In this document: positions 1 through 64,000 of the stretch, piece after piece
Position numbering within the stretch: the stretch's first letter is position 1
How the letters are laid out: every line of letters begins with the position of its first letter
DNA from: Escherichia coli
GTDB taxonomy: Bacteria; Pseudomonadota; Gammaproteobacteria; Enterobacterales; Enterobacteriaceae
Length of the DNA: 64,000 nt
Strand: one strand, 5' to 3'
Assembly (NCBI RefSeq): GCF_044324785.1
Contig: NZ_CP172127.1
Notes under the pieces: generated by a model
The model's input: the letters and a program-made list of their open reading frames with translations, nothing else
What the model was told of the DNA's origin: nothing
Database searches by the model: none
Made by a program: the position numbers and the translations under genes

Positions 1-57
1 CAGTTTCGCGAAATGAAACTGATGCGTAACCCGGGGTGTGAGGTGTGTGGGCAGTAA
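1..57 (+). CDS. moeB: 3' end of MoeB (molybdopterin-synthase adenylyltransferase); partial, the gene begins upstream of the window
   Basis: Frame 1 reads ...QFREMKLMRNPGCEVCGQ* . The CxxC tail and the position next to fsaA fit my recollection of MoeB and K-12 synteny. Confidence 0.75.
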   Translation, partial: QFREMKLMRNPGCEVCGQ

Positions 58-143
58 TTGCCACCTCAGGCCAGATAAGACGTAGCAGGCATCGGTGCAC
101 TCCGCCACGTCATCAGCAATTTATGAAGATGCAGAACGTCCGG

Positions 144-806
144 TTAAATCGACGTTCTGCCAAACGCTCCCAGCCAGTCCTGTTCAAACTTCGCCACAGC
201 GGCATCAACCGCCGGATAGCTAATCATCTGTTGTGCCACATCCAGCGGCAGAGTAATTGATTCACACCCTGCCAGTAAGCAGTCCAGCGCCTGACGCGGG
301 GTTTTGAAACTCGCGGCTAACACTTTCGCCTGCGGCGCATGCATTTTCAATAACTGGTGTAAGTCGGTCACAGTCTGAATACCGCTACCGCCCTGAGCAT
401 CAATACGATTAACGTAAGGCGCAACATATTCCGCACCTGCCAGCGCCGACAGCAGCCCTTGTGCTGCGCCATATACCGCGGTTCCCAGCGTCGGAATCCC
501 TTCCGCTTTTAACATCTTAATAGCTGCCAGCCCCTCGGCGGTCACCGGAACTTTCACCACGATATCCGCAATAATAGAACGCAATTTACGTGCGTCATTC
601 ACCATCCCTTCAGCAGTGGTAGCCATTACCTGGGCAAACAGACGCCCCTGACCGCCCATCGCTTCATGAAGTTCCGGAAGCACAACCTCCAGCGGTTTTT
701 TACCCGCGGCGATAATGCTTGGGTTAGTGGTCACACCCGCCAGCGGAAAAATACGTGACAGCGCCTTCACCGCAACAACGTCTGAAGTATCCAGATACAG
801 TTCCAT
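144..806 (-). CDS. fsaA: Fructose-6-phosphate aldolase 1 (220 aa)
   Basis: ORF 144..878 contains [32 protein letters not shown]..., recognised as FsaA. The start was trimmed to the MELYLDT codon at 806. Confidence 0.93.
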
Positions 807-869
807 AACCATCCTCAAAATGTACTTTTTGTCTGAATGTAGACTATCACGGGAAAACTCTCTGAACAG

Positions 870-883
870 TTGACGCACATCAA
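870..883. promoter_or_regulatory. FNR-like box TTGAC-GCAC-ATCAA in the fsaA/ybiY divergent region
   Basis: 9/10 match to the TTGAT-N4-ATCAA consensus, 54 nt upstream of the ybiY ATG. The downstream genes encode an anaerobic glycyl-radical system. Confidence 0.35.
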
Positions 884-887
884 TCTA

Positions 888-903
888 ACTTTCATTCGAA
901 AGT
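888..903. promoter_or_regulatory. Palindromic box ACTTTCATTCGAAAGT (copy 1 of 3 of the CTTTCATTCGAAA motif)
   Basis: Perfect 6-bp arms with a 4-nt spacer. The same 13-mer recurs at 4337..4349 and, inverted, at 5358..5370. Confidence 0.4.
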
Positions 904-936
904 ATTTTAATGTTTGAACGAAACAGAGAGGCAACT

Positions 937-1836
937 ATGATTTTCAATATTCAGCGCTACTCGACCCATGATGGCCCCGGTATCCGCACGGTCGTATTTC
1001 TTAAAGGCTGTTCGCTGGGCTGCCGCTGGTGTCAGAACCCGGAAAGCCGCGCCCGCACGCAGGATCTGCTGTATGACGCACGTCTGTGTCTGGAAGGCTG
1101 CGAGCTGTGCGCTAAGGCCGCGCCGGAAGTGATTGAGCGCGCGCTGAATGGCTTGCTTATTCATCGGGAAAAGTTAACCCCGGAGCATCTGACAGCGTTA
1201 ACCGACTGCTGCCCGACACAGGCGTTAACCGTATGTGGTGAAGTGAAAAGCGTTGAGGAGATAATGAAGACCGTTCTGCGCGATAAACCGTTTTACGATC
1301 GCAGCGGCGGCGGCTTAACGCTTTCTGGCGGTGAACCCTTTATGCAGCCGGAAATGGCGATGGCGCTACTGCAAGCCAGCCACGAGGCCGGCATTCATAC
1401 TGCGGTAGAAACCTGTCTGCATGTGCCGTGGAAATATATCACCCCTTCTCTGCCCTATATCGATCTGTTTCTTGCCGATTTAAAACACGTTGCCGACGCA
1501 CCGTTTAAACAGTGGACCGACGGTAATGCCGCCAGGGTGCTGGATAACCTGAAAAAACTCGCCGCAGCGGGCAAAAAAATCATTATCCGCGTGCCGCTGA
1601 TTCAGGGCTTTAATGCCGACGAAACCTCTGTAAAAGCCATTACCGATTTTGCCGCCGACGAGCTGCACGTTGGCGAAATTCATTTCCTGCCCTACCACAC
1701 GCTGGGCATCAACAAATATCACTTACTTAATCTGCCCTATGACGCCCCGGAAAAACCGCTTGATGCGCCAGAACTGCTCGACTTTGCCCAGCAGTATGCC
1801 TGCCAGAAAGGGTTAACCGCGACCTTACGAGGATAA
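937..1836 (+). CDS. ybiY: Glycyl-radical enzyme activating enzyme (radical SAM, PflA-like)
   Basis: [37 protein letters not shown]... carries the CxxxCxxC radical-SAM motif. It lies directly upstream of the GRE gene. Start trimmed from 910. Confidence 0.9.
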
Positions 1837-1841
1837 CAACC

Positions 1842-4274
1842 ATGACCACACTGAAACTGGATACGCTCAGCGACCGCATTAAAGCGCACAAAAATGCGCT
1901 GGTGCATATTGTGAAACCGCCGGTCTGTACCGAGCGCGCGCAGCACTATACTGAGATGTATCAACAACATCTCGATAAGCCGATCCCGGTACGTCGCGCG
2001 CTGGCGCTGGCGCATCACCTGGCGAATCGCACCATCTGGATCAAGCACGATGAGTTGATCATTGGCAACCAGGCAAGCGAAGTTCGCGCCGCGCCGATCT
2101 TCCCGGAATATACCGTCTCCTGGATCGAAAAAGAGATTGATGATCTGGCGGATCGTCCGGGTGCTGGTTTTGCGGTGAGCGAAGAGAACAAACGTGTTCT
2201 GCATGAAGTGTGCCCTTGGTGGCGCGGTCAGACGGTACAGGATCGCTGCTACGGCATGTTTACCGATGAGCAAAAAGGTCTGCTGGCGACCGGAATCATT
2301 AAAGCGGAAGGCAATATGACCTCCGGCGATGCGCACCTGGCGGTGAATTTCCCGCTACTGCTGGAAAAAGGTCTTGATGGTCTGCGCGAGAAAGTAGCGG
2401 AACGTCGCTCGCGCATCAACCTGACGGTGCTGGAAGATTTGCACGGCGAGCAGTTCCTGAAAGCGATTGATATCGTGCTGGTGGCAGTCAGTGAACACAT
2501 TGAACGTTTCGCTGCCCTGGCGCGTGAAATGGCAGCCACTGAAACCCGCGAAAGCCGTCGCGATGAACTGCTGGCGATAGCAGAAAACTGCGATCTTATC
2601 GCCCACCAGCCGCCGCAGACTTTCTGGCAGGCGCTGCAACTGTGCTACTTCATCCAGTTGATTTTGCAGATCGAATCTAACGGTCACTCGGTATCGTTTG
2701 GTCGTATGGACCAGTATCTCTACCCGTACTATCGCCGCGACGTTGAACTGAACCAGACACTGGATCGTGAACACGCCATCGAGATGCTGCATAGCTGCTG
2801 GTTAAAATTGCTGGAAGTGAACAAAATCCGCTCCGGCTCGCACTCGAAAGCCTCTGCGGGAAGTCCGCTGTATCAGAACGTCACCATTGGCGGACAAAAT
2901 CTGGTTGATGGTCAACCAATGGACGCGGTGAATCCACTCTCTTACGCGATCCTCGAATCCTGCGGTCGCCTGCGTTCTACTCAGCCTAACCTCAGCGTGC
3001 GTTACCATGCAGGAATGAGCAACGATTTCCTCGACGCCTGCGTACAGGTGATCCGCTGCGGCTTCGGGATGCCGGCGTTCAACAACGACGAAATCGTCAT
3101 CCCGGAATTTATTAAACTCGGTATTGAACCGCAGGACGCTTACGACTATGCAGCGATTGGTTGTATCGAAACCGCCGTCGGTGGCAAATGGGGCTATCGC
3201 TGTACCGGCATGAGCTTTATCAACTTCGCCCGCGTGATGCTGGCGGCGCTGGAAGGCGGGCGTGATGCCACCAGCGGCAAAGTGTTCCTGCCACAAGAAA
3301 AAGCGTTGTCAGCGGGTAACTTCAACAACTTCGATGAAGTAATGGACGCATGGGATACGCAAATCCGTTACTACACGCGTAAATCAATCGAAATCGAATA
3401 TGTCGTCGACACCATGCTGGAAGAGAACGTACACGATATTCTCTGCTCGGCGCTGGTGGATGACTGTATTGAGCGAGCGAAAAGTATCAAGCAAGGCGGC
3501 GCTAAATATGACTGGGTTTCTGGCCTGCAGGTCGGCATTGCTAACCTCGGCAACAGCCTGGCGGCAGTGAAGAAACTGGTATTTGAACAGGGCGCGATTG
3601 GTCAGCAACAGCTGGCTGCCGCACTGGCGGATGACTTCGACGGCCTGACTCACGAGCAGCTGCGTCAGCGGCTGATTAACGGTGCGCCTAAGTACGGCAA
3701 CGACGATGATACTGTCGATACGCTGCTGGCTCGCGCTTATCAGACCTATATCGACGAACTAAAACAGTACCATAACCCGCGCTATGGTCGTGGTCCGGTT
3801 GGCGGCAATTATTACGCGGGTACGTCATCTATCTCCGCTAACGTACCCTTTGGCGCGCAGACGATGGCAACGCCGGACGGGCGTAAAGCCCACACCCCGC
3901 TGGCAGAAGGCGCTAGTCCGGCCTCCGGTACTGATCATCTTGGCCCTACTGCGGTCATTGGCTCAGTGGGTAAACTGCCTACGGCCGCGATTCTCGGCGG
4001 CGTGTTGCTCAACCAGAAACTGAATCCGGCAACGCTGGAGAACGAATCTGACAAGCAGAAACTGATGATCCTGCTACGCACCTTCTTTGAAGTGCATAAA
4101 GGCTGGCATATTCAGTACAACATCGTTTCCCGCGAAACGCTGCTGGAAGCGAAAAAACATCCGGATCAGTACCGCGATCTGGTAGTGCGTGTCGCGGGTT
4201 ATTCCGCCTTCTTCACTGCGCTCTCTCCAGACGCACAGGACGATATCATCGCCCGTACTGAACATATGCTGTAA
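1842..4274 (+). CDS. ybiW: Glycyl radical enzyme (PFL-like, 810 aa)
   Basis: C-terminal glycyl-radical fingerprint RVAGYSAFF (Gly codon at 4197..4199) and active-site GCIE (3159..3170). Recognised as YbiW/PflF. Confidence 0.93.
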
Positions 4275-4336
4275 CTCTTCCGCCCGGCGGCCACCGTCGC
4301 CGGGCCAAATCATTCACATCATCAATTTCATCCTCG

Positions 4337-4349
4337 CTTTCATTCGAAA
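4337..4349. promoter_or_regulatory. CTTTCATTCGAAA box, copy 2, upstream of ybiV
   Basis: Exact 13-mer shared with 889..901 and with the reverse complement of 5358..5370. Confidence 0.35.
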
Positions 4350-4419
4350 TATAATTTGTGCTCTGCGTCACATTGTTATTACACTGTTACGGTTTCATTT
4401 TCGAGCCAGGAGCACACCT

Positions 4420-5235
4420 ATGAGCGTAAAAGTTATCGTCACAGACATGGACGGTACTTTTCTTAACGACGCCAAAACGTACAACCAACCACGTTTTATG
4501 GCGCAATATCAGGAACTGAAAAAGCGCGGCATTAAGTTCGTTGTCGCCAGCGGTAATCAGTATTACCAGCTTATTTCGTTCTTTCCTGAGCTAAAGGATG
4601 AGATCTCTTTTGTCGCGGAAAACGGCGCACTGGTTTACGAACATGGCAAGCAACTGTTCCACGGCGAACTGACCCGACATGAATCGCGGATTGTTATTGG
4701 CGAGTTGCTAAAAGATAAGCAACTCAATTTTGTCGCCTGCGGTCTGCAAAGTGCATATGTCAGCGAAAACGCCCCCGAAGCATTCGTCGCACTGATGGCA
4801 AAACACTACCATCGCCTGAAACCTGTAAAAGATTATCAGGAGATTGACGACGTACTGTTCAAGTTTTCGCTCAACCTGCCGGATGAACAAATCCCGTTAG
4901 TGATCGACAAACTGCACGTAGCGCTCGACGGCATTATGAAGCCGGTTACCAGTGGTTTTGGCTTTATCGACCTGATTATTCCTGGCCTGCATAAAGCGAA
5001 TGGTATTTCGCGGTTACTGAAACGCTGGGATCTGTCACCGCAAAATGTGGTAGCGATTGGCGACAGCGGTAACGATGCGGAGATGCTGAAAATGGCGCGT
5101 TATTCCTTTGCGATGGGCAATGCTGCGGAAAACATTAAACAAATCGCCCGTTACGCTACCGATGATAATAATCATGAAGGCGCGCTGAATGTGATTCAGG
5201 CGGTGCTGGATAACACATCCCCTTTTAACAGCTGA
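4420..5235 (+). CDS. ybiV: HAD-family sugar phosphatase (Cof-type, 271 aa)
   Basis: [17 protein letters not shown]... contains the HAD DxDGT motif. Recognised as YbiV/SupH. Start trimmed from 4189, with AGGAG 8 nt upstream. Confidence 0.9.
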
Positions 5236-5357
5236 CCTCTCTACCGGAGCTATGCGCTCCGGTTTTCCCTTCTTTTTACATCCTTTACATCACATCAAAT
5301 CATTAAACTTCCATTAACTTATTTATAACTTATATTGTCACATGCAAATCAGCATAG

Positions 5358-5370
5358 TTTCGAATGAAAG
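5358..5370. promoter_or_regulatory. CTTTCATTCGAAA box, copy 3 (inverted), immediately upstream of the ybiU RBS
   Basis: TTTCGAATGAAAG is the reverse complement of the 13-mer. It ends 16 nt before the ybiU ATG. Confidence 0.35.
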
Positions 5371-5386
5371 TTAATGCGAGGTGGTT

Positions 5387-6652
5387 ATGGCTTCTACTTT
5401 TACCAGCGACACATTGCCTGCCGATCACAAAGCAGCTATCCGTCAGATGAAGCACGCGCTGCGGGCGCAGCTTGGCGACGTCCAGCAGATCTTTAATCAG
5501 CTAAGCGATGACATTGCCACGCGAGTGGCTGAAATCAACGCACTCAAAGCACAGGGCGATGCCGTCTGGCCGGTGCTGTCTTATGCCGATATCAAAGCAG
5601 GTCATGTTACTGCAGAGCAGCGCGAACAAATTAAACGTCGCGGTTGTGCGGTGATAAAAGGCCATTTCCCCCGCGAACAAGCGCTAGGCTGGGATCAGTC
5701 GATGCTGGACTATCTGGACCGCAACCGCTTTGACGAGGTCTACAAAGGCCCCGGCGATAATTTCTTCGGGACACTCAGCGCTTCACGTCCCGAGATTTAC
5801 CCCATCTACTGGTCGCAGGCGCAAATGCAGGCCCGCCAGAGTGAAGAAATGGCGAATGTGCAGTCGTTTCTCAATCGTCTGTGGACATTTGAAAGTGATG
5901 GAAAGCAATGGTTTAACCCGGATGTGAGCGTCATCTACCCTGACCGTATCCGCCGCCGTCCGCCCGGAACGACCTCCAAAGGTCTTGGAGCGCATACCGA
6001 CTCCGGGGCGCTGGAACGCTGGCTGCTTCCAGCGTATCAGCACGTTTTCGCCAACGTCTTTAATGGCAATCTGGCGAAATACGATCCCTGGCATGCGGCA
6101 CATCGTACGGAAGTTGAAGAGTACACGGTGGACAACACCACCAAATGTTCCGTGTTTCGGACATTCCAGGGCTGGACAGCGCTCTCTGATATGCTGCCTG
6201 GTCAGGGGTTGCTGCACGTCGTGCCCATTCCTGAAGCCATGGCGTACGTACTGTTACGTCCGCTGCTTGATGATGTGCCGGAGGATGAACTGTGCGGCGT
6301 AGCGCCCGGAAGAGTGTTGCCGGTATCAGAGCAATGGCATCCACTGTTAATTGAGGCGTTAACCAGCATTCCAAAACTCGAGGCCGGAGACTCCGTCTGG
6401 TGGCACTGCGACGTCATCCATTCCGTTGCCCCCGTTGAAAATCAACAGGGTTGGGGCAACGTGATGTACATTCCTGCGGCACCGATGTGCGAGAAAAATC
6501 TTGCCTACGCGCACAAGGTGAAGGCCGCACTGGAAAAAGGCGCATCGCCGGGCGACTTCCCGCGCGAGGACTATGAAACAAACTGGGAAGGACGCTTTAC
6601 GCTTGCCGACCTCAACATTCACGGTAAGCGAGCGTTGGGAATCGACAGCTGA
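5387..6652 (+). CDS. ybiU: DUF1479-family protein (421 aa)
   Basis: MASTFTSDTLPADHKAAIRQMKHALRAQLGD... recognised as YbiU. Start trimmed by 2 codons. Confidence 0.85.
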   Translation: MASTFTSDTLPADHKAAIRQMKHALRAQLGDVQQIFNQLSDDIATRVAEINALKAQGDAVWPVLSYADIKAGHVTAEQREQIKRRGCAVIKGHFPREQALGWDQSMLDYLDRNRFDEVYKGPGDNFFGTLSASRPEIYPIYWSQAQMQARQSEEMANVQSFLNRLWTFESDGKQWFNPDVSVIYPDRIRRRPPGTTSKGLGAHTDSGALERWLLPAYQHVFANVFNGNLAKYDPWHAAHRTEVEEYTVDNTTKCSVFRTFQGWTALSDMLPGQGLLHVVPIPEAMAYVLLRPLLDDVPEDELCGVAPGRVLPVSEQWHPLLIEALTSIPKLEAGDSVWWHCDVIHSVAPVENQQGWGNVMYIPAAPMCEKNLAYAHKVKAALEKGASPGDFPREDYETNWEGRFTLADLNIHGKRALGIDS

Positions 6653-7722
6653 GTGTCGTACAGCCCTTCCCGTTCCACGGCGGTGTTCCCTTTTCCTGGG
6701 CGAACCCGCCGCACTGACTCCCGCACCGCCAATCGTCCGTGCAGCAGCAGCGAGCCCACCGGAGCATCCGGGCGAATCAGCCGCTGTTGCAACATTTGCA
6801 CCGCTTCATTGCCTAGCTCATCGCGTGGCACATGCACAGCCGTCAGGGGAACATCCTCGATTGCCGCAAGGTTAAAGCCGTCGATACTCATCACCGAGAC
6901 ATCCTGTGGTACGCGCAGACCACGACGATGTAGCGCATTTACCGTTCCCGCCGCCATAAAATCCCCGCCGACCAGAAACGCCGTCGGCAACGTCTTGCCA
7001 TTGGCGGCATCCAGCCACGCTCCGACCTTTTCTTCCGCTTCTTTAGCGCTAAAACTGCTGATATTCAGCAAATGACGGTCATGGTGAAAGGCCAGATTAT
7101 GCTGACGCCATGATTCTTTAATCCCTGCAAACCGCTGCTCCATAGTGTAGCGGCGCAGGCACATCACATTCATCACCTCCCGGTGACCCATTTCAAACAG
7201 ATAGCGGGCGGCGAACGCGCCAATTAACCGATGGTCCGGCGCAATCGCCGGGAGGCGCATTCGTTCATCACGGCAGTTGATCAGCACACAAGGCTTAGCG
7301 AGATCGGCGGCCAGATCATGGATGTGCGGATCGTCAATCCCCAGCAGGATCGCCGCCTGCGTATCTGCTTCATTCATCCGCGAGAGAAATAGCGCGGGAT
7401 CGCTGTCAAACTCCTCCAGCGCGCAGTAACGCAGCCGCACTTCATGCGGCGATAACGCTTTGCTGATGCTCTGGATCACACGGTAATAAAAGATATCAGA
7501 TCGTTGGTCAAAAGCGCGTTGCGGCGCGAAAATAATCAGGTTGTTCAGCAACATACGACCTGCTGCCATGCCATCCATCACGCCCAACTCACGCGCGCAG
7601 GCCAGCACCTGTTCGCGAGCGCGTGCACTGGTATTCGCTTTGCCAGCCAGCACCCGCGAAACCGTACTCGGCGATAGCCCGGTACGTGCGGCGATATCGG
7701 CGATTTTCAGCTTCTTGTCCAT
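6619..7722 (-). CDS. LacI/GalR-family transcriptional regulator (367 aa); not in the K-12 backbone as I recall it
   Basis: N-terminal HTH MDKKLKIADIAARTGLSPSTVSRVLAGK followed by a periplasmic-binding-protein-like core. Start trimmed to 7722. The 3' tail overlaps the ybiU 3' end by 34 nt. Confidence 0.85.
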   Translation of the reverse strand: MDKKLKIADIAARTGLSPSTVSRVLAGKANTSARAREQVLACARELGVMDGMAAGRMLLNNLIIFAPQRAFDQRSDIFYYRVIQSISKALSPHEVRLRYCALEEFDSDPALFLSRMNEADTQAAILLGIDDPHIHDLAADLAKPCVLINCRDERMRLPAIAPDHRLIGAFAARYLFEMGHREVMNVMCLRRYTMEQRFAGIKESWRQHNLAFHHDRHLLNISSFSAKEAEEKVGAWLDAANGKTLPTAFLVGGDFMAAGTVNALHRRGLRVPQDVSVMSIDGFNLAAIEDVPLTAVHVPRDELGNEAVQMLQQRLIRPDAPVGSLLLHGRLAVRESVRRVRPGKGNTAVEREGLYDTQLSIPNARLP

Positions 7723-8016
7723 TTTGTGATCTGCCTCTAATTCGGAAATGACAGAATTTTCATGAGCAAAAAAGCCCATTCTGTCTGGCATTAAATCCAT
7801 TTCAGTAATGTATATCAGTCACTCATGGAAAAACGTGCACAAAACCCGCTTTCTTTCGCTTTTAGGGTCTCTTACTGTGAATTGGTAGAACAACTTCCAT
7901 ACAAAAATAATGGAAAAACGAACAACAAAGACTTTATTTATCAAAAAGTTAAAAGTGGTGTGACAACTCCATTCTGACGTTGCCGCACAAACCCTATACC
8001 ATTCTGTGGAGTGCAT

Positions 8017-9318
8017 ATGAGTCAGGGTATCAATAACGATATGACTGCCAGTAAACCGCGCCATATCGTCAAAAATCTGCGTTGGTGGATACTGGTCCTT
8101 TTTTTGCTCGGTGTTACTGTCAACTACATCACGCGTAACTCGCTGGGTATTCTCGCCCCCGAACTGAAAAGCAGCCTGGGGATTACCACCGAACAATATT
8201 CCTGGATTGTAGGTGCTTTCCAGCTCGCCTATACCCTATTCCAACCGTTGTGCGGATGGCTGATTGACGTCATTGGCCTCAAACTGGGCTTTATGATCTG
8301 CGCGGGACTGTGGGCACTGGCCTGTCTGATGCATGCGGGGGCGGGAAACTGGGTACATCTGGCGCTGTTGCGCTTCTTTATGGGCGGTGCGGAAGCCGCA
8401 GCAACCCCAGCAAACGCCAAAACCATCGGTGAATGGTTTCCAAAATCAGAACGCCCGATCGCCGCAGGCTGGGCAGGCGTCGGTTTTTCCATCGGTGCCA
8501 TGCTGGCCCCACCGATTATCTATTTTGCCCACGCTTCATTCGGCTGGCAGGGTGCATTTATGTTCACTGGCATCCTGGCGATGCTGTGGGTCGTGCTGTG
8601 GTGGGCGTTCTATCACAGCCCGGATAAGCATCCTAACCTCAGCAAAGCCGAGCTGGACTTTATTCGCCAGGATAACGAAGCGCCCCCGGTCAAGTTACCC
8701 TTTCTGACCGCACTGAAAACCGTGGGCAAAAATAAACGCTTTTACGGTATCGCTATCCCGGCCTTTATGGCAGAACCGGCGTGGGCGGTGATGAGTTTCT
8801 GGGTTCCGCTATACCTGTCCAAAACCTATGGCATGGACCTGAAGCAGATCGCATTATTCGCCTGGTTGCCGTTCCTCGCCGCTGATCTTGGCAGTATTGC
8901 CAGCGGCTATCTGACCAAACTTTACACCCGCCTGTTTGGGCTGAGTCGTGTGAACTCCGTTGTCGCATCATCGGTCAGTGGCGCATTCCTGATGGTTTCG
9001 CTGGCGGTGATGGCCTTTACCAATAACCCGTATATCGCCATCGTCCTTATCTCCATCGGCGGCTTCGGTCACCAGATCATCTCCTGCATGCTAAGCGCAC
9101 TGGTGGTGGAATCCTTCGACAAAGGTCAGATGGCCACTGTTAACGGCATGCGCGGTTCTGCCGCGTGGATCGCAAGTTTCCTGTTCTCCCTGATAATCGG
9201 GGTTACCGCAGACAAAATCGGCTTTAACCCCCTGTTTATCGCCATGGGCTTCTTTGACCTGATTGGCGCTTTCTTCCTGGTCACCTTTATTGCTGAACGT
9301 CGCGCAAAACGCGCCTGA
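8017..9318 (+). CDS. MFS transporter, anion:cation symporter family, ExuT (hexuronate transporter)-like
   Basis: LRWWILVLFLLGVTVNYITRNSLGILAPELKSSLGITTEQYSWIVGAFQLAYTLFQPLCGWLID... parallels ExuT as I remember it. GGAG lies 6-7 nt before the ATG at 8017. Confidence 0.85.
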   Translation: MSQGINNDMTASKPRHIVKNLRWWILVLFLLGVTVNYITRNSLGILAPELKSSLGITTEQYSWIVGAFQLAYTLFQPLCGWLIDVIGLKLGFMICAGLWALACLMHAGAGNWVHLALLRFFMGGAEAAATPANAKTIGEWFPKSERPIAAGWAGVGFSIGAMLAPPIIYFAHASFGWQGAFMFTGILAMLWVVLWWAFYHSPDKHPNLSKAELDFIRQDNEAPPVKLPFLTALKTVGKNKRFYGIAIPAFMAEPAWAVMSFWVPLYLSKTYGMDLKQIALFAWLPFLAADLGSIASGYLTKLYTRLFGLSRVNSVVASSVSGAFLMVSLAVMAFTNNPYIAIVLISIGGFGHQIISCMLSALVVESFDKGQMATVNGMRGSAAWIASFLFSLIIGVTADKIGFNPLFIAMGFFDLIGAFFLVTFIAERRAKRA

Positions 9319-9332
9319 GAGTGGATGTAAAC

Positions 9333-11696
9333 ATGAAAACGCTGAAAAACTGGACCCTGCACAAACAGTCTGCCCACCACGTTGAACTGCTGGTCGATGG
9401 CCAGCATATCCTGTGCCTGTACGTGCTGGAAGAAAATCTGTTCCGCGTGCTGTTAAAACGCAAAGGCGAGCTGGCGCTGGATCGCACCTGGAGCATTGCT
9501 CCGGCGCAGGATGTGCCATGGGAAGGGCGCAGCCGCGAAGATCTCAGCGGCTTTAGCCTGCCCGCGTGGACATTGATCCAGCACGACGACACCGTGGTTA
9601 TCGCCACCGAGTCACTGCGTGTCACCGTTCACCAGCCGCTGTGGCTGGAGTGGCACTATCGTAACAACGAAGGCGAATGGCTGCCGTTGGTGAATGACCG
9701 CCCGACCAGCGCTTATCTGCTGAATGCCCACGGCGATGGCGTGGCACACTATCAGAGCCGTCGTAAAGATGAACGCTTTTATGGCCTCGGAGATAAAGCC
9801 GGCGACCTGCAACGCAACGGTAAACGTTACGAGATGCGTAACCTCGACGCGATGGGCTACAACGCCGTTAGTACTGACCCGCTGTACAAACACATTCCAT
9901 TCACCATCACCCGCCGCGATGACATTAGCTTCGGCCTGTTTTATGACAACCTCAGCAGCTGCTGGCTGGATCTGGGCAACGAGATCGACAACTACCACAC
10001 CGCCTATCGCCGCTGGCAGGCGGAAGCGGGTGATATCGACTACTACCTGTTTACCGGCGAACGCGTACTTGATATCACCAAAGCCTTCGTACGCCTGACC
10101 GGAAAAACCCTGTTCGGACCGAAATGGAGCCTGGGCTACAGCGGTTCAACTATGCACTACACCGATGCGCCGGACGCACAAAATCAGTTGATGAACTTTA
10201 TCCGCCTGTGTGAAGAACATGCAATTCCCTGCGATTCGTTCCAGCTCTCTTCCGGTTATACCTCAATTAACGGCAAACGCTATGTGTTCAACTGGAACTA
10301 CGACAAAGTGCCGCAGCCGAAAGTGATGAGCCAGGCATTTCACAATGCTGGTTTGCACCTGGCCGCCAATATCAAGCCGTGCCTGTTGCAGGATCACCCA
10401 CGCTATAACGAAGTGGCAGAAAGAGGACTGTTCATCCGTGATTCAGAAACAGATGAACCAGAACGTTCCAGCTTCTGGGATGACGAAGGTTCTAACCTCG
10501 ACTTTACTAATCCGCAGACCATCCAGTGGTGGCAGGAAGGCGTGACCACACAGCTTCTGGAGATGGGTATCGACTCCACCTGGAACGACAACAACGAATT
10601 CGAAGTATGGGACGGTGAAGCACGCTGTCACGGCTTTGGTCAGACGATCGCGATCAAACATATTCGCCCAGTGATGCCACTGCTGATGATGCGAGCCTCG
10701 ATGGAAGCCCAGCAGCGTTTCGCTCCGGAAAAACGTCCGTACTTGATCTCCCGCTCCGGCTGCGCGGGAATGCAGCGCTACGTGCAGACCTGGAGTGGCG
10801 ATAACCGCACTAGCTGGGACACTCTGCGCTACAACACCCGCATGGGTCTGGGGATGAGCCTCTCCGGGTTGTATAACCTCGGTCACGACGTCGGCGGTTT
10901 CTCCGGTGATAAACCGGACCCGGAACTGTTTGTACGCTGGGTACAAAACGGCGTGATGCATCCGCGCTTTACGATTCACTCATGGAACGATGACCATACC
11001 GTAAACGAACCGTGGATGTATCCGGGCGTCACTCCGGCGATCCGCAGCGCTATTGAGTTGCGCTATCGCCTGCTGCCCTACTTTTATACCCTGATGTGGC
11101 AGGCATACGCCGATGATGAACCAATGCTACGTCCGACTTTCCTTGACCACGAGCACGACGTTCAGACTTTTGAAGAGTGTGATGACTTCCTGCTTGGTCG
11201 CGATATTTTGGTTGCCAGCGTCGTAGAGCAAGGCGAGCGCCAGCGCCGTGTATGGCTGCCAGATAACGAAACTGGCTGGTACGATTTCTACAACGGCGAA
11301 TGGTTCAGTGGCGGTCAGTGGATCACCCTCGACGCACCGCTGGAGAAACTGCCGCTGATGGTGCGTGCCGGGGCTGGTCTACCGCTCAGCAAACGCATCA
11401 CCTATGTGAGCGCAGAACAAGACGATACCCGCGAACTGAAACTGTTCCCGCTGAAAGGTGTGGGCACAACGTCCGGCCTGCTGTTTGAAGACGATGGCGA
11501 AAGCTGGGGCTACCAAACTGGTAATGCGCTTTGGGTGGAATGGGAAATGGTTTGCGATGGGGCGACCATCAACCTGAAAGTCAACGCGCGCGGGGATTAT
11601 CGTCCTGCATGGAGTGCACTGAAAGTGTCATTACCATTGGAAGAAAAACGCACGCTGCTGGTCAATGGTGTTGAAGGGAGTGAATGGATGCGTTAA
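9333..11696 (+). CDS. Glycoside hydrolase family 31 alpha-glycosidase (about 787 aa), specificity unknown
   Basis: GH31 signatures GIDSTWNDNNEF (nucleophile Asp region) and QTWSGDNRTSW. An alternative GTG start exists at 9321. The stop of the upstream MFS gene is 15 nt away, so it is probably an operon. Confidence 0.85.
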   Translation: MKTLKNWTLHKQSAHHVELLVDGQHILCLYVLEENLFRVLLKRKGELALDRTWSIAPAQDVPWEGRSREDLSGFSLPAWTLIQHDDTVVIATESLRVTVHQPLWLEWHYRNNEGEWLPLVNDRPTSAYLLNAHGDGVAHYQSRRKDERFYGLGDKAGDLQRNGKRYEMRNLDAMGYNAVSTDPLYKHIPFTITRRDDISFGLFYDNLSSCWLDLGNEIDNYHTAYRRWQAEAGDIDYYLFTGERVLDITKAFVRLTGKTLFGPKWSLGYSGSTMHYTDAPDAQNQLMNFIRLCEEHAIPCDSFQLSSGYTSINGKRYVFNWNYDKVPQPKVMSQAFHNAGLHLAANIKPCLLQDHPRYNEVAERGLFIRDSETDEPERSSFWDDEGSNLDFTNPQTIQWWQEGVTTQLLEMGIDSTWNDNNEFEVWDGEARCHGFGQTIAIKHIRPVMPLLMMRASMEAQQRFAPEKRPYLISRSGCAGMQRYVQTWSGDNRTSWDTLRYNTRMGLGMSLSGLYNLGHDVGGFSGDKPDPELFVRWVQNGVMHPRFTIHSWNDDHTVNEPWMYPGVTPAIRSAIELRYRLLPYFYTLMWQAYADDEPMLRPTFLDHEHDVQTFEECDDFLLGRDILVASVVEQGERQRRVWLPDNETGWYDFYNGEWFSGGQWITLDAPLEKLPLMVRAGAGLPLSKRITYVSAEQDDTRELKLFPLKGVGTTSGLLFEDDGESWGYQTGNALWVEWEMVCDGATINLKVNARGDYRPAWSALKVSLPLEEKRTLLVNGVEGSEWMR

Positions 11697-11875
11697 ATCA
11701 TTACCGGGGCCGGGAGGCGACTGCACCTTACCCGGTCCAGCCATCGAATCCTTTACCTCAGTATTTCACGCTGCAGGAAGGCAGCAAACCTGTAAACCCC
11801 GGGAGCTTAAATAAGTAAGTGACCGGGGTGAACAGGTGAAGCCAATGCATCTGCCGCATGAAAGACGGCGGGGAA

Positions 11876-13471
11876 TTAACCGTCGATCCCTTTACTACGC
11901 AGGTAATCTTCGTAATTACCGCTAAAGTCAATAACGCGTTCCGGGGTGATTTCCAGAATGCGGGTCGCCAGGGAGCTTACGAACTCACGGTCGTGTGAAA
12001 CAAAGATCAGCGTGCCCTGATACAGTTCCAGCGCCATGTTCAGCGACTCGATGGATTCCATATCCAGGTGGTTGGTCGGTTCGTCCATGATCAGAATGTT
12101 CGGCTTCTGCATCATTAACTTACCAAACAGCATCCGCCCTTTTTCCCCACCGGAAAGCACTTTCGCTGGTTTTTTGATGTCGTCCTGGCTGAACAGCAAA
12201 CGACCGAGAATGCTGCGTACCGCCTGCTCGTCATCGCCTTCCTGCTTCCACTGGCTCATCCATTCGAACACGGTCAGATCATTTTCAAACTCATATTCGT
12301 GGTCCTGAGCATAGTAACCAATGCGCGCGTTTTCAGACCATTTTACGGTGCCGCTGTCCGGTTGCAGATCGCCCACCAGCGTTTTCAGCAGCGTTGATTT
12401 ACCGACGCCGTTGGTACCCAGTACCGCAAGTTTTTCACCGACCTCCAGCAGCAGGTTGAGATTTTTAAACAGTGGACCGTTATCAAACCCTTTGGTCAGA
12501 CCTTCCACTTCCAGCGCGTTACGGAACAGTTTCTTATCCTGTTCAAAACGGATGAACGGGTTCTGACGGCTGGAGGCTTTCACCTCTTCCAGTTTGATTT
12601 TATCAATCTGGCGCGCGCGCGAAGTTGCCTGGCGAGATTTCGAGGCGTTGGCGCTAAAGCGGCTAACGAAAGATTGCAGCTCAGCAATCTGCGCTTTCTT
12701 CTTGGCGTTATCAGCCAGCAGACGTTCACGCGCCTGGGTCGCCGCCGTCATGTACTCATCGTAGTTGCCCGGATAAACGCGCAGCTCGCCGTAATCCAGA
12801 TCCGCCATATGGGTACAAACCATGTTAAGGAAGTGACGGTCGTGCGAGATGATGATCATGGTGCTGTCACGCTCGTTCAGCACCTGTTCCAGCCAACGAA
12901 TGGTGTCGATGTCGAGGTTGTTGGTCGGTTCGTCGAGCAGGAGAATGTCTGGATCAGCAAAAAGCGCCTGTGCCAGCAGCACACGCAGCTTCCAGCCAGG
13001 AGCAACTTCACTCATCGGGCCGTAGTGCTGTTCCACTGGAATTCCCACGCCAAGCAACAATTCACCGGCGCGAGCTTCCGCAGAGTAACCGTCCATTTCG
13101 CCGTATTTCACTTCCAGATCGGCCACTTTATAGCCGTCTTCTTCACTCATTTCCGGCAAAGCATAGATGCGGTCACGCTCCTGCTTCACTTCCCACAACT
13201 CTTTATGCCCCATGATCACCGTATCCAGCACAGTGAACTCTTCAAAGGCAAACTGATCCTGACGCAGCTTACCAATGCGCTCGTTGGGATCGAGGGAAAC
13301 GTTACCCAACGTCGGCTCTAAGTCGCCGCCGAGGATCTTCATAAAGGTGGATTTACCACTACCGTTCGCGCCAATCAGGCCGTAACGGTTGCCGCCGCCA
13401 AATTTGACGGAAATGTTTTCAAACAACGGCTTACTGCCGAACTGCATGGTGACGTTACTGGAAACTAACAC
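11876..13471 (-). CDS. ybiT: ABC-F family ATPase (two ABC domains, no TMD)
   Basis: Two Walker A motifs ([18 protein letters not shown]) and two LSGGE signatures. Recognised as YbiT. Confidence 0.93.
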
Positions 13472-13689
13472 AGGCGTATCCTGAAAAGAGATATGACAAA
13501 CCGCGCATTATGCCATAAGTCTGAAAGAAGATCCTGCTCCTCGCTTAAGGTCTACACTCAAGCCAAAGGCAAAAAATGTGATTTCGTACACATCTGATTT
13601 CACTGTGAGCTGGAATGAACTTATAATGCGCTTCCAATACTCTAATATTCTCAACCCAATGGCCTGCCAGGCACAAAATCTCGCTTAAC

Positions 13690-14610
13690 ATGAATATGAA
13701 ATTGAAAACATTATTCGCAGCGGCCTTCGCTGTTGTCGGCTTTTGCAGTACCGCCTCTGCGGTAACTTATCCTCTGCCAACCGACGGGAGTCGCCTGGTT
13801 GGTCAGAATCAGGTGATCACCATTCCTGAAGGTAACACTCAGCCGCTGGAGTATTTTGCCGCCGAGTACCAGATGGGGCTTTCCAATATGATGGAAGCGA
13901 ACCCCGGTGTGGATACCTTCCTGCCGAAAGGCGGTACTGTACTGAACATTCCGCAGCAGCTGATCCTGCCGGATACCGTTCATGAAGGCATCGTCATTAA
14001 CAGTGCAGAGATGCGTCTGTATTACTATCCGAAAGGAACCAACACTGTTATCGTGCTGCCGATCGGCATTGGTCAGTTAGGCAAAGACACGCCTATCAAC
14101 TGGACCACCAAAGTTGAGCGTAAAAAAGCAGGCCCGACCTGGACGCCGACCGCCAAAATGCACGCAGAGTACCGCGCTGCGGGCGAACCGCTTCCGGCTG
14201 TCGTTCCGGCAGGTCCGGATAACCCGATGGGTCTGTATGCACTCTACATCGGTCGCCTGTACGCTATCCATGGCACCAACGCCAACTTCGGTATCGGCCT
14301 GCGTGTAAGTCATGGCTGTGTGCGTCTGCGTAACGAAGACATTAAATTCCTGTTCGAGAAAGTGCCTGTCGGTACTCGCGTGCAGTTTATTGATGAGCCG
14401 GTGAAAGCGACTACCGAACCAGACGGCAGCCGTTACATTGAAGTCCATAACCCGCTGTCTACCACCGAAGCCCAGTTTGAAGGTCAGGAAATTGTGCCAA
14501 TTACCCTGACGAAGAGCGTGCAGACAGTGACCGGTCAGCCAGATGTTGATCAGGTTGTTCTGGATGAAGCGATCAAAAATCGTTCCGGGATGCCGGTTCG
14601 TCTGAATTAA
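13690..14610 (+). CDS. ldtB: L,D-transpeptidase (Lpp attachment), 306 aa
   Basis: Signal peptide, LysM-like region and YkuD catalytic motif [12 protein letters not shown]. Recognised as YbiS/LdtB. Confidence 0.93.
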
Positions 14611-14630
14611 TCGTCAAAACGTAAAACAGA

Positions 14631-14655
14631 GGCGGACTCATCATCCGCCTTTTTT
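14631..14655 (+). terminator. Rho-independent terminator after ldtB
   Basis: GGCGGA-ctcatca-TCCGCC followed by TTTTTT. Confidence 0.75.
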
Positions 14656-14667
14656 ATTTGCCAGACC

Positions 14668-15786
14668 CTACCAGGCCGGGATCATAACCAACAAAACGTA
14701 TCCCACCAGCGCCGCCCACAACAGCATCGGTATTGAATAGAGATGGAAACGCCACCAGATACGGCGATCGTTCGCCATCCGTAACGCAATCAAATTTGCC
14801 AGCGATCCGGGTAATAAACCAAAGCCACCTACGTTAACCGCCCATGCCAGCAGCAACGACGGCGGCACATAATTGAGCAGCAAAATGGTACTCGGCACGT
14901 TACTGATCACCTGCGATAAACCGATTGCCGTTAACCATAACCCGGGTTCAGATAAATGACTCACGTTACCCAACACACCTTGCAACGCTGGAAGCTGGGT
15001 CAGTAAATGGACGTCGATAAACATCGCCATAAACACCAGCAGCAGCGTCCAGTCCACACTCAACACCACGCGACGTGCCAGCAGCGCAAAGCCCGCCGCC
15101 ACAATCACCAGTCCCCACAGCTCTTGTTTTAACTCCAGCGCCGTCAGAAAGACGATATACAGCCCCAGACAACTCCACACCAGCCGCGGTTTCCACTCCG
15201 GAGTTTGCACCCCCGTATGGTATTGGAGTGCCTTTCCAGGGAAACAACACCAGCACAGGAGCAGGAGCGTCAGCATCATTGCGCCAGCCAGTGGTGCCAT
15301 TTGGGCAATAAATCCGGCAAACGAAAGACCAGAACGTCCCCAGATAAGAATATTTTGCGGGTTGCCAATTGGCGTCAGTAGCGAACCAGCGTTGACTGCC
15401 AGCGCCTCAAAAATAATCAGCCGATTAACCGGGATCTCACACAGTCTTTTGAGCGTGATAGTCAGCGGAACAACTATAAACAGCGCGACATCGTTGGTCA
15501 GAAAGGTAGAAAGCAGCGCCGCCGCCAGCACCATAAACATCGCCAGCCGACGCTCCGTAGCAAAGCGGCGCACCATTTTGCGCCCCAGCACATCAAAATA
15601 ACCGCTTAGCTCCACACCTTTAGTCAGCAGCATCAGGCCGCTTAAGGTGATGATGGTGTGCCAGTCGATAGCAGCAGGCCAGGATTTCGGTGCAAAGGGA
15701 ACAAAAAAACTTAATCCGATGCCAACAAGAATTAATAACTGAAAAAAACGATCGCCTTGCAGCGTGCGTAAAAAAGGCAGGCTCAT
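14668..15786 (-). CDS. ybiR: Putative anion permease (ArsB/NhaD superfamily)
   Basis: 372-aa polytopic membrane protein recognised as YbiR. ATGA overlap with mntR. Confidence 0.88.
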
Positions 15787-16250
15787 TTGGCACCGTGTTT
15801 CTGGGTAAACAAACGAAAGGCATCCAGCGTCTCTTCACTAACATGGTGCTCCATGCCTTCCGCGTCGCGACGGGCGATTTCCGGACTGACGCCCAACACC
15901 AACAAGAAATTTTCGACTATCTGATGTCGCTCGCGGCTTTCCTGCGCCAGTTTCTCTCCTTCTGCCGTTAAAAACACGCCACGCCAGGGGATCATTTCAA
16001 TCAGCCCCATGGTTGCCAGCCGCTTAAGCATTTTCGCCACCGTCGGTTGCGAAACCCCCAGACGAGCAGCCATGTCCACCTGACGAGCTTCCCCCACTTC
16101 CCTGATCAAGTCAGAAATCAGCTCAACGTAATCATCAATAAGCTCGCGCCGATGCGCCTCTCTGACCTGGCGGAACCCTTCAACGTGCTCTTCCACGTTC
16201 ACTAACTGCGTCACTTTTTTTGCTGTTGGCGTACCTGCGCGACGACTCAT
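15783..16250 (-). CDS. mntR: Mn(II)-responsive transcriptional regulator (DtxR family)
   Basis: 155 aa, ...[38 protein letters not shown]... recognised as MntR. Confidence 0.93.
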
Positions 16251-16361
16251 TGTGCTTCCTCATTATGGTGACGCATACCTAGCGTTCTCATTTCGTGCGC
16301 ACATTGTAAACCAGAGTTGCGAAGGTACAAAAAATTAACGTTTTAGCAATAGCTATATAAT

Positions 16362-16375
16362 ATAGCCTGTGCTAT
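16362..16375. promoter_or_regulatory. Candidate MntR operator ATAGC-CTGT-GCTAT upstream of mntS
   Basis: An inverted repeat ATAGC-N4-GCTAT is the architecture I recall for the mntH MntR site. A further ATAGC copy lies just upstream (16350-16360). Confidence 0.5.
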
Positions 16376-16435
16376 ATCTGTATGTAATGCAATCATCCCT
16401 CAAGGATCGACGGGATTAGCAAGTCAGGAGGTCTT

Positions 16436-16564
16436 ATGAATGAGTTCAAGAGGTGTATGCGCGTGTTTAGTCATTCTCCCTTTAAAGTACGGTTAATGCT
16501 GCTCTCTATGTTGTGCGATATGGTCAACAACAAACCGCAGCAAGATAAACCTTCCGATAAATAG
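16436..16564 (+). CDS. mntS: Small protein MntS (42 aa); below the ORF-track length cutoff
   Basis: Manual translation gives MNEFKRCMRVFSHSPFKVRLMLLSMLCDMVNNKPQQDKPSDK*. AGGAGG lies 7 nt upstream. The position between mntR and opgE matches K-12. Confidence 0.85.
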   Translation: MNEFKRCMRVFSHSPFKVRLMLLSMLCDMVNNKPQQDKPSDK

Positions 16565-16835
16565 CGGCGTCGCGGTACGCCGCTTCACTCCTGCTTTTAT
16601 GCAGGCACAACGCGTTTTGGTCTGAAAAACCCCACTTTTTGTCGGATTTGCAATCCCCTTCGCAAAAGATTTGTTCGTCAGTAGTTGACCTGAACGGCGG
16701 CTCGCTCTATCTTCTTGCAGCCCTGCGTATATTGCGGCTCGCGGATGCGGACCCCTTTCCCCTCTTCACGCACTCTTGCAGGTATTGACCCTTGACGCCA
16801 GGGTAAGCACATGGCGTTTGTTACGATAGTGGCAT

Positions 16836-18419
16836 ATGAATTTAACCCTCAAAGAATCGCTTGTTACCCGTAGCCGGGTATTTAGCCCGTGGACTGCGTT
16901 CTACTTTTTACAGTCGCTATTAATTAACCTCGGCTTAGGTTATCCCTTCAGTTTGCTCTACACCGCTGCGTTTACGGCTATTTTGCTTTTGCTATGGCGA
17001 ACATTGCCTCGCGTACAAAAAGTTCTGGTCGGTGTCAGTTCGCTGGTGGCGGCTTGTTATTTCCCTTTTGCTCAGGCCTACGGCGCGCCTAATTTCAATA
17101 CATTGCTGGCATTGCACTCCACCAATATGGAAGAGTCGACCGAAATCCTGACGATTTTTCCGTGGTACAGCTACCTGGTCGGCTTATTTATTTTTGCGCT
17201 CGGCGTAATAGCAATCAGGCGAAAAAAAGAGAATGAAAAAGCGCGCTGGAATACCTTCGACAGCCTGTGTCTGGTATTCAGTGTGGCGACATTTTTTGTT
17301 GCTCCCGTGCAAAACCTGGCCTGGGGCGGCGTATTTAAACTGAAAGATACTGGCTATCCGGTATTTCGTTTTGCTAAGGATGTCATCGTCAATAATAACG
17401 AGGTGATTGAAGAGCAAGAACGGATGGCAAAACTGTCCGGAATGAAAGATACCTGGACGGTCACTGCCGTTAAGCCGAAATATCAGACTTATGTGGTGGT
17501 GATCGGTGAAAGCGCGCGTCGCGATGCCCTCGGTGCCTTTGGCGGTCACTGGGACAATACCCCGTTTGCCAGCAGCGTTAACGGTTTGATATTTGCTGAC
17601 TACATTGCCGCCAGTGGCTCCACGCAGAAATCGCTTGGCTTAACGCTCAATCGCGTAGTCGATGGCAAACCACAGTTTCAGGATAACTTTGTCACCCTGG
17701 CAAATCGCGCGGGCTTCCAGACCTGGTGGTTTTCCAACCAGGGCCAAATCGGCGAATACGATACCGCCATCGCCAGCATCGCCAAACGTGCAGATGAAGT
17801 GTACTTCCTGAAAGAAGGTAATTTTGAAGCAGATAAAAACACGAAAGACGAAGCGTTACTGGATATGACCGCTCAAGTGCTGGCACAAGAGCACTCGCAA
17901 CCGCGGCTGATTGTTCTACATCTGATGGGCTCACATCCGCAGGCCTGCGACCGGACACAAGGCAAATACGAAACCTTTGTGCAATCGAAAGAAACGTCGT
18001 GCTATCTCTATACCATGACGCAAACGGACGATTTACTGCGCAAGCTGTACGATCAGTTACGCAACAGCGGCAGCAGCTTCTCGCTGGTTTACTTTTCTGA
18101 CCACGGTCTGGCTTTTAAAGAGCGCGGCAAAGACGTGCAATACCTTGCCCATGATGATAAGTATCAGCAAAATTTCCAGGTGCCTTTTATGGTCATTTCG
18201 AGCGACGATAAAGCGCATCGGGTGATTAAAGCCCGCCGCTCAGCCAATGACTTCTTAGGTTTTTTCTCCCAGTGGACGGGAATTAAAGCGAAGGAAATTA
18301 ACATCAAATACCCGTTTATATCTGAGAAGAAAGCCGGGCCGATATACATCACCAACTTCCAGTTACAGAAGGTAGATTACAACCATCTCGGAACCGATAT
18401 TTTCGACCCGAAACCTTAA
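16836..18419 (+). CDS. opgE: Phosphoethanolamine transferase (OPG modification)
   Basis: 527 aa with N-terminal TM helices and a sulfatase-like domain. Recognised as YbiP/OpgE. Confidence 0.88.
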   Translation: MNLTLKESLVTRSRVFSPWTAFYFLQSLLINLGLGYPFSLLYTAAFTAILLLLWRTLPRVQKVLVGVSSLVAACYFPFAQAYGAPNFNTLLALHSTNMEESTEILTIFPWYSYLVGLFIFALGVIAIRRKKENEKARWNTFDSLCLVFSVATFFVAPVQNLAWGGVFKLKDTGYPVFRFAKDVIVNNNEVIEEQERMAKLSGMKDTWTVTAVKPKYQTYVVVIGESARRDALGAFGGHWDNTPFASSVNGLIFADYIAASGSTQKSLGLTLNRVVDGKPQFQDNFVTLANRAGFQTWWFSNQGQIGEYDTAIASIAKRADEVYFLKEGNFEADKNTKDEALLDMTAQVLAQEHSQPRLIVLHLMGSHPQACDRTQGKYETFVQSKETSCYLYTMTQTDDLLRKLYDQLRNSGSSFSLVYFSDHGLAFKERGKDVQYLAHDDKYQQNFQVPFMVISSDDKAHRVIKARRSANDFLGFFSQWTGIKAKEINIKYPFISEKKAGPIYITNFQLQKVDYNHLGTDIFDPKP

Positions 18420-18423
18420 AAAC

Positions 18424-18452
18424 AAAAATCCGCCCCGAGAGGCGGATTTTTT
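18424..18452. terminator. Bidirectional Rho-independent terminator between convergent opgE and ompX
   Basis: AAAAATCCGCC-ccgaga-GGCGGATTTTTT, with A-run and T-run flanks. Confidence 0.8.
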
Positions 18453-18467
18453 ATATCACCGAAGTGA

Positions 18468-18983
18468 TTAGAAGCGGTAACCAACACCGGCAATCCAGGT
18501 GCCTACGTCAACGCTACGAATACGGCTCTGCTCGTAAGAGAAGTCCAGAGCAACGTTTTCCATCGGGTTGAACTGCAGACCAGCACCGTAGGAGAAACCG
18601 TAGTCGCTGGTGTCGTGTTTGTAGGTCGGGTATTCAGTGGTCTGGAATTTACCATAACCCACACCCACTACACCGTAGATGCTTGCCCAGTCGTTAATGC
18701 GGTAAGCCGGACCAGCAGTGATGCCGTAGTACTGGTTTTTGTTGTAGTCACCAGAGCTTGCAGTACGGCTTTTCTCGGTGTAAGTGAAAGAACCGATCAC
18801 ACCCAGCGGGCTGTTGTCTTCTTCATAGCGGTATTTCAGGTTGAAACCGCCCATTTTGTTCATTTGGCCCTGAGCGTCGCTCTGTGCGTAACCGCCAGTT
18901 ACGGTAGAAGTCGCAGCTACGGAAGTACCTGCGGTGAAAGCCAGAACTGCGGCCAGTGCTGAAAGACATGCAATTTTTTTCAT
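18468..18983 (-). CDS. ompX: Outer membrane protein X (8-stranded beta-barrel)
   Basis: MKKIACLSALAAVLAFTAGTSVAATSTVTGGYAQSD...GVGYRF recognised as OmpX. Start trimmed by 2 codons. Confidence 0.95.
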   Translation of the reverse strand: MKKIACLSALAAVLAFTAGTSVAATSTVTGGYAQSDAQGQMNKMGGFNLKYRYEEDNSPLGVIGSFTYTEKSRTASSGDYNKNQYYGITAGPAYRINDWASIYGVVGVGYGKFQTTEYPTYKHDTSDYGFSYGAGLQFNPMENVALDFSYEQSRIRSVDVGTWIAGVGYRF

Positions 18984-19335
18984 AACCACCTCAAATGTGA
19001 TTCAAATAAGTCCTAAGTTTTAAATATATCAAAAATTAATGGGAAACTCTTCGCGATTTGTGATGTCTAACGGGCCATTTCATGTAACAGAACGTTTCCA
19101 TACACCGCTATCCATCTAAATTTAAATCACTTTTTCAGAGAACTGCGTAAGTATTACGCATGTTTTCCCTGTCATTCATCCAGATTATTCCTAATCACCA
19201 GACTAATGATTCCATCAATCCTGGCGCATTTTAGTCAAAACGGGGGAAAATTTTTTCAACAAATGCTCAACCAGCATTGGGTATATCCAGTACACTCCAC
19301 GCTTTACTTAAGTCTAGATATTTGTGGGAGAAAGG

Positions 19336-20223
19336 ATGCCTGGTTCATTACGTAAAATGCCGGTCTGGTTACCAATAGTCATATTGCTCGTTGCCATGGC
19401 GTCTATTCAGGGTGGAGCCTCGTTAGCTAAGTCACTTTTTCCTCTGGTGGGCGCACCGGGTGTCACTGCGCTACGTCTGGCATTAGGAACGCTGATCCTC
19501 ATCGCGTTCTTTAAGCCATGGCGACTGCGCTTTGCCAAAGAGCAGCGGTTACCGCTGTTGTTTTACGGCGTTTCGCTGGGTGGGATGAATTATCTTTTTT
19601 ATCTTTCTATTCAGACAGTACCGCTGGGTATTGCGGTGGCGCTGGAGTTCACCGGACCACTGGCGGTGGCGCTGTTCTCTTCTCGTCGCCCGGTAGATTT
19701 CGTCTGGGTTGTTCTGGCGGTTCTTGGTCTGTGGTTCCTGCTACCGCTGGGGCAAGACGTTTCCCATGTCGATTTAACCGGCTGTGCGCTGGCTCTGGGG
19801 GCCGGGGCTTGTTGGGCTATTTACATTTTAAGTGGGCAACGCGCAGGAGCGGAACATGGCCCTGCGACGGTGGCAATTGGTTCGTTGATTGCAGCGTTAA
19901 TTTTCGTGCCAATTGGAGCGCTTCAGGCTGGTGAAGCACTCTGGCACTGGTCGGTTATTCCATTGGGTCTGGCGGTCGCTATTCTCTCGACCGCTCTGCC
20001 TTATTCGCTGGAAATGATTGCCCTCACCCGTTTGCCAACACGGACATTTGGTACGCTGATGAGCATGGAACCGGCGCTGGCTGCCGTTTCCGGGATGATT
20101 TTCCTCGGAGAAACACTGACACCCATACAGCTGCTGGCGCTCGGCGCTATCATCGCCGCTTCAATGGGGTCTACGCTGACAGTACGCAAAGAGAGCAAAA
20201 TAAAAGAATTAGACATTAATTAA
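19336..20223 (+). CDS. rhtA: Threonine/homoserine exporter (DMT family)
   Basis: MPGSLRKMPVWLPIVILLVAMASIQGGASLAKSLF... recognised as RhtA. Start trimmed from 19324. Confidence 0.9.
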   Translation: MPGSLRKMPVWLPIVILLVAMASIQGGASLAKSLFPLVGAPGVTALRLALGTLILIAFFKPWRLRFAKEQRLPLLFYGVSLGGMNYLFYLSIQTVPLGIAVALEFTGPLAVALFSSRRPVDFVWVVLAVLGLWFLLPLGQDVSHVDLTGCALALGAGACWAIYILSGQRAGAEHGPATVAIGSLIAALIFVPIGALQAGEALWHWSVIPLGLAVAILSTALPYSLEMIALTRLPTRTFGTLMSMEPALAAVSGMIFLGETLTPIQLLALGAIIAASMGSTLTVRKESKIKELDIN

Positions 20224-20231
20224 ATTTACAT

Positions 20232-20261
20232 TTCTGCATGGTTATGCATAACCATGCAGAA
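20232..20261 (+). terminator. Perfect 30-nt palindrome after rhtA (probable terminator hairpin)
   Basis: TTCTGCATGGTTATG|CATAACCATGCAGAA has 15-bp arms, no mismatch and no spacer, and is followed by TTTC. Confidence 0.55.
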
Positions 20262-20377
20262 TTTCTCGCTACTTTTCCTCTACACCGTCTTTATATATCG
20301 AATTATGCAAAAGCATATTTATTCCGAAAATTCCTGGCGAGCCAATAAATAAGAATTGTTCTTATCAATATAACTAA

Positions 20378-21025
<648 letters not shown>

Positions 21026-21242
21026 ATCCATCGCTGATGGTGCAGAACTTTAGTACACGATAAAAGCGGCTTCCTGACAGGAGGCCGTTTTGTTTTGTAG
21101 CCCGCCTCAACGCACTTATTTAGTGCATCCATCTGCTATCCCCAGCTGGTTAAGTAAATTTTTTGTATCCACATCATCACACAATCGTTACATAACGATT
21201 GTTTTTTCATCAGGTTTTACGCTAAATAATCACTGTGTTGAG

Positions 21243-21285
21243 TGCACAATTTTAGCGCACCAGTTTGGTGCCCCAGAATGGTGCA
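21243..21285. promoter_or_regulatory. Cluster of NtrC (TGCACC-N5-GGTGCA-like) sites upstream of glnH
   Basis: cGCACCagtttGGTGCc (21256..21272) and an overlapping tGCCCCagaatGGTGCA (21269..21285). This fits the known glnHp2 enhancer arrangement. Confidence 0.5.
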
Positions 21286-21358
21286 TCTTCAGGGTATTGC
21301 CCTATAAATCGTGCATCACGTTTTTACCGCATCTCGATAAATCAATGAGTTGCAAAAC

Positions 21359-21374
21359 TGGCACGATTTTTTCA
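21359..21374 (+). promoter_or_regulatory. Sigma-54 promoter (glnHp2): TGGCAC-N5-TTTCA
   Basis: TGGCACgatttTTTCA sits about 55 nt upstream of the glnH ATG, with the -24 GG and the -12 element correctly spaced. Confidence 0.65.
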
Positions 21375-21413
21375 TATATGTGAATGTCACGCAGGGGATC
21401 GTCCCGTGGATAG

Positions 21414-22175
<762 letters not shown>

Positions 22176-22207
22176 TAACGCTACGCCTGTAAAGCGCACT
22201 GGCAGTT

Positions 22208-22244
22208 CCCTCTCCCCTCTGGGGAGAGGATTAGGGTGAGGGGC
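22208..22244. repeat. Intergenic palindromic repeat of the ...CTCTCCCC-N3-GGGGAGAGG-TTAGGGTGAGGGG... type (BoxC-like)
   Basis: Hairpin CCTCTCCCC-tct-GGGGAGAGG followed by attagGGTGAGGGGC. I recognise this sequence class as a dispersed E. coli intergenic repeat. The family name is from memory. Confidence 0.45.
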
Positions 22245-22313
22245 GCAAACCCGCTCCGGGGCCATTAATTACCCTGAATTTGATTATTTACACCACGGTA
22301 ACAGGAACAACAT

Positions 22314-22973
22314 ATGCAGTTTGACTGGAGTGCCATCTGGCCTGCCATTCCGCTTCTGATTGAAGGTGCCAAAATGACCCTGTGGATTTCGGTCCTCGGT
22401 CTGGCTGGCGGCCTGGTGATCGGATTGCTGGCAGGTTTTGCACGCACCTTCGGTGGTTGGATAGCCAACCACGTCGCGCTGGTCTTTATTGAAGTGATCC
22501 GCGGCACACCTATCGTCGTCCAGGTGATGTTTATCTACTTTGCCCTGCCGATGGCGTTTAACGACTTACGCATCGACCCGTTTACTGCGGCGGTGGTCAC
22601 CATCATGATCAACTCCGGCGCGTACATTGCAGAAATCACGCGTGGTGCGGTGCTGTCTATTCACAAAGGTTTTCGTGAAGCAGGACTGGCGCTCGGTCTT
22701 TCACGTTGGGAAACCATTCGCTACGTCATTTTACCGCTGGCATTGCGTCGTATGCTGCCGCCGCTGGGTAACCAGTGGATCATCAGCATTAAAGACACCT
22801 CGCTGTTTATTGTTATCGGCGTGGCGGAACTGACCCGTCAGGGGCAAGAAATTATTGCCGGTAACTTCCGCGCCCTTGAGATCTGGAGCGCCGTGGCGGT
22901 GTTCTATCTGATTATTACCCTGGTGCTGAGCTTTATTCTGCGTCGTCTGGAAAGAAGGATGAAAATCCTGTGA
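22314..22973 (+). CDS. glnP: Glutamine ABC transporter permease
   Basis: 219-aa polytopic protein recognised as GlnP. Confidence 0.95.
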
Positions 22974-23692
22974 TTGAATTTAAAAACGTCTCCAAGCATT
23001 TTGGTCCAACCCAGGTGCTGCACAATATCGATTTGAACATTGCTCAGGGCGAAGTCGTGGTGATTATCGGGCCGTCCGGTTCCGGTAAATCGACCCTGCT
23101 GCGCTGCATCAACAAACTGGAAGAAATCACCTCCGGCGATCTGATTGTCGATGGCCTGAAGGTTAACGATCCGAAAGTTGACGAGCGCCTGATTCGCCAG
23201 GAAGCAGGTATGGTGTTCCAGCAGTTTTACCTCTTCCCGCATCTGACGGCGCTGGAAAACGTCATGTTTGGTCCGCTACGCGTGCGTGGCGCGAACAAAG
23301 AAGAGGCGGAAAAACTGGCGCGTGAGCTGCTGGCGAAAGTCGGCCTGGCAGAACGCGCTCACCACTACCCTTCCGAGCTTTCTGGTGGTCAACAGCAGCG
23401 TGTGGCGATCGCACGCGCGCTGGCGGTGAAGCCGAAAATGATGCTGTTTGATGAACCGACTTCCGCTCTTGACCCGGAACTGCGCCATGAAGTGCTGAAG
23501 GTTATGCAGGATCTGGCTGAAGAAGGGATGACGATGGTGATCGTGACACACGAAATCGGTTTTGCCGAGAAAGTAGCTTCGCGCCTGATCTTTATCGACA
23601 AAGGCCGGATTGCGGAAGATGGCGATCCGCAGGTGTTGATCAAGAACCCACCGAGCCAGCGCTTGCAGGAATTTTTGCAGCACGTCTCTTAA
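22970..23692 (+). CDS. glnQ: Glutamine ABC transporter ATPase
   Basis: Walker [10 protein letters not shown] and signature [12 protein letters not shown] overlap with glnP. Confidence 0.95.
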
Positions 23693-23808
23693 CTTCTCAG
23701 CCTCCCTTTCCCCCGAAAGGGAGGCACACCAGATTCCTCTCATTTAAAATCGCCCCTCCCCCAGCATCTATACTTATCTTTTTGCTCTGTTTTCTCACTG
23801 GAGGAGTC

Positions 23809-26034
23809 ATGCGGTGGATCCTGTTCATCCTCTTCTGCCTGCTGGGCGCACCTGCCCACGCGGTATCCATACCCGGCGTTACAACCACAACGACAACGGA
23901 CTCAACGACTGAACCGGCCCCGGAACCGGATATCGAACAAAAAAAAGCGGCCTATGGCGCACTGGCGGATGTGCTGGATAATGACACCTCGCGTAAAGAG
24001 TTGATCGACCAGTTGCGCACCGTCGCCGCGACGCCCCCTGCGGAACCCGTACCGAAGATCGTGCCGCCGACGCTGGTTGAAGAGCAAACCGTGCTGCAAA
24101 AAGTCACCGAAGTCAGCCGCCATTATGGTGAAGCCCTTTCCGCCCGCTTCGGACAACTTTATCGCAATATCACCGGCTCCCCGCATAAGCCGTTTAATCC
24201 ACAAACCTTCAGCAATGCGTTGACCCATTTTTCAATGTTAGCGGTATTAGTGTTTGGTTTTTACTGGCTGATTCGCCTGTGCGCACTTCCGCTGTATCGC
24301 AAAATGGGTCAGTGGGCGCGGCAAAAAAATCGTGAGCGCAGTAACTGGTTGCAGCTTCCGGCGATGATTATCGGGGCGTTTATTATCGACCTGCTGTTAC
24401 TGGCGCTGACATTGTTTGTCGGCCAGGTATTAAGCGACAACCTGAATGCGGGCAGTCGCACCATCGCTTTCCAACAAAGTTTGTTTCTCAACGCCTTTGC
24501 CCTGATTGAATTTTTCAAAGCTGTACTACGCCTGATTTTTTGCCCAAATGTGGCGGAGCTGCGCCCGTTCACGATTCAGGACGAGAGCGCCCGTTACTGG
24601 AGTCGTCGCCTGAGCTGGTTAAGCAGCCTGATTGGCTATGGCCTGATTGTGGCCGTGCCGATTATCTCTAATCAGGTGAATGTACAGATAGGTGCGCTGG
24701 CGAACGTCATCATTATGCTGTGCATGACGGTCTGGGCGTTGTACCTGATCTTTCGTAATAAAAAAGAGATTACCCAGCATTTGCTCAACTTCGCGGAGCA
24801 TTCGCTGGCCTTTTTCAGCCTGTTTATCCGCGCCTTTGCGCTGGTGTGGCACTGGCTGGCAAGCGCCTATTTTATCGTGCTGTTTTTCTTTTCGTTGTTC
24901 GATCCGGGCAACAGCCTGAAATTTATGATGGGTGCAACGGTGCGCAGCCTGGCGATTATTGGTATCGCAGCGTTTGTTTCCGGTATGTTTTCCCGCTGGC
25001 TGGCGAAAACCATCACCCTCTCGCCACATACTCAGCGTAACTATCCAGAGCTGCAAAAACGGCTGAATGGCTGGCTTTCGGCGGCGCTGAAAACAGCGCG
25101 TATTCTGACAGTCTGCGTGGCGGTAATGCTGCTGTTGAGCGCATGGGGATTGTTCGATTTCTGGAACTGGCTGCAAAACGGTGCGGGGCAGAAAACCGTA
25201 GATATCCTGATCCGTATCGCACTCATTCTTTTCTTCTCGGCGGTTGGCTGGACGGTGCTCGCCAGTTTGATCGAAAACCGGCTGGCTTCGGATATTCATG
25301 GCCGCCCGCTACCCAGCGCCCGCACGCGTACCCTGCTGACGCTGTTTCGTAACGCGCTGGCGGTGATTATCAGTACCATCACCATCATGATTGTGTTGTC
25401 GGAAATCGGCGTCAATATCGCGCCATTGCTGGCAGGTGCCGGGGCATTAGGTCTGGCTATCTCGTTTGGTTCGCAAACGCTGGTGAAAGATATTATCACC
25501 GGGGTATTTATTCAGTTTGAAAACGGCATGAACACTGGAGATTTGGTTACTATCGGGCCGTTGACCGGTACTGTGGAACGGATGTCGATTCGCTCCGTGG
25601 GCGTGCGTCAGGATACCGGGGCGTATCACATCATTCCGTGGTCTTCGATAACCACCTTTGCTAACTTCGTCCGCGGCATTGGTTCGGTGGTGGCAAATTA
25701 CGATGTTGATCGCCATGAAGATGCTGATAAAGCCAATCAGGCACTGAAAGATGCGGTAGCTGAATTGATGGAAAACGAAGAAATTCGCGGGTTGATTATC
25801 GGTGAACCGAACTTTGCCGGGATTGTCGGCTTAAGCAATACCGCGTTTACACTGCGTGTTTCGTTCACCACGCTGCCACTCAAACAGTGGACGGTCCGCT
25901 TTGCCCTCGACAGCCAGGTGAAAAAACATTTCGACCTGGCGGGTGTTCGCGCGCCGGTACAGACTTATCAGGTGCTGCCTGCTCCGGGCGCGGCCCCGGC
26001 TGAACCGTTGCCGCCGGGGGAACCAACGCTTTAA
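23809..26034 (+). CDS. ybiO: MscS-family mechanosensitive channel (741 aa)
   Basis: [18 protein letters not shown] signal sequence followed by a C-terminal MscS core (...[31 protein letters not shown]...). Start trimmed from 23782. Confidence 0.9.
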
Positions 26035-26957
26035 CGCTGGCGATTGACAAAACGGCGGCGCTGCTCGTCGTTCATAAAGGTCCAGGCAATAAAGCGACTC
26101 TGCTTTTGCCCCTGGGCCATCTCTTTTTTAACCACCTTCACCGCGCCCACGTCCGTCAGGGCACGATACAACGGCGGTAAGTTTTCACCACGAGATACCA
26201 GTGAGGTAAACCACATCACCTGCTTCGCGAAGCCTTTGCTCTCTTCAATCATCTTTTTGATAAAGGTGACTTCACCGCCTTCACACCACAACTCCTGTTG
26301 CTGGCCGCCAAAGTTCAGTGCATCGTCTTTGTTTAGCCCCAGGTTACGGCGTTTACGTTCACTACCTGCCCGTGCCGCAGCGGCGGAATCGTGGAATGGC
26401 GGGTTACACAAGGTCGCGTCGTATTGCTCGTTTTTATGGATGATGCCGTTAAAAATCGCCCCACTCTCTTTTTGCCGACGCAGACGAATGGCGCGGTTAA
26501 GCCCCGGATTAGCACTGATGATCGCCTGCGCACTGCTTAACGCCTGGCTGCTGGTTTCACTACCAGTAAAACGCCAGCCATATTCATGTACGCCAATCAG
26601 CGGGTAAATACAGTTCGCACCAACGCCGATATCCAGAATGCTGGCATTAGCTGGAATTGTTCCGCTTGCTTCTGCCAGTAAATCGGCAAGGTGATGAATA
26701 TAATCCGCCCGGCCCGGTACTGGTGGGCAGAGAAAACCGTCGGGGATATCCCAGTTCGCTACGGCGTAAAAATGGGCCAGCAACGCCTTATTGAGCGCCT
26801 TCACCGCCAGCGGATTGGCAAAGTCTACGCTTTGCTCCCCGGCGGGTGTAAGCGTGAGGAATTGCCTGAGTTCAGGATTGACCTGACAAAGCGTGGCGAG
26901 ATCGTAGCGGCTGTGATGACGGTTGCGCGGATGCAACCCCGGTTTCTGGGCGGACAT
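26031..26957 (-). CDS. rlmF: 23S rRNA m6A1618 methyltransferase
   Basis: [20 protein letters not shown]... with the NPPF motif (LCNPPFH). Start trimmed from 27038. The stop overlaps the ybiO stop (TTAA). Confidence 0.9.
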
Positions 26958-27232
26958 AGCATTCTCCTTTAAGCAGCGGCGTAAGATACCCGCATAACGC
27001 GACAGGGTAAATATCTGGCTGCGTTTATCATTCCCCAAAACCTTAACATGGCTATGGTTTATGGCAATTCATCATAAAAATCAGCATCATGCATTTCATT
27101 GATTTGTCTTATTTTGTAAAAATATATCGTTCAAAAAATAAGCACATCTCTGTCAATTTTTTGCGTCATTTTCATCGCCCAGGCGACCTACACTTATCAG
27201 GCACTACCCGTTGTATTTATGAGGATGTCATT

Positions 27233-27493
27233 ATGAAAAAGTGCCTCACACTACTGATTGCCACCGTCCTGAGCGGAATCTCTCTCACGGCTTATGCCGC
27301 GCAACCGATGAGTAACCTGGACAGCGGTCAGCTACGGCCCGCCGGTACCGTTTCGGCAACTGGCGCATCAAACCTAAGCGATCTGGAGGATAAACTGGCA
27401 GAAAAAGCGCGCGAGCAAGGCGCGAAAGGTTATGTCATTAATTCCGCAGGCGGAAATGACCAGATGTTCGGTACTGCAACCATCTACAAATAA
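27233..27493 (+). CDS. mcbA: DUF1471/YhcN-family periplasmic protein (86 aa)
   Basis: MKKCLTLLIATVLSGISLTAYAAQPM...GTATIYK recognised as YbiM/McbA. Start trimmed from 27089. Confidence 0.85.
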   Translation: MKKCLTLLIATVLSGISLTAYAAQPMSNLDSGQLRPAGTVSATGASNLSDLEDKLAEKAREQGAKGYVINSAGGNDQMFGTATIYK

Positions 27494-27628
27494 CCCCACC
27501 AACGTAACTGCATTCGCCTCTGGATGCAGTTTTCGCCTGTTTTGTAATCAAAAAACATCAAATATGAACGCAATGTAAATAAATGTATTTCTTTTTCGCG
27601 CAATGGGTGATAGAAAATCGCGCCAAGT

Positions 27629-27653
27629 GATAATGCTTATCAAAATTATTATC
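27629..27653. promoter_or_regulatory. Fur box upstream of fiu
   Basis: GATAATGCTTATCAAAATTATTATC resembles the GATAATGATAATCATTATC consensus, about 105 nt before the fiu start. Confidence 0.7.
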
Positions 27654-27757
27654 ACTTGCACGAACACTATCACGAGATTAACAGTGGCATCGCATCCGCA
27701 GAGAGGCTTTCTCGTGGCAGTGAAAATTTCAACATATAAGAAAAAGTCACCTGCAAA

Positions 27758-30040
27758 ATGGAAAACAATCGCAATTTCCCTGCCAGACAATTTCATTCGC
27801 TCACGTTCTTTGCCGGTCTTTGTATTGGCATCACGCCTGTGGCTCAGGCACTCGCCGCCGAAGGGCAAGCAAACGCGGATGACACGCTGGTTGTCGAAGC
27901 ATCAACGCCTTCGCTTTATGCGCCACAACAATCTGCTGATCCGAAATTCTCGCGTCCGGTAGCGGATACTACCCGCACGATGACGGTGATTTCTGAACAA
28001 GTGATTAAAGATCAGGGCGCAACCAACCTTACCGACGCGCTCAAAAACGTCCCCGGCGTGGGTGCGTTTTTTGCGGGTGAGAACGGTAACTCCACCACTG
28101 GCGACGCCATTTATATGCGTGGTGCCGATACCTCTAACAGTATTTATATTGATGGCATTCGCGATATCGGCAGCGTCTCGCGCGACACCTTCAATACCGA
28201 GCAGGTCGAAGTGATTAAAGGGCCGTCCGGCACCGACTACGGGCGCAGCGCACCGACGGGCTCGATCAATATGATCAGCAAGCAGCCGCGCAATGACTCA
28301 GGCATTGACGCCTCCGCGAGTATTGGCAGCGCCTGGTTCCGCCGCGGCACGCTGGACGTCAATCAGGTCATTGGTGATACCACTGCGGTGCGCCTGAATG
28401 TGATGGGTGAAAAAACGCACGATGCCGGACGCGACAAAGTCAAAAATGAGCGTTACGGCGTCGCCCCTTCTGTCGCTTTTGGCCTTGGCACAGCGAATCG
28501 TTTGTATCTTAATTATCTACATGTCACCCAGCACAACACGCCAGACGGCGGCATTCCGACCATCGGTTTGCCGGGCTATTCTGCCCCATCTGCGGGAGCG
28601 GCGGCCCTGAATCATTCCGGAAAAGTAGATACGCATAACTTTTATGGCACGGATTCCGATTACGACGATTCGACCACCGATACCGCTACCATGCGTTTTG
28701 AGCACGATATCAACGATAACACCACCATTCGCAATACTACCCGTTGGTCGCGCGTGAAGCAGGATTACCTGATGACGGCGATTATGGGCGGGGCGTCGAA
28801 TATTACCCAGCCCACCAGCGATGTGAATAGCTGGACCTGGTCACGCACGGCGAATACTAAAGATGTGAGTAATAAAATTCTCACCAACCAGACCAACCTG
28901 ACCTCGACGTTCTATACCGGTTCTATCGGTCATGATGTCAGTACCGGCGTGGAATTTACCCGTGAAACGCAGACTAACTACGGCGTTAATCCGGTGACGT
29001 TACCTGCGGTAAATATTTATCATCCTGACAGCAGCATTCATCCCGGCGGCCTGACGCGCAACGGCGCAAACGCCAATGGTCAGACGGATACCTTCGCAAT
29101 TTACGCTTTCGATACGCTGCAAATCACCCGTGATTTTGAGCTGAACGGCGGGATCCGTCTGGATAATTATCATACTGAATATGACAGTGCCACCGCCTGC
29201 GGCGGCAGCGGACGCGGTGCCATCACCTGCCCTGCTGGCGTGGCAAAAGGTTCTCCGGTCACCACCGTCGATACCGCCAAGTCGGGCAATCTGGTGAACT
29301 GGAAAGCCGGGGCGCTGTATCACCTGACGGAAAACGGCAATGTCTATATTAACTATGCTGTTTCCCAGCAGCCTCCGGGCGGCAACAACTTCGCCCTTGC
29401 GCAGTCTGGCAGCGGTAACAGTGCCAACCGCACCGATTTTAAACCGCAAAAAGCCAACACCAGCGAGATTGGCACCAAATGGCAGGTTCTGGATAAACGC
29501 CTGTTGCTCACCGCCGCGCTGTTCCGTACTGATATCGAAAATGAAGTTGAGCAAAATGATGACGGAACTTACTCGCAATACGGTAAGAAACGCGTCGAAG
29601 GCTATGAGATATCCGTGGCCGGGAATATCACTCCCGCGTGGCAGGTGATTGGCGGCTATACCCAGCAAAAAGCAACCATCAAAAACGGCAAAGATGTTGC
29701 CCAGGATGGTTCCTCATCGCTGCCGTATACCCCGGAGCACGCCTTTACCTTATGGAGCCAGTATCAGGCAACCGATGATATTTCCGTTGGTGCGGGCGCA
29801 CGCTATATCGGCAGTATGCATAAAGGTTCTGACGGCGCGGTGGGAACGCCAGCGTTTACCGAAGGTTATTGGGTCGCCGACGCTAAACTGGGGTATCGGG
29901 TTAATCGCAATCTCGACTTCCAGCTAAACGTCTACAACCTGTTTGATACCGATTACGTCGCCTCAATCAACAAGAGCGGCTACCGTTATCACCCGGGCGA
30001 GCCAAGAACCTTCCTGCTCACGGCCAATATGCATTTCTGA
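27758..30040 (+). CDS. fiu: TonB-dependent catecholate siderophore receptor
   Basis: 760 aa with a TonB box (DDTLVVEA), plug, barrel and terminal ...LTANMHF. Recognised as Fiu. Confidence 0.95.
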
Positions 30041-30081
30041 TTCAGATGTGGGGCGCAGGCCCCACTTTTTGGAGAACTTGT

Positions 30082-30759
30082 ATGATGTACCACATTCCCG
30101 GCGTGCTATCGCCAAAGGACGTCGCCCGTTTTCGCGAACAACTGGAACAAGCCGAATGGGTGGATGGACGCGTCACCACTGGCGCACAAGGTGCGCAAGT
30201 TAAGAACAATCAACAGGTAGACACCCGCAGCACGTTATACGCCGCCCTGCAAAATGAGGTGCTGAACGCGGTTAACCAACATGCTTTGTTCTTTGCCGCG
30301 GCCTTACCGCGTACCCTTTCCACGCCGCTGTTTAATCGCTATCAGAACAATGAAACCTATGGTTTTCATGTGGATGGCGCAGTACGCAGTCACCCACAAA
30401 ACGGCTGGATGCGCACTGACCTTTCTGCCACACTGTTTTTAAGCGATCCACAAAGCTACGACGGCGGCGAACTGGTCGTTAATGACACCTTCGGACAACA
30501 TCGGGTAAAACTCCCGGCAGGCGATCTGGTGTTGTATCCCTCCAGCAGCTTGCATTGCGTGACACCCGTAACCCGCGGCGTACGAGTGGCATCATTTATG
30601 TGGATCCAGTCGATGATCCGTGATGATAAAAAGCGCGCCATGCTGTTTGAACTGGACAACAATATTCAGTCGCTGAAAAGCCGCTACGGCGAAAGTGAAG
30701 AGATCCTGTCGCTGCTCAATCTTTATCATAATCTGCTGCGGGAATGGTCGGAGATCTGA
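30082..30759 (+). CDS. ybiX: PKHD-type Fe(II)/2-oxoglutarate hydroxylase
   Basis: [30 protein letters not shown]... with HVD...H iron ligands. Start trimmed from 30046. Confidence 0.9.
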
Positions 30760-30832
30760 CGCTTGAACTGCCCGAGTTCGTCCCTATATTAGCTACACTT
30801 AACTGTACAAGTATTGATATGGGGAGGACGAT

Positions 30833-31099
30833 ATGGCATCCGGTTGGGCTAACGATGACGCCGTCAACGAACAGATCAACAGTACAATTGAAGATGCGAT
30901 TGCCCGCGCTCGGGGTGAAATTCCGCGTGGTGAAAGCCTGTATGAATGTGAAGAGTGCGGCGCACCTATCCCACAGGCCCGTCGGGAAGCCATTCCTGGC
31001 GTGCGCTTATGCATTCATTGTCAGCAGGAGAAAGATTTACAAAAACCAGCTTATACAGGATATAATCGCAGAGGTTCGAAAGACAGCCAGTTACGTTAA
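30833..31099 (+). CDS. ybiI: DksA/TraR-type C4 zinc-finger protein (88 aa)
   Basis: CEECGAPIPQARREAIPGVRLCIHCQ is a four-Cys finger. Recognised as YbiI. Confidence 0.85.
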   Translation: MASGWANDDAVNEQINSTIEDAIARARGEIPRGESLYECEECGAPIPQARREAIPGVRLCIHCQQEKDLQKPAYTGYNRRGSKDSQLR

Positions 31100-31363
31100 C
31101 TACAACTGGCGGGATGTATAGCGAGTATAATTTGTATTTTGCGTGGCATTCCGTGCCTTTAACGCTGTCGTGACTGCCACGCTGCATAAAACAAGTCCAT
31201 AAGTTCAACAAATAAATGGATTATCAGTATGTTAGATATCAATCAATTTATTTGAACAAGGCGGTCAATTCTCTTCGATTTTATCTCTCGAAAAAAAACG
31301 TGATACTCATCACATCGACGAAACAACGTCACTTATACAAAAATCACCTGCGAGAGATTAATT

Positions 31364-31624
31364 ATGAAAACTATCAATACTGTTGTTGCTGCTATGGCTC
31401 TTTCAACTCTGTCATTTGGCGTGTTTGCCGCGGAACCGGTAACGGCATCCCAGGCACAGAACATGAATAAAATCGGCGTGGTTTCTGCCGATGGCGCATC
31501 CACCCTCGATGCCCTGGAAGCGAAACTGGCTGAGAAAGCTGCGGCAGCTGGGGCGAGTGGATACAGCATCACTTCTGCCACCAACAACAATAAATTAAGC
31601 GGTACTGCGGTAATTTATAAGTAA
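31364..31624 (+). CDS. ybiJ: DUF1471/YhcN-family periplasmic protein (86 aa)
   Basis: MKTINTVVAAMALSTLSFGVFAAEPV...GTAVIYK is a paralogue of mcbA. Confidence 0.85.
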   Translation: MKTINTVVAAMALSTLSFGVFAAEPVTASQAQNMNKIGVVSADGASTLDALEAKLAEKAAAAGASGYSITSATNNNKLSGTAVIYK

Positions 31625-31735
31625 TTCGTAAGCCGGATCAGTCGTTTACGCTACGTCCAGCACAAGTATTTCCCTGTCTGTTTGCCGACAGACGCATATG
31701 CTCTAACCCTCATTGATCCTATATTACCCTTGTTT

Positions 31736-31763
31736 GCCCGTCCGTTACTGGACGGGCTTTTTT
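31736..31763 (+). terminator. Rho-independent terminator of ybiJ
   Basis: GCCCGTCC-gttact-GGACGGGC followed by TTTTTT. Confidence 0.8.
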
Positions 31764-32470
31764 GTGCACAGAAAACCCCCAGCTAGGCTGGGGGTTCCGG
31801 AAAGCTTTCAGCTTTGAGCCAGTTATTAAAACCCCTTTTGATTTGTTAAAACACCTTGCGGTCTGGCAACTGCAAGTGTCAAACAAGAAATCAAAAGGGG
31901 GTCCCAATGGGGGACGAAAAGAGCTTAGCGCACACCCGCTGGAACTGTAAATATCACATAGTTTTTGCGCCGAAATACCGAAGACTGGCGTTTTACGGAG
32001 AGAAGCGTAGGGCGATAGGCAGTATTTTGAGAAAGCTGTGTGAGTGGAAAAGCGTACGGATTCTGGAAGCAGAGTGCTGCGCAGATCATATCCATATGCT
32101 TGTGGAAATCCCACCCAAAATGAGCGTATCCGGCTTTATGGGATATCTGAAAGGGAAAAGCAGTCTGATGCTTTACGAGCAGTTTGGGGATTTGAAATTC
32201 AAATACAGAAACAGGGAGTTCTGGTGCCGAGGGTACTATGTCGATACGGTGGGTAAGAACACGGCGAAGATACAGGACTACATAAAGCACCAGCTTGAAG
32301 AGGATAAAATGGGGGAGCAGTTATCGATTCCATATCCGGGCAGCCCGTTTACGGGCCGTAAGTAACGAAGTTGAATGCAAATGTCAGATCGTATGCGCCT
32401 GTTAGGGCGCGGCTGGTAACAGAGCCTTACAGGCGCATTTGAAAAACCTCCGGCTATGCCGGAGGATATT
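31763..32470 (+). mobile_element. IS200 copy (about 708 bp; ends inferred to within about 5 nt)
   Basis: Contains IS200 tnpA. The left-end hairpin (31774..31796) and the 69-nt RBS-occluding stem-loop (31832..31900) fall at the element positions I recall for IS200 if nt 1 is about 31763. The whole gap between the ybiJ terminator T-run and the hcxB stop (710 bp) equals the known IS200 length. Confidence 0.7.
31907..32365 (+). CDS. tnpA: IS200 Y1 (HUH) transposase TnpA, 152 aa
   Basis: MGDEKSLAHTRWNCKYHIVFAPKYRR... with HUH (DHIHMLV) and catalytic Tyr (QDYIKHQ). Start trimmed from 31856, with RBS AAGGGGG at 31895..31901. Confidence 0.92.
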   Translation: MGDEKSLAHTRWNCKYHIVFAPKYRRLAFYGEKRRAIGSILRKLCEWKSVRILEAECCADHIHMLVEIPPKMSVSGFMGYLKGKSSLMLYEQFGDLKFKYRNREFWCRGYYVDTVGKNTAKIQDYIKHQLEEDKMGEQLSIPYPGSPFTGRK

Positions 32471-32473
32471 TAT

Positions 32474-33694
<1,221 letters not shown>

Positions 33695-33699
33695 GAAAA

Positions 33700-34662
<963 letters not shown>

Positions 34663-34689
34663 TTACGACTCCTTACCTGACTCACATCA

Positions 34690-36840
34690 TTAACGCCGCC
34701 GACGGCGTGGGGATTTCGTTTTTTCTTTCTTTTTAACTATACCTTCAGGGACTTCCGGTTGCTCTATCGGAAATACCGGTAATGCATCCAGTAGCCGCTT
34801 GCCATAATTTTTGGTCAGCAAGCGTTTGTCGTAAATCACCACTTCGCCCCAGCAACCGTGGCTTCGAATCAGTCGCCCAACCTGCTGAATCAGGTTAAAC
34901 GAGGCGCTCGGCAGGCTTTGCACCTCAAACGGATAGCGGTTGAGGCTTTTCAGCCATTCTCCTTCGGTGATCACCACCGGGCTGTCGATGGGCGGAAAAG
35001 CGATTTTGTGGATATGCACCTGGCTGAGCAGATCGCCTTTCAAATCAAGCCCTTCGGCAAATGACTGCAAGCCCACCAGCACGCTACGCTCACCGTTGGC
35101 AACGCGTTTGCGGTGCAGTTCAACTAAACGGTAACGCGGCTGATCGCCCTGCACCAGCAACATCAGGCGTAAATCCGTCACATAGTCGAGAAACCGCTGC
35201 ATCGCCCGTCCGCTGGCAAACAGTACCAACATACCGAGATGTTTTTTGCTCTCCACCTGTTTACGGAAAAAGGCCGCCATTTCGGCAATGTGCTGCTCTT
35301 CGTTGTCGATGGAAGGCTCAACGCGCATCCGGGGAATAACAATTTTGCCCTGTTCGCAGTGGTTAAAGGGCGAATCCAGCGCCACAAAGCGGTCGCCCGC
35401 TTTCTCTTTCAGCCCGCTCATCTCCTGCAAACGCGAAAAACTGTTCAGCGAACGCAAGGTTGCGGAAGTGACAATAATGTGCGGAATACTGCGCCACAGC
35501 AGCCTTTCCAGCTGATCGCTGACACGAATACCCACGCAGTGAAACCAGAGATGCAGCTGCCCTTCGCGCTCTTCCCGCGTCGCCCATTTGGTCACCGGCG
35601 CACCGGAAGATTGCGCCAGAGACGCCAGCCGCCAGAGTTTGCTTTGCGCCTCGAACATCCCCAGCGCGCGGTTCATCTGCAAAATCAACCGATGCAGACG
35701 TACAATGTCATGGCTGCCGGTTTTCTCACTTAAATCGTTAAGAAATAACTCCGCCAGACCACGCAGCATCTCGGTGAGTTTTGCCAGCCGTTGGCAGATC
35801 TCCAGCACTTCATCAGGCAGTTCGCCCATCGCAAAACGGTGCTCTGCCTCCTGCCCGGCAGGCATGTAGAGGTTGAGAATGTTGTTTAACGAGGCGATAA
35901 GCTCATACAACTCTTCACAATGGGCATTCAAACGCTCGGGGATCGCCAGCGGAGGGATGGTCTTCGGGCGAAACTGCTCCATACAGGTAGCGACCAGTTT
36001 CGTGAACAAGTCCAGCTGTAGCCGATACCAGGGCGCGGTGATTTCGGCGCTCATCTCCAGCGCATCCCGTGCCACATCCGGCAGGTGATGACCTTCGTCC
36101 AGCACCAGCAGTAAATTTTTCGGGTCAGGCAATACGGCTTCGCTTTCCATCGCCGCCATCACCAGCGCATGGTTTGCCACTACAACTTCCGCTTCCTGAA
36201 TTTCCCGACGAGCGACAAAAAACGGGCATTCGCGATAGTAATAACAGTTGCGGTTGAGGCAGCTGGCTTTGTCGGTACTCAACCGACGCCAGAGATCATC
36301 ATCAATGGCGATATCCGTATGATCGCGCAGACCATCCCATTTATAAGTGTCGAGATCGCCCTTCAACTTTGCACAACGCTTTTGCTCTTCCTGATTGTTC
36401 GGCGTCAGCTCGTCGTCAAGAAACGCCAGCAGATCCTGTTGCGTGGGTTCAGTACTGGCAAGCGCTGTCAGATTACGCGGGCAAACGTAGCGCCCACGCC
36501 CAAAAGCGGCAGTGAATTTAAGATCGGGAATGATCTTTTTCAGCAATGGTAAATCTTTGCTGTAGATCTGATCCTGCAACGCCACGTTGGCGGTACTCAC
36601 CACCAACGTTTTTTGCTCTTCGCGGGCAATGGCGATGCCGGGAATCAAATAGGAGAGCGTTTTCCCAACGCCGGTGGGTGCTTCAATCGCCAGATGCCGC
36701 CCTTCTTCTCCGGCCAGCGTTTTGGCGACGTCCGCAATCATCTGCCGCTGCGGCGCACGGGGAATAAAGTCGGGGATCTGTTCCTGAAGCGCCTTATACC
36801 AGGCGGCAATTTGCGCTTTAAGCGCGGCGGTTAATGCCAT
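34690..36840 (-). CDS. dinG: ATP-dependent DNA helicase DinG (Fe-S, XPD-like)
   Basis: 716 aa with Walker A APTGVGKT, DEGH box and Cys cluster. Recognised as DinG. Confidence 0.95.
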   Translation of the reverse strand: MALTAALKAQIAAWYKALQEQIPDFIPRAPQRQMIADVAKTLAGEEGRHLAIEAPTGVGKTLSYLIPGIAIAREEQKTLVVSTANVALQDQIYSKDLPLLKKIIPDLKFTAAFGRGRYVCPRNLTALASTEPTQQDLLAFLDDELTPNNQEEQKRCAKLKGDLDTYKWDGLRDHTDIAIDDDLWRRLSTDKASCLNRNCYYYRECPFFVARREIQEAEVVVANHALVMAAMESEAVLPDPKNLLLVLDEGHHLPDVARDALEMSAEITAPWYRLQLDLFTKLVATCMEQFRPKTIPPLAIPERLNAHCEELYELIASLNNILNLYMPAGQEAEHRFAMGELPDEVLEICQRLAKLTEMLRGLAELFLNDLSEKTGSHDIVRLHRLILQMNRALGMFEAQSKLWRLASLAQSSGAPVTKWATREEREGQLHLWFHCVGIRVSDQLERLLWRSIPHIIVTSATLRSLNSFSRLQEMSGLKEKAGDRFVALDSPFNHCEQGKIVIPRMRVEPSIDNEEQHIAEMAAFFRKQVESKKHLGMLVLFASGRAMQRFLDYVTDLRLMLLVQGDQPRYRLVELHRKRVANGERSVLVGLQSFAEGLDLKGDLLSQVHIHKIAFPPIDSPVVITEGEWLKSLNRYPFEVQSLPSASFNLIQQVGRLIRSHGCWGEVVIYDKRLLTKNYGKRLLDALPVFPIEQPEVPEGIVKKKEKTKSPRRRRR

Positions 36841-36854
36841 GAGAAAACCTGAAA

Positions 36855-36874
36855 TACTGTATAAACAGCCAATA
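36855..36874. promoter_or_regulatory. LexA (SOS) box of dinG
   Basis: The minus-strand reading TATTGGCTGTTTATACAGTA is the non-canonical dinG SOS box as I recall it. It begins 15 nt upstream of the dinG ATG. Confidence 0.7.
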
Positions 36875-37010
36875 TTGTGGCATTTTTCGGTTTTCAGGGG
36901 TAATGGTTTTTCTGTTTCTGGAAAGCGGCTCGCAATAACGTTTTCTGGAAGTGAGATTTTCCCGCAGCAGAAGAAACATCATTGCGTAGTAAAAGACAAT
37001 GCACGCAGGC

Positions 37011-37292
37011 TTATTGCGCTGGTGGCCATTGCAGGGCGGTATGCAAAACACGCAGTACCGAGAGCGTATCGCCCTCCACTTGGTAGATCAGCACATAATG
37101 CGGTCTGACAACGGCTTCATGAGTGCCAGCGACTCGTCCGGCCCGATACATCTGCGGGCGTTCACAAACCTGTTCCGCAATGGCTTCAAATTGATTATCA
37201 AGGGCAATTGCCGCTTGCGGATTATCTTTACTGATGTATACCATGATTTGCTCCCTGTCAGACAGGGACATTGGCTTCCATTCCAGACGCAT
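37011..37292 (-). CDS. RelE/ParE-superfamily type II toxin (93 aa)
   Basis: MRLEWKPMSLSDREQIMVYISKDNPQAAIALDNQFEAIAEQVCERPQMYRAGRVAGTHEAVVRPHYVLIYQVEGDTLSVLRVLHTA has the ParE-like length and motif pattern. Its start codon overlaps the stop of the upstream ORF (TAATG). Confidence 0.8.
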   Translation of the reverse strand: MRLEWKPMSLSDREQIMVYISKDNPQAAIALDNQFEAIAEQVCERPQMYRAGRVAGTHEAVVRPHYVLIYQVEGDTLSVLRVLHTALQWPPAQ

Positions 37293-37732
37293 TAATCCCC
37301 CTTCAACAAGGCTTTTTTACGGGCAGCAAATAGACTTTTGGCCTCTTCATGAGAGAGCGCTGGGCGTGGATCGTCAATGGCGGCCTGCACCTGCTCTCGA
37401 AACCAGGCATCATACGCGGCAGCTTCATGAGCTCGTTTTAATGCCTCTGCCCTGTCAGGTCGGGTCGTTTTCTTCTGACCATCCGGGTCGTAATTAGAGG
37501 CGTCGACTTCAAACCGGGCAATACCAACATCTTTCAGGTAGTTGACAACCGTTTCCAGCCGTTTGAACAGGCGGATTTGCCGACTGCGTTGTGCTGCAAG
37601 AGGCCGTTCAGTGTGGCCGTATTTCACGGTCAACGACCAGCCTCCCTGGGTGCCAATAACGTGTGCTGCATCCACTACGCCAGACTCAACCAGTTTATGT
37701 AAGGTTGAGTGATCGATCGTTTCTGGTGCCAT
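37292..37732 (-). CDS. Putative antitoxin, 146 aa. An N-terminal domain of about 90 aa that I cannot place is followed by a C-terminal ParE-antitoxin-like segment.
   Basis: Translationally coupled upstream partner of the toxin. The C-terminal YDAWFREQVQAAIDDPRPALSHEEAKSLFAARKKAL resembles the 'stability determinant'/YacA-type ParE antitoxins I recall. RBS AAGAGG is present. Confidence 0.6.
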   Translation of the reverse strand: MAPETIDHSTLHKLVESGVVDAAHVIGTQGGWSLTVKYGHTERPLAAQRSRQIRLFKRLETVVNYLKDVGIARFEVDASNYDPDGQKKTTRPDRAEALKRAHEAAAYDAWFREQVQAAIDDPRPALSHEEAKSLFAARKKALLKGD

Positions 37733-37768
37733 AATGCGCTAACCTCTTTGTATACAGCATGCAATTTA

Positions 37769-37812
37769 TAATTAAAGATAGCGCAATTAATAATTAAAGA
37801 TAGCGCAATTAA
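37769..37812. repeat. Exact 22-bp tandem direct repeat x2 (TAATTAAAGATAGCGCAATTAA) in the promoter region of the toxin-antitoxin operon
   Basis: 37769..37790 and 37791..37812 are identical. They are bracketed by the inverted 8-mers GCAATTTA (37761..37768) and TAAATTGC (37816..37823). The repeat starts 37 nt upstream of the antitoxin ATG. Confidence 0.9.
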
Positions 37813-37909
37813 TAATAAATTGCATTTTTTGATCGTAAATTGTCCAGGGTGAAATTGCGGTAGAAAGAGACTTGTTGCGAAGATGCCGGGCATCGCCCGG
37901 CATAAAAAG

Positions 37910-39271
37910 TTACTGCGCAGCGGCAGGTTTACGCGGACGGCGGCGACGTTGTTGTTCGCCTGCCGGTTTGGCATCGCCGAGACGACGAGACGGTTTTTCT
38001 GCAGGTTTTGCGCTTGCAGATTTTGCACCACCTTCAGCGCGGCGTGGTTGCTGTTGACCGCGACCACCGCCTTGTCCACGACCGCCGCCACGTTGCTGGC
38101 GACCATTCTGGATCGGTTCGGCTTTGATTGACGGGTCCGGCTCATAGCCCGGAATCGCAATGCGCGGGATCTCTTTTTTCAGCAGTTTTTCGATATCACG
38201 CAGCAGTTTGTGTTCATCCACACACACCAGCGATAACGCTTCACCGGTGGCTGCGGCACGACCGGTACGCCCGATACGGTGGACATAATCTTCCGGTACG
38301 TTTGGCAGTTCATAGTTGACCACGTGCGGCAGCTCTTCAATATCCAGGCCGCGCGCAGCGATGTCAGTTGCCACCAGTACACGAATATCGCCCGATTTAA
38401 AATCGGCCAGCGCACGGGTACGCGCACCTTGCGATTTATTACCGTGGATCGCCGCACTGCGGATGCCATCTTTATTGAGCTGTTCAGCCAGATGGTTAGC
38501 GCCATGTTTGGTACGGGTAAACACCAGCACCTGCTGCCAGTTCCCTTTCCCAATCATGTGCGACAGCAATTCGCGTTTGCGTTTCTTATCAACAAAGTGA
38601 ACATGCTGGGTCACCTGATCAGACGCGGTATTGCGGCGTGCCACTTCGATTTCCAGCGGGTTGTGCAGCAGTTTTTCCGCCAGGTTTTTAATATCGTCAG
38701 AGAAAGTGGCGGAGAACAACAGGTTCTGGCGCTTCGCTGGCAGCTTAGTCAACACACGACGGATATCGTGGATAAAGCCCATATCGAGCATGCGGTCAGC
38801 TTCATCGAGGACGAGAATTTCAACCTGATCCAGCTTCACTGCATTCTGATGTTCCAGGTCCAGCAAACGTCCCGGCGTTGCCACCAGCACATCAACGCCA
38901 CCGCGCAGCTTCATCATCTGCGGGTTGATGCTGACGCCACCAAACACCACCAGCGAACGAATGTTCAGGTATTTGCTGTAATCACGGACGTTTTCGCCAA
39001 TCTGCGCCGCCAGTTCACGGGTCGGGGTAAGAATGAGCGCACGTACCGGACGACGCCCTTTGGCGTGCGGCTGGCGAGTGATCAGGTGTTGCAACAGCGG
39101 CAGCGTAAAGCCCGCTGTTTTGCCGGTACCGGTCTGGGCACTGGCCATCAGGTCGCGGCCCTCCAGCACCGCAGGGATCGCCTGCTGCTGAATAGGGGTG
39201 GGTTCACGGTAACCCTGCTCGGCAACGGCGCGCAGGATATCAGGGCTTAAACCCAAAGAATCGAAAGACAT
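37910..39271 (-). CDS. rhlE: DEAD-box ATP-dependent RNA helicase
   Basis: Q motif, [23 protein letters not shown] and a basic RGG-rich tail. Recognised as RhlE. Confidence 0.95.
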
Positions 39272-39499
39272 AACTACTCCGAACCGCCCCGACCGTTACC
39301 GGTGTAGTTTTCAGGGAGATACTGAAAAGGAAAATGACAAAAACCACAATGTCATGAGGGAGCGGAGTGTAGCAGTTTTTGTGACGCAGCGCATAAATTA
39401 TCCCTGTGACTGGCGTAGCTAAAATTCTTAGCCATACTGGACAACTCCCCTATGGAGTCATAATCTTAATCAATCATTTGATTAAGAATGGACTGTGTG

Positions 39500-42890
<3,391 letters not shown>

Positions 42891-42898
<8 letters not shown>

Positions 42899-44024
42899 TC
42901 CGATCCTGTCCTGGCGTCGCGTGCGGGCACTGTGCGTCAAAGAGACGCGGCAGATCGTTCGCGATCCGAGTAGCTGGCTGATTGCGGTGGTGATCCCGCT
43001 GCTACTGCTGTTTATTTTTGGTTACGGCATTAACCTCGACTCCAGCAAGCTGCGGGTCGGGATTTTACTGGAACAGCGTAGCGAAGCGGCGCTGGATTTC
43101 ACCCACACCATGACCGGTTCGCCCTACATCGACGCCACCATCAGCGATAACCGTCAGGAATTGATCGCCAAAATGCAGGCAGGGAAAATTCGCGGTCTGG
43201 TGGTTATTCCCGTGGATTTCGCCGAACAGATGGAGCGCGCCAACGCCACCGCACCGATTCAGGTGATCACCGACGGCAGTGAGCCGAATACCGCTAACTT
43301 TGTGCAGGGGTATGTCGAAGGGATCTGGCAGATCTGGCAAATGCAGCGGGCGGAGGATAACGGGCAGACTTTTGAGCCGCTTATTGATGTACAAACCCGC
43401 TACTGGTTTAACCCGGCGGCAATAAGCCAGCACTTTATTATCCCCGGTGCGGTGACCATTATCATGACGGTCATCGGCGCGATCCTCACCTCGCTGGTGG
43501 TGGCGCGAGAATGGGAACGCGGCACCATGGAGGCTCTGCTCTCTACGGAGATTACCCGCACGGAACTGCTGCTGTGTAAGCTGATCCCTTATTACTTTCT
43601 CGGGATGCTGGCGATGTTGCTGTGTATGCTGGTGTCAGTGTTTATTCTCGGCGTACCGTATCGCGGTTCGCTGCTGATTCTGTTTTTTATCTCCAGCCTG
43701 TTTTTACTCAGTACCCTGGGGATGGGGCTGCTGATTTCCACGATAACCCGCAACCAGTTCAATGCCGCTCAGGTCGCTCTGAACGCGGCTTTTCTGCCGT
43801 CGATTATGCTTTCCGGCTTTATTTTTCAAATCGACAGTATGCCCGCGGTGATCCGCGCGGTGACGTACATTATTCCCGCTCGTTATTTCGTCAGCACCCT
43901 GCAAAGCCTGTTCCTCGCCGGGAATATTCCAGTGGTGCTGGTGGTAAACGTGCTGTTTTTGATCGCTTCGGCGGTGATGTTTATCGGCCTGACGTGGCTG
44001 AAAACCAAACGTCGGCTGGATTAG
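42891..44024 (+). CDS. ybhS: ABC-2 type transporter permease
   Basis: [28 protein letters not shown]... recognised as YbhS. Confidence 0.9.
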
Positions 44025-44034
44025 GGAGAAGAGC

Positions 44035-45141
44035 ATGTTTCATCGCTTATGGACGTTAATCCGCAAAGAGTTGCAGTCGCTGCTGCGCGAACCGCAAACC
44101 CGTGCGATTCTGATTTTACCCGTGCTGATTCAGGTGATCCTGTTCCCGTTCGCCGCCACGCTGGAAGTGACTAACGCCACCATCGCCATCTACGATGAAG
44201 ATAACGGCGAGCACTCGGTAGAACTTACTCAACGTTTTGCCCGCGCCAGCGCCTTTACCCATGTGCTGCTACTGAAAAGCCCGCAGGAGATCCGCCCGAC
44301 CATCGACACGCAAAAGGCGTTACTACTGGTACGTTTCCCGGCTGACTTCTCGCGCAAACTGGATACCTTCCAGACCGCGCCGTTGCAGTTGATCCTCGAC
44401 GGGCGTAACTCCAACAGTGCGCAAATTGCCGCTAACTACCTGCAACAGATCGTCAAAAATTATCAGCAGGAGCTGCTGGAAGGAAAACCGAAACCCAACA
44501 ACAGCGAGCTGGTAGTACGCAACTGGTATAACCCGAATCTCGACTACAAATGGTTTGTGGTGCCGTCGCTGATCGCCATGATCACCACTATCGGCGTAAT
44601 GATCGTCACTTCACTTTCTGTCGCCCGCGAACGTGAACAAGGTACGCTCGATCAGTTACTGGTCTCACCGCTCACTACCTGGCAGATCTTCATCGGCAAA
44701 GCCGTACCGGCATTAATTGTCGCCACCTTCCAGGCCACCATTGTGCTGGCGATTGGTATCTGGGCGTATCAAATCCCCTTCGCCGGATCGCTGGCGCTGT
44801 TCTACTTTACGATGGTGATTTACGGTTTATCGCTGGTGGGATTCGGTCTGTTGATTTCATCACTCTGCTCGACACAACAGCAGGCGTTTATCGGCGTGTT
44901 TGTTTTTATGATGCCCGCCATTCTCCTTTCCGGTTACGTTTCTCCGGTGGAAAACATGCCAGTATGGCTGCAAAACCTGACGTGGATTAACCCTATTCGC
45001 CACTTTACGGACATTACCAAGCAGATTTATTTGAAGGATGCGAGTCTGGATATTGTGTGGAATAGTTTGTGGCCGCTACTGGTGATAACGGCCACGACAG
45101 GGTCAGCGGCGTACGCGATGTTTAGACGTAAGGTGATGTAA
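44035..45141 (+). CDS. ybhR: ABC-2 type transporter permease
   Basis: [30 protein letters not shown]... recognised as YbhR. Confidence 0.9.
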
Positions 45142-45513
45142 CTTCTTATCTTTCGCCAGCAAAGACACTACCGCCGGGCCGGCAAGGATTGCCAGCCCTG
45201 CAATTGCCAGCAAAAAGTTGTTTTCCAGTACGCGGGACAACAGCCACAGCACAATCAGCGCTGCGCCAAAATACCAGGTCGTAGTCAGCTCTTCCAGCAC
45301 GTCTGCCACCTCACGCCAGCGTTGCTCGGGGTGGCGCTGAAACACCAGCATCATCACTACCGTGACACAATACAGTGCGCATAATCCCACGCCGACGTGA
45401 ACCAGAGTCTTACTCATCCAGCCCACCACCAGCAGCGCCACTACCAGTAAATGCAACATAATCTGCCAGCAACTTAGACCCGTTGCGACACGAACACGTT
45501 GTTGCCACTTCAT
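45103..45513 (-). CDS. ybhQ: Small inner-membrane protein (136 aa)
   Basis: Four predicted TM helices. Recognised as YbhQ. Its 3' end overlaps the ybhR 3' end (convergent). Confidence 0.85.
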
Positions 45514-45645
45514 GGCTTCTCTCCTGAAGAATTTATCTCTACTTACTCAGAGTACCGAACTTTACGGAAAATTCCGTAAGACCGCACCTTTTTGTGACGC
45601 CGACTACACTATTTCAATGAGATAAGAGGCAAAGACAGGAAAATT

Positions 45646-46407
45646 ATGCCCGATCAAACACAACAATTTTCGTTCAAGGTGCTCACCATCAATATTCACA
45701 AAGGCTTTACCGCGTTTAACCGACGCTTCATTTTGCCGGAACTTCGCGACGCCGTGCGTACCGTCAGCGCCGATATTGTTTGCCTGCAGGAAGTGATGGG
45801 CGCGCACGAAGTTCATCCGCTGCATGTGGAAAACTGGCCCGATACTTCGCACTACGAGTTTCTCGCCGACACTATGTGGAGCGATTTTGCCTATGGTCGC
45901 AATGCCGTATACCCGGAAGGGCATCACGGTAACGCGGTTCTTTCACGTTATCCCATTGAACATTATGAGAATCGTGATGTTTCGGTCGATGGTGCGGAAA
46001 AGCGCGGCGTGCTCTACTGCCGCATTGTGCCGCCGATGACCGGGAAAGCGATTCATGTGATGTGTGTACATCTGGGCCTGCGTGAGGCGCACCGTCAGGC
46101 GCAGCTTGCGATGCTCGCCGAATGGGTGAATGAGCTGCCGGACGGCGAACCGGTATTGGTGGCGGGTGATTTCAACGACTGGCGGCAAAAAGCTAATCAT
46201 CCGTTAAAAGTGCAGGCCGGGCTGGATGAGATATTTACCCGCGCCCACGGACGCCCGGCGCGCACGTTTCCGGTGCAATTTCCTCTACTACGACTGGACA
46301 GGATCTACGTCAAAAATGCCAGCGCCAGCGCGCCAACCGCGTTGCCGCTGCGGACATGGCGACACCTTTCTGATCATGCCCCTTTAAGTGCGGAGATTCA
46401 TTTATGA
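45646..46407 (+). CDS. ybhP: Endonuclease/exonuclease/phosphatase-family protein
   Basis: 253 aa recognised as YbhP. ATGA overlap with clsB. Confidence 0.9.
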
Positions 46408-47645
46408 AATGTAGCTGGCGCGAAGGCAATAAGATCCAGTTGCTGGAAAACGGCGAGCAATATTATCCCGCGGTGTTTAAGGCGATTGGCGAGGCACAAG
46501 AACGCATCATTCTTGAAACGTTTATCTGGTTTGAGGATGACGTCGGCAAACAGCTGCATGCGGCGCTACTGGCAGCAGCGCAACGCGGGGTAAAAGCGGA
46601 AGTCTTGCTGGATGGCTACGGTTCGCCGGATCTCAGCGATGAGTTTGTCAATGAACTGACGGCAGCTGGCGTGGTGTTCCGCTACTACGATCCCCGCCCT
46701 CGCCTTTTTGGTATGCGCACCAATGTGTTTCGCCGGATGCATCGCAAAATTGTGGTGATCGACGCGCGTATTGCCTTTATTGGCGGGTTGAACTACTCCG
46801 CCGAGCATATGTCCAGCTACGGTCCGGAGGCTAAACAGGATTACGCGGTACGCCTCGAAGGGCCGATTGTCGAAGATATTCTCCAGTTTGAGCTGGAAAA
46901 CTTGCCAGGACAAAGCGCGGCACGACGCTGGTGGCGACGTCATCATAAAGCGGAAGAAAATCGCCAGCCGGGAGAAGCGCAGGTATTGCTGGTCTGGCGC
47001 GATAACGAAGAACATCGCGATGATATCGAACGCCACTATCTGAAAATGCTCACTCAGGCGCGGCGGGAAGTGATTATCGCCAACGCCTACTTCTTCCCCG
47101 GCTATCGATTTTTACACGCCTTGCGTAAAGCGGCACGGCGCGGGGTGCGGATCAAACTGATCATTCAGGGCGAACCGGATATGCCGATTGTCAGAGTCGG
47201 TGCACGCTTGCTGTATAACTATCTGGTTAAAGGCGGCGTTCAGGTGTTTGAGTACCGCCGCCGTCCGCTACATGGCAAAGTGGCATTGATGGACGATCAC
47301 TGGGCGACGGTAGGGTCCAGTAATCTCGATCCGCTCAGTTTGTCACTGAATCTCGAAGCAAATGTCATCATCCACGATCGTCATTTTAACCAGACGCTGC
47401 GTGATAATCTGAACGGCATTATCGCCGCAGACTGCCAGCAGGTGGATGAAACCATGCTGCCCAAACGCACCTGGTGGAATCTGACCAAAAGCGTGCTGGC
47501 GTTCCACTTTTTACGCCACTTCCCGGCGCTGGTCGGCTGGCTTCCGGCACACACACCACGTCTGGCGCAGGTTGACCCGCCCGCTCAGCCGACAATGGAA
47601 ACGCAGGATCGGGTAGAAACTGAAAACACGGGGGTAAAACCCTGA
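46404..47645 (+). CDS. clsB: Cardiolipin synthase B (PLD superfamily)
   Basis: Two HKD motifs ([22 protein letters not shown]). Recognised as YbhO/ClsB. Confidence 0.92.
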
Positions 47646-48601
47646 TGAGTAAATCACACCCGCGCTGGCGCTTAGCAAAGAAGATCCTCACCTGGCTGTT
47701 TTTTATCGCGGTGATTGTGTTGCTGGTGGTCTACGCCAAAAAGGTGGACTGGGAAGAGGTCTGGAAGGTCATCCGCGACTACAATCGCGTTGCGCTGCTT
47801 AGTGCGGTCGGGCTGGTGGTCGTCAGTTATCTGATTTACGGCTGCTATGACCTGCTCGCCCGCTTTTACTGCGGTCACAAACTGGCGAAGCGCCAGGTGA
47901 TGCTGGTGTCGTTTATCTGCTACGCCTTCAACCTGACGCTCAGTACCTGGGTCGGCGGCATTGGTATGCGCTATCGTTTGTACTCCCGGCTAGGGTTACC
48001 GGGCAGCACCATTACGCGGATTTTCTCGCTGAGTATTACCACCAACTGGCTGGGCTATATTTTACTGGCGGGGATTATCTTTACCGCGGGCGTGGTGGAG
48101 CTGCCGGATCACTGGTATGTCGATCAAACTACACTGCGTATTCTCGGCATTGGCTTATTGATGATTATCGCGGTTTATTTGTGGTTTTGCGCTTTCGCGA
48201 AGCACCGCCATATGACCATCAAAGGGCAAAAACTGGTGCTGCCTTCATGGAAATTTGCCCTCGCCCAGATGCTGATTTCCAGCGTTAACTGGATGGTAAT
48301 GGGAGCGATTATCTGGCTGTTACTCGGTCAAAGCGTAAACTATTTCTTTGTACTGGGTGTGTTGCTGGTTAGTAGCATTGCTGGCGTCATCGTGCATATT
48401 CCGGCGGGAATTGGTGTGCTGGAAGCGGTATTTATCGCGCTACTGGCTGGGGAGCATACCTCCAAAGGCACAATTATCGCCGCCCTGCTCGCTTACCGTG
48501 TGCTGTATTACTTTATCCCACTGCTGCTGGCGCTGATCTGTTACCTGCTACTGGAAAGTCAGGCGAAGAAGCTACGGGCGAAAAATGAAGCGGCGATGTG
48601 A
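47645..48601 (+). CDS. ybhN: UPF0104/LPG-synthase-TM-like inner-membrane protein
   Basis: 318-aa polytopic protein recognised as YbhN. Third gene of the ybhP-clsB-ybhN operon. Confidence 0.9.
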   Translation: MSKSHPRWRLAKKILTWLFFIAVIVLLVVYAKKVDWEEVWKVIRDYNRVALLSAVGLVVVSYLIYGCYDLLARFYCGHKLAKRQVMLVSFICYAFNLTLSTWVGGIGMRYRLYSRLGLPGSTITRIFSLSITTNWLGYILLAGIIFTAGVVELPDHWYVDQTTLRILGIGLLMIIAVYLWFCAFAKHRHMTIKGQKLVLPSWKFALAQMLISSVNWMVMGAIIWLLLGQSVNYFFVLGVLLVSSIAGVIVHIPAGIGVLEAVFIALLAGEHTSKGTIIAALLAYRVLYYFIPLLLALICYLLLESQAKKLRAKNEAAM

Positions 48602-48636
48602 AGTTTAGTTAAGTTCTTTAGTATGTGCATTTACGA

Positions 48637-49050
48637 CTAATGAAAAAAACGCGTATGCCTTTGCCAGACAAGCGTTATCGCTATTGCTGCAAGAATCCCA
48701 AAGAAGCCGATAAAATAGTAATAGAGTGTTAATGCACCTGTAACAGCGCAACGAACCGGACTCCACAATTCTTCGCTATGGCATTTTCCTGCCAGTTCAA
48801 GGAGCTTATTTCGTCCATGCGAGATAATGCCTGACCATAAAACAATCATTAAGCAACTTATTACCCAAATGGGCCGTTCACTCATTAATGCGGCATTCAC
48901 GATGATCACCAGGGCCAACCCTGTCAACGTCATCATAATGATAAAACGGTGAGAACCAGGATCAACATTAAATAATAAACCGGCCAGCATACTGATTAAA
49001 AACATCGCGCCCGCAGTGCTGAACACAAGGATAATGGCAGATACAGGAAG
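48637..49050 (-). pseudogene. ybhM: ybhM, C-terminal 137 codons, separated from its 5' part by an IS insertion
   Basis: (L)PVSAIILVFSTAGAMFLISMLAGLLFNVDPG...VWQRHTRFFH continues the BAX-inhibitor-1-family frame begun at 51113. The ORF-track N-terminus MGSLARQDGEQS is read-through from the IS end. Confidence 0.8.
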
Positions 49051-49240
49051 TGACTGCTCCCCGTCCTGTCGGGCGAGGCTTCCCACTTCTTAAGCCGCAA
49101 CCGTCTGTGTGACGGATTTATGCTGGCCTCCATGGGCAGAAACGACGAGTCCCGCCGCTTGTAATTCCAGTATGCCCTTGCGTTTGATGTTGAGCGCCGC
49201 GTTGATATCGCGGTCATGTTCAACTCCACACTCTGGACAC
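49035..49240 (-). ncRNA. Predicted TnpB omega-RNA (reRNA): a scaffold overlapping the tnpB 3' end and RE, plus a 16-nt guide read from the flank (49050..49035)
   Basis: Inferred purely from the established TnpB/omega-RNA architecture. The 5' boundary is a guess. The guide would be CUUCCUGUAUCUGCCA. Confidence 0.4.
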
Positions 49241-50259
49241 TGCCAGATGCGCTTACGTAATGGCATCTCCGACATTTTGTGACCGCAGCAGTGGCAGGTT
49301 TTCGAACTGGCGAACCATTGATCCAGTTTCACCAGATGCACACCTTTCTCTGCTGCTTTATATTCCAGTTTTGTGATGAATCCAGACCATCCAGCATCGC
49401 CTATCGCACGAGCCAGATGGTGATTTTTCATCATATTTGCCGTTTTCAATTTCTCGACAATTACCGCTTGGTTTTCGTCAACAATTGCGCGAGATAACTT
49501 GTGCTGGAAATCGGCACGGGCACTGGCTACCCGTTCGTGAACGGCTGCAAGTTGTATTCTGGCTTTGCGCCTGTTTGCGCTCCCTTTTTTCTTACGGGAC
49601 AGTGCTTTCTGCTTCCGGCGCAGGTTGCGACTTGCATTGATTAGGTGGCGGGGACTGGCAATTTTATTGCCGTCCGATTTGATGACAAAATGCGCCAGCC
49701 CCATATCCAGCCCTGTCACATTTGATATCAGTGCGGGCTTTGCCGGCGCTTCCATCCCGTCGTCACAGAGTAACGACGCGTAGTATTTCCCGGTTGCGCT
49801 GCGGCTCAACGTGATACTTTTCAGCATTCCCGTAATTTCACGATGTAAACGCGCTTCAATCGGCAAGATTTTCGGTATTTTTATCGCACCATCAAGGACT
49901 TTTATGCCAACACAATGATAGCTCGATTGTCTGCCGTGTTTACTTTTAAAGGTAGGTTTACCTGCTTTCAGTTTCGGATTGAAAAAGTTAGAAAAAGCCA
50001 CGTCGAGGTTAATTACCGCCTGCTGCAACGCAATAGAATCATATTCTTTAAGCCATCCATACCGGCGGGATTTCTTCGCCACTGCAAGCAGTGGTTTGAG
50101 GTCTTTACGCGGGTTTAAATTTACGCGGTGCCGCTGGTAAGAATGTTTCTTGATATGCAGAGCTTTGTTGTACGCAAAACGCACTGCACCGAACTGGGCG
50201 TTGATAAATTCAGCCTGTTCTGGTGTCGGGTAGATGCGTACTTTTGTTGCTCTTAACAT
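49090..50259 (-). CDS. tnpB: TnpB (IS605 OrfB-family RNA-guided RuvC nuclease), 389 aa
   Basis: RuvC-I GLDMGL, RuvC-II VIVEKL, RuvC-III HDRDINAALNI and zinc finger CHCCG...CPECG are all present, with no frameshift. Confidence 0.9.
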   Translation of the reverse strand: MLRATKVRIYPTPEQAEFINAQFGAVRFAYNKALHIKKHSYQRHRVNLNPRKDLKPLLAVAKKSRRYGWLKEYDSIALQQAVINLDVAFSNFFNPKLKAGKPTFKSKHGRQSSYHCVGIKVLDGAIKIPKILPIEARLHREITGMLKSITLSRSATGKYYASLLCDDGMEAPAKPALISNVTGLDMGLAHFVIKSDGNKIASPRHLINASRNLRRKQKALSRKKKGSANRRKARIQLAAVHERVASARADFQHKLSRAIVDENQAVIVEKLKTANMMKNHHLARAIGDAGWSGFITKLEYKAAEKGVHLVKLDQWFASSKTCHCCGHKMSEMPLRKRIWQCPECGVEHDRDINAALNIKRKGILELQAAGLVVSAHGGQHKSVTQTVAA

Positions 50260-50315
50260 AATCAGCGCTCATTGATATAATGCTTTTATTTTAACACTTT
50301 AGGTGAATATATCAA

Positions 50316-50741
50316 TTGAGTAATCATGATGATTTACTGGCGGGATTTCTCCGCAAACGACACAGTGTCAGTAAGCTGGTTGTGCACCTTATTTTTACGA
50401 CAAAGTATCGACGCAAACTATTCGACAGTCAGATGATCGCTCAGTTGCGTGAGGCTTTTGGCTCCGCTGCGGCAAAGCTTGAATGCGAAATTATTGAGAT
50501 GGACGGGGAGCCAGACCATGTACACCTGCTGGTGGCCTACCCGCCAAAACTGGCGGTCAGTGTGATGGTCAATAATTTAAAATCGGTATCATCACGTTTG
50601 CTACGCCAGCAGAACGCGCATTTACGTATGCAGAGTAAAACGGGGCTTTTGTGGTCGAGATCGTACTTTGTCTGTAGCACCGGAGGGGCAACGATTGAAA
50701 CGCTCAGAGCCTACGTTCAGAGTCAGTCAACACCTGATTGA
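50316..50741 (+). CDS. tnpA: IS200/IS605-family Y1 (HUH) transposase TnpA, 141 aa with TTG start
   Basis: HUH motif DHVHLLV and C-terminal catalytic Tyr context TLRAYVQSQ. AGGTGA lies 7 nt before the TTG. The hairpin AAAGCCC-tgc-GGGCTTT plus T-run (50747..50764) follows the stop. Confidence 0.85.
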   Translation: MSNHDDLLAGFLRKRHSVSKLVVHLIFTTKYRRKLFDSQMIAQLREAFGSAAAKLECEIIEMDGEPDHVHLLVAYPPKLAVSVMVNNLKSVSSRLLRQQNAHLRMQSKTGLLWSRSYFVCSTGGATIETLRAYVQSQSTPD

Positions 50742-50813
50742 TCTTTAAAGCCCTGCGGGCTTTTCGCCTTATATCCCCGCCCGCATTGGGCGAGGGTTTA
50801 CGGCGTTTTTCGC

Positions 50814-51113
50814 TAAACTTGCAACGACAATCGCCACCAAAGAGAGTAAAAACAGATATATTACGCCTGCGATGGCGGCATTTATCTTGTTGATATCCTT
50901 ACTTAAGCCATACATACAAAGTAATAATAACCCTATGGCGACATACATTGGTGGTGAATCATATTTGGTTGCCGTAATTTCGAGATACTTAGCTCCCCAG
51001 GCCAGTCCTGCGGTTGCCACCAAACCTAAAGCGGTAATGAGCCATATACCGTTTAATATCCTGGCCTCGTGCTGAAAATCTAATTTATTGCTGTTTTGCG
51101 AGTATGATTCCAT
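50814..51113 (-). pseudogene. ybhM: ybhM, N-terminal 100 codons
   Basis: MESYSQNSNKLDFQHEARILNGIWLITALGLVATAGLAWGAKY...IVVASL, after which the frame runs into the IS left end (AKNAVNPRPMRAGI*). Confidence 0.8.
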
Positions 51114-51318
51114 TCTTTTAGTTGTCCTTAGAAAAAACATTAATATTTACCATCAATAAATTTAAAGCCACGCATACAAAATACTTTTTTATTTATGGAT
51201 ACGGAAAACGCTTCCGCTCGCTCATAAGGCATATTTTATACCTGGTACTTGTTAAGTGTCGTTTTTTCGTAAGAAAAAATCCCGACACATGGCCGGGATA
51301 TTGATGGTGAAAAAAGAA

Positions 51319-52023
51319 TTAACGGCGGTTGCCGAAGATCCGCAGCAACATCAGGAACAGGTTGATGAAGTCCAGATACAAGGTTAACGCGCCAAGAATG
51401 GAATATTTGCGCAGGTTCGACGTGTCGCGGGTATCAATCTGCTCACCCATATTTTTCAGTTTCTGCGTGTCATACGCCGTCAATCCGACAAAGACAATCA
51501 CGCCGATGTAGGTGACTGCCCACATCAATGCTTCGCTTTTCAGCCAGAAGTTGACCAACGATGCCAGCACAATGCCGATTAACGCCATAAACAGCATATT
51601 GCCAAAGCCGCTTAGATCGCGCTTCGTGGTGTAACCGTACAGGCTCATTGCGCCAAACATCCCGGCAGTAACGACGAAAGTACTGGCGATAGAAGCAGCG
51701 GTATAGACAATGAAAATACTGGAAAGCGTAAGACCCGTCAGCGCCGAATAAAGCATAAAGAGCATCGTCGTCACACCTGCGCTCAGCTTTTGAATCATCG
51801 CTGATAACACAATAACCAATGCTAATTGCGCGATGATCAGACCGATTAAAAAGACACGGTTAGTGAACAACAGCTCCATCACGGCCGCGGAATTAGCCGC
51901 ATACCAGGCAACAAATGCGGTCAGCAACAAGCCAACGGTCATCCAGCCATAGACTTGCGCCATATAAGTTTGCAAGCCAGCCCGGGGTTGTACAATTGAA
52001 TCAGAACGTGGGAATCTGTCCAT
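51319..52023 (-). CDS. ybhL: BAX-inhibitor-1/YccA-family inner-membrane protein (234 aa)
   Basis: MDRFPRSDSIVQPRAGLQTYMAQVYGWMTVGLLLTAF... recognised as YbhL. Start trimmed from 52104. Confidence 0.9.
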   Translation of the reverse strand: MDRFPRSDSIVQPRAGLQTYMAQVYGWMTVGLLLTAFVAWYAANSAAVMELLFTNRVFLIGLIIAQLALVIVLSAMIQKLSAGVTTMLFMLYSALTGLTLSSIFIVYTAASIASTFVVTAGMFGAMSLYGYTTKRDLSGFGNMLFMALIGIVLASLVNFWLKSEALMWAVTYIGVIVFVGLTAYDTQKLKNMGEQIDTRDTSNLRKYSILGALTLYLDFINLFLMLLRIFGNRR

Positions 52024-52122
52024 GATGATCTCCTGAAGATATAAGGAATATCTTAAGGATACTGCAAAATGATGAGGCTGTGCATCGACGCAGCGTAAAC
52101 GCATGTACTGAGCGGTGAAATT

Positions 52123-52149
52123 GCCGGACGCAGCGGTGCCTTATCCGGC
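52123..52149. repeat. REP (repetitive extragenic palindrome) unit
   Basis: GCCGGACGCAGCGGTGCCTTATCCGGC resembles the GCCGGATG...CTTATCCGGC REP consensus. It lies between ybhL and moaE. Confidence 0.55.
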
Positions 52150-52159
52150 TAACAAAAAA

Positions 52160-52612
52160 CTACCAGCGTTTTGCCGCCTGCTGATCGCTCTCCCGAGCTT
52201 CAACCCAGCGGTCGCCTTCCGGCGTGGCTTCACGCTTCCAGAACGGTGCGCGGGTTTTGAGATAATCCATAATAAACTGCCCGGCTTCAAACGCACTGCT
52301 GCGATGCGCACTGGTGACACCGACAAAAACGATTTCATCTCCCGGCCATAATTCCCCGATGCGGTGAATCACCGTGACGCGCCCCAGCGGCCAGCGGTTA
52401 CGCGCTTCATCGACAATTTCTGCCAGTGCTTTTTCAGTCATCCCCGGATAGTGTTCGAGGGTTAATGCTTTGACGCTGTCGCCAAGGTTATGGTTGCGCA
52501 CCTTACCGGTAAAGGTGACTACCGCACCGTCTTCATCACGCTCCGCCAGCCACGGATACTCTTCTCCTACGCTGAATGGCTGCGGGCCGACAACAATTTT
52601 GGTTTCTGCCAT
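52160..52612 (-). CDS. moaE: Molybdopterin synthase catalytic subunit
   Basis: 150 aa recognised as MoaE. Confidence 0.93.
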   Translation of the reverse strand: MAETKIVVGPQPFSVGEEYPWLAERDEDGAVVTFTGKVRNHNLGDSVKALTLEHYPGMTEKALAEIVDEARNRWPLGRVTVIHRIGELWPGDEIVFVGVTSAHRSSAFEAGQFIMDYLKTRAPFWKREATPEGDRWVEARESDQQAAKRW

Positions 52613-52613
52613 C

Positions 52614-52859
52614 TTAACCTCCGGTTACCGGCGGGAAGAAAGCCACTTCGTCGCCGTCAGTCAGCGGATGGTCAAAACTCACCAGCGTCTGGTTGACGGC
52701 AGCCAGCAATTTGCCATCTTCCAGCGCCAGCGCCCAGCGATCGCTCTGCGCAGCCAGATGTTGGCGTAACGCTTCAACGGTTGGGAAATCCGCAGCCACT
52801 TCGGTTGCATCTGTTCCCACCAACTCGCGCACCTGGGCGAAAAAAAGAACTTTAATCAT
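52614..52859 (-). CDS. moaD: Molybdopterin synthase sulfur-carrier subunit (81 aa, C-terminal GG)
   Basis: [17 protein letters not shown]...FFPPVTGG. Start trimmed from 52922. Confidence 0.93.
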
Positions 52860-53337
52860 CCGCTTCCACCTTAAAGTCACCCGACTTGCCGCCGCTCTTT
52901 GCCAGCAAACGTACCGGACCAATCACCATATCTTTTTGCACCGCTTTGCACATGTCATAAATGGTCAGCGCCGCCACGGAGGCCGCGGTTAATGCTTCCA
53001 TTTCGACACCGGTTTTCCCGGTCAGGCGGCATAAGGTTTCTATACGTACCCGATTGTGCTCCGGCTCGGCCTGTAAATTGACTTCAACTTTGCTGAGCAT
53101 CAGCGGGTGACAGAGCGGGATCAGATCCCAGGTGCGTTTTGCCGCCTGAATACCGGCAATACGCGCAGTGGCAAATACGTCGCCTTTGTGGTGGCGACCA
53201 TCAATAATCATCGCCAGCGTCTCGCTGCGCATGGTGACAAAGGCTTCGGCGCGCGCTTCACGCACGGTTTCCGCTTTGGCGGAGACATCCACCATGTGCG
53301 CTTCGCCAGCGGCGTTGATATGGGTCAGTTGCGACAT
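52852..53337 (-). CDS. moaC: Cyclic pyranopterin monophosphate synthase accessory protein
   Basis: 161 aa recognised as MoaC. Confidence 0.93.
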
Positions 53338-53339
53338 AC

Positions 53340-53852
53340 TTATTTCTTCAAATGTGGATGGAAATTACACGGACGCGTACGGGCATCCAGCTGCGGCGCG
53401 ATGATATTTTCCCATGCGGTACGGCACGCTTTGGTCGAACCCGGCATGGCGAAAATCAGCGTTTTGTTAGCGACGCCCGCTACCGCACGAGATTGCAACG
53501 TGGAAGTGCCAATCTCTTCAAACGACAACATACGGAACACTTCACCAAAACCTTCAACTTCACGGTCGAACAACGGCAGCAATGCTTCGGGAGCCTGATC
53601 ACCTTCCGTCAGGCCAGTCCCCCCCGTAATCAACACCACTTGTACATCGTCGCTGGCGATCCACGCAGATACCTGAGCGCGAATAGCGTAGCGGTTTTCT
53701 TTCACAATGGCTTTATCGACAACGTGATGGCCCGCTTCTTGCGCCGAATCGCGCAGATAGTGACCGGAGGTATCGTCTTCTTCACCGCGACGATTAGAAA
53801 CCGTAAGAATAGCAATACGGGTCGGGATAAATTCAGTGCTTACCTGACTCAT
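53340..53852 (-). CDS. moaB: MoaB (MogA-like molybdopterin-binding protein)
   Basis: 170 aa recognised as MoaB. Confidence 0.93.
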
Positions 53853-53873
53853 CTGATCTCTCCTTTTGACGTT

Positions 53874-54863
53874 TTAGCCGCCAATGTACGATAAGTTTTG
53901 CGTAATACCGGTGTTGTTTTGATGCAGGAAATGGGTCTGTTTCTTCTCCCGCAGCGCCGCTGAAATACGCGCTTCCAGCGCCTGTTGCTGGGTATCGTCT
54001 TCCAGCAGATCGCGCAGGTTAACGCCGCCTTCACCAAACAGGCAGAGATGGAGTTTACCAGTGGAGGAAACGCGCAGGCGGTTGCAAGTGGCGCAGAAGT
54101 CTTTTTCATACGGCATGATAAGGCCAATCTCTCCGGCGTAATCCGGATGACAAAAGACTTGCGCGGGACCGTCGCTGCGTTGACGTAATTGGTGGATCCA
54201 GCCGCGACGCAGTAGCTCGTCACGCAGAACCTGACCAGAGATGTGATGCTTACGGAAGAGCTCGCTGCCCTCGCCCGTTTCCATCAATTCGATGAAACGC
54301 AGCTGGATAGGGCGATGCTGGATCCAGTTCAGAAAGGTGTCGAGCTGATGATGATTAACATCACGCATCAGCACGGTATTGACTTTGACCTTCTCAAAAC
54401 CGGCCTCAAATGCAGCATCGATCCCTGCCATGACCTGGTTGAATTTATCCTGCCCGGTAATGGCATGAAACTGGCGAGCGTCAAGGCTATCAACGCTGAC
54501 GTTGATGCCAGTAAGTCCCGCATCGCGCCAGTTCGCCACATCGCGTTCCAGACGGTAACCATTGGTGGTGACCGCAATCTGGCGGATAGCGTCGTTTTCC
54601 CGCACAGCGACGATGATATCGGTAAAGTCGCGGCGTAAAGACGGCTCACCGCCTGTCAGGCGCACTTTTTCGGTGCCCAGACTGGCAAAGGCGCGCGTAA
54701 CCCGGCGAATTTCATCGACGGTAAGAAAGCCTTTATTGGTGACGCCGCTCGGTTTGTAGCCATCCGGCAGGCAGTAGGTGCAACGAAAGTTACACACATC
54801 AGTAATCGACAGGCGCAAGTAGTAAAACTTACGCGCAAATGCATCAGTCAGTTGTGAAGCCAT
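53874..54863 (-). CDS. moaA: GTP 3',8-cyclase (radical SAM)
   Basis: [35 protein letters not shown]... carries CxxxCxxC. Start trimmed from 54944. Confidence 0.93.
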
Positions 54864-54865
54864 GT

Positions 54866-55003
54866 ACACCTTTCCAGATACGGGAGGCGAAGTCATTTCT
54901 TCCTTCGCCCTGGTGGCAATCTTTACGAGCATTGTCACGGCCAAAGCACCGTATCAGTTGACCCAGGTGCAGAGGCTAGAGTGTTTAGTGGTTAAGCCGA
55001 TAC
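54866..55003 (-). ncRNA. Moco (molybdenum cofactor) riboswitch in the moaA 5' leader
   Basis: This is the long conserved leader directly upstream of moaA, where the Moco RNA motif is established in E. coli. The minus strand shows the paired segments GCCTCTGCACC.../...GGCGAAGGAAGAAATGACTTCGCCTCCCG overlapping the RBS. The extent is approximate. Confidence 0.65.
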
Positions 55004-55038
55004 TAGCGTGTAAATGAGATTTTTACCATCCACACTTT

Positions 55039-55062
55039 CGCTATGTAATCATGTATATAGCG
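55039..55062. promoter_or_regulatory. ModE-type operator CGCTATGTAA-N4-TATATAGCG upstream of moaA
   Basis: Inverted CGCTAT...ATAGCG arms with a TATAT core match the ModE site class. moaA is a known ModE target. Confidence 0.5.
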
Positions 55063-55199
55063 TCATGATCGTGCTATTTCGCTACAGAATAAGGGAAAAT
55101 GGCGGTTTTACTTTGATATACATCATCAGGAAGGCATAGCGTACATCGTCCTTTAGAGGTAGAAGAAAATAGTTTGTATCCTCAATATTGGCAGGTTAA

Positions 55200-56168
<969 letters not shown>

Positions 56169-56169
56169 C

Positions 56170-56198
56170 ACGAAGCCGGAAGAATATTCCGGCTTCGT
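56170..56198. terminator. Hairpin terminator shared by convergent ybhK and uvrB
   Basis: ACGAAGCCGGAA-gaata-TTCCGGCTTCGT has a 12-bp stem. Confidence 0.75.
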
Positions 56199-56205
56199 CA
56201 TCTTG

Positions 56206-58227
56206 TCACGACGCGGCAATAAACAACTCACGCAGCTGATGCAACTGGTCACGAATTTGCGCCGCTTCTTCGAACTCCAGATTTTGCGCGTGTTGCATCA
56301 TCAGCCCTTCCAGTTCATGGATTTTCTGCTGCAACGCTTTCGGCGACATATCCATCGGCACATTATCCGGCTCAACAATCGGTCGCGCTTTTCCTCTGCC
56401 CTTCGCTTTGGTTTTGGCAATGTTCTGCCCCAGCGCCAGGATATCGACCACTTTCTTGTTCAAGCCCTGCGGCGTAATACCGTGTTCCTCGTTGTACTTC
56501 TGCTGTTTCTCGCGGCGACGTTCGGTTTCGCCAATCGCTTTCGCCATTGACGGGGTGATCTTATCGCCGTAGAGAATCGCTTTACCGTTAACGTTACGCG
56601 CCGCACGACCAATAGTCTGGATCAACGAACGTTCAGAACGCAGGAAGCCTTCTTTGTCGGCGTCGAGGATCGCCACCAGCGAAACCTCCGGCATATCCAG
56701 ACCTTCGCGCAGTAAGTTGATCCCCACCAGCACGTCGAACTCGCCCAGACGCAAGTCGCGGATAATCTCCATACGTTCGACGGTGTCGATATCTGAGTGA
56801 AGATAACGCACGCGCTCGCCGTGTTCTTCGAGATATTCCGTGAGATCTTCCGCCATTCGCTTGGTCAGTGTGGTGACCAGCACGCGTTCGTTAATTGCCG
56901 CTCGCTGACGAATCTCCGATAGAAGATCATCGACCTGTGTCGCCACTGGCCGCACTTCGATAATCGGATCAAGCAATCCGGTTGGACGCACCACCTGATC
57001 CACCACATCGCCGCCGGATTTTTCCAGCTCGTAATTACCCGGCGTCGCCGAAACATAGATGGTTTGCGGCGCTAATGCTTCGAACTCTTCAAATTTCAGC
57101 GGACGGTTATCCAGCGCTGATGGCAGGCGGAAGCCATACTCCACCAGCGTCTCTTTACGCGCCCGGTCACCGCGATACATGCCGCCAATTTGCGGAATGG
57201 TAACGTGAGATTCATCGACCACCAGCAGCCCATCGGCAGGCAGGTAATCAAACAGCGTCGGCGGTGGCTCACCCGGTCCACGACCGGAGAGGAAGCGCGA
57301 GTAGTTCTCAATCCCGGAACAGTAGCCCAGCTCGTTCATCATCTCCAGATCAAACTGGGTACGCTGGGTCAGCCGCTGCTCTTCAAGCAACTTGTTGTTC
57401 TCCAACAGCACTTTGCGTCTGGCGGCCAGTTCTTCTTTGATCTCTTCCATCGCCTGTACGATGCGCTCGCGCGGCGTGACGTAGTGCGTTTTCGGGTAGA
57501 TGGTAAAACGTGGAATAGTGGAAACAATCTGCCCGGTGAGCGGGTCAAATAACGACAATCGTTCCACTTCCTCGTCAAACAGCTCCACGCGAAGTGCAAT
57601 GTCATCCGATTCTGCCGGGAAGATATCAATCACCTCACCACGAACGCGGAAAGTACCACGCTGGAATGCCTGATCATTACGAGCGTATTGCAGCTCCGCC
57701 AGTCGGCGCAGGATCGCGCGCTGATCGATAATCATGCCGACCGTGAGATGGAGCATCATCTTGAGATATAAATCAGGATCGCCCAGACCATAAATCGCGG
57801 AAACAGACGCCACCACAACCACATCACGCCGCTCCAGCATCGCTTTGGTAGCGGACAAACGCATCTGCTCAATATGTTCGTTTACCGAGGCATCTTTCTC
57901 AATGAAGGTGTCGGAACTCGGTACATAGGCTTCCGGCTGATAGTAGTCGTAGTAGGAGACGAAATACTCCACCGCGTTTTCCGGGAAGAACTCTTTCATT
58001 TCGCCATACAGCTGGGCCGCCAGCGTTTTGTTGGGCGCAAGTACCATGGTAGGGCGCTGAAGGTCAGCAATGACATTGGCAATGGTGAAGGTTTTCCCGG
58101 AGCCAGTCACGCCAAGTAACGTCTGGTGCGCCAGGCCATCTTCCAGCCCCTCTTCGAGACGTCGAATCGCCTCTGGCTGATCGCCAGAAGGTTTAAAAGC
58201 GGAATTCAGTTTGAACGGTTTACTCAT
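56206..58227 (-). CDS. uvrB: Excinuclease ABC subunit B
   Basis: 673 aa, [47 protein letters not shown]... recognised as UvrB. Confidence 0.96.
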
Positions 58228-58301
58228 GAGTCGCTACCTGAAGGAGTTGGGCGGGCAGGTATGTAATTTTACTCGTCGTACTTAATTATGCCAACAAATT
58301 A

Positions 58302-58321
58302 TACTGGATAAAAAAACAGTT
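58302..58321. promoter_or_regulatory. LexA (SOS) box of uvrB
   Basis: The minus-strand reading AACTGTTTTTTTATCCAGTA fits CTG-N10-CAG. Confidence 0.78.
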
Positions 58322-58623
58322 CCTCACCATAATATTTCTGTTACAGCGTAAACTCCGCTGTCAATCATGAGCAAAATTTACTCTGTGGCGAGATAAAACT
58401 CCGGCCTTACCGGGTTATCCCCAAAGCAACGGCTTTTTTAACATTTGTCAAGATGAGTGATGACAGTTTTATGGCAAGAGATGCCTCTTCAGTGACTGCC
58501 ATTGCAATTATCTAACCAGTTAAAAAATAAAAGATATTTCTTTAAGCCGTCTTTAACGCCAATTCGCGTGCAAGCCGCGTATTCTCTCGCTTGCCTCGTG
58601 TTTTCTAACTCTAATACACATGG

Positions 58624-58646
58624 TTATCCACAGGAATAGTGGATAA
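58624..58646. promoter_or_regulatory. Pair of inverted DnaA boxes in the distal uvrB promoter region
   Basis: TTATCCACA (58624..58632) and AGTGGATAA (58638..58646, reverse complement TTATCCACT). Confidence 0.5.
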
Positions 58647-58805
58647 CTGTCTGCAGCCCCTATCCCCCGCCGCCTGGGCAATTCCCACATTCATCGCATG
58701 ATGCGGAAGTAAAATTTTTTTCGTGATTATTTTAGAATTTAATTGGTTAAATTGCAGTCAACCGAAGACGCGATCTCGCTCGCAATTTAACCAAATACAG
58801 GATGG

Positions 58806-59483
58806 CTACAGCAAGGCAAGGTTTATGTACTTTCCGGTTGCCGCATTTTCTGGATTTTCTGCAAGCCAGGGGATCTCTCCCAGCAGCGGCGCGGGAATCA
58901 TGCGGGTGAGCGTGGCCATATATTCAGCGTGACGTTTTCCAGGAGGCGTGACATCATTCGCCACCCAACCTGCCAGAGTCAGTCCGGCGTGTTGTATTGC
59001 CTGTGCCGTCAACATCGCGTGATTAATGCAGCCGAGTTTCACGCCAACTACCAGTATCACCGGCAGTTGTTCCTGTGTTACCCAATCCGCAAAAGTGAAA
59101 GTGTCAGAAAGCGGCGTAAACCAGCCGCCAGCACCTTCCACTAACACCCAGTCAGCCTGTTGTTCAAGCGCGCGTAATCCGGCGCTCATTACCAATGATT
59201 CTATCGGCCTGCCCTCTTGTGCGCTGATGATGTGCGGCGAAGTGGGTTCTGCGAAGGTGTAAGGATTTACCGTTGCGTAATCCAGCTGCAGGCTACTGTT
59301 GCGCTGTAACGCCAGCGCGTCACTATTACGTAAGCCTTTCGGGGTCTTTTCGCTGCCAGAGGCGACCGGTTTATAACCTGCCGTCCGATAACCTGCTACC
59401 TTCGCGGCTTGTAAAAGTGCACAACTGGCGACAGTTTTCCCCACTTCGGTATCTGTTCCGGTGACAAAATAACGTTTACTCAC
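58806..59483 (-). CDS. bioD: Dethiobiotin synthetase
   Basis: (M)[27 protein letters not shown]... with a GTG start at 59483. Confidence 0.93.
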
Positions 59484-60231
59484 GAGCAATTACTCCCAAA
59501 AAAAGATGATACGTCAGAGGATATCGCCCCTGTTGTTGCGGCCAAGCCAGTTGTAATCGCTGCAACTGCGAACGCGTTAATATTCGCGGGTCGCGCCCTT
59601 CATGAAGATGCGTGGCACCGATGCCTTTCAGCGAACGCATGGCACTGAGCGCATCAGCAAACCACAGCGTGATGGGCTGAATATGATGTTGATAATCCAC
59701 GCCGTTCAGCGACTGTTCGATTTCATCTGGCGGTAAAAAGCGATTAGCATGCGGGCGCTCGTCCACCGCCTGCCACGCCTGATGTAATTCAGGGAGCGAT
59801 CCCTGCACCAGCGTGGTAAACGCGACCACGCCTCCGGGGCGCACCACCCGATACAGCTCGCGAAGTGCCGTGGATAAATTACCGCACCACTGTACCGCGA
59901 GATTGCTCCATGCAAGATCGAAGGTTGCAGTCGCTAACGGCAGGGATTCGATATCTCCCGCCAGATAATGGTCTGCGGCATCCTTCTGGCGAGCCTGAAC
60001 AAGCATTGGCGGCGAGAGATCTAACGCCGTCACCTGCGCGTGACGTTCCCGCCAATGGCGGCTCATCCAGCCAGGTCCACAACCCGCGTCCAGTACGTGG
60101 GTGTATTTACGCTGTGGGAGCATTGCCAGTAAGACGTCAGCACTCTGGCGCTGTAACTCTGCGTGTTGCTCATAGTGCGCGGCTGCCCGACCAAATGCCG
60201 CTGCAATGGCTTGTTTATTAACCGTTGCCAT
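59476..60231 (-). CDS. bioC: Malonyl-ACP O-methyltransferase
   Basis: [24 protein letters not shown]... with SAM motif LDAGCGPG. Start trimmed from 60270. Confidence 0.93.
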
Positions 60232-61372
60232 GCAGCACCTCCAGCAGACGGTCGATATCCTGCATTTCATGCGCGGCGGTTAGTGTCAAGCGCAGTCGCG
60301 CAGTACCAGCGGGTACGGTTGGCGGGCGAATCGCCGTGACCCAGCAGCCTTGCTGGCGCAGTTTTTCTGCCAGTTGTAACGCACGGCTGTTATCACCGAC
60401 GATCAATGGCTGGATGGCGCTGCATGAATCAGCCAGCGTAAACGGCAAATCCTGTACTCCGGCACGAAAACGCGCAATGAGTGACACCAGTTTTTCGCGC
60501 CGTGCATCACCCTCATCACAGCGAATGACCGCCAGCGACGCACGTAATGCCTGCGCCTGAGCGGGCGGCATACTGGTGCTGTAGATAAGATGGCGGGCGA
60601 ATTGCAGCAGATAATCCGCCACCGTACTGGAGCAAAGCACCGCTGCCCCGCTGACGCCAAATCCTTTGCCAAAAGTCACCACCAGCAATTCTGGTTTTAC
60701 CTTTTGCAGCCAGCAGCTGCCACGCCCCTGCTCCCCGATAACGCCCGTGCCGTGGGCATCATCAACCATCAACCAGCCATTGTGCTGTTGCGTTACCTGC
60801 TGGATTTCCGCCAGTGGCGCACTATCGCCGTCCATGCTGAACACGCCTTCTGTCACCACCAGTTGCTGCCCCGGACAGGGGGAAGCAAGCAGTCGCGCCA
60901 GATGAGCGACATCGTTATGGGTAAAACGTCGAAGCTGCGACGGGCTTAAACTGGCAGCCTCCAGCAATGAGGCATGGCTAAGCCGGTCGGCAACAATACG
61001 GTCCTCTTTCGCCATCATCGCGGCAATGACTGCCTGATTAGCGGCAAAACCAGAGATAAACAGCAGTGCCCGCGAATAGCCCAGCCACTCGGCCAGTTCT
61101 TCTTCCAGCGCCTGATGTGCCACGCTATAACCGCTGACGTGACCGGAACCGCCGCTACCGACGCCAAATTGCTCCGCTCCCTGCTTCCATGCACGAATGA
61201 TGTCCGGATGATGGCTTAAGCCGAGGTAATCATTGCTGGAAAAGTTCAGATACTGGCGATCATCCGCCACCAGCCAGCGTCCGGCCCCTTGCGCCACTGG
61301 ATAACGGCGACGCAGGGCATCGGCAGCACGCCGCGCATCGAGCGCCGCGTTGATTTTCTCCTGCCAGCTCAT
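60218..61372 (-). CDS. bioF: 8-amino-7-oxononanoate synthase
   Basis: 384-aa PLP enzyme recognised as BioF. Confidence 0.93.
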
Positions 61373-62409
61373 AGTGCTGCCGCGTTGTAATATTCGTCAG
61401 TGTCCGGGGTCATCAGTGCCTGCTCCAGACGCTGCTGTTGTTCGTTATCCCCTGCCAGCACGGCAGTTTGCTGCGGATTTAGCCCCAGTTTGCGGAACAG
61501 TTGCAGGTCTTTATCTTCTTCCGGATTCGGCGTGGTTAGCAGTTTGCAACCGTAGAAAATTGAGTTAGCCCCGGCCATAAAGCACATCGCCTGAGTCTGT
61601 TCATTCATCTGCTCGCGTCCGGCAGAAAGGCGCACGTATGAGGTCGGCATCATGATCCGCGCTACGGCAATGGTGCGAATAAAATCAAAGGCATCGACAT
61701 CATCGTTATCCGCCAGTGGAGTGCCTTTCACCTTCACCAGCATGTTGATTGGCACGCTTTCCGGCGGCGTCGGCAGGTTTGCCAGTTGCAGTAATAATCC
61801 GGCGCGATCTTTCACCGTTTCGCCTAAGCCCACAATGCCACCTGAGCAGACTTTGATCCCGGCATCGCGCACTTTTTCCAGCGTATCAAGGCGTTCCTGA
61901 TAAGTGCGTGTGGTGATGATATTGCCGTAAAACTCCGGCGAGGTGTCGAGGTTGTGGTTGTAGTAATCCAGCCCGGCGTTCGCAAGGCGCTGCGCCTGAG
62001 ATTCACTCAACGTACCCAGCGTCATACACGCCTCCAGCCCCATCGCTTTTACTCCCTGCACCATTTGTTCCAGGTAGGGCATATCGCGTTCGTGGGGATT
62101 CTTCCACGCCGCGCCCATACAGAAACGTGTTGATCCCGCCGCTTTCGCTTTGCGCGCCGACTCCAGCACCTGTTCAACTTCCATCAGCCGCTCGGCTTCC
62201 AGCCCGGTTTTATAGCGCGAGCTTTGCGGGCAATATTTGCAATCTTCCGGACAAGCTCCGGTTTTAATCGACAGCAAAGTGCTGACCTGCACCTGACGTG
62301 GATCGAAATGCTGACGATGCACCTGCTGCGCTTCAAACAGCAGATCCAGCAACGGTTTTTCAAATAATTCTGTGACTTGCGACAATGTCCAGCGTGGGCG
62401 GTGAGCCAT
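61369..62409 (-). CDS. bioB: Biotin synthase (radical SAM)
   Basis: 346 aa with the [10 protein letters not shown] motif. Recognised as BioB. Confidence 0.95.
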
Positions 62410-62454
62410 GGGGCTTCTCCAAAACGTGTTTTTTGTTGTTAATTCGGTGTAGAC

Positions 62455-62489
62455 TCGTAAACCTAAATCTTTTCAATTTGGTTTACAAG
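62455..62489. promoter_or_regulatory. bio operator (BirA binding site) within the divergent bioA / bioBFCD promoters
   Basis: The inverted repeat TCGTAAACC-N16-GGTTTACAA lies between bioB and bioA. The left arm carries C where perfect symmetry requires T. Confidence 0.8.
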
Positions 62490-62495
62490 TCGATT

Positions 62496-63785
62496 ATGAC
62501 AACGGACGATCTTGCCTTTGACCAACGCCATATCTGGCACCCATACACATCCATGACCTCCCCGCTACCGGTTTATCCGGTGGCGAGCGCCGAAGGTTGC
62601 GAGCTAATTTTGTCTGACGGCAGACGCCTGGTTGACGGTATGTCGTCCTGGTGGGCGGCGATCCACGGTTACAATCACCCGCAGCTTAATGCGGCGATGA
62701 AGTCGCAAATTGATGCCATGTCGCATGTGATGTTTGGCGGTATCACCCATGCGCCAGCCATTGAGCTGTGCCGCAAACTGGTGGCAATGACGCCGCAACC
62801 GCTGGAATGCGTTTTTCTCGCGGACTCCGGTTCCGTAGCGGTGGAAGTGGCGATGAAAATGGCGTTGCAGTACTGGCAAGCCAAAGGCGAAGCGCGCCAG
62901 CGTTTTCTGACCTTCCGCAATGGTTATCATGGCGATACCTTTGGCGCGATGTCGGTGTGCGATCCGGATAACTCAATGCACAGTCTGTGGAAAGGCTATC
63001 TGCCAGAAAACTTGTTTGCTCCCGCCCCGCAAAGCCGCATGGATGGTGAATGGGATGAGCGCGATATGGTGGGCTTTGCCCGCCTGATGGCGGCGCATCG
63101 TCATGAAATCGCGGCGGTGATCATTGAACCGATTGTCCAGGGCGCAGGCGGGATGCGCATCTACCATCCGGAATGGTTAAAACGAATCCGCAAAATGTGC
63201 GATCGCGAAGGTATCTTGCTGATTGCCGACGAGATCGCCACTGGATTTGGTCGTACCGGCAAACTGTTTGCCTGTGAACATGCAGATATCGCGCCGGACA
63301 TTTTGTGCCTCGGTAAAGCCTTAACCGGCGGTACAATGACCCTTTCCGCCACACTCACCACGCGCGAGGTTGCGGAAACCATCAGCAACGGCGAAGCCGG
63401 TTGCTTTATGCATGGGCCAACTTTTATGGGCAATCCGCTGGCCTGCGCGGCAGCAAACGCCAGCCTGGCGATTCTCGAATCTGGCGACTGGCAGCATCAG
63501 GTGGCGGCTATTGAAGTACAACTGCGCGAGCAACTTGCCCCCGCCTGTGACGCCAAAATGGTTGCCGATGTGCGCGTACTGGGGGCAATCGGCGTGGTCG
63601 AAACCACTCGTCCGGTGAATATGGCAGCGCTGCAAAAATTCTTTGTCGAACAAGGTGTCTGGATCCGGCCTTTTGGCAAACTGATTTACCTGATGCCGCC
63701 CTATATTATTCTCCCGCAACAGTTGCAGCGTCTGACCGCAGCGGTTAATCGTGCGGTGCAGGATGAAACATTTTTTTGCCAATAA
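62496..63785 (+). CDS. bioA: Adenosylmethionine-8-amino-7-oxononanoate aminotransferase
   Basis: [29 protein letters not shown]... recognised as BioA. Start trimmed from 62385. Confidence 0.95.
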
Positions 63786-63843
63786 CGGGAAGTCAGCGTG
63801 AGGGTTTCTGGCTACACTTTCTGCAAACTAGAAAGGAGGGTTC

Positions 63844-64000
63844 ATGAAACTCATCAGTAATGATCTGCGCGATGGCGATAAGTTGCCGCATCGTCATGTC
63901 TTTAACGGCATGGGTTACGATGGCGATAATATTTCACCGCATCTGGCGTGGGATGATGTTCCTGCGGGAACGAAAAGTTTTGTCGTCACCTGCTACGACC
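63844..64000 (+). CDS. ybhB: PEBP/YbhB-family protein, 5' part (runs off the window)
   Basis: Manual translation from the ATG at 63844 gives MKLISNDLRDGDKLPHRHVFNGMGYDGDNISPHLAWDDVPAGTKSFVVTCYD..., with GGAGGG 6 nt upstream. Confidence 0.85.
   Translation, partial: MKLISNDLRDGDKLPHRHVFNGMGYDGDNISPHLAWDDVPAGTKSFVVTCYD

Follow-up and report, generated by a model that had tools for sequence, protein, structure and literature searches.

Repressors of the DeoR family are typically induced by a phosphorylated intermediate of the pathway that they control. The member of most concern here is YciT (b1284), which in Escherichia coli has been found by a combination of ChIP-exo and RNA-seq of a ΔyciT strain to bind and repress fsaA, ybiY, ybiW, ybiV and ybiU (PMC8464067); these five genes make up the top induced set in the deletion strain, with log2 changes of +7.7 for ybiY, +7.0 for ybiU, +3.5 for ybiW, +2.2 for ybiV and +1.8 for fsaA, and ybiU is the YciT target that is derepressed most abundantly. 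The same study reported ChIP-exo peaks for the cluster under the names 'ybiY' (S/N 45) and 'ybiV' (S/N 24), and described the MEME motif of YciT as palindromic (PMC8464067, Gao et al. 2021, NAR). More recently, DNA chromatography with mass spectrometry, carried out within Reg-Seq using a ybiY-promoter bait (the sequence of which is not given), found YciT to be strongly enriched, placed its site roughly 100 bp from the ChIP-exo call, and showed the ybiY promoter to be active only anaerobically (bioRxiv 10.1101/2025.05.13.653802). These accounts associate YciT with osmotic stress or with the switch between aerobic and anaerobic conditions (PMC8464067; bioRxiv 10.1101/2025.05.13.653802). RegulonDB reportedly lists it as an activator (bioRxiv 10.1101/2025.05.13.653802), and in RefSeq annotation it appears as a dual regulator.

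As to the function of the target genes, 1,5-anhydroglucitol-6-phosphate is converted anaerobically to glyceraldehyde-3-phosphate and hydroxyacetone by a route that uses YbiW, a glycyl-radical enzyme, and FsaA, an aldolase (PMC13450708, PMC12441222). A link between YciT and 1,5-anhydroglucitol catabolism is absent from the published YciT accounts in the accessible literature.

Three boxes in one gene cluster

The window, meaning the whole 64 kb stretch of E. coli DNA that was analysed, contains the gene order moeB-fsaA-ybiY-ybiW-ybiV-ybiU, as confirmed by the way RefSeq annotates near-identical genomes of E. coli. One annotated gene occupies 144–806 on the minus strand (RefSeq-type annotation, with its role taken from PMC13450708), while on the plus strand there follow ybiY-ybiW at 937–4274 (glycyl-radical activase and 1,5-anhydroglucitol-6-phosphate C-O lyase; PMC13450708, PMC12441222), the sugar phosphatase gene ybiV at 4420–5235 (from annotation, with a terminator-like hairpin after the gene at 5243–5263) and ybiU at 5387–6652 (DUF1479/Gig2-like, from annotation and domain match). 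Adjacent to ybiU and convergent with it, a gene for a LacI-family regulator lies on the minus strand at 6619–7779.

The 13-mer CTTTCATTCGAAA occurs in exactly three copies, at 889–901 (+), 4337–4349 (+) and 5358–5370 (−), and a scan of the full 64 kb bore out the sequence-only reading both in these positions and in its statement that the element is found nowhere else in the window; allowing 1 or 2 mismatches yields no further copy in the 64 kb, and only at 3 mismatches do 16 extra matches appear, a number equal to chance (19 in total observed against 21 expected). In 100 dinucleotide shuffles of the window the expectation for the exact 13-mer was 0.00. The first copy does, as had been noticed by eye, form part of a perfect 6-N4-6 palindrome, ACTTTC-N4-GAAAGT, which constitutes box 1 (ACTTTCATTCGAAAGT, 888–903) in the divergent fsaA/ybiY promoter, and from which the 16-mers around the other two copies differ by 3 mismatches in box 2 (GCTTTCATTCGAAATA, 4336–4351, 5' of ybiV) and by 1 mismatch in box 3 (AGTTTCGAATGAAAGT, reverse complement ACTTTCATTCGAAACT, 5356–5371, before the ybiU start codon). 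All three are proposed YciT operators. From the end of each box it is 33 nt to the ybiY ATG (937), 70 nt to the ybiV ATG (4420) and 16 nt to the ybiU ATG (5387), the latter two distances being as originally given. All three 13-mers recur without change in K-12 MG1655, at NC_000913.3 863547–863559, 860099–860111 and 859078–859090, the equivalent of the box 1 16-mer being at 863545–863560.

To see how far the box is kept in other species, ybiW-bearing loci from 80 species (1.39 Mb) were used as the sample for phylogenetic footprinting, and these orthologous loci together with the published YciT ChIP-exo list supply the genome-wide view. Copies of the box with at most one mismatch number 193, against 1.66 expected, and 192 of them lie no more than 160 nt 5' of ybiY, ybiV or ybiU, with little variation in the distance, the remaining copy preceding a disrupted ybiU. 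Such a box is present 42–47 nt upstream of ybiY (centre to ATG) in 78 of 79 species loci, 71–78 nt upstream of ybiV in 54 of 67, and before ybiU in 61 of 63. In alignments the boxes stand out as islands of identity amid diverged intergenic DNA, and they are spread over some 25 genera, so that the footprinting suggested earlier shows the box to be retained in orthologous promoters. Across the 1.39 Mb it is restricted to the three promoters, rather than being comparably frequent in other DNA as it would be if the sequence-only reading had been misled by a common motif.

That the three copies might simply be chance, or functionless remnants of some small repeated or mobile element, is suggested by nothing other than the short length of the repeat, and is refuted by the conservation just described: three copies are found where none is expected, the position is kept in about 25 genera, and homology shared by the flanks of the three copies extends over at most 1–3 nt. 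We regard this reading as barely worth entertaining, and the original judgement that the three copies were very unlikely to have arisen by chance is upheld by the shuffles and by the cross-species conservation.

A second alternative is that the box acts not as a DNA operator but as an RNA hairpin in 5' leaders, governing translation or stability. RNA of box 1 could indeed pair over 6 bp around a loop of 4 nt (−4.9 kcal/mol, z = −3.4), but the fold of box 2 reaches only −0.4 kcal/mol, with its pairing broken (GCTTTC/GAAATA), and for the ybiU leader the stability does not exceed that of shuffled sequences (z = −0.2). In addition, transcription probably starts downstream of box 1, the arms are kept as sequence and show no compensatory changes, and the orientation of the box relative to the gene flips between genera, as is seen for ybiV. 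On the folding energies and the lack of covariation in the alignments the hairpin reading was rejected, and it is extremely improbable.

YciT as the probable protein that binds the boxes

The sequence-only reading had supposed a common dimeric regulator for the transcription units of the cluster, with no regulator gene of its own in K-12 and no assigned factor. The core of this, a single regulator that recognises the palindrome, holds, and it is also true that the K-12 cluster contains no regulator gene, yciT being some 480 kb away; the statement that no factor had been assigned is, however, out of date (PMC8464067; bioRxiv 10.1101/2025.05.13.653802).

The LacI-family protein encoded next to ybiU had been put forward as one that might bind the box, and its gene, besides being adjacent, accompanies the cluster in about 45 of the 80 species loci. 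Nevertheless, exact or near-exact boxes occur without the LacI gene in K-12, E. albertii, E. ruysiae, many Citrobacter, Klebsiella spallanzanii, Phytobacter and Yersinia, and in K-12, which lacks the gene, it is deletion of yciT that causes derepression (PMC8464067). The LacI/MFS intergenic region, which is the regulator's own divergent promoter, contains no box at 2 or fewer mismatches, and what is conserved there is different in sequence: AATGAAAGAATTTTCAT and, twice, ATGGAAAAACG. The neighbour is accordingly rejected as the binder because the boxes persist where its gene is missing and because the gene carries palindromes of its own; these two points effectively refute it, leaving a very slight probability indeed.

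A more searching question concerns the published ChIP-exo coordinates, which in this cluster fall to the side of the boxes. The call nearest box 1, from which Reg-Seq put its YciT site roughly 100 bp off, falls 111 bp away, in the first fsaA codons, and that nearest box 3 falls 164 bp away, at the ybiV 3' end, while the published table has no peak at box 2. Neither displaced peak has a box-like sequence under it, and the only motif common to the two, found by eye, is the 7-mer CTGGATA, which is compatible with chance. These displacements would fit a situation in which the boxes are occupied by some other factor (another DeoR paralogue, akin to AgaR or GlpR, or some protein not yet known), with YciT acting indirectly or at the displaced positions. 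It also favours such a reading that AgaR is the next-best family for YciT, and AgaR operators also contain CTTTC.

Against it stands first the motif under the other YciT peaks. When ChIP-exo peak coordinates were converted to K-12 sequence and eight peaks outside the cluster were examined, all eight proved to have a centred TTTC-N4/5-GAAA box, with no more than one arm mismatch at N4 spacing in seven of them; the cluster boxes represent the perfect version of this motif. The box-like sequences at the peak centres are TTTTCAAACGAAAGT for pdeR (ChIP-exo peak #17), ACTTTCCGAATGAAAGT for yfcV (S/N 69), TTTTCATTTGAAAGG for rdcA, TTTTCATTTGAAAT for yjiT, ATTCATTTGAAAGT for yjjI, CTTTCATCTGAAAC for sixA, CTTTCGGGTGAAAG for ybiO and TTTCGGGTCGAAA for ompX. 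Within the window, a weak box-like site on the minus strand at 18394–18415 (GGTTTCGGGTCGAAAATATCGG) is identical to the K-12 sequence under ChIP-exo peak #7 (ompX/opgE), and a terminator-hairpin-like palindrome at 23706–23719 (CTTTCCCCCGAAAG) lies at the place of the weak K-12 peak #6 (glnQ-ybiO). As regards autoregulation in E. coli, no box at 2 or fewer mismatches was found 5' of yciT/yciZ in a 10 kb stretch around the gene, the one 2-mismatch box in that stretch being the pdeR promoter site of peak #17.

A second line of evidence comes from the regulator itself. YciT has the domains HTH_DeoR (PF08220, 6.5e-16) and DeoRC (PF00455, 5.2e-47), which place it in the DeoR family, and scores 488 bits against NCBIfam trans_reg_YciT, above the cut-off of 450. 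In seven loci (Yersinia similis, Pantoea, Mixta, Brenneria, Atlantibacter and two MAGs) a YciT-like gene adjoins fsaA-ybiYW, lying behind ybiW or fsaA or else preceded by a box of its own, and the encoded proteins (58–65% identity) have YciT as their best NCBIfam match, at 343–387 bits as against at most 153 for any other family. Site and regulator appear to have evolved together in these linked loci, with a YciT-like gene inside a box-bearing cluster in seven loci from at least five genera. Such synteny in distant genera, the enrichment of YciT by the ybiY-promoter bait (bioRxiv 10.1101/2025.05.13.653802), and the fact that the perfect boxes go with the 130- to 200-fold derepression all weigh against a different occupant, which we consider improbable.

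Taking all this together, the three boxes are very probably high-affinity YciT operators, with consensus ACTTTC-AWWY-GAAAGT, through which YciT silences the cluster. The finding is sound but already known, in that the regulator and its target genes are published, and for that reason no new question is opened; the present analysis makes some small additions, namely the operators at base level, conserved FNR- and CRP-type boxes and a predicted inducer. Of these, the operator positions are supplied at base resolution where the ChIP-exo table is 110–165 bp off, and across Enterobacterales few non-coding elements of the locus are as well conserved as these operators.

Elements beside the boxes and a proposed mechanism

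Upstream of ybiY, an FNR-type box (TTGACGCACATCAA) lies at 870–883, its centre 19 bp from that of box 1; it is the single occurrence of TTGAY-N4-RTCAA in the window, and 26 of 27 aligned sequences keep the arms TTGA..TCAA unchanged, the exception being Pantoea with TTGT. Given the conserved TTTAAT at 906–911, this box would be located at about −41.5 relative to a start near 918. A literature search found no papers connecting FNR with ybiY regulation; FNR is a candidate for the unexplained anaerobic activator of Reg-Seq. Some 22 bp downstream of box 1, a position at 911–924 (O2) is degenerate here (TGTTTGAACGAAAC) and is box-like in the alignments of other genera (CTTCATACGAAAG, TTTTCATGCGAAA and TTTTCGTTCGAAA), with 2-mismatch box matches at +22 in Atlantibacter and Siccibacter, and may possibly be an auxiliary YciT operator. 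At ybiV, a candidate CRP-type box recognised by its sequence (TGTGCTCTGCGTCACA, 4357–4372) is found 21 bp from box 2, with arms invariant in all 19 aligned genera. Box 3, as read from the alignment, would be downstream of a conserved ybiU −35/−10 pair. A simple consensus promoter scan was uninformative for these activator-dependent promoters.

In the mechanism that we propose, YciT, presumably as a dimer or higher oligomer, would bind all three boxes, each of which would overlap or abut a promoter. At ybiY, box 1 would occupy the space that separates the FNR-type box from the −10 element, and a second, weaker site would cover the start point; at ybiV, box 2 would abut the CRP-type box; and at ybiU, box 3 would lie between the promoter and the ribosome-binding site. 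This geometry, and with it co-control by FNR and CRP, is inferred. With YciT on the boxes, fsaA, ybiYW, ybiV and ybiU would be off, until released by a sugar phosphate, this mode of release being proposed because it is usual for DeoR-family repressors. No ligand data for YciT were found in the literature, and 1,5-anhydroglucitol-6-phosphate or 1-deoxy-fructose-6-phosphate is predicted as the inducer purely by analogy with the family. A regulator annotated around osmotic stress would in this way become connected to 1,5-anhydroglucitol catabolism, with a specific inducer predicted.

A joint reading, in which YciT is the dedicated sugar-phosphate sensor of the 'anhydroglycolysis' pathway, itself a recent discovery, could as easily prove wrong as right. 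If it were true, 1,5-anhydroglucitol-6-phosphate or its product 1-deoxy-fructose-6-phosphate would free YciT from three perfect operators, and these, together with FNR (at ybiYW/fsaA) and CRP (at ybiV), would form a three-input switch sensing the presence of substrate, the absence of oxygen and the lack of any better sugar. On this view ybiU (130-fold derepressed, and yciT-linked in Mixta) and ybiV would supply members of the pathway that have so far been missing, and the unlinked yciT of E. coli would be derived from an in-cluster ancestor still to be seen in Yersinia, Pantoea and Brenneria.

Comparison with known systems

Promoters at which class II activation by FNR is combined with a local repressor offer one parallel, in that ybiY has a near-consensus FNR box some 41.5 bp before its proposed start, a pathway repressor site in the spacer and, in Reg-Seq, anaerobic-only activity; it differs in that its FNR box is a candidate by sequence and its start is inferred. 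With AgaR, GlpR, DeoR and SrlR, YciT shares the HTH_DeoR + DeoRC architecture and the use of repeated or palindromic operators over catabolic promoters, several to a regulon, although it scores far below their equivalog cut-offs, its TTTC-N4-GAAA operator is its own, and its gene in E. coli lies apart from the genes that it controls; among solved structures, the DeoR C-terminal domain 7L6L is the sole related one. The closest comparison is of course with the published YciT regulon itself (PMC8464067; 10.1101/2025.05.13.653802), from which the present picture differs in that the cluster peak coordinates are off the boxes and box 2 is without a peak, but with which it agrees as to the genes, the regulator and the direction of repression, and in that the motif under its other peaks is the box described here.

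A conserved palindromic box in three promoters

The 13-mer CTTTCATTCGAAA is present in exactly three copies, at 889-901 (+), 4337-4349 (+) and 5358-5370 (-), with no fourth in the 64 kb, and the first of these extends to the perfect palindrome ACTTTC-ATTC-GAAAGT at 888-903 (box 1); the 16-mer of box 2 (4336-4351) departs from it at 3 bases and that of box 3 (5356-5371) at 1. Shuffling the window gives 0.00 copies as against the 3 real ones, further copies with 1 or 2 mismatches are absent from the 64 kb, and matches with 3 mismatches are no commoner there than chance predicts (19 observed, 21 expected). The gene order, taken from the RefSeq annotation of near-identical E. coli genomes, is moeB, fsaA (-), then ybiY, ybiW, ybiV and ybiU (+), followed by genes for a LacI-family regulator, an MFS transporter and a GH31 glycosidase, and then ybiT; the box ends lie 33 nt from the start codon of ybiY, 70 nt from that of ybiV and 16 nt from that of ybiU. 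The same three exact 13-mers are found in K-12 MG1655, relative to which the window is free of indels over this stretch; there the 16-mers occupy NC_000913.2 862768-862783 (box 1), 859320-859335 (box 2) and 858300-858315 (box 3). What the sequence-only reading had described, namely three exact copies lying 5' of linked genes and one full palindrome, is confirmed in every detail.

As to the strain itself, window 1-8000 has a top identity of 98.6% among 5,426 complete E. coli genomes, while its YbiW is 100% identical to proteins from records labelled Enterobacter hormaechei and Escherichia ruysiae, implying either that the strain lies outside the common E. coli lineages or that those records are mislabelled.

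Conservation was assessed by comparing the YbiW loci of 80 species (1.39 Mb in total), drawn from Escherichia, Citrobacter, Salmonella, Enterobacter, Klebsiella, Raoultella, Kluyvera, Kosakonia, Yokenella and others, with Yersinia, Pantoea, Mixta and Brenneria as the most distant members. Copies of the 13-mer with at most 1 mismatch number 193, against 1.66 expected, and for 192 the distance upstream of ybiY (78 of 79 loci), ybiV (54 of 67) or ybiU (61 of 63) is no more than 160 nt; the remaining copy precedes a disrupted ybiU. Spacing from box to start codon is nearly fixed across loci, and in intergenic alignments the boxes stand out as blocks of identity amid diverged surroundings, taking the form CTTTCTTTCGAAA in the distant genera. 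In these loci, then, the boxes are confined to promoters and conserved in them, rather than being spread genome-wide or lost from orthologous promoters, the two outcomes that the sequence-only reading had named as counting against it. Since box 2 is found on either strand, its orientation varying between genera, it is the TTTC/GAAA arms that define the site, the A/T-rich ATTC core being kept yet free in orientation.

Two other explanations for these boxes were considered and rejected. The first was an RNA hairpin, but folding prediction gives weak structures (-0.4 to -4.9 kcal/mol), and it is as sequence that the arms are kept, with compensatory changes absent. The second, offered earlier as something to check, was that the boxes are bound by the LacI-family protein, whose gene does indeed adjoin ybiU in about 45 of the 80 loci. 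However, exact or near-exact boxes persist in many species where this gene is absent (K-12, E. albertii, E. ruysiae, many Citrobacter, some Klebsiella and all the distant genera), and its own promoter region carries different elements: a conserved AATGAAAGAATTTTCAT, present in the window as AATGACAGAATTTTCAT at 7747-7763, and a repeated ATGGAAAAACG at 7825-7835 and 7910-7920, both of which are probably the gene's own operators. The annotated start of this gene (6619-8016 region) appears to be about 19 codons too early, as the HTH begins only at residue 26, and the likely start is MDKKLKIADIA at 7722. GH31 enzymes include alpha-glucan lyases, which produce 1,5-anhydrofructose, so that a functional tie between the island as a whole (6619-11696, beside ybiU in about 45 of 80 species and missing from K-12) and the anhydroglucitol cluster is conceivable.

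YciT as the regulator

The sequence-only reading proposed a common palindrome-binding regulator and knew of no factor for it; the former is borne out, while for the latter the literature already supplies a name, the DeoR-family repressor YciT (b1284; Gao et al. 2021, PMC8464067). ChIP-exo with tagged YciT gave 49 sites, in which MEME found a palindromic motif, peaks in the ybi cluster (fsaA, ybiY, ybiW, ybiV and ybiU) were highlighted, and expression of fsaA, ybiY and ybiV was reported as altered in delta-yciT (PMC8464067). In Dataset S6 of the same study the five cluster genes head the list of those induced in delta-yciT (log2 values: ybiY +7.7, ybiU +7.0, ybiW +3.5, ybiV +2.2, fsaA +1.8), and a supplementary figure legend gives ybiV, ybiU, fsaA and ybiY as repressed by YciT (PMC8464067). 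Independently, a Reg-Seq preprint recovered YciT on a ybiYW promoter bait using DNA chromatography and mass spectrometry, and found that this promoter is active only anaerobically (10.1101/2025.05.13.653802). Regulator and regulon were thus previously known.

When the published NC_000913.2 peak coordinates were converted to NC_000913.3 and eight other K-12 YciT peaks inspected, a box-like sequence was found centred in all eight: ACTTTCCGAATGAAAGT at yfcV (the strongest peak), TTTTCAAACGAAAGT at pdeR, TTTTCATTTGAAAGG at rdcA, TTTTCATTTGAAAT at yjiT, ATTCATTTGAAAGT at yjjI, CTTTCATCTGAAAC at sixA, CTTTCGGGTGAAAG at ybiO and TTTCGGGTCGAAA at ompX, where by our own estimate chance would supply about 0.01 such matches per peak. 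Judged by sequence, the three boxes represent this motif in its perfect form, and the genes beside them are, by a wide margin, the most strongly derepressed in delta-yciT. Weak box-like sequences at 23706-23719 (glnQ-ybiO) and 18394-18415 (ompX-opgE) correspond to minor K-12 YciT peaks; the former owes its likeness to the box to a GC-rich hairpin resembling a terminator (in K-12, CCTCCCTTTC...GAAAGGGAGG), of which it forms part.

Within the cluster itself the published peaks are displaced. Peak #9 (v2 862873-862900, window 771-798) is 111 bp away from box 1, over the opening codons of fsaA, and peak #8 (v2 858455-858488, window 5183-5216) is 164 bp away from box 3, within the 3' end of ybiV; there is no box-like sequence beneath either, and box 2 has no peak in the published table. 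The offset used here places the neighbouring peaks #6 and #7 exactly, so the displacement does not arise from coordinate conversion, and the Reg-Seq authors, whose YciT site is about 100 bp away from where ChIP-exo had called it, also remark on the discrepancy (10.1101/2025.05.13.653802). It is possible that it reflects a peak-pairing artefact at very strong sites, or else a higher-order complex.

In E. coli, yciT adjoins osmB, some 480 kb from the ybi cluster. A YciT-like gene lies within the cluster in 7 of the 80 loci, namely those of Yersinia similis, Pantoea, Mixta, Brenneria, Atlantibacter and two MAGs, immediately 3' of ybiW or fsaA, or in Mixta 3' of the adjacent ybiU; ybiV and ybiU are missing from most of these clusters. 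The encoded proteins are 58-65% identical to YciT, which has HTH_DeoR and DeoRC domains, and score 343-387 bits with the NCBIfam YciT model as against at most 153 bits with any other family, although this falls short of the 450-bit cut-off of that narrow model. The Yersinia gene is itself preceded, at 160 nt, by a TTTCGATCGAAA box. Such genomic company lends independent support to YciT as the regulator that would act at these boxes.

Proposed promoter architecture

Upstream of ybiY there is a near-consensus FNR-type box, TTGACGCACATCAA, at 870-883, with arms kept in 26 of 27 aligned sequences (TTGT in Pantoea). No second match of this kind occurs in the window, and the distance to box 1 is 19 bp. 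Transcription of ybiY is predicted from a conserved TTTAAT (906-911) to start near 918, which would put the FNR-type box about 41.5 bp upstream of the start and box 1 at -30 to -15; a putative second, weaker box 22 bp beyond box 1, which reads CTTCATACGAAAG in most genera but is degenerate in E. coli, would lie over the start itself. Such a layout fits a glycyl-radical pathway that is of use only in the absence of oxygen, as well as the anaerobic-only activity seen by Reg-Seq, and the FNR-type box may account for the anaerobic activator footprint which that study left unexplained; no paper tying FNR to ybiY regulation was found in the literature. The same box might also serve fsaA, for which the minus strand offers an extended -10, TGaTAGTCT, at 849-841 and a predicted start at about 834.

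Abutting box 2 (21 bp apart) is a CRP-type palindrome, TGTGCTCTGCGTCACA (TGTGC-N6-TCACA), at 4357-4372, with arms invariant in 19 of 19 genera. An activator site would not usually be placed as this one is with respect to the likely ybiV -10 (TACACT at 4380-4385, TAGAAT in most genera).

For ybiU, a highly conserved promoter pair (-35 TTCCAT at 5309-5314, -10 TATATT at 5331-5336) lies upstream of box 3. With transcription predicted to begin at about 5343, box 3 would occupy about +13 to +28 and could act as a roadblock just past the start. The very high ybiU read counts of delta-yciT in aerobic growth (Gao et al., PMC8464067) are consistent with a strong promoter that works unaided. The region 5300-5340 is almost invariant between genera and includes three AACTT repeats (5306, 5316 and 5327), phased at 10-11 bp and resembling the left flank of box 1 (AACTTTC), which may be auxiliary half-sites or the site of another factor.

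A candidate inducer, and relation to what was known

For DeoR-family repressors the normal signal is a phosphorylated pathway intermediate, which makes 1,5-anhydroglucitol-6-phosphate or 1-deoxy-fructose-6-phosphate the obvious candidate inducer of YciT, by analogy. YbiW is now known to be a C-O lyase converting the former to the latter, from which FsaA-type aldolases produce glyceraldehyde-3-P together with hydroxyacetone by cleavage (Ma et al. 2024, relayed in PMC13450708 and PMC12441222); a search of the open literature found no paper connecting YciT with anhydroglucitol.

Given that YciT and its regulon were already known, the novelty here is low. What is added to that known system is an operator map at base level, a strong phylogenetic footprint, the finding that in distant genera yciT is syntenic with the cluster, two candidate inputs (FNR and CRP), and a prediction as to the inducer that can be tested.

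Follow-up and report, generated by a model that had tools for sequence, protein, structure and literature searches.

Several described systems resemble the locus examined here. In E. coli, uidR-uidABC (gus) has its own repressor, an importer for glucuronides and a cytoplasmic glucuronidase whose product, D-glucuronate, feeds UxaC/UxuAB, an arrangement that we predict for this locus as well, and Vibrio and Stappia loci hold a GUS-like GH2 together with the GH31 studied here in one cluster. The components nevertheless differ: a GH31 retaining alpha-glycosidase fold in place of GH2, an ACS ExuT-like carrier in place of the GPH transporter UidB, a LacI-type in place of a TetR-type regulator, and alpha as the predicted anomer. 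The predicted reaction and physiological role are those of the alpha-glucuronidases GH67 AguA, GH115 and GH4, of which GH67 AguA is intracellular and acts on imported aldouronic acids; however, their folds and families are unrelated to GH31. Within GH31, YihQ of the yih sulfoglycolysis system is cytoplasmic, is clustered with its importer and acts on a glucose-configured sugar with a C6 anion, as predicted here. Its triad is not reproduced in our enzyme (Trp to Phe and Tyr to Phe), in which two Asp are lost and Lys348 and Arg545 gained, and the neighbours are uronate rather than sulfo-EMP genes. YicJ-YicI of E. coli is likewise a two-gene transporter-GH31 operon for a small imported alpha-glycoside, and its positions 306-308 are the ones altered here; yet the YicI-type alpha-xylosidase signature is absent here (S306-S307-G308 and N346 instead of D306-C307-F308 and W345), and the GPH transporter YicJ belongs to another family. 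The hexuronate:H+ symporter ExuT shares with our transporter the ACS family and 43% identity along its whole length, whereas the latter is a distinct paralogue that has its own LacI-type regulator, is transcribed together with a glycosidase and presumably carries a glycoside and not a free hexuronate. Finally, the L-gulonate cluster GulPQM-GulD of Haemophilus influenzae resembles the Pasteurellaceae versions of our locus in having a TRAP transporter, UxuB, UxuA, KdgK, KDPG aldolase and a GntR regulator; GulD stands there and GH31 with UxaC here, and the TRAP binding protein is here of the hexuronate type, not of the 4PBQ group (PMC5788505).

The window, that is, the whole stretch of 64,000 nucleotides of E. 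coli DNA that was analysed (contig NZ_CP172127.1), contains the following features at the ybiU-ybiT junction.

5387..6652, plus strand: ybiU (DUF1479/Gig2-like), left flank (Pfam Gig2-like, E=1.4e-154; RefSeq annotation of near-identical genomes)
6640..11882, 5243 bp: cassette segment without counterpart in K-12-type genomes (blastn of the window against genome L002)
6619..7722, minus strand: LacI-family regulator, from its probable start (Pfam LacI HTH, Peripla_BP_3 and Peripla_BP_1)
7723..8016, no strand: divergent control region (phylogenetic footprint over 18 genera/species, repeats, promoter scan)
7748-7763, in the control region: palindrome ATGACAGAATTTTCAT
7825 and 7910, in the control region: repeat ATGGAAAAACG
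7882-7911: promoter-like TTGGTA-18-AATAAT (promoter scan)
7895, in the control region: TTCCAT
7957-7966, in the control region: conserved block GTGTGACAAC
8008-8011, in the control region: SD GGAG before the MFS ATG
8017..9318, plus strand: MFS transporter of the anion:cation symporter type, ExuT paralogue (Pfam MFS_1, 212 bits)
9333..11696, plus strand: GH31 glycoside hydrolase, 787 aa (all four GH31 Pfam domains)
11697..11875, 179 nt: spacer separating the stops of GH31 and ybiT (sequence)
11876..13471, minus strand: ybiT (ABC-F ATPase), right flank (Pfam ABC_tran twice and ABC_tran_Xtn)

The open reading frames match the description in the first-pass annotation, which placed three extra genes, a minus-strand LacI regulator and a divergent MFS-GH31 pair, between convergent ybiU and ybiT. 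It had described the two flanking genes as adjacent and convergent in K-12, and this is indeed their arrangement in K-12-type genomes. Compared by blastn with the K-12-like genome L002, homology ends at window position 6639 and restarts at 11883; a 257-bp REP/BIME-containing spacer stands in K-12-type genomes where the cassette has 5243 bp. The 3' end of the regulator gene is overlapped by the final 34 nt of ybiU on the opposite strand. MFS and GH31 are closely spaced in a two-gene unit that diverges from the regulator gene; 14 nt separate the GH31 ATG from the stop codon of the MFS gene (the 15 nt noted earlier is the coordinate difference, 9333-9318). The 179-nt spacer between GH31 and ybiT showed no REP in its sequence and no strong terminator in a terminator scan, and its counterparts range from 33 to 2582 nt across genera. 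The ybiT product ends in KGIDG in the cassette-bearing allele and in KGIE in the K-12 allele.

The maximal reading frame of the regulator covers 6619-7800 on the minus strand. PGAP sets the start at 7779 in some genomes and at 7722 in others, and annotates the 1104-nt version in strain M160133. The true start is probably the ATG at 7722 (MDKKLKIADIA...), judging from a CAT with an upstream GAG that is conserved across genera and from a footprint lying within the 'extension'. The protein has the LacI/GalR architecture (PF00356, PF13377 and PF00532), and no NCBIfam equivalog reaches its cutoff. The half-site ATGRAA/TTYCAT occurs four times in the control region against 0.49 expected (P ~0.002), and we regard the sites in this region as the putative operator of the LacI-type regulator. 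The repressor would control the divergent MFS-GH31 operon as well as its own gene, probably by binding ATGAAA-N4-TTTCAT-like sites.

As the first-pass annotation had proposed, the transporter is ExuT-like, showing 43% identity to E. coli ExuT over 414 aa (E=7e-120). Its best NCBIfam model is the D-galactonate-transporter subfamily TIGR00893 (266 bits, below the cutoff of 395), its best PDB match is DgoT, and similarity to MFS_1, TIGR00893, ExuT and DgoT places it in the ACS family with an ExuT-like character. Carboxylate-specific carriers, either ACS-type MFS or TRAP, partner GH31 in 78 of 80 loci.

The GH31 domains PF13802, PF01055 (297 bits), PF21365 and PF17137 all score above their cutoffs, and their order fits the family: an N-terminal mutarotase-like domain, a (beta/alpha)8 catalytic domain, and proximal and distal C-terminal beta-sandwich domains. 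Inspection by eye revealed no obvious hydrophobic signal sequence at the N-terminus, so the enzyme is probably cytoplasmic. The nucleophile D419 (WNDNNE) and acid/base D490 (WSGDN) align with the catalytic Asp residues of glucosidase II, with D405/D472 of YihQ and with D416/D482 of YicI, and both are invariant in 79 species loci. In contrast to the canonical family, the -1 pocket, aligned with mouse glucosidase II, FjDex31A, YihQ and YicI, is atypical (Q304-L-S306-S307-G308-Y309, N346, K348, N420 and R545). The canonical alpha-glucosidase signature L-D-I-(D/E), I..D, D-M and L/F is here L-S-S-G, N..K (N346-I-K348), D-N and R, with the loss of two Asp and the gain of Lys348 and Arg545. In canonical enzymes, D-I-(D/E) comes after beta3, I-x-D after beta4 and the Met after the nucleophile. 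We take K348 and R545 to lie in the -1 pocket, having placed them by alignment to positions in GAA, MGAM and YicI structures. The atypical residues are invariant in the 79 loci and co-vary in ~130 of the best 150 50%-identity cluster representatives, while the canonical GH31 representatives in that search have D-I-D/H, I/M-D and D-M. Membership in the sulfoquinovosidases and in the alpha-xylosidases was rejected on signature residues in both cases. In YicI, Cys307/Phe308 and Trp345 close the C6 pocket, and Asp306 is kept; its positions 306-308 are reported to set C6 specificity (Okuyama et al. 2006).

The genomic context was compared across 80 recovered species-representative loci. GH31 is preceded by an ExuT-like MFS in 61 of these and directly follows TRAP dctQ-dctM in 17, the TRAP binding proteins being closest to PDB 4N15, 4N17, 4N91, 4N8Y and 4X8R and not to the L-gulonate binder 4PBQ. 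Within ~7 kb, uxaC, uxuA, uxuB, kdgK, eda and/or their GntR/FCD regulator are found in 25 loci, at least one catabolic gene being present in 22. These uronate-linked loci belong to Erwiniaceae, Budviciaceae, Pectobacteriaceae, Aeromonas, Vibrio, Pasteurellaceae, Marinomonas and Stappia/Pannonibacter/Pseudovibrio, and the Firmicute Thermoanaerobacter mathranii has the same layout, with UxuB-like, UxaC, DctPQM and GH31. A cytoplasmic GH2 carrying a GUS-like N-x-K motif is present in five loci, which hold no further transporter. In the window and in most other Enterobacteriaceae, the Ashwell genes are not beside the cassette but elsewhere, for example as uxaCA-exuT in genome L090. Some Clostridial members of the wider clade have esterases, a GPH transporter or a PIG-L deacetylase as neighbours, not uronate genes, and the extra neighbours scanned in loci of Serratia/Rahnella, Microvirga and Kushneria were housekeeping or otherwise uninformative genes (der, protealysin, xseA, guaBA, radical SAM) that gave no clue to the aglycone.

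Taken together, these data suggest, with a probability of roughly 0.55, that Enterobacteriaceae inherit the segment chromosomally as a self-contained catabolic cassette for uptake and hydrolysis of a glucuronate-containing alpha-glycoside, with GH31 most likely being an alpha-glucuronidase; we infer both the substrate class and the -1 sugar from sequence comparisons. The ExuT-paralogous MFS symporter would import an acidic alpha-glycoside containing D-glucuronate, and the cytoplasmic GH31 would hydrolyse it, most likely as an alpha-glucuronidase holding the uronic acid in its -1 site. The released glucuronate would then enter the core Ashwell pathway (UxaC, UxuB, UxuA, KdgK, Eda), encoded elsewhere in E. 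coli. We know of no GH31 member with alpha-glucuronidase activity; in a literature search, a GH31 alpha-glucuronidase was named nowhere, and no paper connected ybiU/ybiT to GH31. A broader claim, to which we give slightly less than even odds, is that this GH31 is part of a large uncharacterised clade of Proteobacteria and Firmicutes, marked by charge reversal in the -1 site (Asp306 to Ser/Gly, Asp348 to Lys, Met420 to Asn, Leu/Phe545 to Arg), which may be the first uronide-specific alpha-glucuronidase lineage in family 31.

If the prediction holds, GH31 would gain a substrate class, alpha-linked uronic acids, and the signature L-S-S-G-Y, N-I-K-P, W-N-D-N-N-E and P-R-F-T-I-H would re-annotate thousands of 'alpha-glucosidase' entries. 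A new alpha-glucuronide route, for example for xylan-derived aldouronic acids or for glucuronosyl-glycerol from glucuronosyl lipids, would exist in enterobacteria, vibrios, Pasteurellaceae and thermophilic clostridia. In Klebsiella, Enterobacter, Cronobacter, Serratia, Vibrio, Haemophilus/Aggregatibacter and a tenth of E. coli, it would be the missing step by which alpha-glucuronides enter the Ashwell pathway, with a bearing on cross-feeding in the gut on xylan fragments from plants and on the fermentation of hemicellulose hydrolysates. If it fails, the cassette would be an ordinary presence/absence polymorphism of sugar genes.

The same context could arise if the imported compound were a disaccharide with glucuronate at its reducing end (alpha-glucosyl-, alpha-xylosyl- or alpha-GlcNAc-glucuronate), from which GH31 removes the neutral sugar, so that glucuronate occupies the +1 site. 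This would account for the Uxa/Uxu association equally well, and the transporters are paralogues of free-hexuronate carriers and binding proteins, which recognise the uronate ring (they could also import the monosaccharide). However, it is the -1 pocket itself that is remodelled, with its Asp pair lost and Lys and Arg gained where residues of canonical GH31 enzymes line the -1 sugar, and not just the +1 site; the alpha-xylosidase YicI retains the first Asp. Moreover, these TRAP clusters include a GUS-like cytoplasmic GH2, which implies import of glucuronides with C1 aglycones. We consider a +1 glucuronate rather unlikely. The database name 'alpha-glucosidase' would instead point to an ordinary cassette with a neutral substrate, for example nigerose, kojibiose or a maltose-like alpha-glucoside, in line with the relatives of known structure that match best, a GH31 dextranase and ER glucosidase II (E ~1e-80), and with the nearest NCBIfam models, MalA alpha-glucosidase and alpha-xylosidase. 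Nevertheless, the MalA, YicI and YihQ models all score far below their cutoffs, canonical D-I-(D/E), I..D and D-M are all replaced, and both the ACS-type MFS or TRAP partner in 78 of 80 loci and the recurrent uronate gene neighbours point away from a neutral substrate, which makes this option quite unlikely.

Another question is whether the cassette is foreign DNA. Of the first-pass term 'accessory island', the first word was upheld by a survey of complete E. coli genomes: 577 of 5426 gave cassette matches, 575 of them over at least 80% of its length (10.6%). The matches are chromosomal in all carriers and lie between ybiU and ybiT in all those listed. A partial match in strain IH5 (H70) was rejected as a second site, its chimeric ~1-kb gene fragments being an assembly artefact. 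The K-12 junction, used as an empty-site query, was swamped by REP copies (128,364 places), and the presence of ybiU was used instead.

The second word, with its implication of inserted foreign DNA, was not borne out. The order ybiU-LacI-MFS-GH31-ybiT is found in 17 of the 80 species-representative loci and in Klebsiella pneumoniae, and Klebsiella, Enterobacter, Kluyvera, Salmonella diarizonae, Leclercia, Kosakonia and others have the cassette between these two flanking genes. An identical 34-nt overlap of ybiU with the regulator gene recurs in five other genera, including Salmonella diarizonae, Kluyvera, Pseudocitrobacter and Pseudescherichia. In a comparison of 19 sampled genera/species (a few dN values >2 were ignored as alignment artefacts), dS to other genera was 0.9-1.6 for the cassette genes and 0.8-1.5 for ybiT and ldtB, saturated for both, so no donor genus can be named; dN/dS of ~0.05-0.07 indicates purifying selection. 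Measured against the 98% class, dS within E. coli comes to 0.04-0.10 for the cassette and to 0.055-0.127 for the flanks, and GC3 matches between the two (0.63-0.65 and 0.58-0.64, respectively). In agreement with the first-pass annotation, no integrase, IS or tRNA was found at the flanks: there is no integrase or IS ORF, window positions 1-20000 contain no tRNA, and the segment is not bounded by direct or inverted terminal repeats. None of the usual signs of a genomic island (integrase/transposase, tRNA/att target, direct repeats, atypical composition, varied sites) is present, with one chromosomal site in 577 genomes. Nor was a cassette remnant or deletion scar found in the 257-bp K-12 spacer, where sensitive local alignments to the cassettes of E. 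coli, Salmonella diarizonae, Pseudescherichia and Kluyvera scored no better than shuffles.

The cassette is therefore best read as an ancestral family-level segment of Enterobacteriaceae that is absent from most E. coli and retained by ~10%, not as a mobile island. Horizontal acquisition and insertion between ybiU and ybiT in some E. coli would fit its presence in just 10.6% of genomes, the GC content of the segment (54.3% against 52.4% for the window) and a cassette dS below flank dS to Escherichia sp. MOD1-EC7003 and PapM-32-1. Yet the identical junctions in many genera, dS saturated to every genus sampled, GC3 like that of the flanks, lack of integrase, IS, tRNA and terminal repeats, and intraspecies diversity as deep as in the flanks make it very unlikely. 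The lower dS to MOD1-EC7003 and PapM-32-1 suggests some recombinational spread among Escherichia, and the indel within E. coli may reflect either loss or re-gain by homologous recombination within Escherichia.

A functional link to the adjacent ybiYW-ybiV-fsaA genes, as raised by the first-pass annotation, found no support: outside Enterobacteriaceae the cassette occurs without that cluster and recurrently with glucuronate-catabolism genes, and YbiW acts on 1,5-anhydroglucitol-6-phosphate in 'anhydroglycolysis' (PMC13450708, PMC12441222). The cassette could feed this YbiW/FsaA pathway if GH31 were an alpha-glucan lyase, formed 1,5-anhydrofructose as a side activity or released 1,5-anhydroglucitol. 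In favour of this, the two loci adjoin one another in Enterobacteriaceae, MAG L039 has a GRE pair, distantly related (37% identity), 5.5 kb away, the known alpha-1,4-glucan lyases are all GH31, and GH31 hydrolases yield traces of 1,5-anhydrofructose (PMC12441222). On the other hand, the GRE cluster is missing from 62 of 80 cassette loci, ~89% of E. coli carry it without the cassette, and 1,5-anhydroglucitol enters by PTS as the 6-phosphate (PMC12441222), not via an anion symporter. In the lyases, an Asn beside the conserved beta3 Asp (N459 in the Gracilariopsis enzyme) assists elimination (PMC12441222); in alignments to non-lyase GH31 references, this position is Ser307 here and the neighbouring Asp is absent. 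Transporter type and gene neighbours, which indicate uronates, argue against the glucan-lyase family, and such a link appears highly improbable. A second sulfoquinovosidase-type system acting on a 6-sulfonated glucoside has a next to negligible probability: GH31 sulfoquinovosidases show that the family can evolve C6-anion recognition, and in the alignment of the sulfonate triad R301/W304/Y508 of YihQ with R316, F319 and F523 the Arg is matched, but both aromatic residues are Phe, R316 sits in a K-R-Y motif also present in neutral glucosidase II, sulfoglycolysis genes are absent nearby and the transporter is ExuT-like, not YihO/YihP-like.

The ybiV-ybiT interval is a multi-state hotspot in E. 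coli, occurring with the cassette, with the REP spacer, with the REP spacer plus IS621, with a divergent ybiU allele or with ybiU deleted, and these states could serve as a lineage marker in E. coli population genomics.

The ORF map, Pfam scan and promoter scan of the region gave the following features:

5387-6652, plus strand: ybiU, the left flank, convergent with ybiT
stop at 6619, minus strand: LacI-family regulator
7882-7911, divergent region: promoter-like element (promoter scan)
8017-9318, plus strand: MFS transporter
9333-11696, plus strand: four-domain GH31 glycosidase
11876-13471, minus strand: ybiT, the right flank

The three genes that the first-pass annotation had placed between convergent ybiU and ybiT were thereby confirmed, and the GH31 start lies 14 nt past the transporter stop. 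The first-pass statement that ybiU and ybiT are adjacent in K-12 was also correct: in a blastn comparison with a K-12-like genome, the match stops at window position 6639 and restarts at 11883, so that 5243 bp replace a 257-bp K-12-type spacer, whose sequence is REP/BIME plus the terminator hairpin of ybiT. As had been read at first, no integrase or IS ORF was present in the ORF map or annotation, and a scan found no tRNA within 20 kb; no terminal repeats bracketing the cassette segment were found.

A survey of 5426 complete E. coli genomes matched the segment in 577 (575 of them with at least 80% of the segment covered), bearing out the earlier view that it is accessory in this species. All matches were chromosomal and single copy, with the cassette between ybiU and ybiT in every match listed; identity to the window was at least 99% in 487, 95-99% in 89 and 90-95% in one. 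ybiU was found in 4308 of the 5426 genomes, so about 1118 lack both ybiU and the cassette, and 220 of the 4308 carry a divergent ybiU allele (60-80% identity; 77.5% in the example region L085), suggesting that this allele is imported or ancient. The ybiV-ybiT interval is multi-allelic in E. coli. In ybiU-less genomes the gap from ybiV to ybiT is about 200 bp (3235-3433 of region L084), and the divergent ybiU of L085 (3386-4645; compare 5387-6652 in the window) has normal ybiV and ybiT on either side. In many cassette-less genomes a copy of IS621, an IS110-family element, lies inside the REP-containing ybiU-ybiT spacer (2652-4165 of L003, from E. coli M19, and the equivalent site in rows H5-H7, H10 and H14 of the match listing), which fits the preference of IS621 for REP sequences as target. 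These copies indicate that the site has been repeatedly remodelled. In E. coli IH5 (L089, NZ_CP168949.1 5048186-5061163), 978 bp from the junction of the MFS and GH31 genes sit among unrelated gene fragments of about 1 kb (tuf, casA, capsid genes, bla, aadA5), each of which carries a partial annotation; given this run of fragments, it was rejected as an apparent chimeric assembly artefact.

To place the cassette outside E. coli, one genome per species (GTDB representatives) was scanned with a GH31 alignment, which yielded 80 loci onto which the window proteins were mapped. The full order ybiY-ybiW-ybiV-ybiU / regulator / MFS-GH31 / ybiT-ldtB was found in 17 species-level genomes, including Kluyvera, Enterobacter, Lelliottia, Leclercia, Salmonella diarizonae, Phytobacter, Kosakonia, Scandinavium, Pseudescherichia, Pluralibacter, Pseudocitrobacter and Siccibacter. 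The identical order occurs in Klebsiella pneumoniae, whose GH31 cluster holds 6706 sequences. In E. coli, S. diarizonae, Kluyvera, Pseudocitrobacter, Pseudescherichia and strain G50, the convergent ybiU and regulator genes share exactly 34 nt; in the Enterobacter group their overlap is 79-82 nt. When the window is compared with each of the other genera, dS has reached saturation in the cassette genes (0.9-1.6; dN/dS about 0.05-0.07), as it has in ybiT and ldtB (0.8-1.5), and the cassette GC3 of 0.63-0.65 matches the flanks. Within E. coli, comparison with the 98% class (strain M160133) gave dS of 0.04-0.10 for the cassette and 0.055-0.127 for flanking genes. The label "island" used at first is not supported, given the shared site in these genera, the saturated dS and the flank-like GC3; the synteny, the 34-nt overlap, the dS, the GC3 and the within-species divergence do not fit a recent insertion. 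The data agree with an old locus of the Enterobacteriaceae, which E. coli retains as a presence/absence polymorphism.

Within Escherichia, this polymorphism could reflect loss of the cassette, or loss followed by re-gain through recombination. The K-12-type ybiU ends in ...GMDV*, as in the cassette-bearing S. diarizonae and Pseudescherichia, and the K-12-type sequence diverges directly after the stop codon; no cassette remnant was detectable in the K-12 spacer. Cassette dS is below flank dS against both PapM-32-1 and the separate species Escherichia sp. MOD1-EC7003 (L004), where the cassette genes (1123-4799) show 0.06-0.10 to the window and ybiT and ldtB (4984-7711) show 0.20-0.21, which hints at some recombinational spread or exchange between Escherichia lineages.

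The proximity of the cassette to the ybiYW-ybiV-ybiU-fsaA cluster had raised the possibility of a functional link. YbiW is a glycyl-radical 1,5-anhydroglucitol-6-phosphate C-O lyase that yields 1-deoxyfructose-6-phosphate, which Fsa-type aldolases then cleave, and the substrate of this pathway is taken up via a PTS (PMC13450708; PMC12441222). We found no evidence for such a link: the YbiW cluster is absent at 62 of the 80 cassette loci, and its flanking genes are matched in essentially all E. coli genomes, with the cassette in only about 11%, so the adjacency reflects inherited synteny. In one case, an Enterobacterales MAG (L039, 17950-20977), the cassette is followed 5.5 kb downstream by a non-orthologous glycyl-radical enzyme with its activase, which share only 36-37% identity with YbiW/YbiY; no other such enzyme was seen near the cassette.

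Three independent lines, namely transporters, neighbours and active site, point to an acidic, glucuronate-containing substrate. The MFS protein is 43% identical to the hexuronate symporter ExuT over its whole length, and among family models it matches the ACS-type D-galactonate-transporter subfamily best. This MFS gene precedes GH31 in 61 of the 80 loci, and TRAP dctQ-dctM genes do so instead in 17. The TRAP binding proteins are nearest to PDB 4N15, 4N17, 4LN5, 4N91, 4N8Y and 4X8R, which we take to be glucuronate/galacturonate binders (assignments reportedly made by Vetting et al. in 2015), and far from the L-gulonate binder 4PBQ.

In 25 of the 80 loci, a GntR/FCD regulator gene and/or one or more of uxaC, mannitol-dehydrogenase-family uxuB, uxuA, kdgK and eda can be found no further than about 7 kb from GH31; at least one of these catabolic genes is present in 22. 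The 25 loci belong to Erwinia, Pantoea, Kalamiella, Pragia, Brenneria, Aeromonas, Vibrio, Psychromonas, Pasteurellaceae and Marinomonas, and to the alphaproteobacteria Stappia, Pannonibacter and Pseudovibrio. The Firmicute Thermoanaerobacter mathranii, with a GH31 about 40% identical, has the row UxuB-like, UxaC, DctP, DctQ, DctM, GH31. In Pasteurellaceae (L068-L071 and L076, about 3000-14400), the glucuronate/TRAP cluster is built on the same scaffold as the characterised L-gulonate cluster of H. influenzae (PMC5788505); however, GH31 and UxaC take the place of the entry enzyme GulD, as would be expected if GH31 delivers glucuronate. These loci show cleanly how modules of a catabolic operon can be swapped. 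Furthermore, five loci encode a GH2 protein with no obvious signal sequence and with the beta-glucuronidase N-x-K motif (GWNRKG), and contain no transporter other than TRAP, which implies that TRAP imports glucuronides. Distant clade members in Clostridia MAGs (L096-L098; about 40% identity, same pocket signature) neighbour COesterase/BD-FAE-type esterases or belong to a gene row that runs AraC / GH31 / GDE_C-like / GPH-transporter / PIG-L deacetylase; because of these esterase and deacetylase neighbours, clade substrates may include esterified or N-acetylated glycosides.

The GH31 protein has 787 aa, and its RefSeq counterpart in PapM-32-1 and PCN033, WP_000854249.1, is about 99% identical to the copy in the window. 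In the alignment, the GH31 nucleophile D419 (WNDNNE) and acid/base D490 (WSGDN) are intact. In the -1 pocket, the canonical L-D-I-(D/E) is replaced by L-S306-S307-G308, I-x-D by N346-I-K348, D-M by D-N420 and L/F by R545. Positions 306-308 are presumably those that set C6 specificity in YicI, reportedly described by Okuyama et al. in 2006. The pocket is short of two acidic residues and has two additional basic ones, as would be expected for an anion-bearing sugar. None of the altered residues varies among 79 species loci (57-91% identity); among the best 150 matches from a database of 1.84 billion cluster representatives, about 130 carry the co-varying set, down to about 31% identity, and the canonical set is confined to matches of 29-33%. 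A sulfoquinovosidase assignment was rejected, as YihQ W304 and Y508 both align with Phe.

Overall, the explanation that we find best supported, at a confidence of about 0.55, is an ancestral LacI / ExuT-like / GH31 cassette that would take up an acidic alpha-glycoside, probably an alpha-glucuronide, with the GH31 product feeding the Ashwell pathway. Our confidence is high for the ancestry, moderate for the predicted substrate class and lower for glucuronate as the putative occupant of the -1 site. In logic, the cassette most resembles three E. coli systems, namely the uid (gus) beta-glucuronide operon, the YicJ-YicI unit and the YihQ unit; in predicted activity, it most resembles the GH67, GH115 and GH4 alpha-glucuronidases. 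What sets it apart from all of these is the combination of a GH31 scaffold with a charge-reversed pocket and carriers of the ExuT/TRAP type. No report of a GH31 alpha-glucuronidase was found in the literature searched. Modules of this kind are familiar; the main interest lies in the prediction, open to test, that GH31 includes a further specificity. Candidate natural substrates would be xylan-derived aldouronic acids and glucuronosyl-glycerol from glucuronosyl-diacylglycerol, a documented lipid (PMC3586718). Enterobacter asburiae JDR-1 is reported, in the title of a paper, to ferment methylglucuronoxylose.

The regulator, in which a LacI HTH is joined to a sugar-binding domain, matched no named equivalog. 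A cross-genus footprint of the divergent region showed that its ATG at 7722 is conserved across genera, and this is likely the true start. RefSeq/PGAP starts differ between genomes (window 7723-7800): M160133 uses 7722 (1104 nt), and PapM-32-1 and PCN033 have an 1161-nt version. The longer call swallows a conserved palindrome, ATGACAGAATTTTCAT, at 7748-7763 upstream of the 7722 start, and this site is probably regulatory. Further conserved blocks contain ATGGAA/TTCCAT half-sites (4 observed versus 0.49 expected), through which, together with the palindrome, repression is predicted. A Shine-Dalgarno sequence is conserved ahead of the MFS gene.

What the first reader, a model, noticed from the sequence alone, without database searches (positions are those of the whole stretch)
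8017..11696. Pairing of an anion-type (hexuronate-like) MFS transporter with a GH31 alpha-glycosidase hints at an acidic alpha-glycoside substrate
E. coli GH31 enzymes I know are paired with GPH-family sugar:cation symporters (yicI/yicJ, yihQ/yihO-P). This GH31 is co-transcribed with an ACS-family transporter that looks like ExuT, a family that carries anionic sugars. The hydrolase has intact catalytic motifs (WNDNNE and WSGDN), so it should be active. An anionic alpha-linked glycoside is therefore a reasonable but unproven guess; uronic, sulfo- or phospho-substituted glycosides would all fit. The segment SGYTSINGKRYVFNWNYD resembles the region where the sulfoquinovosidase YihQ carries its sulfonate-binding Arg/Trp. 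I cannot verify the alignment from memory.
Basis: inference. Interest (0 to 1): 0.5.

Follow-up and report, generated by a model that had tools for sequence, protein, structure and literature searches.

The report
Probable alpha-glucuronide uptake and hydrolysis operon
This accessory E. coli gene trio (repressor, acid-sugar transporter, family-31 glycosidase) most likely imports and splits an alpha-linked glycoside that contains glucuronic acid, an activity not yet described for this enzyme family.

Summary
An ExuT-like MFS gene (8017-9318) lies 14 nt upstream of an intact GH31 gene (9333-11696). A divergent LacI-family repressor sits beside them, between ybiU and ybiT. The trio occurs in 575 of 5426 complete E. 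coli genomes. The MFS-GH31 pair is kept in all 78 related Enterobacterales loci that could be scored.

- The transporter keeps the carboxylate-binding Tyr/Arg/Tyr and Glu of DgoT.
- Two UxuR/ExuR-type operators sit in the promoter region; one overlaps a -35-like hexamer.
- In Pantoea and Erwinia the pair lies beside uxuA-uxuB-uxaC.
- Relatives 41-48% identical sit with complete glucuronate pathways, TRAP transporters, a uronate dehydrogenase homologue or a GH2 beta-hexuronidase.

The enzyme belongs to a large GH31 subfamily. No member has a solved structure, and no characterisation was found in the papers searched. The C4-C6 face of its sugar pocket is remodelled: two Asp are lost and one Lys is gained.

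Sulfoquinovosidase membership fails; one of four motif residues is kept.

Best reading: an alpha counterpart of the gus operon. No assay has been done. Whether glucuronate is the glycone or the aglycone is unresolved.

The parts
6619..7722 (-). LacI-family repressor gene. The likely start is MDKKLKIADIAA at 7722; the ORF is open up to 7800. Its 3' end overlaps the 3' end of ybiU by 34 nt.
   Evidence: Pfam LacI HTH plus Peripla_BP_3/1. No NCBIfam equivalog reaches its cut-off. The gene is conserved divergently from the MFS gene in most Enterobacterales loci at 54-97% identity. The 367-aa product from 7722 was checked.
7882..7893 (.). Box 1, a UxuR/ExuR-type operator candidate: TTGGTAGAACAA (9 of 10 matches to TTGGTnnACCAA). 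It coincides with a -35-like hexamer, TTGGTA.
   Evidence: It is one of only two sites scoring 9/10 or better in the 64-kb window. The same motif occurs at the K-12 gntP/uxuA, uxuR and exuR promoters. It is conserved in alignment A2. Perfect 10/10 boxes occupy the equivalent place in Serratia, Yersinia, Pectobacterium, Pantoea and Atlantibacter.
7882..7911 (+). Sigma-70-like promoter candidate: -35 TTGGTA, 18-nt spacer, -10 AATAAT.
   Evidence: Consensus scan, 9 of 12 matches. This is a pattern match only and was not enriched over shuffles.
7955..7966 (.). Box 2, a weaker UxuR/ExuR-type operator candidate: GTGGTGTGACAA (7 of 10) within AAAAGTGGTGTGACAACTCC.
   Evidence: It resembles the K-12 exuR and uxaB upstream sites AAAAGTGGTATAACAAATAT and TAAAGTGGTAGAACACATTG. 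It is conserved in Kluyvera, Pseudocitrobacter and Scandinavium.
8017..9318 (+). ExuT-like MFS transporter of the anion:cation symporter type, 433 aa.
   Evidence: MFS_1 and TIGR00893. 43% identical to ExuT. Best solved relative is DgoT (1e-38). The DgoT carboxylate ligands Y44/R47/Y79 and the coupling residue E133 are conserved as Y37/R40/Y72/E126.
9333..11696 (+). GH31 alpha-glycosidase, 787 aa, with no signal peptide. The ORF is also open from the GTG at 9321, and the residue numbers used in this report count from that GTG.
   Evidence: Four GH31 Pfam domains. AlphaFold2 model with pLDDT 96.9. Nearest solved structures are FjDex31A and ER glucosidase II at 25-26% identity. Orthologue length of 787 aa. 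No N-terminal hydrophobic signal segment.
10587..10589 (+). Codon of the catalytic nucleophile D423 (WNDNNE).
   Evidence: Aligns with YicI D416 and YihQ D405. Invariant in alignment A1.
10800..10802 (+). Codon of the acid/base D494 (WSGDN).
   Evidence: Aligns with YicI D482 and YihQ D472. Invariant in alignment A1.
10248..10259 (+). Codons of S310-S311-G312-Y313, the subfamily signature that replaces the canonical D-I/L-D-Y of GH31 alpha-glucosidases.
   Evidence: These residues align with YicI D306-C307-F308-W309.
10374..10376 (+). Codon of K352. Lys is conserved across the subfamily where canonical GH31 enzymes mostly have Asp (I/V-D-P).

Best explanation
The three genes form a self-contained catabolic module for a small alpha-linked glycoside of D-glucuronic acid. 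It would be an alpha-anomer counterpart of the E. coli gus (uidABC) beta-glucuronide operon.

Proposed steps:
1. The ExuT-like MFS protein imports the anionic glycoside by proton symport. Its conserved TM1 Arg and two Tyr hold the carboxylate.
2. The cytoplasmic GH31 enzyme cleaves the alpha-glycosidic bond by the usual retaining double displacement (nucleophile D423, acid/base D494). I consider it most likely that the glucuronosyl residue itself sits in the -1 subsite, making the enzyme an alpha-glucuronidase.
3. The released D-glucuronate enters the chromosomal UxaC, UxuB, UxuA, KdgK, Eda route. The aglycone (for example xylose, glycerol or inositol) is handled by housekeeping pathways, so no further genes are needed.
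4. Expression is under dual control: the adjacent LacI-type repressor, whose inducer is presumably the glycoside, and the hexuronate regulators UxuR/ExuR acting at two operators, one of which overlaps the -35.

Shown here: gene order, intact catalytic residues, conserved carboxylate ligands, operator motifs and their conservation, and linkage to glucuronate genes in other taxa.

Inferred: the transported species, the sugar in subsite -1, repressor binding, and the natural substrate.

Candidate substrates, all speculative:
- aldobiouronic acid, (Me)GlcA-alpha-1,2-Xyl, from glucuronoxylan;
- alpha-glucuronosylglycerol from glucuronosyl-diacylglycerol lipids;
- GlcA-alpha-1,2-inositol head groups of plant sphingolipids.
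For: 1. Transporter. It is 43% identical to ExuT. The DgoT residues that bind the substrate carboxylate (Y44, R47, Y79) and the coupling Glu133 are conserved.

2. Regulation.
- TTGGTAGAACAA at 7882-7893 matches TTGGTnnACCAA at 9 of 10 positions. Only two such sites occur in 64 kb.
- The same motif marks the K-12 uxuA/gntP, uxuR and exuR promoters.
- 35 of 76 related loci have a site scoring 9/10 or better within 320 nt upstream of the MFS gene, and 14 of these are perfect. Only 0.6% of 1520 control windows reach 9/10.
- Box 1 overlaps a -35-like hexamer.

3. Pantoea and Erwinia. LacI is absent there. The pair is divergent from uxuA, uxuB (fructuronate reductase, 803-823 bits against a cut-off of 603), uxaC and a GntR/FCD regulator.

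4. More distant subfamily members:
- L098 (47% identical): UxuB-like and UxaC genes, divergent from ManD-KdgK-Eda-DctQ-DctM-GH31-DctP. ManD is confirmed at 738 bits against a cut-off of 550.
- L102 (42%): ManD, divergent from UxaC-UxuB-like-Eda-KdgK-GH31.
- L104 (48%): GH2 beta-hexuronidase (PDB 6ncy, 2.7e-176), then a TRAP transporter, then GH31.
- L089 (41%): uronate dehydrogenase homologue (PDB 3rft, 1e-45), then an ABC transporter, then GH31.
- L097 (46%): UxaC lies nearby.
- Paraburkholderia (48%): ExuT-like MFS, then GH31, then a porin.
- Counting Pantoea/Erwinia, 7 of 12 distinct context types carry uronate-specific genes or carboxylate-type transporters.

4a. TRAP transporters take carboxylates through a conserved Arg (established knowledge).

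5. Pocket.
- Of the 11 residues that line subsite -1 in human GAA, seven are identical here and one more (I441, here L355) is conservatively replaced; together they include the catalytic pair and the Arg and His.
- The other three are changed: D404 to S310, W376 to M278, M519 to N424.
- The canonical D-x-D is S-S-G here, and a canonical Asp before the invariant Pro is K352.
- These changes are shared by the whole subfamily.
- They remove acidic groups and add a basic one on the C4-C6 side of the sugar, as expected for a C6 carboxylate in subsite -1.

6. Localisation. No signal peptide, so hydrolysis is cytoplasmic.
Against: - No biochemical or genetic test exists.
- The model coordinates could not be inspected, so the orientation of K352, R320, S310/S311 and N424 toward C6 is inferred from alignment only.
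- Some subfamily members sit in contexts without uronate genes: Bosea (L090), Eubacterium (L093/L094), SAR11 (L095/L096), and L084 and L103. The subfamily may therefore hold several specificities.
- ER glucosidase II and FjDex31A also deviate at part of the D-x-D motif yet act on neutral glucosides.
- In the E. coli copy both operators are imperfect (9/10 and 7/10).
- Alpha-glucuronidase activity has never been reported for GH31, to my knowledge and in the papers searched.
- The context evidence fits glucuronate as the aglycone equally well.
Confidence: 0.45

Rival explanations
1. Glucuronate is the aglycone, not the glycone. The GH31 enzyme removes a neutral alpha-linked sugar (glucose, xylose or GlcNAc) from the non-reducing end of a disaccharide such as Glc-alpha-1,4-GlcA, Xyl-alpha-1,3-GlcA or GlcNAc-alpha-1,4-GlcA. 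The MFS protein recognises the carboxylate of the reducing-end uronate. The products are a neutral sugar plus glucuronate.
For: All transporter, operator and gene-context evidence only requires that glucuronate is released, not that it occupies subsite -1. Eight of the 11 GAA subsite -1 positions, including Arg and His, are identical or conservatively replaced. Some relatives sit beside a PIG-L-type deacetylase (L097, L103). That would fit a GlcNAc-alpha-linked substrate.
Against: It does not explain why the whole subfamily has replaced the residues on the C4-C6 face of subsite -1: Asp to Ser, Asp to Gly, Asp to Lys, Met to Asn and Trp to Met. A canonical glucose or xylose pocket would have been kept. 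Aglycone (+1) subsites are usually the variable part of GH31 enzymes, yet the conserved novelty here lies in subsite -1.
Confidence: 0.3
2. The substrate carries another acidic group: alpha-galacturonide (for example digalacturonate), sulfoquinovoside, or an alpha-glucoside with an aldonate or glycerate aglycone (maltobionate, glucosylglycerate).
For: ExuT carries both hexuronates, and UxaC and uronate dehydrogenase act on both (established knowledge). R320 aligns with the sulfonate-binding R301 of YihQ. A SAR11 relative lies beside a split TPP enzyme and a 2-hydroxyacid dehydrogenase, which could belong to sulfonate metabolism.
Against: The branch-specific neighbours are always of the glucuronate branch and never UxaA/UxaB: UxuA, UxuB and ManD, with UxuB and ManD above their NCBIfam cut-offs and UxuA at 482 bits against a Pfam gathering cut-off of 23.7. 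The sulfoquinovosidase motif Q/E-R-W-Y is met at one of four positions, and no sulfoglycolysis genes are nearby. No gluconate or glycerate genes were seen in any context.
Confidence: 0.12
3. It is an ordinary neutral alpha-glucoside or alpha-xyloside system. The transporter's resemblance to ExuT reflects ancestry only.
For: Databases label the enzyme alpha-glucosidase or alpha-xylosidase. The nearest solved structures are neutral alpha-glucosidases. A LacI-type repressor is typical of neutral sugar operons.
Against: The carboxylate ligands are conserved in the MFS protein. Hexuronate-type operators lie upstream. Linkage to glucuronate pathways and TRAP transporters recurs. NCBIfam scores are far below the MalA, YicI and YihQ-type cut-offs. 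The YicI specificity residues are not conserved.
Confidence: 0.05

Closest known systems
E. coli gus/uid operon (uidA beta-glucuronidase GH2, uidB glucuronide:H+ symporter, uidC; repressors UidR and UxuR)
   Same: The logic is the same. A dedicated transporter and a cytoplasmic exo-glycosidase release D-glucuronate for the UxaC-UxuB-UxuA pathway. Control is dual: a local specific repressor plus the hexuronate regulator UxuR (established knowledge; operator motif). One relative (L104) encodes a GH2 beta-hexuronidase in the same operon as the GH31 enzyme.
   Different: The expected bond is alpha, because GH31 enzymes are alpha-specific and retaining. The enzyme fold is GH31 rather than GH2. The transporter is of the ACS/ExuT type rather than the GPH family. 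The repressor is LacI-type rather than TetR-type. There is no outer-membrane component.
Sulfoquinovosidase YihQ with YihO/YihP (GH31 subfamily 13)
   Same: A GH31 enzyme adapted to a glucose analogue with an anionic C6 substituent. The adaptation lies in the same beta3-to-alpha3 segment. The Arg that contacts the sulfonate in YihQ (R301) aligns with the conserved R320.
   Different: Only 28% identity, starting from residue 318. W304 is F323 here, Y508 is F527, and Q288 is not matched. The transporter family differs. No sulfoglycolysis genes are present. Strains carry yihQ elsewhere.
ExuT, the E. coli hexuronate:H+ symporter (ACS family, TC 2.A.1.14); structural reference DgoT
   Same: 43% identity over the full length. 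The carboxylate-binding Tyr/Arg/Tyr and the TM4 Glu are conserved, and D46 is replaced by Thr exactly as in ExuT. In Pantoea the gene occupies an exuT-like position, divergent from uxaC.
   Different: It is a distinct orthologous group: 74-99% identity among the enterobacterial loci scored, against 43% to ExuT. It is always followed by GH31. It presumably takes a glycoside rather than a free hexuronate. It scores below the TIGR00893 cut-off.
Known alpha-glucuronidases (GH67, GH115, GH4 AguA-type)
   Same: The predicted reaction is the same: release of (4-O-methyl-)D-glucuronic acid from alpha-glucuronides such as aldouronic acids.
   Different: Neither Pfam nor NCBIfam placed the protein in any family other than GH31. 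GH67 and GH115 are inverting enzymes and GH4 is NAD-dependent (established knowledge), whereas this enzyme has the GH31 retaining Asp/Asp pair.
ER glucosidase II alpha subunit and Flavobacterium johnsoniae dextranase FjDex31A (nearest solved structures)
   Same: The same four-domain GH31 architecture, with TM-score 0.84-0.86. The catalytic Asp pair and the Arg, His, Trp and Phe of subsite -1 are conserved.
   Different: 25-26% identity. These enzymes keep the beta3 Asp (WLDIEH, YQDIGW), the I/V-D-P Asp and the Met of WxDMNE. All three are replaced in this subfamily.

Membership tests
Glycoside hydrolase family 31 | GH31 catalytic (beta/alpha)8 domain with N-terminal, proximal and distal beta-sandwich domains | tested here: met
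   PF01055 (297 bits), PF13802, PF21365 and PF17137 are all above their cut-offs. The AlphaFold2 model has pLDDT 96.9 and TM-score 0.86 to 6jr6.
Glycoside hydrolase family 31 | Catalytic nucleophile Asp (WxDxNE) and acid/base Asp (WxGD) | tested here: met
   D423 and D494 align with YicI D416/D482 and YihQ D405/D472. Both are invariant in the 83-sequence alignment A1.
Canonical GH31 alpha-glucosidases (subfamily 1: GAA, MGAM, MalA, glucosidase II) | Complete subsite -1 set as in GAA: D404, W376, I441, W516, D518, M519, R600, W613, D616, F649, H674 | tested here: not met
   Seven of 11 are identical and I441 is conservatively replaced (L355). D404 is S310, W376 is M278 and M519 is N424. The mapping goes through family motifs, and GAA numbering comes from my knowledge of its sequence. 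MalA equivalog NF040948 scores 305 bits against a cut-off of 800.
Alpha-xylosidase YicI type (GH31 subfamily 3) | Equivalog score and the specificity residues F277, C307, F308, W345, K414 | tested here: not met
   NF007940 scores 230 bits against a cut-off of 606. The aligned residues are H279, S311, G312, N350 and W421. The residue list is recalled from Okuyama et al. 2006. The residue identities in YicI were verified.
Sulfoquinovosidases (GH31 subfamily 13, YihQ) | Q/E-R-W-Y motif (Q288, R301, W304, Y508 in EcYihQ) | tested here: not met
   The motif is taken from PMC12780224. Here R320 is kept, W304 is F323, Y508 is F527, and Q288 aligns near S310. NF007746 scores 138 bits against a cut-off of 553.
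Sulfoquinovosidases (GH31 subfamily 13, YihQ) | Linkage to sulfoglycolysis genes (yihS, yihT, yihU, yihV type) | tested here: not met
   The neighbours are ybiU, LacI, MFS and ybiT. Compare the K-12 yih cluster.
Anion:cation symporter (ACS) family of the MFS, ExuT/DgoT type | Carboxylate-binding TM1 Arg with two Tyr, and the TM4 Glu (DgoT Y44, R47, Y79, E133) | tested here: met
   Y37, R40, Y72 and E126. 43% identity to ExuT. The curated TIGR00893 cut-off is not reached (266 bits against 395).
Anion:cation symporter (ACS) family of the MFS, ExuT/DgoT type | Transport of an organic anion | not testable with these tools
   Needs uptake assays.
UxuR/ExuR (hexuronate) regulon | Operator of the type TTGGTnnACCAA in the promoter region | tested here: met
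   Box 1 at 7882-7893 scores 9/10 and box 2 at 7955-7966 scores 7/10. The motif is enriched and conserved across genera.
UxuR/ExuR (hexuronate) regulon | Binding by UxuR/ExuR and induction by hexuronates | not testable with these tools
   Needs EMSA or reporter assays.
Alpha-glucuronidase (EC 3.2.1.139) as an activity | Hydrolysis of alpha-D-glucuronosyl linkages | not testable with these tools
   Inferred only, from gene context and pocket changes.

The most novel reading that the evidence does not exclude
The entire 'LSSGY / WNDNNE / IKP' subfamily of GH31 consists of retaining alpha-glucuronidases, an activity never assigned to GH31. The subfamily is present in Enterobacterales (including K. 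pneumoniae, Y. pestis and Serratia), Burkholderiales, alpha-proteobacteria, SAR11 and gut Firmicutes. On this reading the E. coli trio is the missing alpha counterpart of the gus operon. If so, it would also be the obvious candidate for the undefined pathway by which Enterobacter asburiae JDR-1 ferments methylglucuronoxylose. It could equally be a route for recycling glucuronosyl-glycerolipid head groups, parallel to sulfoquinovosidase and sulfolipids.
Probability: 0.35. Interest if true: 0.8.

Novelty: new variant of a known kind. Interest (0 to 1): 0.65.

Why it matters
GH31 is one of the best-studied glycosidase families. Its members include Pompe disease GAA, the intestinal maltase and sucrase, ER glucosidase II and the sulfoquinovosidases.

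- A large, widespread subfamily tied to glucuronate catabolism would add a new substrate class to GH31. It would also give a fourth, mechanistically distinct route to alpha-glucuronide cleavage, besides GH67, GH115 and GH4.
- For Enterobacterales it would define a new accessory carbon-source trait. The trait is present in about 10% of complete E. coli genomes and was found in the Klebsiella, Enterobacter, Serratia, Pantoea and Yersinia genomes among the related loci. It is relevant to plant-fibre cross-feeding in the gut and to plant association.
- For biotechnology it is an obvious candidate for letting E. coli biocatalysts use the acid-resistant aldobiouronate fraction of hardwood hydrolysates. 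E. coli W, which I recall as the parent of the ethanol strain KO11, lacks the island.
- The prediction can be tested directly with one recombinant enzyme and a few substrates.

Tried and rejected
1. Sulfoquinovosidase: rejected. One of four motif residues is kept, identity to YihQ is 28%, and no sulfoglycolysis genes are present.

2. YicI-type alpha-xylosidase and MalA-type alpha-glucosidase: scores are far below the cut-offs and the specificity residues differ.

3. Recent horizontal insertion into E. coli: rejected in favour of ancestral presence and loss.
- The same ybiU/ybiT site is occupied in Kluyvera, Enterobacter, Klebsiella, Kosakonia and Salmonella diarizonae.
- K-12 has about 250 bp of unrelated REP-containing DNA there.
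- E. coli W has IS621 there.
- G+C content is unremarkable.

4. LacI operator: an inverted repeat CTTCCAT-N9-ATGGAA lies next to box 1, but it is clear only in the Escherichia/Kluyvera group. Its co-occurrence with LacI could not be shown. Left open.

5. First operator scan: it used the wrong spacing (N4) and found nothing. It was corrected to N2.

6. Assignment to a numbered CAZy GH31 subfamily: not possible. The subfamily paper (JBC 2023, PMC10074150) and the Okuyama review are not held, and no dbCAN tool is available.

7. Literature searches found no characterisation. The terms were GH31 with ExuT, alpha-glucuronidase, UxaC, glucuronic acid and glucuronosyl, plus methylglucuronoxylose and aldobiouronate. 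A Salmonella lactulose paper mentions a GH31 gene; the passages I read did not connect it to this locus, and I did not check which GH31 gene it is.

8. The Bi, Rice and Preston 2009 paper on E. asburiae JDR-1 could not be read. What I say about it is from memory.

10. P0121, the closest non-enterobacterial relative at 53% identity, has an uninformative context.

Full report
**What is in the window**

The region is E. coli DNA: 99.7% identical to many complete genomes. The gene order is ybiV, ybiU, then three extra genes, then ybiT, ldtB and ybiR. The three extra genes are:
- a LacI-family repressor on the minus strand (6619-7722; the ORF is open to 7800);
- an MFS transporter (8017-9318);
- a GH31 glycosidase (9333-11696; the ORF is also open from a GTG at 9321).

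Pfam finds MFS_1 in the transporter and all four GH31 domains in the hydrolase. No NCBIfam equivalog cut-off is reached by any of the three proteins. The transporter stop and the hydrolase ATG are 14 nt apart. No promoter-like or terminator-like site lies in that gap. The hydrolase has no N-terminal signal segment.

**Distribution**

A hit covering at least 80% of the query (window 6500-11900) is found in 575 of 5426 complete E. coli genomes. K-12 has about 250 bp of unrelated, REP-containing DNA between ybiU and ybiT. E. coli W has an IS621 copy there.

A genome-collection scan gave 593 relatives. The best 80 are all Enterobacterales at 75-99% protein identity. The MFS gene directly precedes the GH31 gene in 78 of these 80 loci, and the other two are cut by contig ends. 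In Kluyvera, Enterobacter, Leclercia, Klebsiella, Raoultella, Kosakonia, Phytobacter and Salmonella diarizonae the trio sits at the same ybiU/ybiT site. The module is therefore old in the Enterobacteriaceae and was lost from most E. coli. It is not a recent insertion.

**The transporter**

It is 43% identical to K-12 ExuT over the full length (E 7e-120). Its only close solved relative is the D-galactonate:H+ symporter DgoT (1e-38).

In DgoT the substrate carboxylate is held by Arg47, Tyr44 and Tyr79, and Glu133 couples protonation to binding. Arg47 is described as the family's carboxylate sensor (PMC6532931). All four residues are conserved here as Y37, R40, Y72 and E126, counting from the Met at 8017. 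Asp46 is Thr, exactly as in ExuT. The protein therefore has the features of a carboxylate transporter.

**Regulation**

I took TTGGTnnACCAA as the UxuR/ExuR half-palindrome and checked it on K-12 itself.
- The gntP/uxuA intergenic region has two sites scoring 9/10.
- The uxuR upstream region has one site at 9/10.
- The exuR upstream region has one site at 8/10.
- uxaB and exuT have weaker sites.

In the window, TGAATTGGTAGAACAACTTC (box 1, 7882-7893) scores 9/10. It is one of only two such sites in 64 kb. A second site, AAAAGTGGTGTGACAACTCC (box 2, 7955-7966), scores 7/10 and resembles the K-12 exuR and uxaB sites. Box 1 coincides with the -35 hexamer of the only promoter-like site upstream of the MFS gene.

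Across the related loci, 35 of 76 have a site of 9/10 or better within 320 nt upstream of the MFS gene. Fourteen are perfect, in Serratia, Yersinia, Pectobacterium, Pantoea, Erwinia and Atlantibacter. Only 0.6% of 1520 control windows from the same loci reach 9/10, and none is perfect. Both boxes are conserved blocks in an alignment of the intergenic regions.

The loci are related, so these are not independent trials. The motif nevertheless persists where the surrounding DNA has diverged. The operon thus looks like a member of the hexuronate regulon as well as the target of its own LacI-type repressor. I could not define the LacI operator.

**Gene context elsewhere**

In Pantoea and Erwinia the LacI gene is absent. 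The MFS-GH31 pair is divergent from uxuA, uxuB (present in some loci; fructuronate reductase at 803-823 bits against a cut-off of 603), uxaC and a GntR/FCD regulator.

A search of 1.8 billion cluster representatives found 2857 relatives below 1e-30. I read the surroundings of eleven of them. With the Pantoea/Erwinia arrangement that makes twelve distinct context types.

| Locus (source) | Identity to the E. coli enzyme | Neighbouring genes |
|---|---|---|
| L098 | 47% | UxuB-like and UxaC genes, divergent from ManD-KdgK-Eda-DctQ-DctM-GH31-DctP |
| L102 | 42% | ManD, divergent from UxaC-UxuB-like-Eda-KdgK-GH31 |
| L104 | 48% | GH2 beta-hexuronidase (PDB 6ncy, 2.7e-176), TRAP transporter, GH31, LysR |
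| L089 | 41% | uronate dehydrogenase homologue (PDB 3rft, 1e-45; the next SDR hit is 8e-11), CUT1 ABC transporter, GH31 |
| L097 | 46% | AraC, GH31, a GDE_C-like protein, a PIG-L deacetylase, an MFS gene and UxaC |
| L087 (Paraburkholderia) | 48% | MFS 46% identical to the window's, then GH31, then a porin |
| L084 | 53% | no uronate genes |
| L090 (Bosea) | 40% | LacI, ABC transporter, SDR; no uronate genes |
| L093/L094 (Eubacterium) | 40% | MFS and a carboxylesterase; no uronate genes |
| L095/L096 (SAR11) | 40% | ABC transporter, split TPP enzyme, 2-hydroxyacid dehydrogenase; no uronate genes |
| L103 | 45% | ROK, ABC transporter, PIG-L, PGI; no uronate genes |

Counting the Pantoea/Erwinia arrangement, 7 of 12 context types carry uronate-specific enzymes or transporters of carboxylate-carrying families. 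ManD is confirmed as an equivalog in L098 and L102 (738 and 750 bits against a cut-off of 550). Every branch-specific enzyme seen (UxuA, UxuB, ManD) belongs to the glucuronate branch, not the galacturonate branch. TRAP transporters bind carboxylates through a conserved Arg (established knowledge).

**The enzyme**

The AlphaFold2 model is confident (pLDDT 96.9). The nearest solved structures share only 25-26% identity: FjDex31A, ER glucosidase II and Agd31B.

An alignment of representatives shows a well-defined subfamily whose motifs differ from canonical GH31.

| Subfamily motif | Canonical GH31 motif |
|---|---|
| G-Y-x-G-S-x-M | G-Y-H-Q-S-R-Y/W |
| L-S-S-G-Y | L-D-I-D-Y |
| I/V-K-P | I/V-D-P |
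| W-N-D-N-N-E | W-N-D-M-N-E |
| I-H-S-W-N/K | R-N-H-S |

The catalytic Asp pair is invariant, and most other canonical subsite -1 residues are kept in nearly all members. Human GAA binds deoxynojirimycin through D404, D518, R600, D616 and H674, and packs it with W376, I441, W516, M519, W613 and F649 (PMC5653652). Mapped through the family motifs, seven of these are identical here and I441 is L355. The three that are replaced are D404 (S310), W376 (M278) and M519 (N424).

By alignment, YicI D306-C307-F308 corresponds to S310-S311-G312. From memory of Okuyama et al. 2006, the second position of this D-x-D motif decides whether a C6 hydroxymethyl is accepted. From general knowledge, the first Asp binds the 4-OH end of the ring.

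The subfamily has therefore lost two or three acidic residues and gained a conserved Lys (K352) on the C4-C6 side of subsite -1. The C1-C3 side is unchanged. R320 is conserved in nearly all members and aligns with the sulfonate-binding R301 of YihQ, although glucosidase II has an Arg there too.

This pattern is what one would expect if the -1 sugar carries a C6 carboxylate. The changes are conserved across the subfamily, while transporters and aglycone-related neighbours vary. For that reason I favour glucuronate as the glycone. I could not inspect the model coordinates, so this step is inference.

**Comparison with known families**

- Sulfoquinovosidase membership fails. Of the Q/E-R-W-Y motif (PMC12780224) only the Arg is present.
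- YicI-type and MalA-type membership fails on score and on specificity residues.
- The enzyme is a true GH31 member, but of a subfamily without a solved structure. I found no published characterisation.
- I could not assign a CAZy subfamily number because the classification paper is not held.
- In function, the closest analogue is the gus operon. It also pairs a transporter with a cytoplasmic glycosidase that feeds glucuronate to UxaC-UxuB-UxuA, under a local repressor plus UxuR.

**Verdict**

I put about 0.8 on some acidic substrate, about 0.75 on glucuronate being released, and 0.45 on the enzyme being an alpha-glucuronidase proper.

Natural substrates remain guesses:
- aldobiouronic acid from glucuronoxylan;
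- alpha-glucuronosylglycerol from glucuronosyl-diacylglycerol lipids (the plant lipid is noted in PMC13436972);
- plant sphingolipid head groups.

The link to methylglucuronoxylose fermentation by Enterobacter asburiae JDR-1 is a lead from memory only. The citation was seen, but the paper could not be read. The absence of the island from E. coli W is compatible with that lead but proves nothing.

Noticed in passing
window 6619-6652: The 3' ends of ybiU (stop at 6652) and the convergent LacI-family gene (stop at 6619) overlap by 34 nt. Homology to K-12 breaks a few codons before the ybiU stop (6645) and just inside ybiT (11883), so the last residues of both flanking genes differ between island-positive and island-negative strains.
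   Followed up: partly
window 7723-7800: The LacI ORF is open 26 codons upstream of the LacI-typical start MDKKLKIADIAA. The stretch just upstream of that start contains TTTTGTGATCTGCC, which resembles a CRP half-site. Related k-mers recur in 30-40 of the related loci.
   Followed up: no
window 7898-7921: An inverted repeat CTTCCAT-N9-ATGGAA lies immediately after operator box 1. In Enterobacter, Kosakonia and Scandinavium the equivalent sequence is CTTCCATACTAGT..GTATGG. It may be the LacI-type operator, but the link was not established.
   Followed up: partly
window 2908-2919: This is the only other 9/10 match to TTGGTnnACCAA in the window (GTTGATGGTCAACCAATGGA). I did not check whether it lies in a gene. 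It is probably chance.
   Followed up: no
L099 4557-4796 (K-12) and L101 7679-9192 (E. coli W): The empty ybiT/ybiU site is not a clean deletion. K-12 carries about 250 bp with REP-like palindromes, and E. coli W carries an IS621 transposase gene.
   Followed up: partly
L095/L096 8001-12483 (Pelagibacteraceae contigs): A SAR11 member of the same GH31 subfamily follows a CUT1 ABC transporter. It precedes a split TPP enzyme (165 + 190 aa; its size and split recall sulfopyruvate or phosphonopyruvate decarboxylase), a 2-hydroxyacid dehydrogenase and a GFO/IDH/MocA oxidoreductase. This may point to a different anionic substrate in the ocean.
   Followed up: no
L097 10383-13072 and L103 5399-8008: Two subfamily members sit beside a PIG-L-type de-N-acetylase and an unannotated 618-648 aa protein. 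The L097 protein hits GDE_C; the L103 protein has no Pfam hit, and neither has an NCBIfam hit. This suggests a sub-clade acting on an N-acetylhexosamine-containing glycoside.
   Followed up: no
L093/L094 5251-10304 (Eubacterium sp., cluster of about 6000 sequences): An abundant gut Firmicutes member of the subfamily forms an apparent operon with an MFS/GPH-like transporter and a carboxylesterase (COesterase). This hints at an esterified substrate.
   Followed up: no
L087 11488-12675 (Paraburkholderia): A porin gene directly follows the MFS-GH31 pair. Together they form a three-part uptake and hydrolysis unit reminiscent of uidABC.
   Followed up: no

Follow-up and report, generated by a model that had tools for sequence, protein, structure and literature searches.

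An ISEc46 copy in Escherichia coli ybhM: corrected ends, and the TAM and guide predicted for its TnpB

According to our in silico analysis, a stretch of 64,000 nucleotides of Escherichia coli DNA (the window) carries an intact ISEc46 in ybhM, inserted 3' of TTAG without target duplication, whose predicted omega-RNA would direct the element's own TnpB to the donor joint left by excision. Taken as a whole, we regard this explanation as likely, if short of secure. The window element is an ordinary, uncharacterised member of a well-understood kind. A sequence-only reading of the same DNA had the concept right, and its coordinates are corrected here.

Much of this was already known: ISEc46 is catalogued, existing annotation calls its tnpB an RNA-guided endonuclease, and the donor-joint model has been published. 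The scientific weight of the finding is modest. What is new is a corrected, usable design, namely a predicted TAM (TTAG), a predicted guide (TTCCTGTATCTGCCAT) and a predicted scaffold at about 49189..49050. The 389-aa TnpB is native to E. coli, so that homing could be tested in its natural host; alleles of the 2013C-4282 type, which match, and of the K-12 type, which mismatch at guide position 10, are natural built-in controls.

Element identity, ends and target motif

The insert is 1763 bp long (49050..50812, minus strand) and carries both an intact tnpA and an intact tnpB. The element's top strand is the window minus strand and, as the sequence-only reading had it, the sense strand of tnpB. 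In a search of complete E. coli genomes, copies named by PGAP matched the insert at 99.1–99.7% identity over all 1763 bases, and on these >99% identical elements PGAP gives the names “IS200/IS605-like element ISEc46” and “RNA-guided endonuclease InsQ/TnpB”. The features of the IS200/IS605 family are present: a Y1 HUH TnpA, a subterminal hairpin at each end and insertion 3' of a fixed motif. Terminal inverted repeats are absent, and the two ends differ (left CGAAAAAC..., right ...GCAGTCAC).

The interrupted gene is E. coli ybhM; clsB and ybhN lie beyond one flank, ybhL and moaE beyond the other. Both flanks code for halves of a Bax-inhibitor-type membrane protein (Pfam) and are collinear with K-12 ybhM: the 5' fragment lies at 50813..51113 (minus strand; Bax1-I profile positions 3–87) and the 3' fragment at 48637..49049 (minus strand; profile positions 95–205).

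The ends of the element were read from natural empty sites and from independent insertions. Natural empty ybhM sites read GCAAGTTTAG|TTCCTGTAT. On the sense strand, which is the window minus strand, uninterrupted K-12 ybhM reads GCAAGTTTAG|TTCCTGTATATGCC and a natural allele with the flank sequence of the window (L022) reads GCAAGTTTAG|TTCCTGTATCTGCCATTATCCTTGTG, while the window itself reads GCAAGTTTAG-CGAAAAACGCC...GGGAGCAGTCAC-TTCCTGTATCTGCC. The G at 50813 is therefore a flank base, and the C at 49050 is part of the element. The empty site equals the left flank plus the right flank with no base duplicated and none lost, so there is no target-site duplication.

The sequence-only reading had set both boundaries one base off, with the element at 49051..50813, a TTTA TAM and the guide CTTCCTGTATCTGCCA. 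The strings that it quoted are present (minus strand: ...GCAAGTTTA, with its last base at 50814, and CTTCCTGTATCTGCCA, at 49050..49035), its element is also 1763 bp long, and the window alone leaves the assignment of the G and the C ambiguous. However, four empty-site alleles (K-12, Combat11I9, 2013C-4282 and Z0117EC0005) have G, not C, after TTTA and before TCCTG (TTCC or CTCC), which already refutes this register; moreover, every copy ends in C, with a varying base after it, and G is kept 5' of every left end. The excision product GTTTA|CTTCCTG (GTTTACTTCCTG) expected from that register was found in none of the four natural alleles. We give this register next to no credence. The true end of the element thus differs from the one it assumed; the register falls, and the concept of a flank-derived guide stands. 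A test target of the type TTTA-CTTCCTG... would have TTAC at the TAM positions (−4..−1), and its guide would be one base out of register. It would therefore probably give a negative result, and an experiment built on it would probably fail for a trivial reason.

With the corrected ends, the seven independent ISEc46 insertions that we compared (in ybhM, the ybhL-moaE spacer, an IclR-family gene, ptrB-yebE, oppD, an Arm-type integrase gene and a prophage) all read NTTAG|CGAAAAAC...GCAGTCAC|N; their right flanks are unrelated, and position −5 varies. The insertion in the ybhL-moaE spacer, carried by strain AST215 (L002, locus 3337..5099), lies about 1.3 kb from the ybhM site and is an independent event.

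We extended the comparison to 80 loci encoding TnpB relatives of 63–98% amino-acid identity in Photorhabdus, Serratia, Kluyvera, Aeromonas, Vibrio, Halomonas-type and other genomes. GTCAC forms the end of 66 of the 68 right ends, with unrelated sequence beyond. In 61 of 65 matches to the left-end core, TTAG stands 9–10 nt 5' of the core, next to 57 distinct flanks. In the window, the target motif 5'-TTAG-3' occupies 50813..50816 (minus strand), directly 5' of the left end, and the transposon-encoded TCAC, taken as the right-end cleavage site, occupies 49050..49053 (minus strand), with flanks diverging right after it. Insertion sites (7/7 for ISEc46, 57 distinct flanks in relatives) and the logic of the family lead us to predict TTAG as the TAM in place of TTTA; position −5 shows a mild preference for T. 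That the TAM equals the left-end target motif, as the sequence-only reading had assumed, agrees with work on ISDra2, in which the donor joint was also proposed as the target (PMC8612924), and on Geobacillus elements (PMC10055086). Our literature search found no characterisation of the ISEc46 TnpB or of a TTAG TAM; mentions of ISEc46 were found only in resistance-genome surveys, and the matches to “TTAG” referred to TtAgo. IS609 TnpB was purified in one screen, and no TAM for it was found in the passages covered.

Each end carries a subterminal hairpin. The left one, CCCTCGCCC-AATG-CGGGCGGGG (50775..50796, minus strand), is kept in relatives; as DNA, the left end folds with z = −2.9, and none of 200 shuffles folds as well. 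The right one, CCTCGCCC...GGACGGGG (49059..49078, minus strand), coincides with the last helix of the predicted omega-RNA (helix 8) and has a C.A mismatch in the window copy. The DNA fold of the right end alone was not significant; the right hairpin has support from compensatory changes in the alignment of relatives. AAAC stands just before the left hairpin and is a candidate DNA guide for TTAG. Under the cleavage-site pairing rule of IS608, AAAC (left) and GAAG (right) 5' of the ISEc46 hairpins would fit TTAG and TCAC, respectively, and these two motifs are invariant among the ISEc46 relatives.

In several Photorhabdus relatives, an insert with inverted ends (AGGGTGTCGCAAAAG…CTTTTGCGACACCCT) splits the loop of the left-end hairpin, apparently between copies of a repeated CAGTGCG. 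Its left junction was seen in L029 and L037 and its right junction in L026, L033 and L042. The insert resembles a small inverted-repeat element with the IS end as its target.

Coding capacity, predicted omega-RNA scaffold and guide

tnpA (50316..50741, plus strand) encodes a Y1 HUH transposase of 141 aa that matches the full Pfam Y1_Tnp profile (E 5.8e-39), with HVH and a C-terminal YVQSQ in the translation. On the opposite strand, tnpB (49090..50259, minus strand) encodes an RNA-guided nuclease of the ISDra2 type with 389 aa and matches to Pfam HTH_OrfB_IS605, OrfB_IS605 and Cas12f1-like_TNB. The protein aligns end to end with ISDra2 TnpB (8bf8, E 6e-75): D185, E269 and D351 align with D191, E278 and D361 of its catalytic site, and C322/C325 and C341/C344 (two CxxC pairs) with its zinc residues. 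The catalytic triad is intact and nuclease activity is predicted.

In the 56-bp spacer between the two genes, a promoter consensus scan found sigma-70-like matches facing both ways, each with an extended −10 TG: one upstream of tnpB (50288..50315, minus strand; 10/12) and a divergent one for tnpA (50253..50281, plus strand; 11/12).

At the other end of tnpB, an ORF of 149 aa (48637..49086, minus strand) has a GTG start inside the right end and continues into the ybhM 3' fragment; read-through from tnpB could yield a truncated YbhM fusion by way of this ORF. In six relatives (L026, L059, L062, L063, L065 and L069), the tnpB frame has no stop before the right end and extends into the flank, so that the insertion site determines both the last residues of the protein and its stop codon.

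The sequence-only reading rightly placed the predicted omega-RNA at the 3' end of tnpB and the right end. An alignment of the element's terminal 200 nt, taken from the window and 47 relatives (48 sequences), yields a consensus structure with 34 pairs in 8 helices, and compensatory changes occur in 19 of these pairs. Paired cells reached 97.5%, compared with 33–52% when the partners were slid by 1–3 columns, and 213 cells were changed on both sides compared with 60 ± 8 in shuffles. The conserved helices lie at 49160..49052 and overlap the last tnpB codons. A covariance model built from the 47 relatives, leaving the window out, was then searched over the 64 kb. It gave a single match, at 49189..49050 on the minus strand (140 bits, E 1.2e-34), which stops exactly at the transposon end. 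The sequence-only reading had proposed a check with covariance models; it came out positive with this model and negative with the Rfam families, which between 48500 and 51300 and at E up to 10 gave chance matches only (snoU43, GNAS-AS1 and HgcC, all E >1), a result that is silent on the existence of the RNA. A single-sequence RNA fold of 49260..49034 was not significant (z = −1.8). The comparative data, which are strong, point to a structured scaffold encoded at the 3' end of tnpB and stopping at the transposon boundary, and a TnpB guide RNA in the window element is very likely.

The covarying structure at 49160..49052 might instead act only in single-stranded DNA, as the right-end recognition site of TnpA. 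IS200/IS605 ends do function as DNA hairpins, and helix 8 is the hairpin expected for TnpA, with a similar one at the left end; as it doubles as this DNA hairpin, its covariation is not specific to RNA. However, helices 2–7 extend over 100 nt inward from the end, into the tnpB coding sequence, and have no counterpart at the left end, where the covariance model found no second match. The IS608 TnpA site consists of one subterminal hairpin and about 10–20 nt, and helices 2–7 reach far beyond that. In ISDra2, moreover, the same region co-purifies with TnpB as an RNA (PMC8612924). We therefore consider a structure acting in DNA alone very improbable, and keep to the reading of an RNA scaffold.

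Two further features near the guide were set aside. Pairing of the guide with an upstream CUGGCAG is specific to this insertion and was taken as chance. A terminator-like site past the guide (49028..49005, minus strand) belongs to a class no more frequent here than in shuffles and was not used.

The predicted guide consists of the first ybhM bases past the right end, starting with the T at 49049 and reading downward. At a length of 16 nt, borrowed from ISDra2 (PMC8612924), it is TTCCTGTATCTGCCAT (49034..49049, minus strand), which replaces the CTTCCTGTATCTGCCA of the sequence-only reading; 20 nt would reach 49030. The empty ybhM of strain 2013C-4282, GTTTAG|TTCCTGTATCTGCCATTATCC..., equals the joined flanks of the window from −12 to +100 around the junction. 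This includes TTAG and the whole guide, and the allele is a perfect match to the TAM plus guide. In the common K-12-type allele, TTAG is followed by TTCCTGTATATGCCAT, with A for C at guide position 10 and further differences at positions 21 and 23. A third empty-site allele has C at guide position 1.

In the 2013C-4282 allele, the TAM abuts sequence complementary to the guide, as it should in a donor joint. This is true by construction: the guide is copied from the right flank, the left flank ends in the TAM, and excision without a scar brings the two together. The match holds no information beyond the element boundaries, and a chance test is inapplicable to it. Elsewhere in the window, we found no TTAG followed by the guide (≤3 mismatches) or by a 12-nt seed (≤2 mismatches); the sole match of the off-target scan was the occupied site, which has TCAC instead of TTAG.

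Proposed homing and history of this copy

We propose that tnpB would be transcribed on the minus strand, and that the last ~110–140 nt of the transcript (from 49189 or 49160 to 49050) would fold into the omega-RNA scaffold. The transcript would continue into the flank, giving a guide that starts with TTCCTGTATCTGCCAT at 49049. Precise excision by TnpA from one strand would leave one daughter chromosome with the donor joint GTTTAG|TTCCTGTATCTGCC; across ybhM, the predicted excision junction reads GTTTAGTTCCTG. This joint would present the TAM (TTAG) and a perfect target, TnpB with its omega-RNA would cut there, and recombination with the sister copy would restore the element. That excision recreates a TAM and target was the concept of the sequence-only reading and is that of the published model. 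For RNA production, guide length, TAM-dependent cleavage and repair-mediated retention, we infer from homology to the TnpB proteins of ISDra2 and Geobacillus. For the Geobacillus elements, it has been demonstrated that TnpB increases retention in the presence of active TnpA (PMC10055086).

One NCBI draft assembly matches 7.2 kb of the window at 100% identity, and at least 21 draft assemblies carry the ybhM insertion; GCA_014185105.1 is one representative of this lineage. A search of the complete E. coli collection (5,426 genomes) did not find the insertion. A 100% identical ISEc46 copy occupies a prophage site in another assembly (L017), so this variant has moved recently. Together with the ybhM insertion in at least 21 assemblies, the identical prophage copy indicates that the ISEc46 variant is mobile and yet also kept.

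This variant carries two G-to-A changes on the minus strand, at 49121 and 49064, which turn conserved G:C pairs into A.C in helix 6 and C.A in the right-end hairpin (helix 8). Both changes are also present in L017–L019. G stands at both positions in most other E. coli copies read (L002–L006 and L010) and in a Kluyvera relative (L082), while L007 and L012 have the change at 49121 only. As these variant-specific changes break pairs in two helices, the TnpB–omega-RNA of the window copy might be weak or inactive, and its retention in the lineage would then reflect rare excision and not RNA-guided homing. Some natural TnpBs are indeed inactive in assays, such as IS608 HpyTnpB in the assay of the Geobacillus study (PMC10055086). 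On the other hand, the copy encodes a full-length protein whose catalytic triad is intact, A.C mismatches are mild, and the 100% identical variant at a second site means that the ends at least still work for TnpA. We judge a weak or inactive copy unlikely, although it is the most probable of the alternatives, and favour an active TnpB that would home to its donor joint.

Next to the right end, we rejected the substitutions at 49040, 49029 and 49027 as repair scars made by the element or as escape mutations. Over 300 nt, the most similar empty site departs from the window at these three positions only, all within 23 nt of the right end. Empty sites of 13 E. coli genomes have the same three bases, which identifies a natural mosaic ybhM allele. 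For comparison, the window diverges by about 2.5–3% from Combat11I9 over 19 kb and by 2–4% from K-12, and ybhM alleles differ by up to ~7% over 600 nt.

One assembly (L019, GCA_040038515.1, locus 2444..4210) has an ISEc46 copy whose left flank is the ptrB-yebE site (…CATTGCTTAG|) and whose right flank is ybhM (|TTCCTGTATCTGCC, then ybhN and clsB). This is either recombination between two ISEc46 copies or an assembly chimera. If both copies are in direct orientation, as we presume from the gene orientations in K-12, it would be a duplication junction. There is a slim chance that it is a scar, in which TnpB cut at the ybhM donor joint and repair used an ectopic ISEc46 copy. If that were true, large chromosomal rearrangements or duplications between ISEc46 copies in natural E. 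coli would be a product of the guide RNA system. As TTAG is present at every left end, a chimeric copy of this sort would retain its own donor joint as a target.

Comparison with known systems

The closest well-studied system is ISDra2 of Deinococcus radiodurans, whose TnpB (PDB 8bf8, 8exa and 8h1j) has the three-domain architecture, the D-E-D triad and the zinc-finger cysteines in common with that of ISEc46. In ISDra2, a right-end RNA of ~150 nt co-purifies with TnpB and carries ~16 nt of flank (PMC8612924). As predicted for ISEc46, its scaffold overlaps the 3' end of tnpB and stops at the right end, and its guide comes from the flank. The two elements differ in TAM (TTAG, predicted, for ISEc46 and TTGAT for ISDra2) and in the length of TnpB (389 and 408 aa), and tnpA of ISEc46 is divergent from tnpB, unlike that of ISDra2.

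The ISGst elements of Geobacillus stearothermophilus (Meers et al., PMC10055086) follow the same logic, with scarless excision by TnpA, a donor joint made of TAM and flank, and nuclease-driven retention. That study likewise used homologous insertion-free sites in related strains. Host and motifs are other than in ISEc46, and retention was measured there whereas we infer it for ISEc46.

IS608 and IS605 of Helicobacter pylori resemble ISEc46 in their Y1 HUH TnpA, in their subterminal hairpins and in insertion 3' of a tetra- or pentanucleotide without duplication, and IS605 also has divergent tnpA and tnpB. Their target motifs are TTAC for IS608 and TTTAA for IS605.

Nearer to ISEc46 stand the IS609/InsQ-type elements of Enterobacterales, and the relatives of 63–98% amino-acid identity described above share TTAG, GTCAC and the predicted scaffold with it. 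About 120–170 E. coli plasmid records hold tnpB relatives of 79–84% nucleotide identity that match only from the start of tnpB to the right end. In none of eight such matches did a tnpA lie under the match, and in two the neighbours were an antirestriction protein and a late promoter-activating protein. These plasmid relatives look like solo units of tnpB and guide RNA.

Closest of all are the other ISEc46 copies, with >99% nucleotide identity, at the ptrB-yebE, IclR, oppD, ybhL-moaE and prophage sites. The window copy is set apart from them by its site in ybhM and by the two G-to-A changes in the helices of its predicted scaffold.

Follow-up and report, generated by a model that had tools for sequence, protein, structure and literature searches.

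The window analysed here, a stretch of 64,000 nucleotides of Escherichia coli DNA, contains the gene ybhM, whose product is a membrane protein of the Bax-inhibitor-1/YccA family, and which has been inactivated by a block of 1,763 bp inserted between the first and the second base of codon 101. This block carries two divergent genes, tnpA, coding for a Y1/HUH transposase, and tnpB, coding for a predicted RNA-guided nuclease, and is bounded by subterminal hairpins that lie on a single strand (Table 1). We consider with great confidence that it is an intact copy of ISEc46, an element of the IS200/IS605 family and of the IS605 type, whose active or "top" strand corresponds to the minus strand of the window, where the order is the left end (LE), the inverted tnpA, tnpB and the right end (RE).

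Table 1. Positions in the window of ISEc46, its genes, its terminal signals and its predicted RNA
Feature	Positions	Strand	Content and basis
ISEc46, whole element	49050..50812	-	1,763 bp; ends from empty sites, insertion sites and relatives
Target tetranucleotide 5'-TTAG-3' (C_L, predicted TAM)	50813..50816	-	flanking DNA, outside the element
ybhM 3' fragment	48637..49049	-	gene nt 302-714; alignment to annotated ybhM in L003, L002
ybhM 5' fragment	50813..51113	-	gene nt 1-301; alignment to annotated ybhM
tnpB	49090..50259	-	389 aa, predicted RNA-guided nuclease; Pfam, NCBIfam, phmmer to ISDra2 TnpB
tnpA	50316..50741	+	141 aa, Y1/HUH transposase, TTG start; Pfam, NCBIfam, IS608 alignment
Divergent promoter region	50253..50315	.	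consensus scan; spans the 56-bp tnpB-tnpA spacer 50260-50315
Left-end hairpin IP_L	50775..50795	-	CCTCGCCC, loop AATGC, GGGCGGGG; DNA fold; conserved in relatives
LE spacer	50796..50812	-	17 nt, CGAAAAACGCCGTAAAC; ends in AAAC
Predicted left guide G_L	50799-50796	-	AAAC; analogy to IS608; complementary at position 4 to TTAG
Second LE hairpin	50747..50763	.	AAAGCCC-TGC-GGGCTTT; folds; directly after the tnpA stop codon
Right-end hairpin IP_R	49059..49078	-	CCTCGCCC, loop GACA, GGACGGGG
Predicted right guide G_R	49079..49082	-	GAAG; conserved GGGAAG 5' of IP_R in relatives; analogy to IS608
Right cleavage tetranucleotide C_R	49050..49053	-	TCAC; the 4 terminal bases at RE, 9 nt away from the foot of IP_R
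Predicted ωRNA scaffold	49050..49160	-	111 nt; covers the final 71 nt of tnpB plus RE (40 nt)
ωRNA stem 1	49160-49153 with 49147-49140	-	RNAalifold model
ωRNA stem 2	49136-49132 with 49086-49082	-	RNAalifold model
ωRNA stem 3	49128-49122 with 49098-49093, plus 49115-49111 with 49105-49101	-	RNAalifold model
ωRNA stem 4 (IP_R)	49059..49078	-	RNAalifold model
Candidate pseudoknot	49151-49148 with 49055-49052	-	GACU with AGUC; ISDra2-like
Predicted ωRNA guide	49030..49049	-	UUCCUGUAUCUGCCAUUAUC; 16-20 nt of ybhM flank 3' of RE; from ISDra2

The insertion in ybhM and its ends

Three lines of evidence fix the ends of the element: empty ybhM sites, 4-5 independent insertion sites, and the point at which similarity stops in ~50 relatives. 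In the uninterrupted ybhM alleles of L003 and L002, against which the interruption of the gene first seen in the window's own sequence is clearly visible, the site reads ...CAGGAAC|TAAACT..., and in the window it reads ...CAGGAA[G TGACTG...TTTTTCG]CTAAACT...; on the minus strand this corresponds to an empty site GTTTAG|TTCCTG and a filled site GTTTAG[IS]TTCCTG. All copies carry base 49050 (G) as part of the element; base 50813 (C) is part of the target TTAG, which occurs once in the empty sites. The proposed absence of a target duplication was borne out. The sequence-only reading had placed the ends at 49051..50813, and had stated that ends lying elsewhere would speak against it; the empty sites and all copies displace them by 1 nt at unchanged length, which contradicts that reading in its letter, not in its substance. 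TTAG adjoins LE at 5 ISEc46 insertion sites and at ~23 junctions of relatives, the sequence further upstream being divergent, and at the other extreme RE ends in ...GTCAC| at the insertion sites and at the relatives' junctions, the similarity among the ~50 relatives ceasing right after GTCAC.

The name of the element comes from PGAP, as the TnpA of the window does not differ (100% identity) from WP_000064874.1, a protein that bears the PGAP name "IS200/IS605-like element ISEc46 family transposase". Copies at >=99% identity are present in 444 complete-genome E. coli records, in which PGAP annotates an ISEc46 family transposase and TnpB, and along all of its 1,763 bp the window copy has a DNA identity of 99.3-99.7% with those in L001, L002 and L004. 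Since another strain carries an IS1F inserted in ybhM, the gene is seemingly dispensable. The ISEc46 insertion in ybhM occurs in none of 5,426 complete E. coli genomes, a full-coverage match in AST215 having been discarded because the IS lies there between ybhL and moaE, but an exact-protein look-up located it in draft assemblies. In the assembly GCA_040038515.1 the element forms a chimera, with ptrB next to LE and ybhM next to RE, which might derive from an inversion mediated by the IS.

Terminal signals and the transposase

ISEc46 lacks inverted terminal repeats, its ends reading CGAAAA... and ...AGTCAC, and instead possesses, on the minus strand, subterminal imperfect palindromes of the form CCTCGCCC-loop-GGGCGGGG at both ends. 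That CCTCGCCC is common to both hairpins had already been noticed in the sequence, and is sustained by the DNA fold and by the relatives; as for their distances from the ends, the 17 nt given for the left hairpin stand, and the 6 nt given for the right one must be replaced by 9 nt (AGCAGTCAC). The stem of IP_L has 8 bp, among them one T.G pair. In IP_R the window copy bears a C.A mismatch caused by 49064T, a position that is C in L001, L002 and L004 and whose pair is C-G in 36 of the 39 relatives; among the 508 places compared in complete genomes of E. coli, none matches window 49050-49115 exactly, and the single-sequence fold of the RE hairpin as DNA is not significant (z = -0.9). The second LE hairpin, a feature described for IS608, ISDra2 and IS605 (PMC5934647), could act on the plus strand in the manner of a terminator for tnpA, terminator-like sites in a pattern scan being no more frequent than chance.

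In IS608 the tetranucleotides that guide cleavage and those that are cleaved are G_L AAAG / C_L TTAC and G_R GAAT / C_R TCAA (PMC5934647; PMC3201880). According to this pattern, the tetranucleotides located 5' of each hairpin of ISEc46 are predicted to recognise its cleavage sites; the sets of the two elements differ at position 4 only, and at both ends the change is complementary. The cumulative GC skew of the window plus strand is negative (-0.33), and for this reason the minus, active strand is the G-rich one and the template of the lagging strand, where the active strand is expected in the IS200/IS605 family (PMC8612924). The placement of ISEc46 is consistent with this rule, as a single locus that agrees with it and does not prove it.

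TnpA matches the Pfam Y1_Tnp profile at 121 of 121 positions (E=6e-39) and the NCBIfam model transpos_IS200, and in the alignment with IS608 TnpA its H68/H70/Y133/Q137 are in register with H64/H66/Y127/Q131. HVHLLV and RAYVQSQ, which had been read as the HUH and Tyr motifs of a Y1 transposase, are thus what they seemed, and tnpA and tnpB were found to be free of frameshifts, as had been said, the TTG start of tnpA being also that of the PGAP annotation. In the relatives the corresponding codon is likewise TTG or GTG, and a truncated or frameshifted tnpA was rejected, given that the open reading frame started by TTG spans the whole Pfam profile and that this start is kept as TTG or GTG. The description of the ISEc46 Y1 transposase as "truncated in the N terminal" (PMC9956272) is probably due to this conserved non-ATG start. 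Between the two genes, a consensus scan gave a plus-strand match, TTAACA-17-TATAAT (11 of 12 consensus bases, extended -10 TG), whose -35 hexamer starts at 50253 inside tnpB, and a minus-strand match, TTGATA-16-TAAAAT (10 of 12, extended -10 TG); both are predicted promoters in the sense of pattern matches.

Taken together, the hairpins on one strand, the insertion 3' of a fixed tetranucleotide, the lack of a target duplication and the active-site residues in register agree with the IS605-type architecture originally suggested, and bring ISEc46 close to IS608 of Helicobacter pylori, with which it shares the catalytic residues of a Y1/HUH TnpA, subterminal hairpins on one strand, the absence of target duplication, guide and cleavage tetranucleotides that are equal at 3 of 4 positions, an ATAT/ATAC motif 3' of IP_L, and the second LE hairpin. 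The hairpin spacings are similar (LE 17 nt in ISEc46 and 19 nt in IS608, RE 9 and 10 nt), whereas the target and C_R differ, TTAG and TCAC in ISEc46 against TTAC and TCAA in IS608; tnpA is inverted relative to tnpB in ISEc46, which is the IS605 layout, while the genes of IS608 are co-directional. The relationship between the two transposases is distant, as their alignment only reaches E=3.5e-20.

TnpB and the changes private to this copy

TnpB, with the N-terminal WED/REC region and the zinc-finger (TNB) domain of its class, matches the Pfam families HTH_OrfB_IS605, OrfB_IS605 and Cas12f1-like_TNB, exceeds the cut-off of NCBIfam guided_TnpB (341 bits against 100), and is homologous in a phmmer comparison to the TnpB of ISDra2 (8bf8/8exa/8h1j) over residues 4-380, with E=6e-75. 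In the latter, D191/E278/D361 are catalytic and C331/C334/C351/C354 bind zinc (PMC10097598); D185/E269/D351 and C322/C325/C341/C344 of the window protein align with them, and consequently GLDMG, VIVEKL, HDRDINAA and the CxxC...CxxC pairs, which had been picked out by eye as catalytic and zinc residues, are in register in this alignment. Intact motifs are nevertheless no guarantee of nuclease activity, because in one interference assay (10.1101/2023.03.14.532601) the TnpB of IS608, which belongs to the family, showed no activity. In the main text of open-access papers we found no experiments on the TnpA or TnpB of ISEc46; most of the papers listed there for the element are surveys of resistance genomics in which it is just one entry, and among those that also name TnpB, PMC9956272 alone discusses it.

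Compared with the copies of L001, L002 and L004, that of the window has four private substitutions (49064, 49256, 49360 and 49451), which give rise to the mismatch of the RE hairpin and to the changes T270K and H335R in TnpB. The protein therefore bears K270 and R335, as well as H380, which derives from 49121 and is R in L001 and L002, L004 having the base of the window. The change T270K adjoins the catalytic Glu, at a position occupied by Thr in all 77 TnpB copies from other loci that were compared. Either this change or the mismatch in the RE hairpin could lower activity.

It could be supposed, then, that this copy, intact in its structure, is already in decay, and that 49064T or T270K immobilised it or killed its nuclease, leaving a relic fixed in this lineage. 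This supposition draws on the loss of a C-G pair that nearly all relatives keep and on a base at 49064 absent from the 508 places in complete genomes, on the replacement of an otherwise invariant Thr, and on the history of the insertion itself: it is common, unchanged, to at least 21 assemblies, and the median number of ISEc46 copies in the E. coli genomes that bear the element is 1, most carriers thus having a single copy, which suggests a low rate of transposition. However, L085 contains, after a TTAG in a prophage, a copy that is identical at 1763 of 1763 positions, 49064T and K270 included; as this TTAG is not that of ybhM, the variant must have transposed after having gained both changes. 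Moreover, position 270 seems to tolerate change, because after the catalytic Glu the active TnpB of ISDra2 has His, and a designed nuclease that is likewise active has Asp. The decay of this copy is for these reasons rather unlikely, and the second site points instead to the recent mobility of this exact variant.

The predicted ωRNA and the biology of the element

The last 111 nt of the element, which take in the 3' terminus of tnpB together with RE, constitute a structured, covariation-supported predicted ωRNA that ends at the transposon boundary (numbered backwards from the RE end, -1 being 49050). In the RNAalifold model obtained from 39 relatives there are 31 pairs, with 97% of cells paired as against 35-56% in slid controls, and compensatory changes occur at 19 of the 31 pairs as against 2-7 in those controls, values that none of 500 shuffles reached. 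The minimum free energy fold of the single sequence gives the same helices, although by itself it is not significant (z = -1.5), and the positions of the helices map onto the ωRNA scaffold of ISDra2 (PMC10097598). Covariation lends no support to the candidate pseudoknot, whose columns either do not vary or are broken in 5-6 sequences, and a long-range pairing proposed by RNAalifold (columns 59-62/256-259) was dropped, as it shows no compensatory changes and clashes with the ISDra2-like pseudoknot. An Rfam scan of 48500-51400 gave no match at E<=1, whereby the ωRNA of this TnpB subfamily would not belong to a curated family, which is not evidence against an RNA.

Given that the covariation test is blind to the difference between RNA and single-stranded DNA of the top strand, that helix 6 corresponds to IP_R, a hairpin bound by TnpA in the form of DNA, and that Rfam offers no match for these 111 nt, the structure could alternatively be an extended right end, a single-stranded DNA signal for TnpA and no ωRNA at all. 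This is improbable, since the TnpA of IS608 requires just the segment G_R-IP_R-C_R, of ~45 nt (PMC3201880), while helices 1-5 are situated further inside the coding sequence of tnpB, at positions that match those of stems 1-3 in the ISDra2 ωRNA solved by cryo-EM, the partner of a TnpB to which that of the window is homologous.

The ωRNA reading leads to a predicted guide. In ISDra2 the guide consists of ~16 nt of the flank that follows RE (PMC8612924), and the equivalent flank here is that of ybhM; joined to TTAG, this guide sequence reproduces the empty ybhM site, without any difference over 20 nt in L002 and with one polymorphism in L003, and no further occurrence of the guide was found within the window. 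With a guide taken from the ybhM flank and a predicted TAM TTAG, the nuclease would be directed against the unoccupied site in ybhM. The likeness to ISDra2 of Deinococcus radiodurans covers a TnpB homologous over its full length, with the D-E-D triad and the four Cys in register, and a scaffold of 111 nt against 116 nt in ISDra2, in which stems 1-4 and the candidate pseudoknot occupy corresponding places, a tetraloop falling at -21..-18 in ISEc46 and at -20..-17 in ISDra2. The elements differ in the predicted TAM, TTAG (4 nt) as against TTGAT (5 nt), and in tnpA, divergent in ISEc46 but overlapping and co-directional in ISDra2; furthermore, the TnpB-ωRNA of ISDra2 is a characterised OMEGA nuclease, whereas the nuclease activity of ISEc46 is a predicted one.

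Exaptations of TnpB of the TldR type are known in enterobacteria, and it might be asked whether this TnpB is one of these domesticated, nuclease-independent regulators. Nothing specific speaks in favor of this, and it is very improbable, as the RuvC triad and the zinc finger are intact, tnpB sits in a mobile element with tnpA and both ends, with flanks that vary between copies, and the guide region is whichever flank is found at the landing site. Finally, that the block might be another catalogued E. coli IS, as in the hedged guess of IS609 made in the sequence-only reading, has practically no probability left: the IS609 of K-12 (yncK/insQ), whose tnpA is a pseudogene, belongs to the same family, is of similar size (1,748 bp) and has its two genes divergently arranged, but its InsQ is only 28% identical to the TnpB of the window, and RefSeq assigns the identical TnpA to the ISEc46 family.

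Transposition in the IS200/IS605 family and the homing of TnpB-ωRNA have been established from IS608, ISDra2 and Geobacillus elements, and by analogy we infer for ISEc46 the activities of its transposase and its nuclease, the TAM TTAG and homing. When the minus, top strand became single-stranded at the replication fork, TnpA would bind its two subterminal hairpins, and would locate the cleavage sites by the pairing of G_L AAAC with C_L TTAG and of G_R GAAG with C_R TCAC. The top strand would then be excised as a single-stranded circle and the donor resealed without a scar, with a predicted ybhM joint TTAG|TTCC (...GCAAGTTTAG|TTCCTGTATC...), and the circle would be reinserted 3' of another TTAG, without target duplication. 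In turn, the tnpB mRNA would give rise to the 111-nt ωRNA scaffold, followed by a guide from the ybhM flank, and TnpB-ωRNA would cut TTAG followed by TTCCTGTATCTGCCAT..., which is the empty donor joint, so that recombination with the sister chromosome after the cut would restore ISEc46.

The ISEc46 of this locus is an ordinary and well-understood element, already known and catalogued, copies of which the NCBI pipeline annotates routinely, and the finding has little weight beyond correct annotation. To this annotation it contributes the base-exact ends, the TTAG target as predicted TAM, the guide and cleavage tetranucleotides and the conserved non-ATG start of tnpA, together with a covariation-supported ωRNA model for a TnpB subfamily without an Rfam family, which is useful for annotating or testing TnpB. 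A more specific proposal can be put forward tentatively, and we give it slightly less than an even chance: that, in a living lineage of E. coli, the sub-variant with T270K and the mismatched RE is self-homing and at present mobile, with an active TnpB, a 4-nt TTAG TAM and a 111-nt ωRNA. If so, it would represent a native, compact and E. coli-compatible RNA-guided nuclease, so far uncharacterised.

Identity, genes and ends of the element

By RefSeq naming, the block that interrupts ybhM is ISEc46, the copies being labelled by PGAP as 'IS200/IS605-like element ISEc46 family transposase' and 'RNA-guided endonuclease InsQ/TnpB family protein', and the TnpA of the window being identical to WP_000064874.1. 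The name IS609, tentatively offered in the sequence-only reading, is excluded, as the InsQ of the K-12 IS609 (1,748 bp, yncK pseudogene plus insQ) is 28% identical to the window TnpB. Both open reading frames are unbroken, as had been claimed, and lie 56 bp apart; the 389-aa product carries the Pfam domains HTH_OrfB_IS605, OrfB_IS605 and Cas12f1-like_TNB and matches NCBIfam guided_TnpB (341 bits, cut-off 100), and the 141-aa product covers the whole 121-position profile of Pfam Y1_Tnp and matches NCBIfam transpos_IS200 (141 bits, cut-off 55). In every respect that can be tested on sequence, the element belongs to the IS200/IS605 family. By megablast, the block is present in 605 of 5,426 complete E. 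coli genomes, with copies of at least 99% identity in 444 records; genomes that have the element hold a median of one copy.

The ends were compared over four independent insertion sites, namely ybhM in the window and, at three other E. coli loci, an IclR-family regulator gene (L001), the ybhL-moaE spacer (L002) and the yebE-ptrB spacer (L004). At all four, G precedes TGACTG... at the left and CTAA follows ...TTTTTCG at the right; the uninterrupted ybhM alleles read CAGGAAC/TAAACT, and BLAST places the break between window positions 49049 and 50813. On this comparison, 49050..50812 (1,763 bp) is the sole parsing that needs no extra mutation, and on the minus strand the element sits between 5'-GTTTAG and TTCCTG-3'. 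The length proposed earlier thus holds, the true position being shifted leftward by one base, and zero bases are duplicated at ybhM, again as proposed. A second disruption of this gene, by an IS1F-family element, is found in E. coli 042 (H34/H37; NZ_CP042934.2, NZ_LR595691.1), so at least two lineages tolerate a broken ybhM.

Relatives of the TnpB (63–91% identity; scan of one genome per species) occur at 80 loci in Photorhabdus, Serratia, Rahnella, Aeromonas, Vibrio, Halomonas/Vreelandella, Idiomarina and other genera. The right end in about 50 of the 80 reads GAAGTGGGAAG-CCTCGCC(loop)GGCGGGG-AGCAGTCAC, similarity ending directly after GTCAC; the left end, in 28 junctions, reads TTAG/CRAAA...GCCGTAAAC-CCTCGCCC(loop)GGGCGGGG-ATATAAGG, with a flank 5' of TTAG that is unrelated from locus to locus, and several contigs end precisely at these junction points. 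Both ends of ISEc46 are, in these alignments, confirmed by the relatives. At eight loci (L049, L052, L064, L067, L070, L076, L077 and L080) the left-end hairpin and TTAG (~1386–1414 of each locus) lie only ~90–115 nt upstream of tnpB, which leaves no room for tnpA; these are tnpB-only derivatives of the same family that have kept both ends. Photorhabdus genomes hold many copies of such relatives (L014–L022, L032 and other loci), P. akhurstii DSM 15138 alone accounting for 8 loci, against the median of one in E. coli. An 88% identical TnpB with the same ends lies on a 3.3-kb contig (L006, JAHEOE010000054.1) of a metagenome-assembled genome labelled Candidatus Paceibacterota, probably through mis-binning of an enterobacterial contig and not because the host is a true CPR bacterium.

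Features of the window copy of ISEc46 and of its predicted guide RNA (window coordinates; stems numbered from the right end, -1 = 49050)
Feature	Position	Strand	Remark or ISDra2 counterpart
tnpB ORF, 389 aa	49090-50259	minus	
tnpA ORF, 141 aa	50316-50741	plus	divergent from tnpB
Left subterminal hairpin, IP_L	50795-50775	minus	17 nt from element end
Right subterminal hairpin, IP_R	49078-49059	minus	9 nt from element end
Predicted guides		minus	5' of hairpins: AAAC (left), GAAG (right)
Cleavage tetranucleotides		minus	TTAG (left, in flank), TCAC (right, last four element bases)
Predicted stem 1	-111..-104 with -98..-91		-116..-111 with -91..-86
Predicted stem 2	-87..-83 with -37..-33		-84..-81 with -35..-32
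Predicted stem 3	-79..-73 with -49..-44, plus -66..-62 with -56..-52		3a -77..-71 with -48..-42; 3b apical
Predicted stem 4 (= IP_R)	-29..-22 with -17..-10, tetraloop -21..-18		tetraloop -20..-17

Predicted single-strand transposition and TnpB nuclease activity

In IS608 the guides (left AAAG, right GAAT) find the cleavage sites (left TTAC, right TCAA) through base pairing, with spacings of 19 nt at the left and 10 nt at the right (PMC5934647; PMC3201880). The tetranucleotides of ISEc46 differ from these in the fourth position alone, and the change is complementary at both ends (left, C:G in IS608 to G:C; right, A:T to C:G), which independently supports both the ends and an IS608-type mechanism. 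Of the hairpin offsets estimated earlier, the left one stands and the right one, put at 6 nt, is corrected by measurement. The HUH motif and catalytic Tyr recognized in the sequence-only reading also align with IS608 TnpA (H68, H70, Y133 and Q137 with H64, H66, Y127 and Q131). GC skew on the plus strand is negative across most of the window, which makes the active minus strand the template for lagging-strand synthesis, in keeping with what is expected of the IS200/IS605 family (PMC8612924). Transposition would work as it does in IS608.

The tnpA start is TTG (50316–50318), 9 nt past AGGTGA and identical to the PGAP start; in relatives L005–L079 the codon at this position is TTG in the closest, GTG in the distant, and never ATG, and may represent a conserved weak initiation that holds the transposase level low. 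A survey describes the ISEc46 Y1 transposase as 'truncated in the N terminal' (PMC9956272); since the Pfam profile is matched over its full length, that statement most likely arose from ORF calling that allowed only ATG starts.

With regard to TnpB, phmmer against PDB sequences matched ISDra2 TnpB (8bf8, 8exa, 8h1j) at E=6e-75 over residues 4–380. The D-E-D register proposed earlier is borne out, D185, E269 and D351 falling on D191, E278 and D361, as is the zinc finger, C322, C325, C341 and C344 falling on the zinc ligands C331, C334, C351 and C354. In ISDra2 the catalytic centre and zinc ligands are defined by a cryo-EM structure (PMC10097598), and either D191A or E278A abolishes activity (PMC8612924). 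The ISEc46 nuclease would act as ISDra2 TnpB does.

Predicted guide RNA (ωRNA) and its target

The 240 nt that run up to the right end were aligned for 39 non-redundant relatives, and RNAalifold predicted helices in the final 111 nt. The fixed structure of 31 pairs was tested against partners slid by 1–3 columns and against 500 shuffles: 97.0% of cells form standard pairs, against 35–56% for slid partners; 19 pairs show compensatory double changes, against 2–7; and none of the 500 shuffles attains any measure of the structure, which is specific to the tnpB-sense strand, since several pairs are predominantly G.U. The window sequence alone folds into the same helices (energy z-score -1.5, not significant by itself), and no matching Rfam family was found for the region. 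A candidate pseudoknot, in which GACU of the stem-1 loop (-102..-99) would pair with AGUC (-6..-3), is analogous to that of ISDra2 (-105..-103 with -5..-3); covariation is neutral here, as these columns hardly vary.

A promoter-like TTGTCA-16-TAAAAT inside tnpB (49661–49688, minus, 10/12), a pattern match only, lies ~500 nt upstream of the scaffold. A terminator-like hairpin with a T-run in the ybhM flank (49005–49028, minus), 22 nt past the right end, could terminate read-through transcripts soon after the guide, although such sites are no commoner in the region than chance would give.

The motif that TnpB requires beside its target (the TAM) coincides with the one at which TnpA inserts, and ~16 nt of flanking sequence beyond the right end serve as the guide (PMC8612924; 10.1101/2023.03.14.532601); the window copy is therefore predicted to use TTAG with the ybhM-derived guide UUCCUGUAUCUGCCAU(UAUC). 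The predicted target, TTAG+TTCCTGTATCTGCCAT, matches base for base the ybhM site that stands uninterrupted in L002, and has no other occurrence in the window. This arrangement would correspond to donor-joint homing as in ISDra2 and Geobacillus elements.

Private changes and recent history of the variant

Four private substitutions separate the window copy from the three other copies. One, 49064T, lies in the stem of the right hairpin and makes C.A of a pair that is C-G in 36 of 39 relatives; of the 508 places in complete genomes, none matches 49050–49115 exactly. Another places Lys at TnpB 270 (codon 49450–49452; VIVEKL), directly after catalytic E269, where all 77 TnpB copies found in other fetched loci (three E. 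coli ISEc46 loci and the 80 relatives' loci) have Thr and ISDra2 has His; Lys is confined to window-type copies. TnpB further carries R335 and H380, the latter shared with L004. The hairpin mismatch and the TnpB substitutions could reduce activity.

An exact-protein look-up nevertheless placed the same protein on many contigs. The draft locus L086 is 100% identical over 7,170 bp, ybhM insertion included, with 20 similar places besides, so a whole draft-assembly lineage carries this insertion. The ybhM/ybhL flanks (48102–49049, 50813–52148) are 100% identical in the draft assembly GCA_014185105.1 but reach only 96–98% identity with the complete E. coli genomes used for comparison, and thus the lineage is not represented among complete RefSeq genomes. 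In a second draft (L085, GCA_048598525.1, 2444–4210) a copy identical at 1763/1763 positions, hairpin mismatch and K270 included, follows TTAG in a lambdoid prophage region (hok/gef, RusA, antiterminator Q); because this site is a different one, the variant has transposed since acquiring its private changes, evidence of recent movement. A third draft (L087, GCA_040038515.1, 2444–7170 = window 46090–50816) holds a chimeric copy, with the yebE-ptrB site as left flank (as in L004), ybhM as right flank, and L004-type alleles at the SNPs near the left end (50534 and 50686); unless the contig is mis-assembled, the pattern points to homologous recombination of one ISEc46 copy with another, and so to a large inversion or rearrangement.

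The TnpB is a candidate nuclease with a TTAG TAM, and T270K and the hairpin mismatch may matter for this copy; the ISEc46 copy in ybhM has no categorically new feature.
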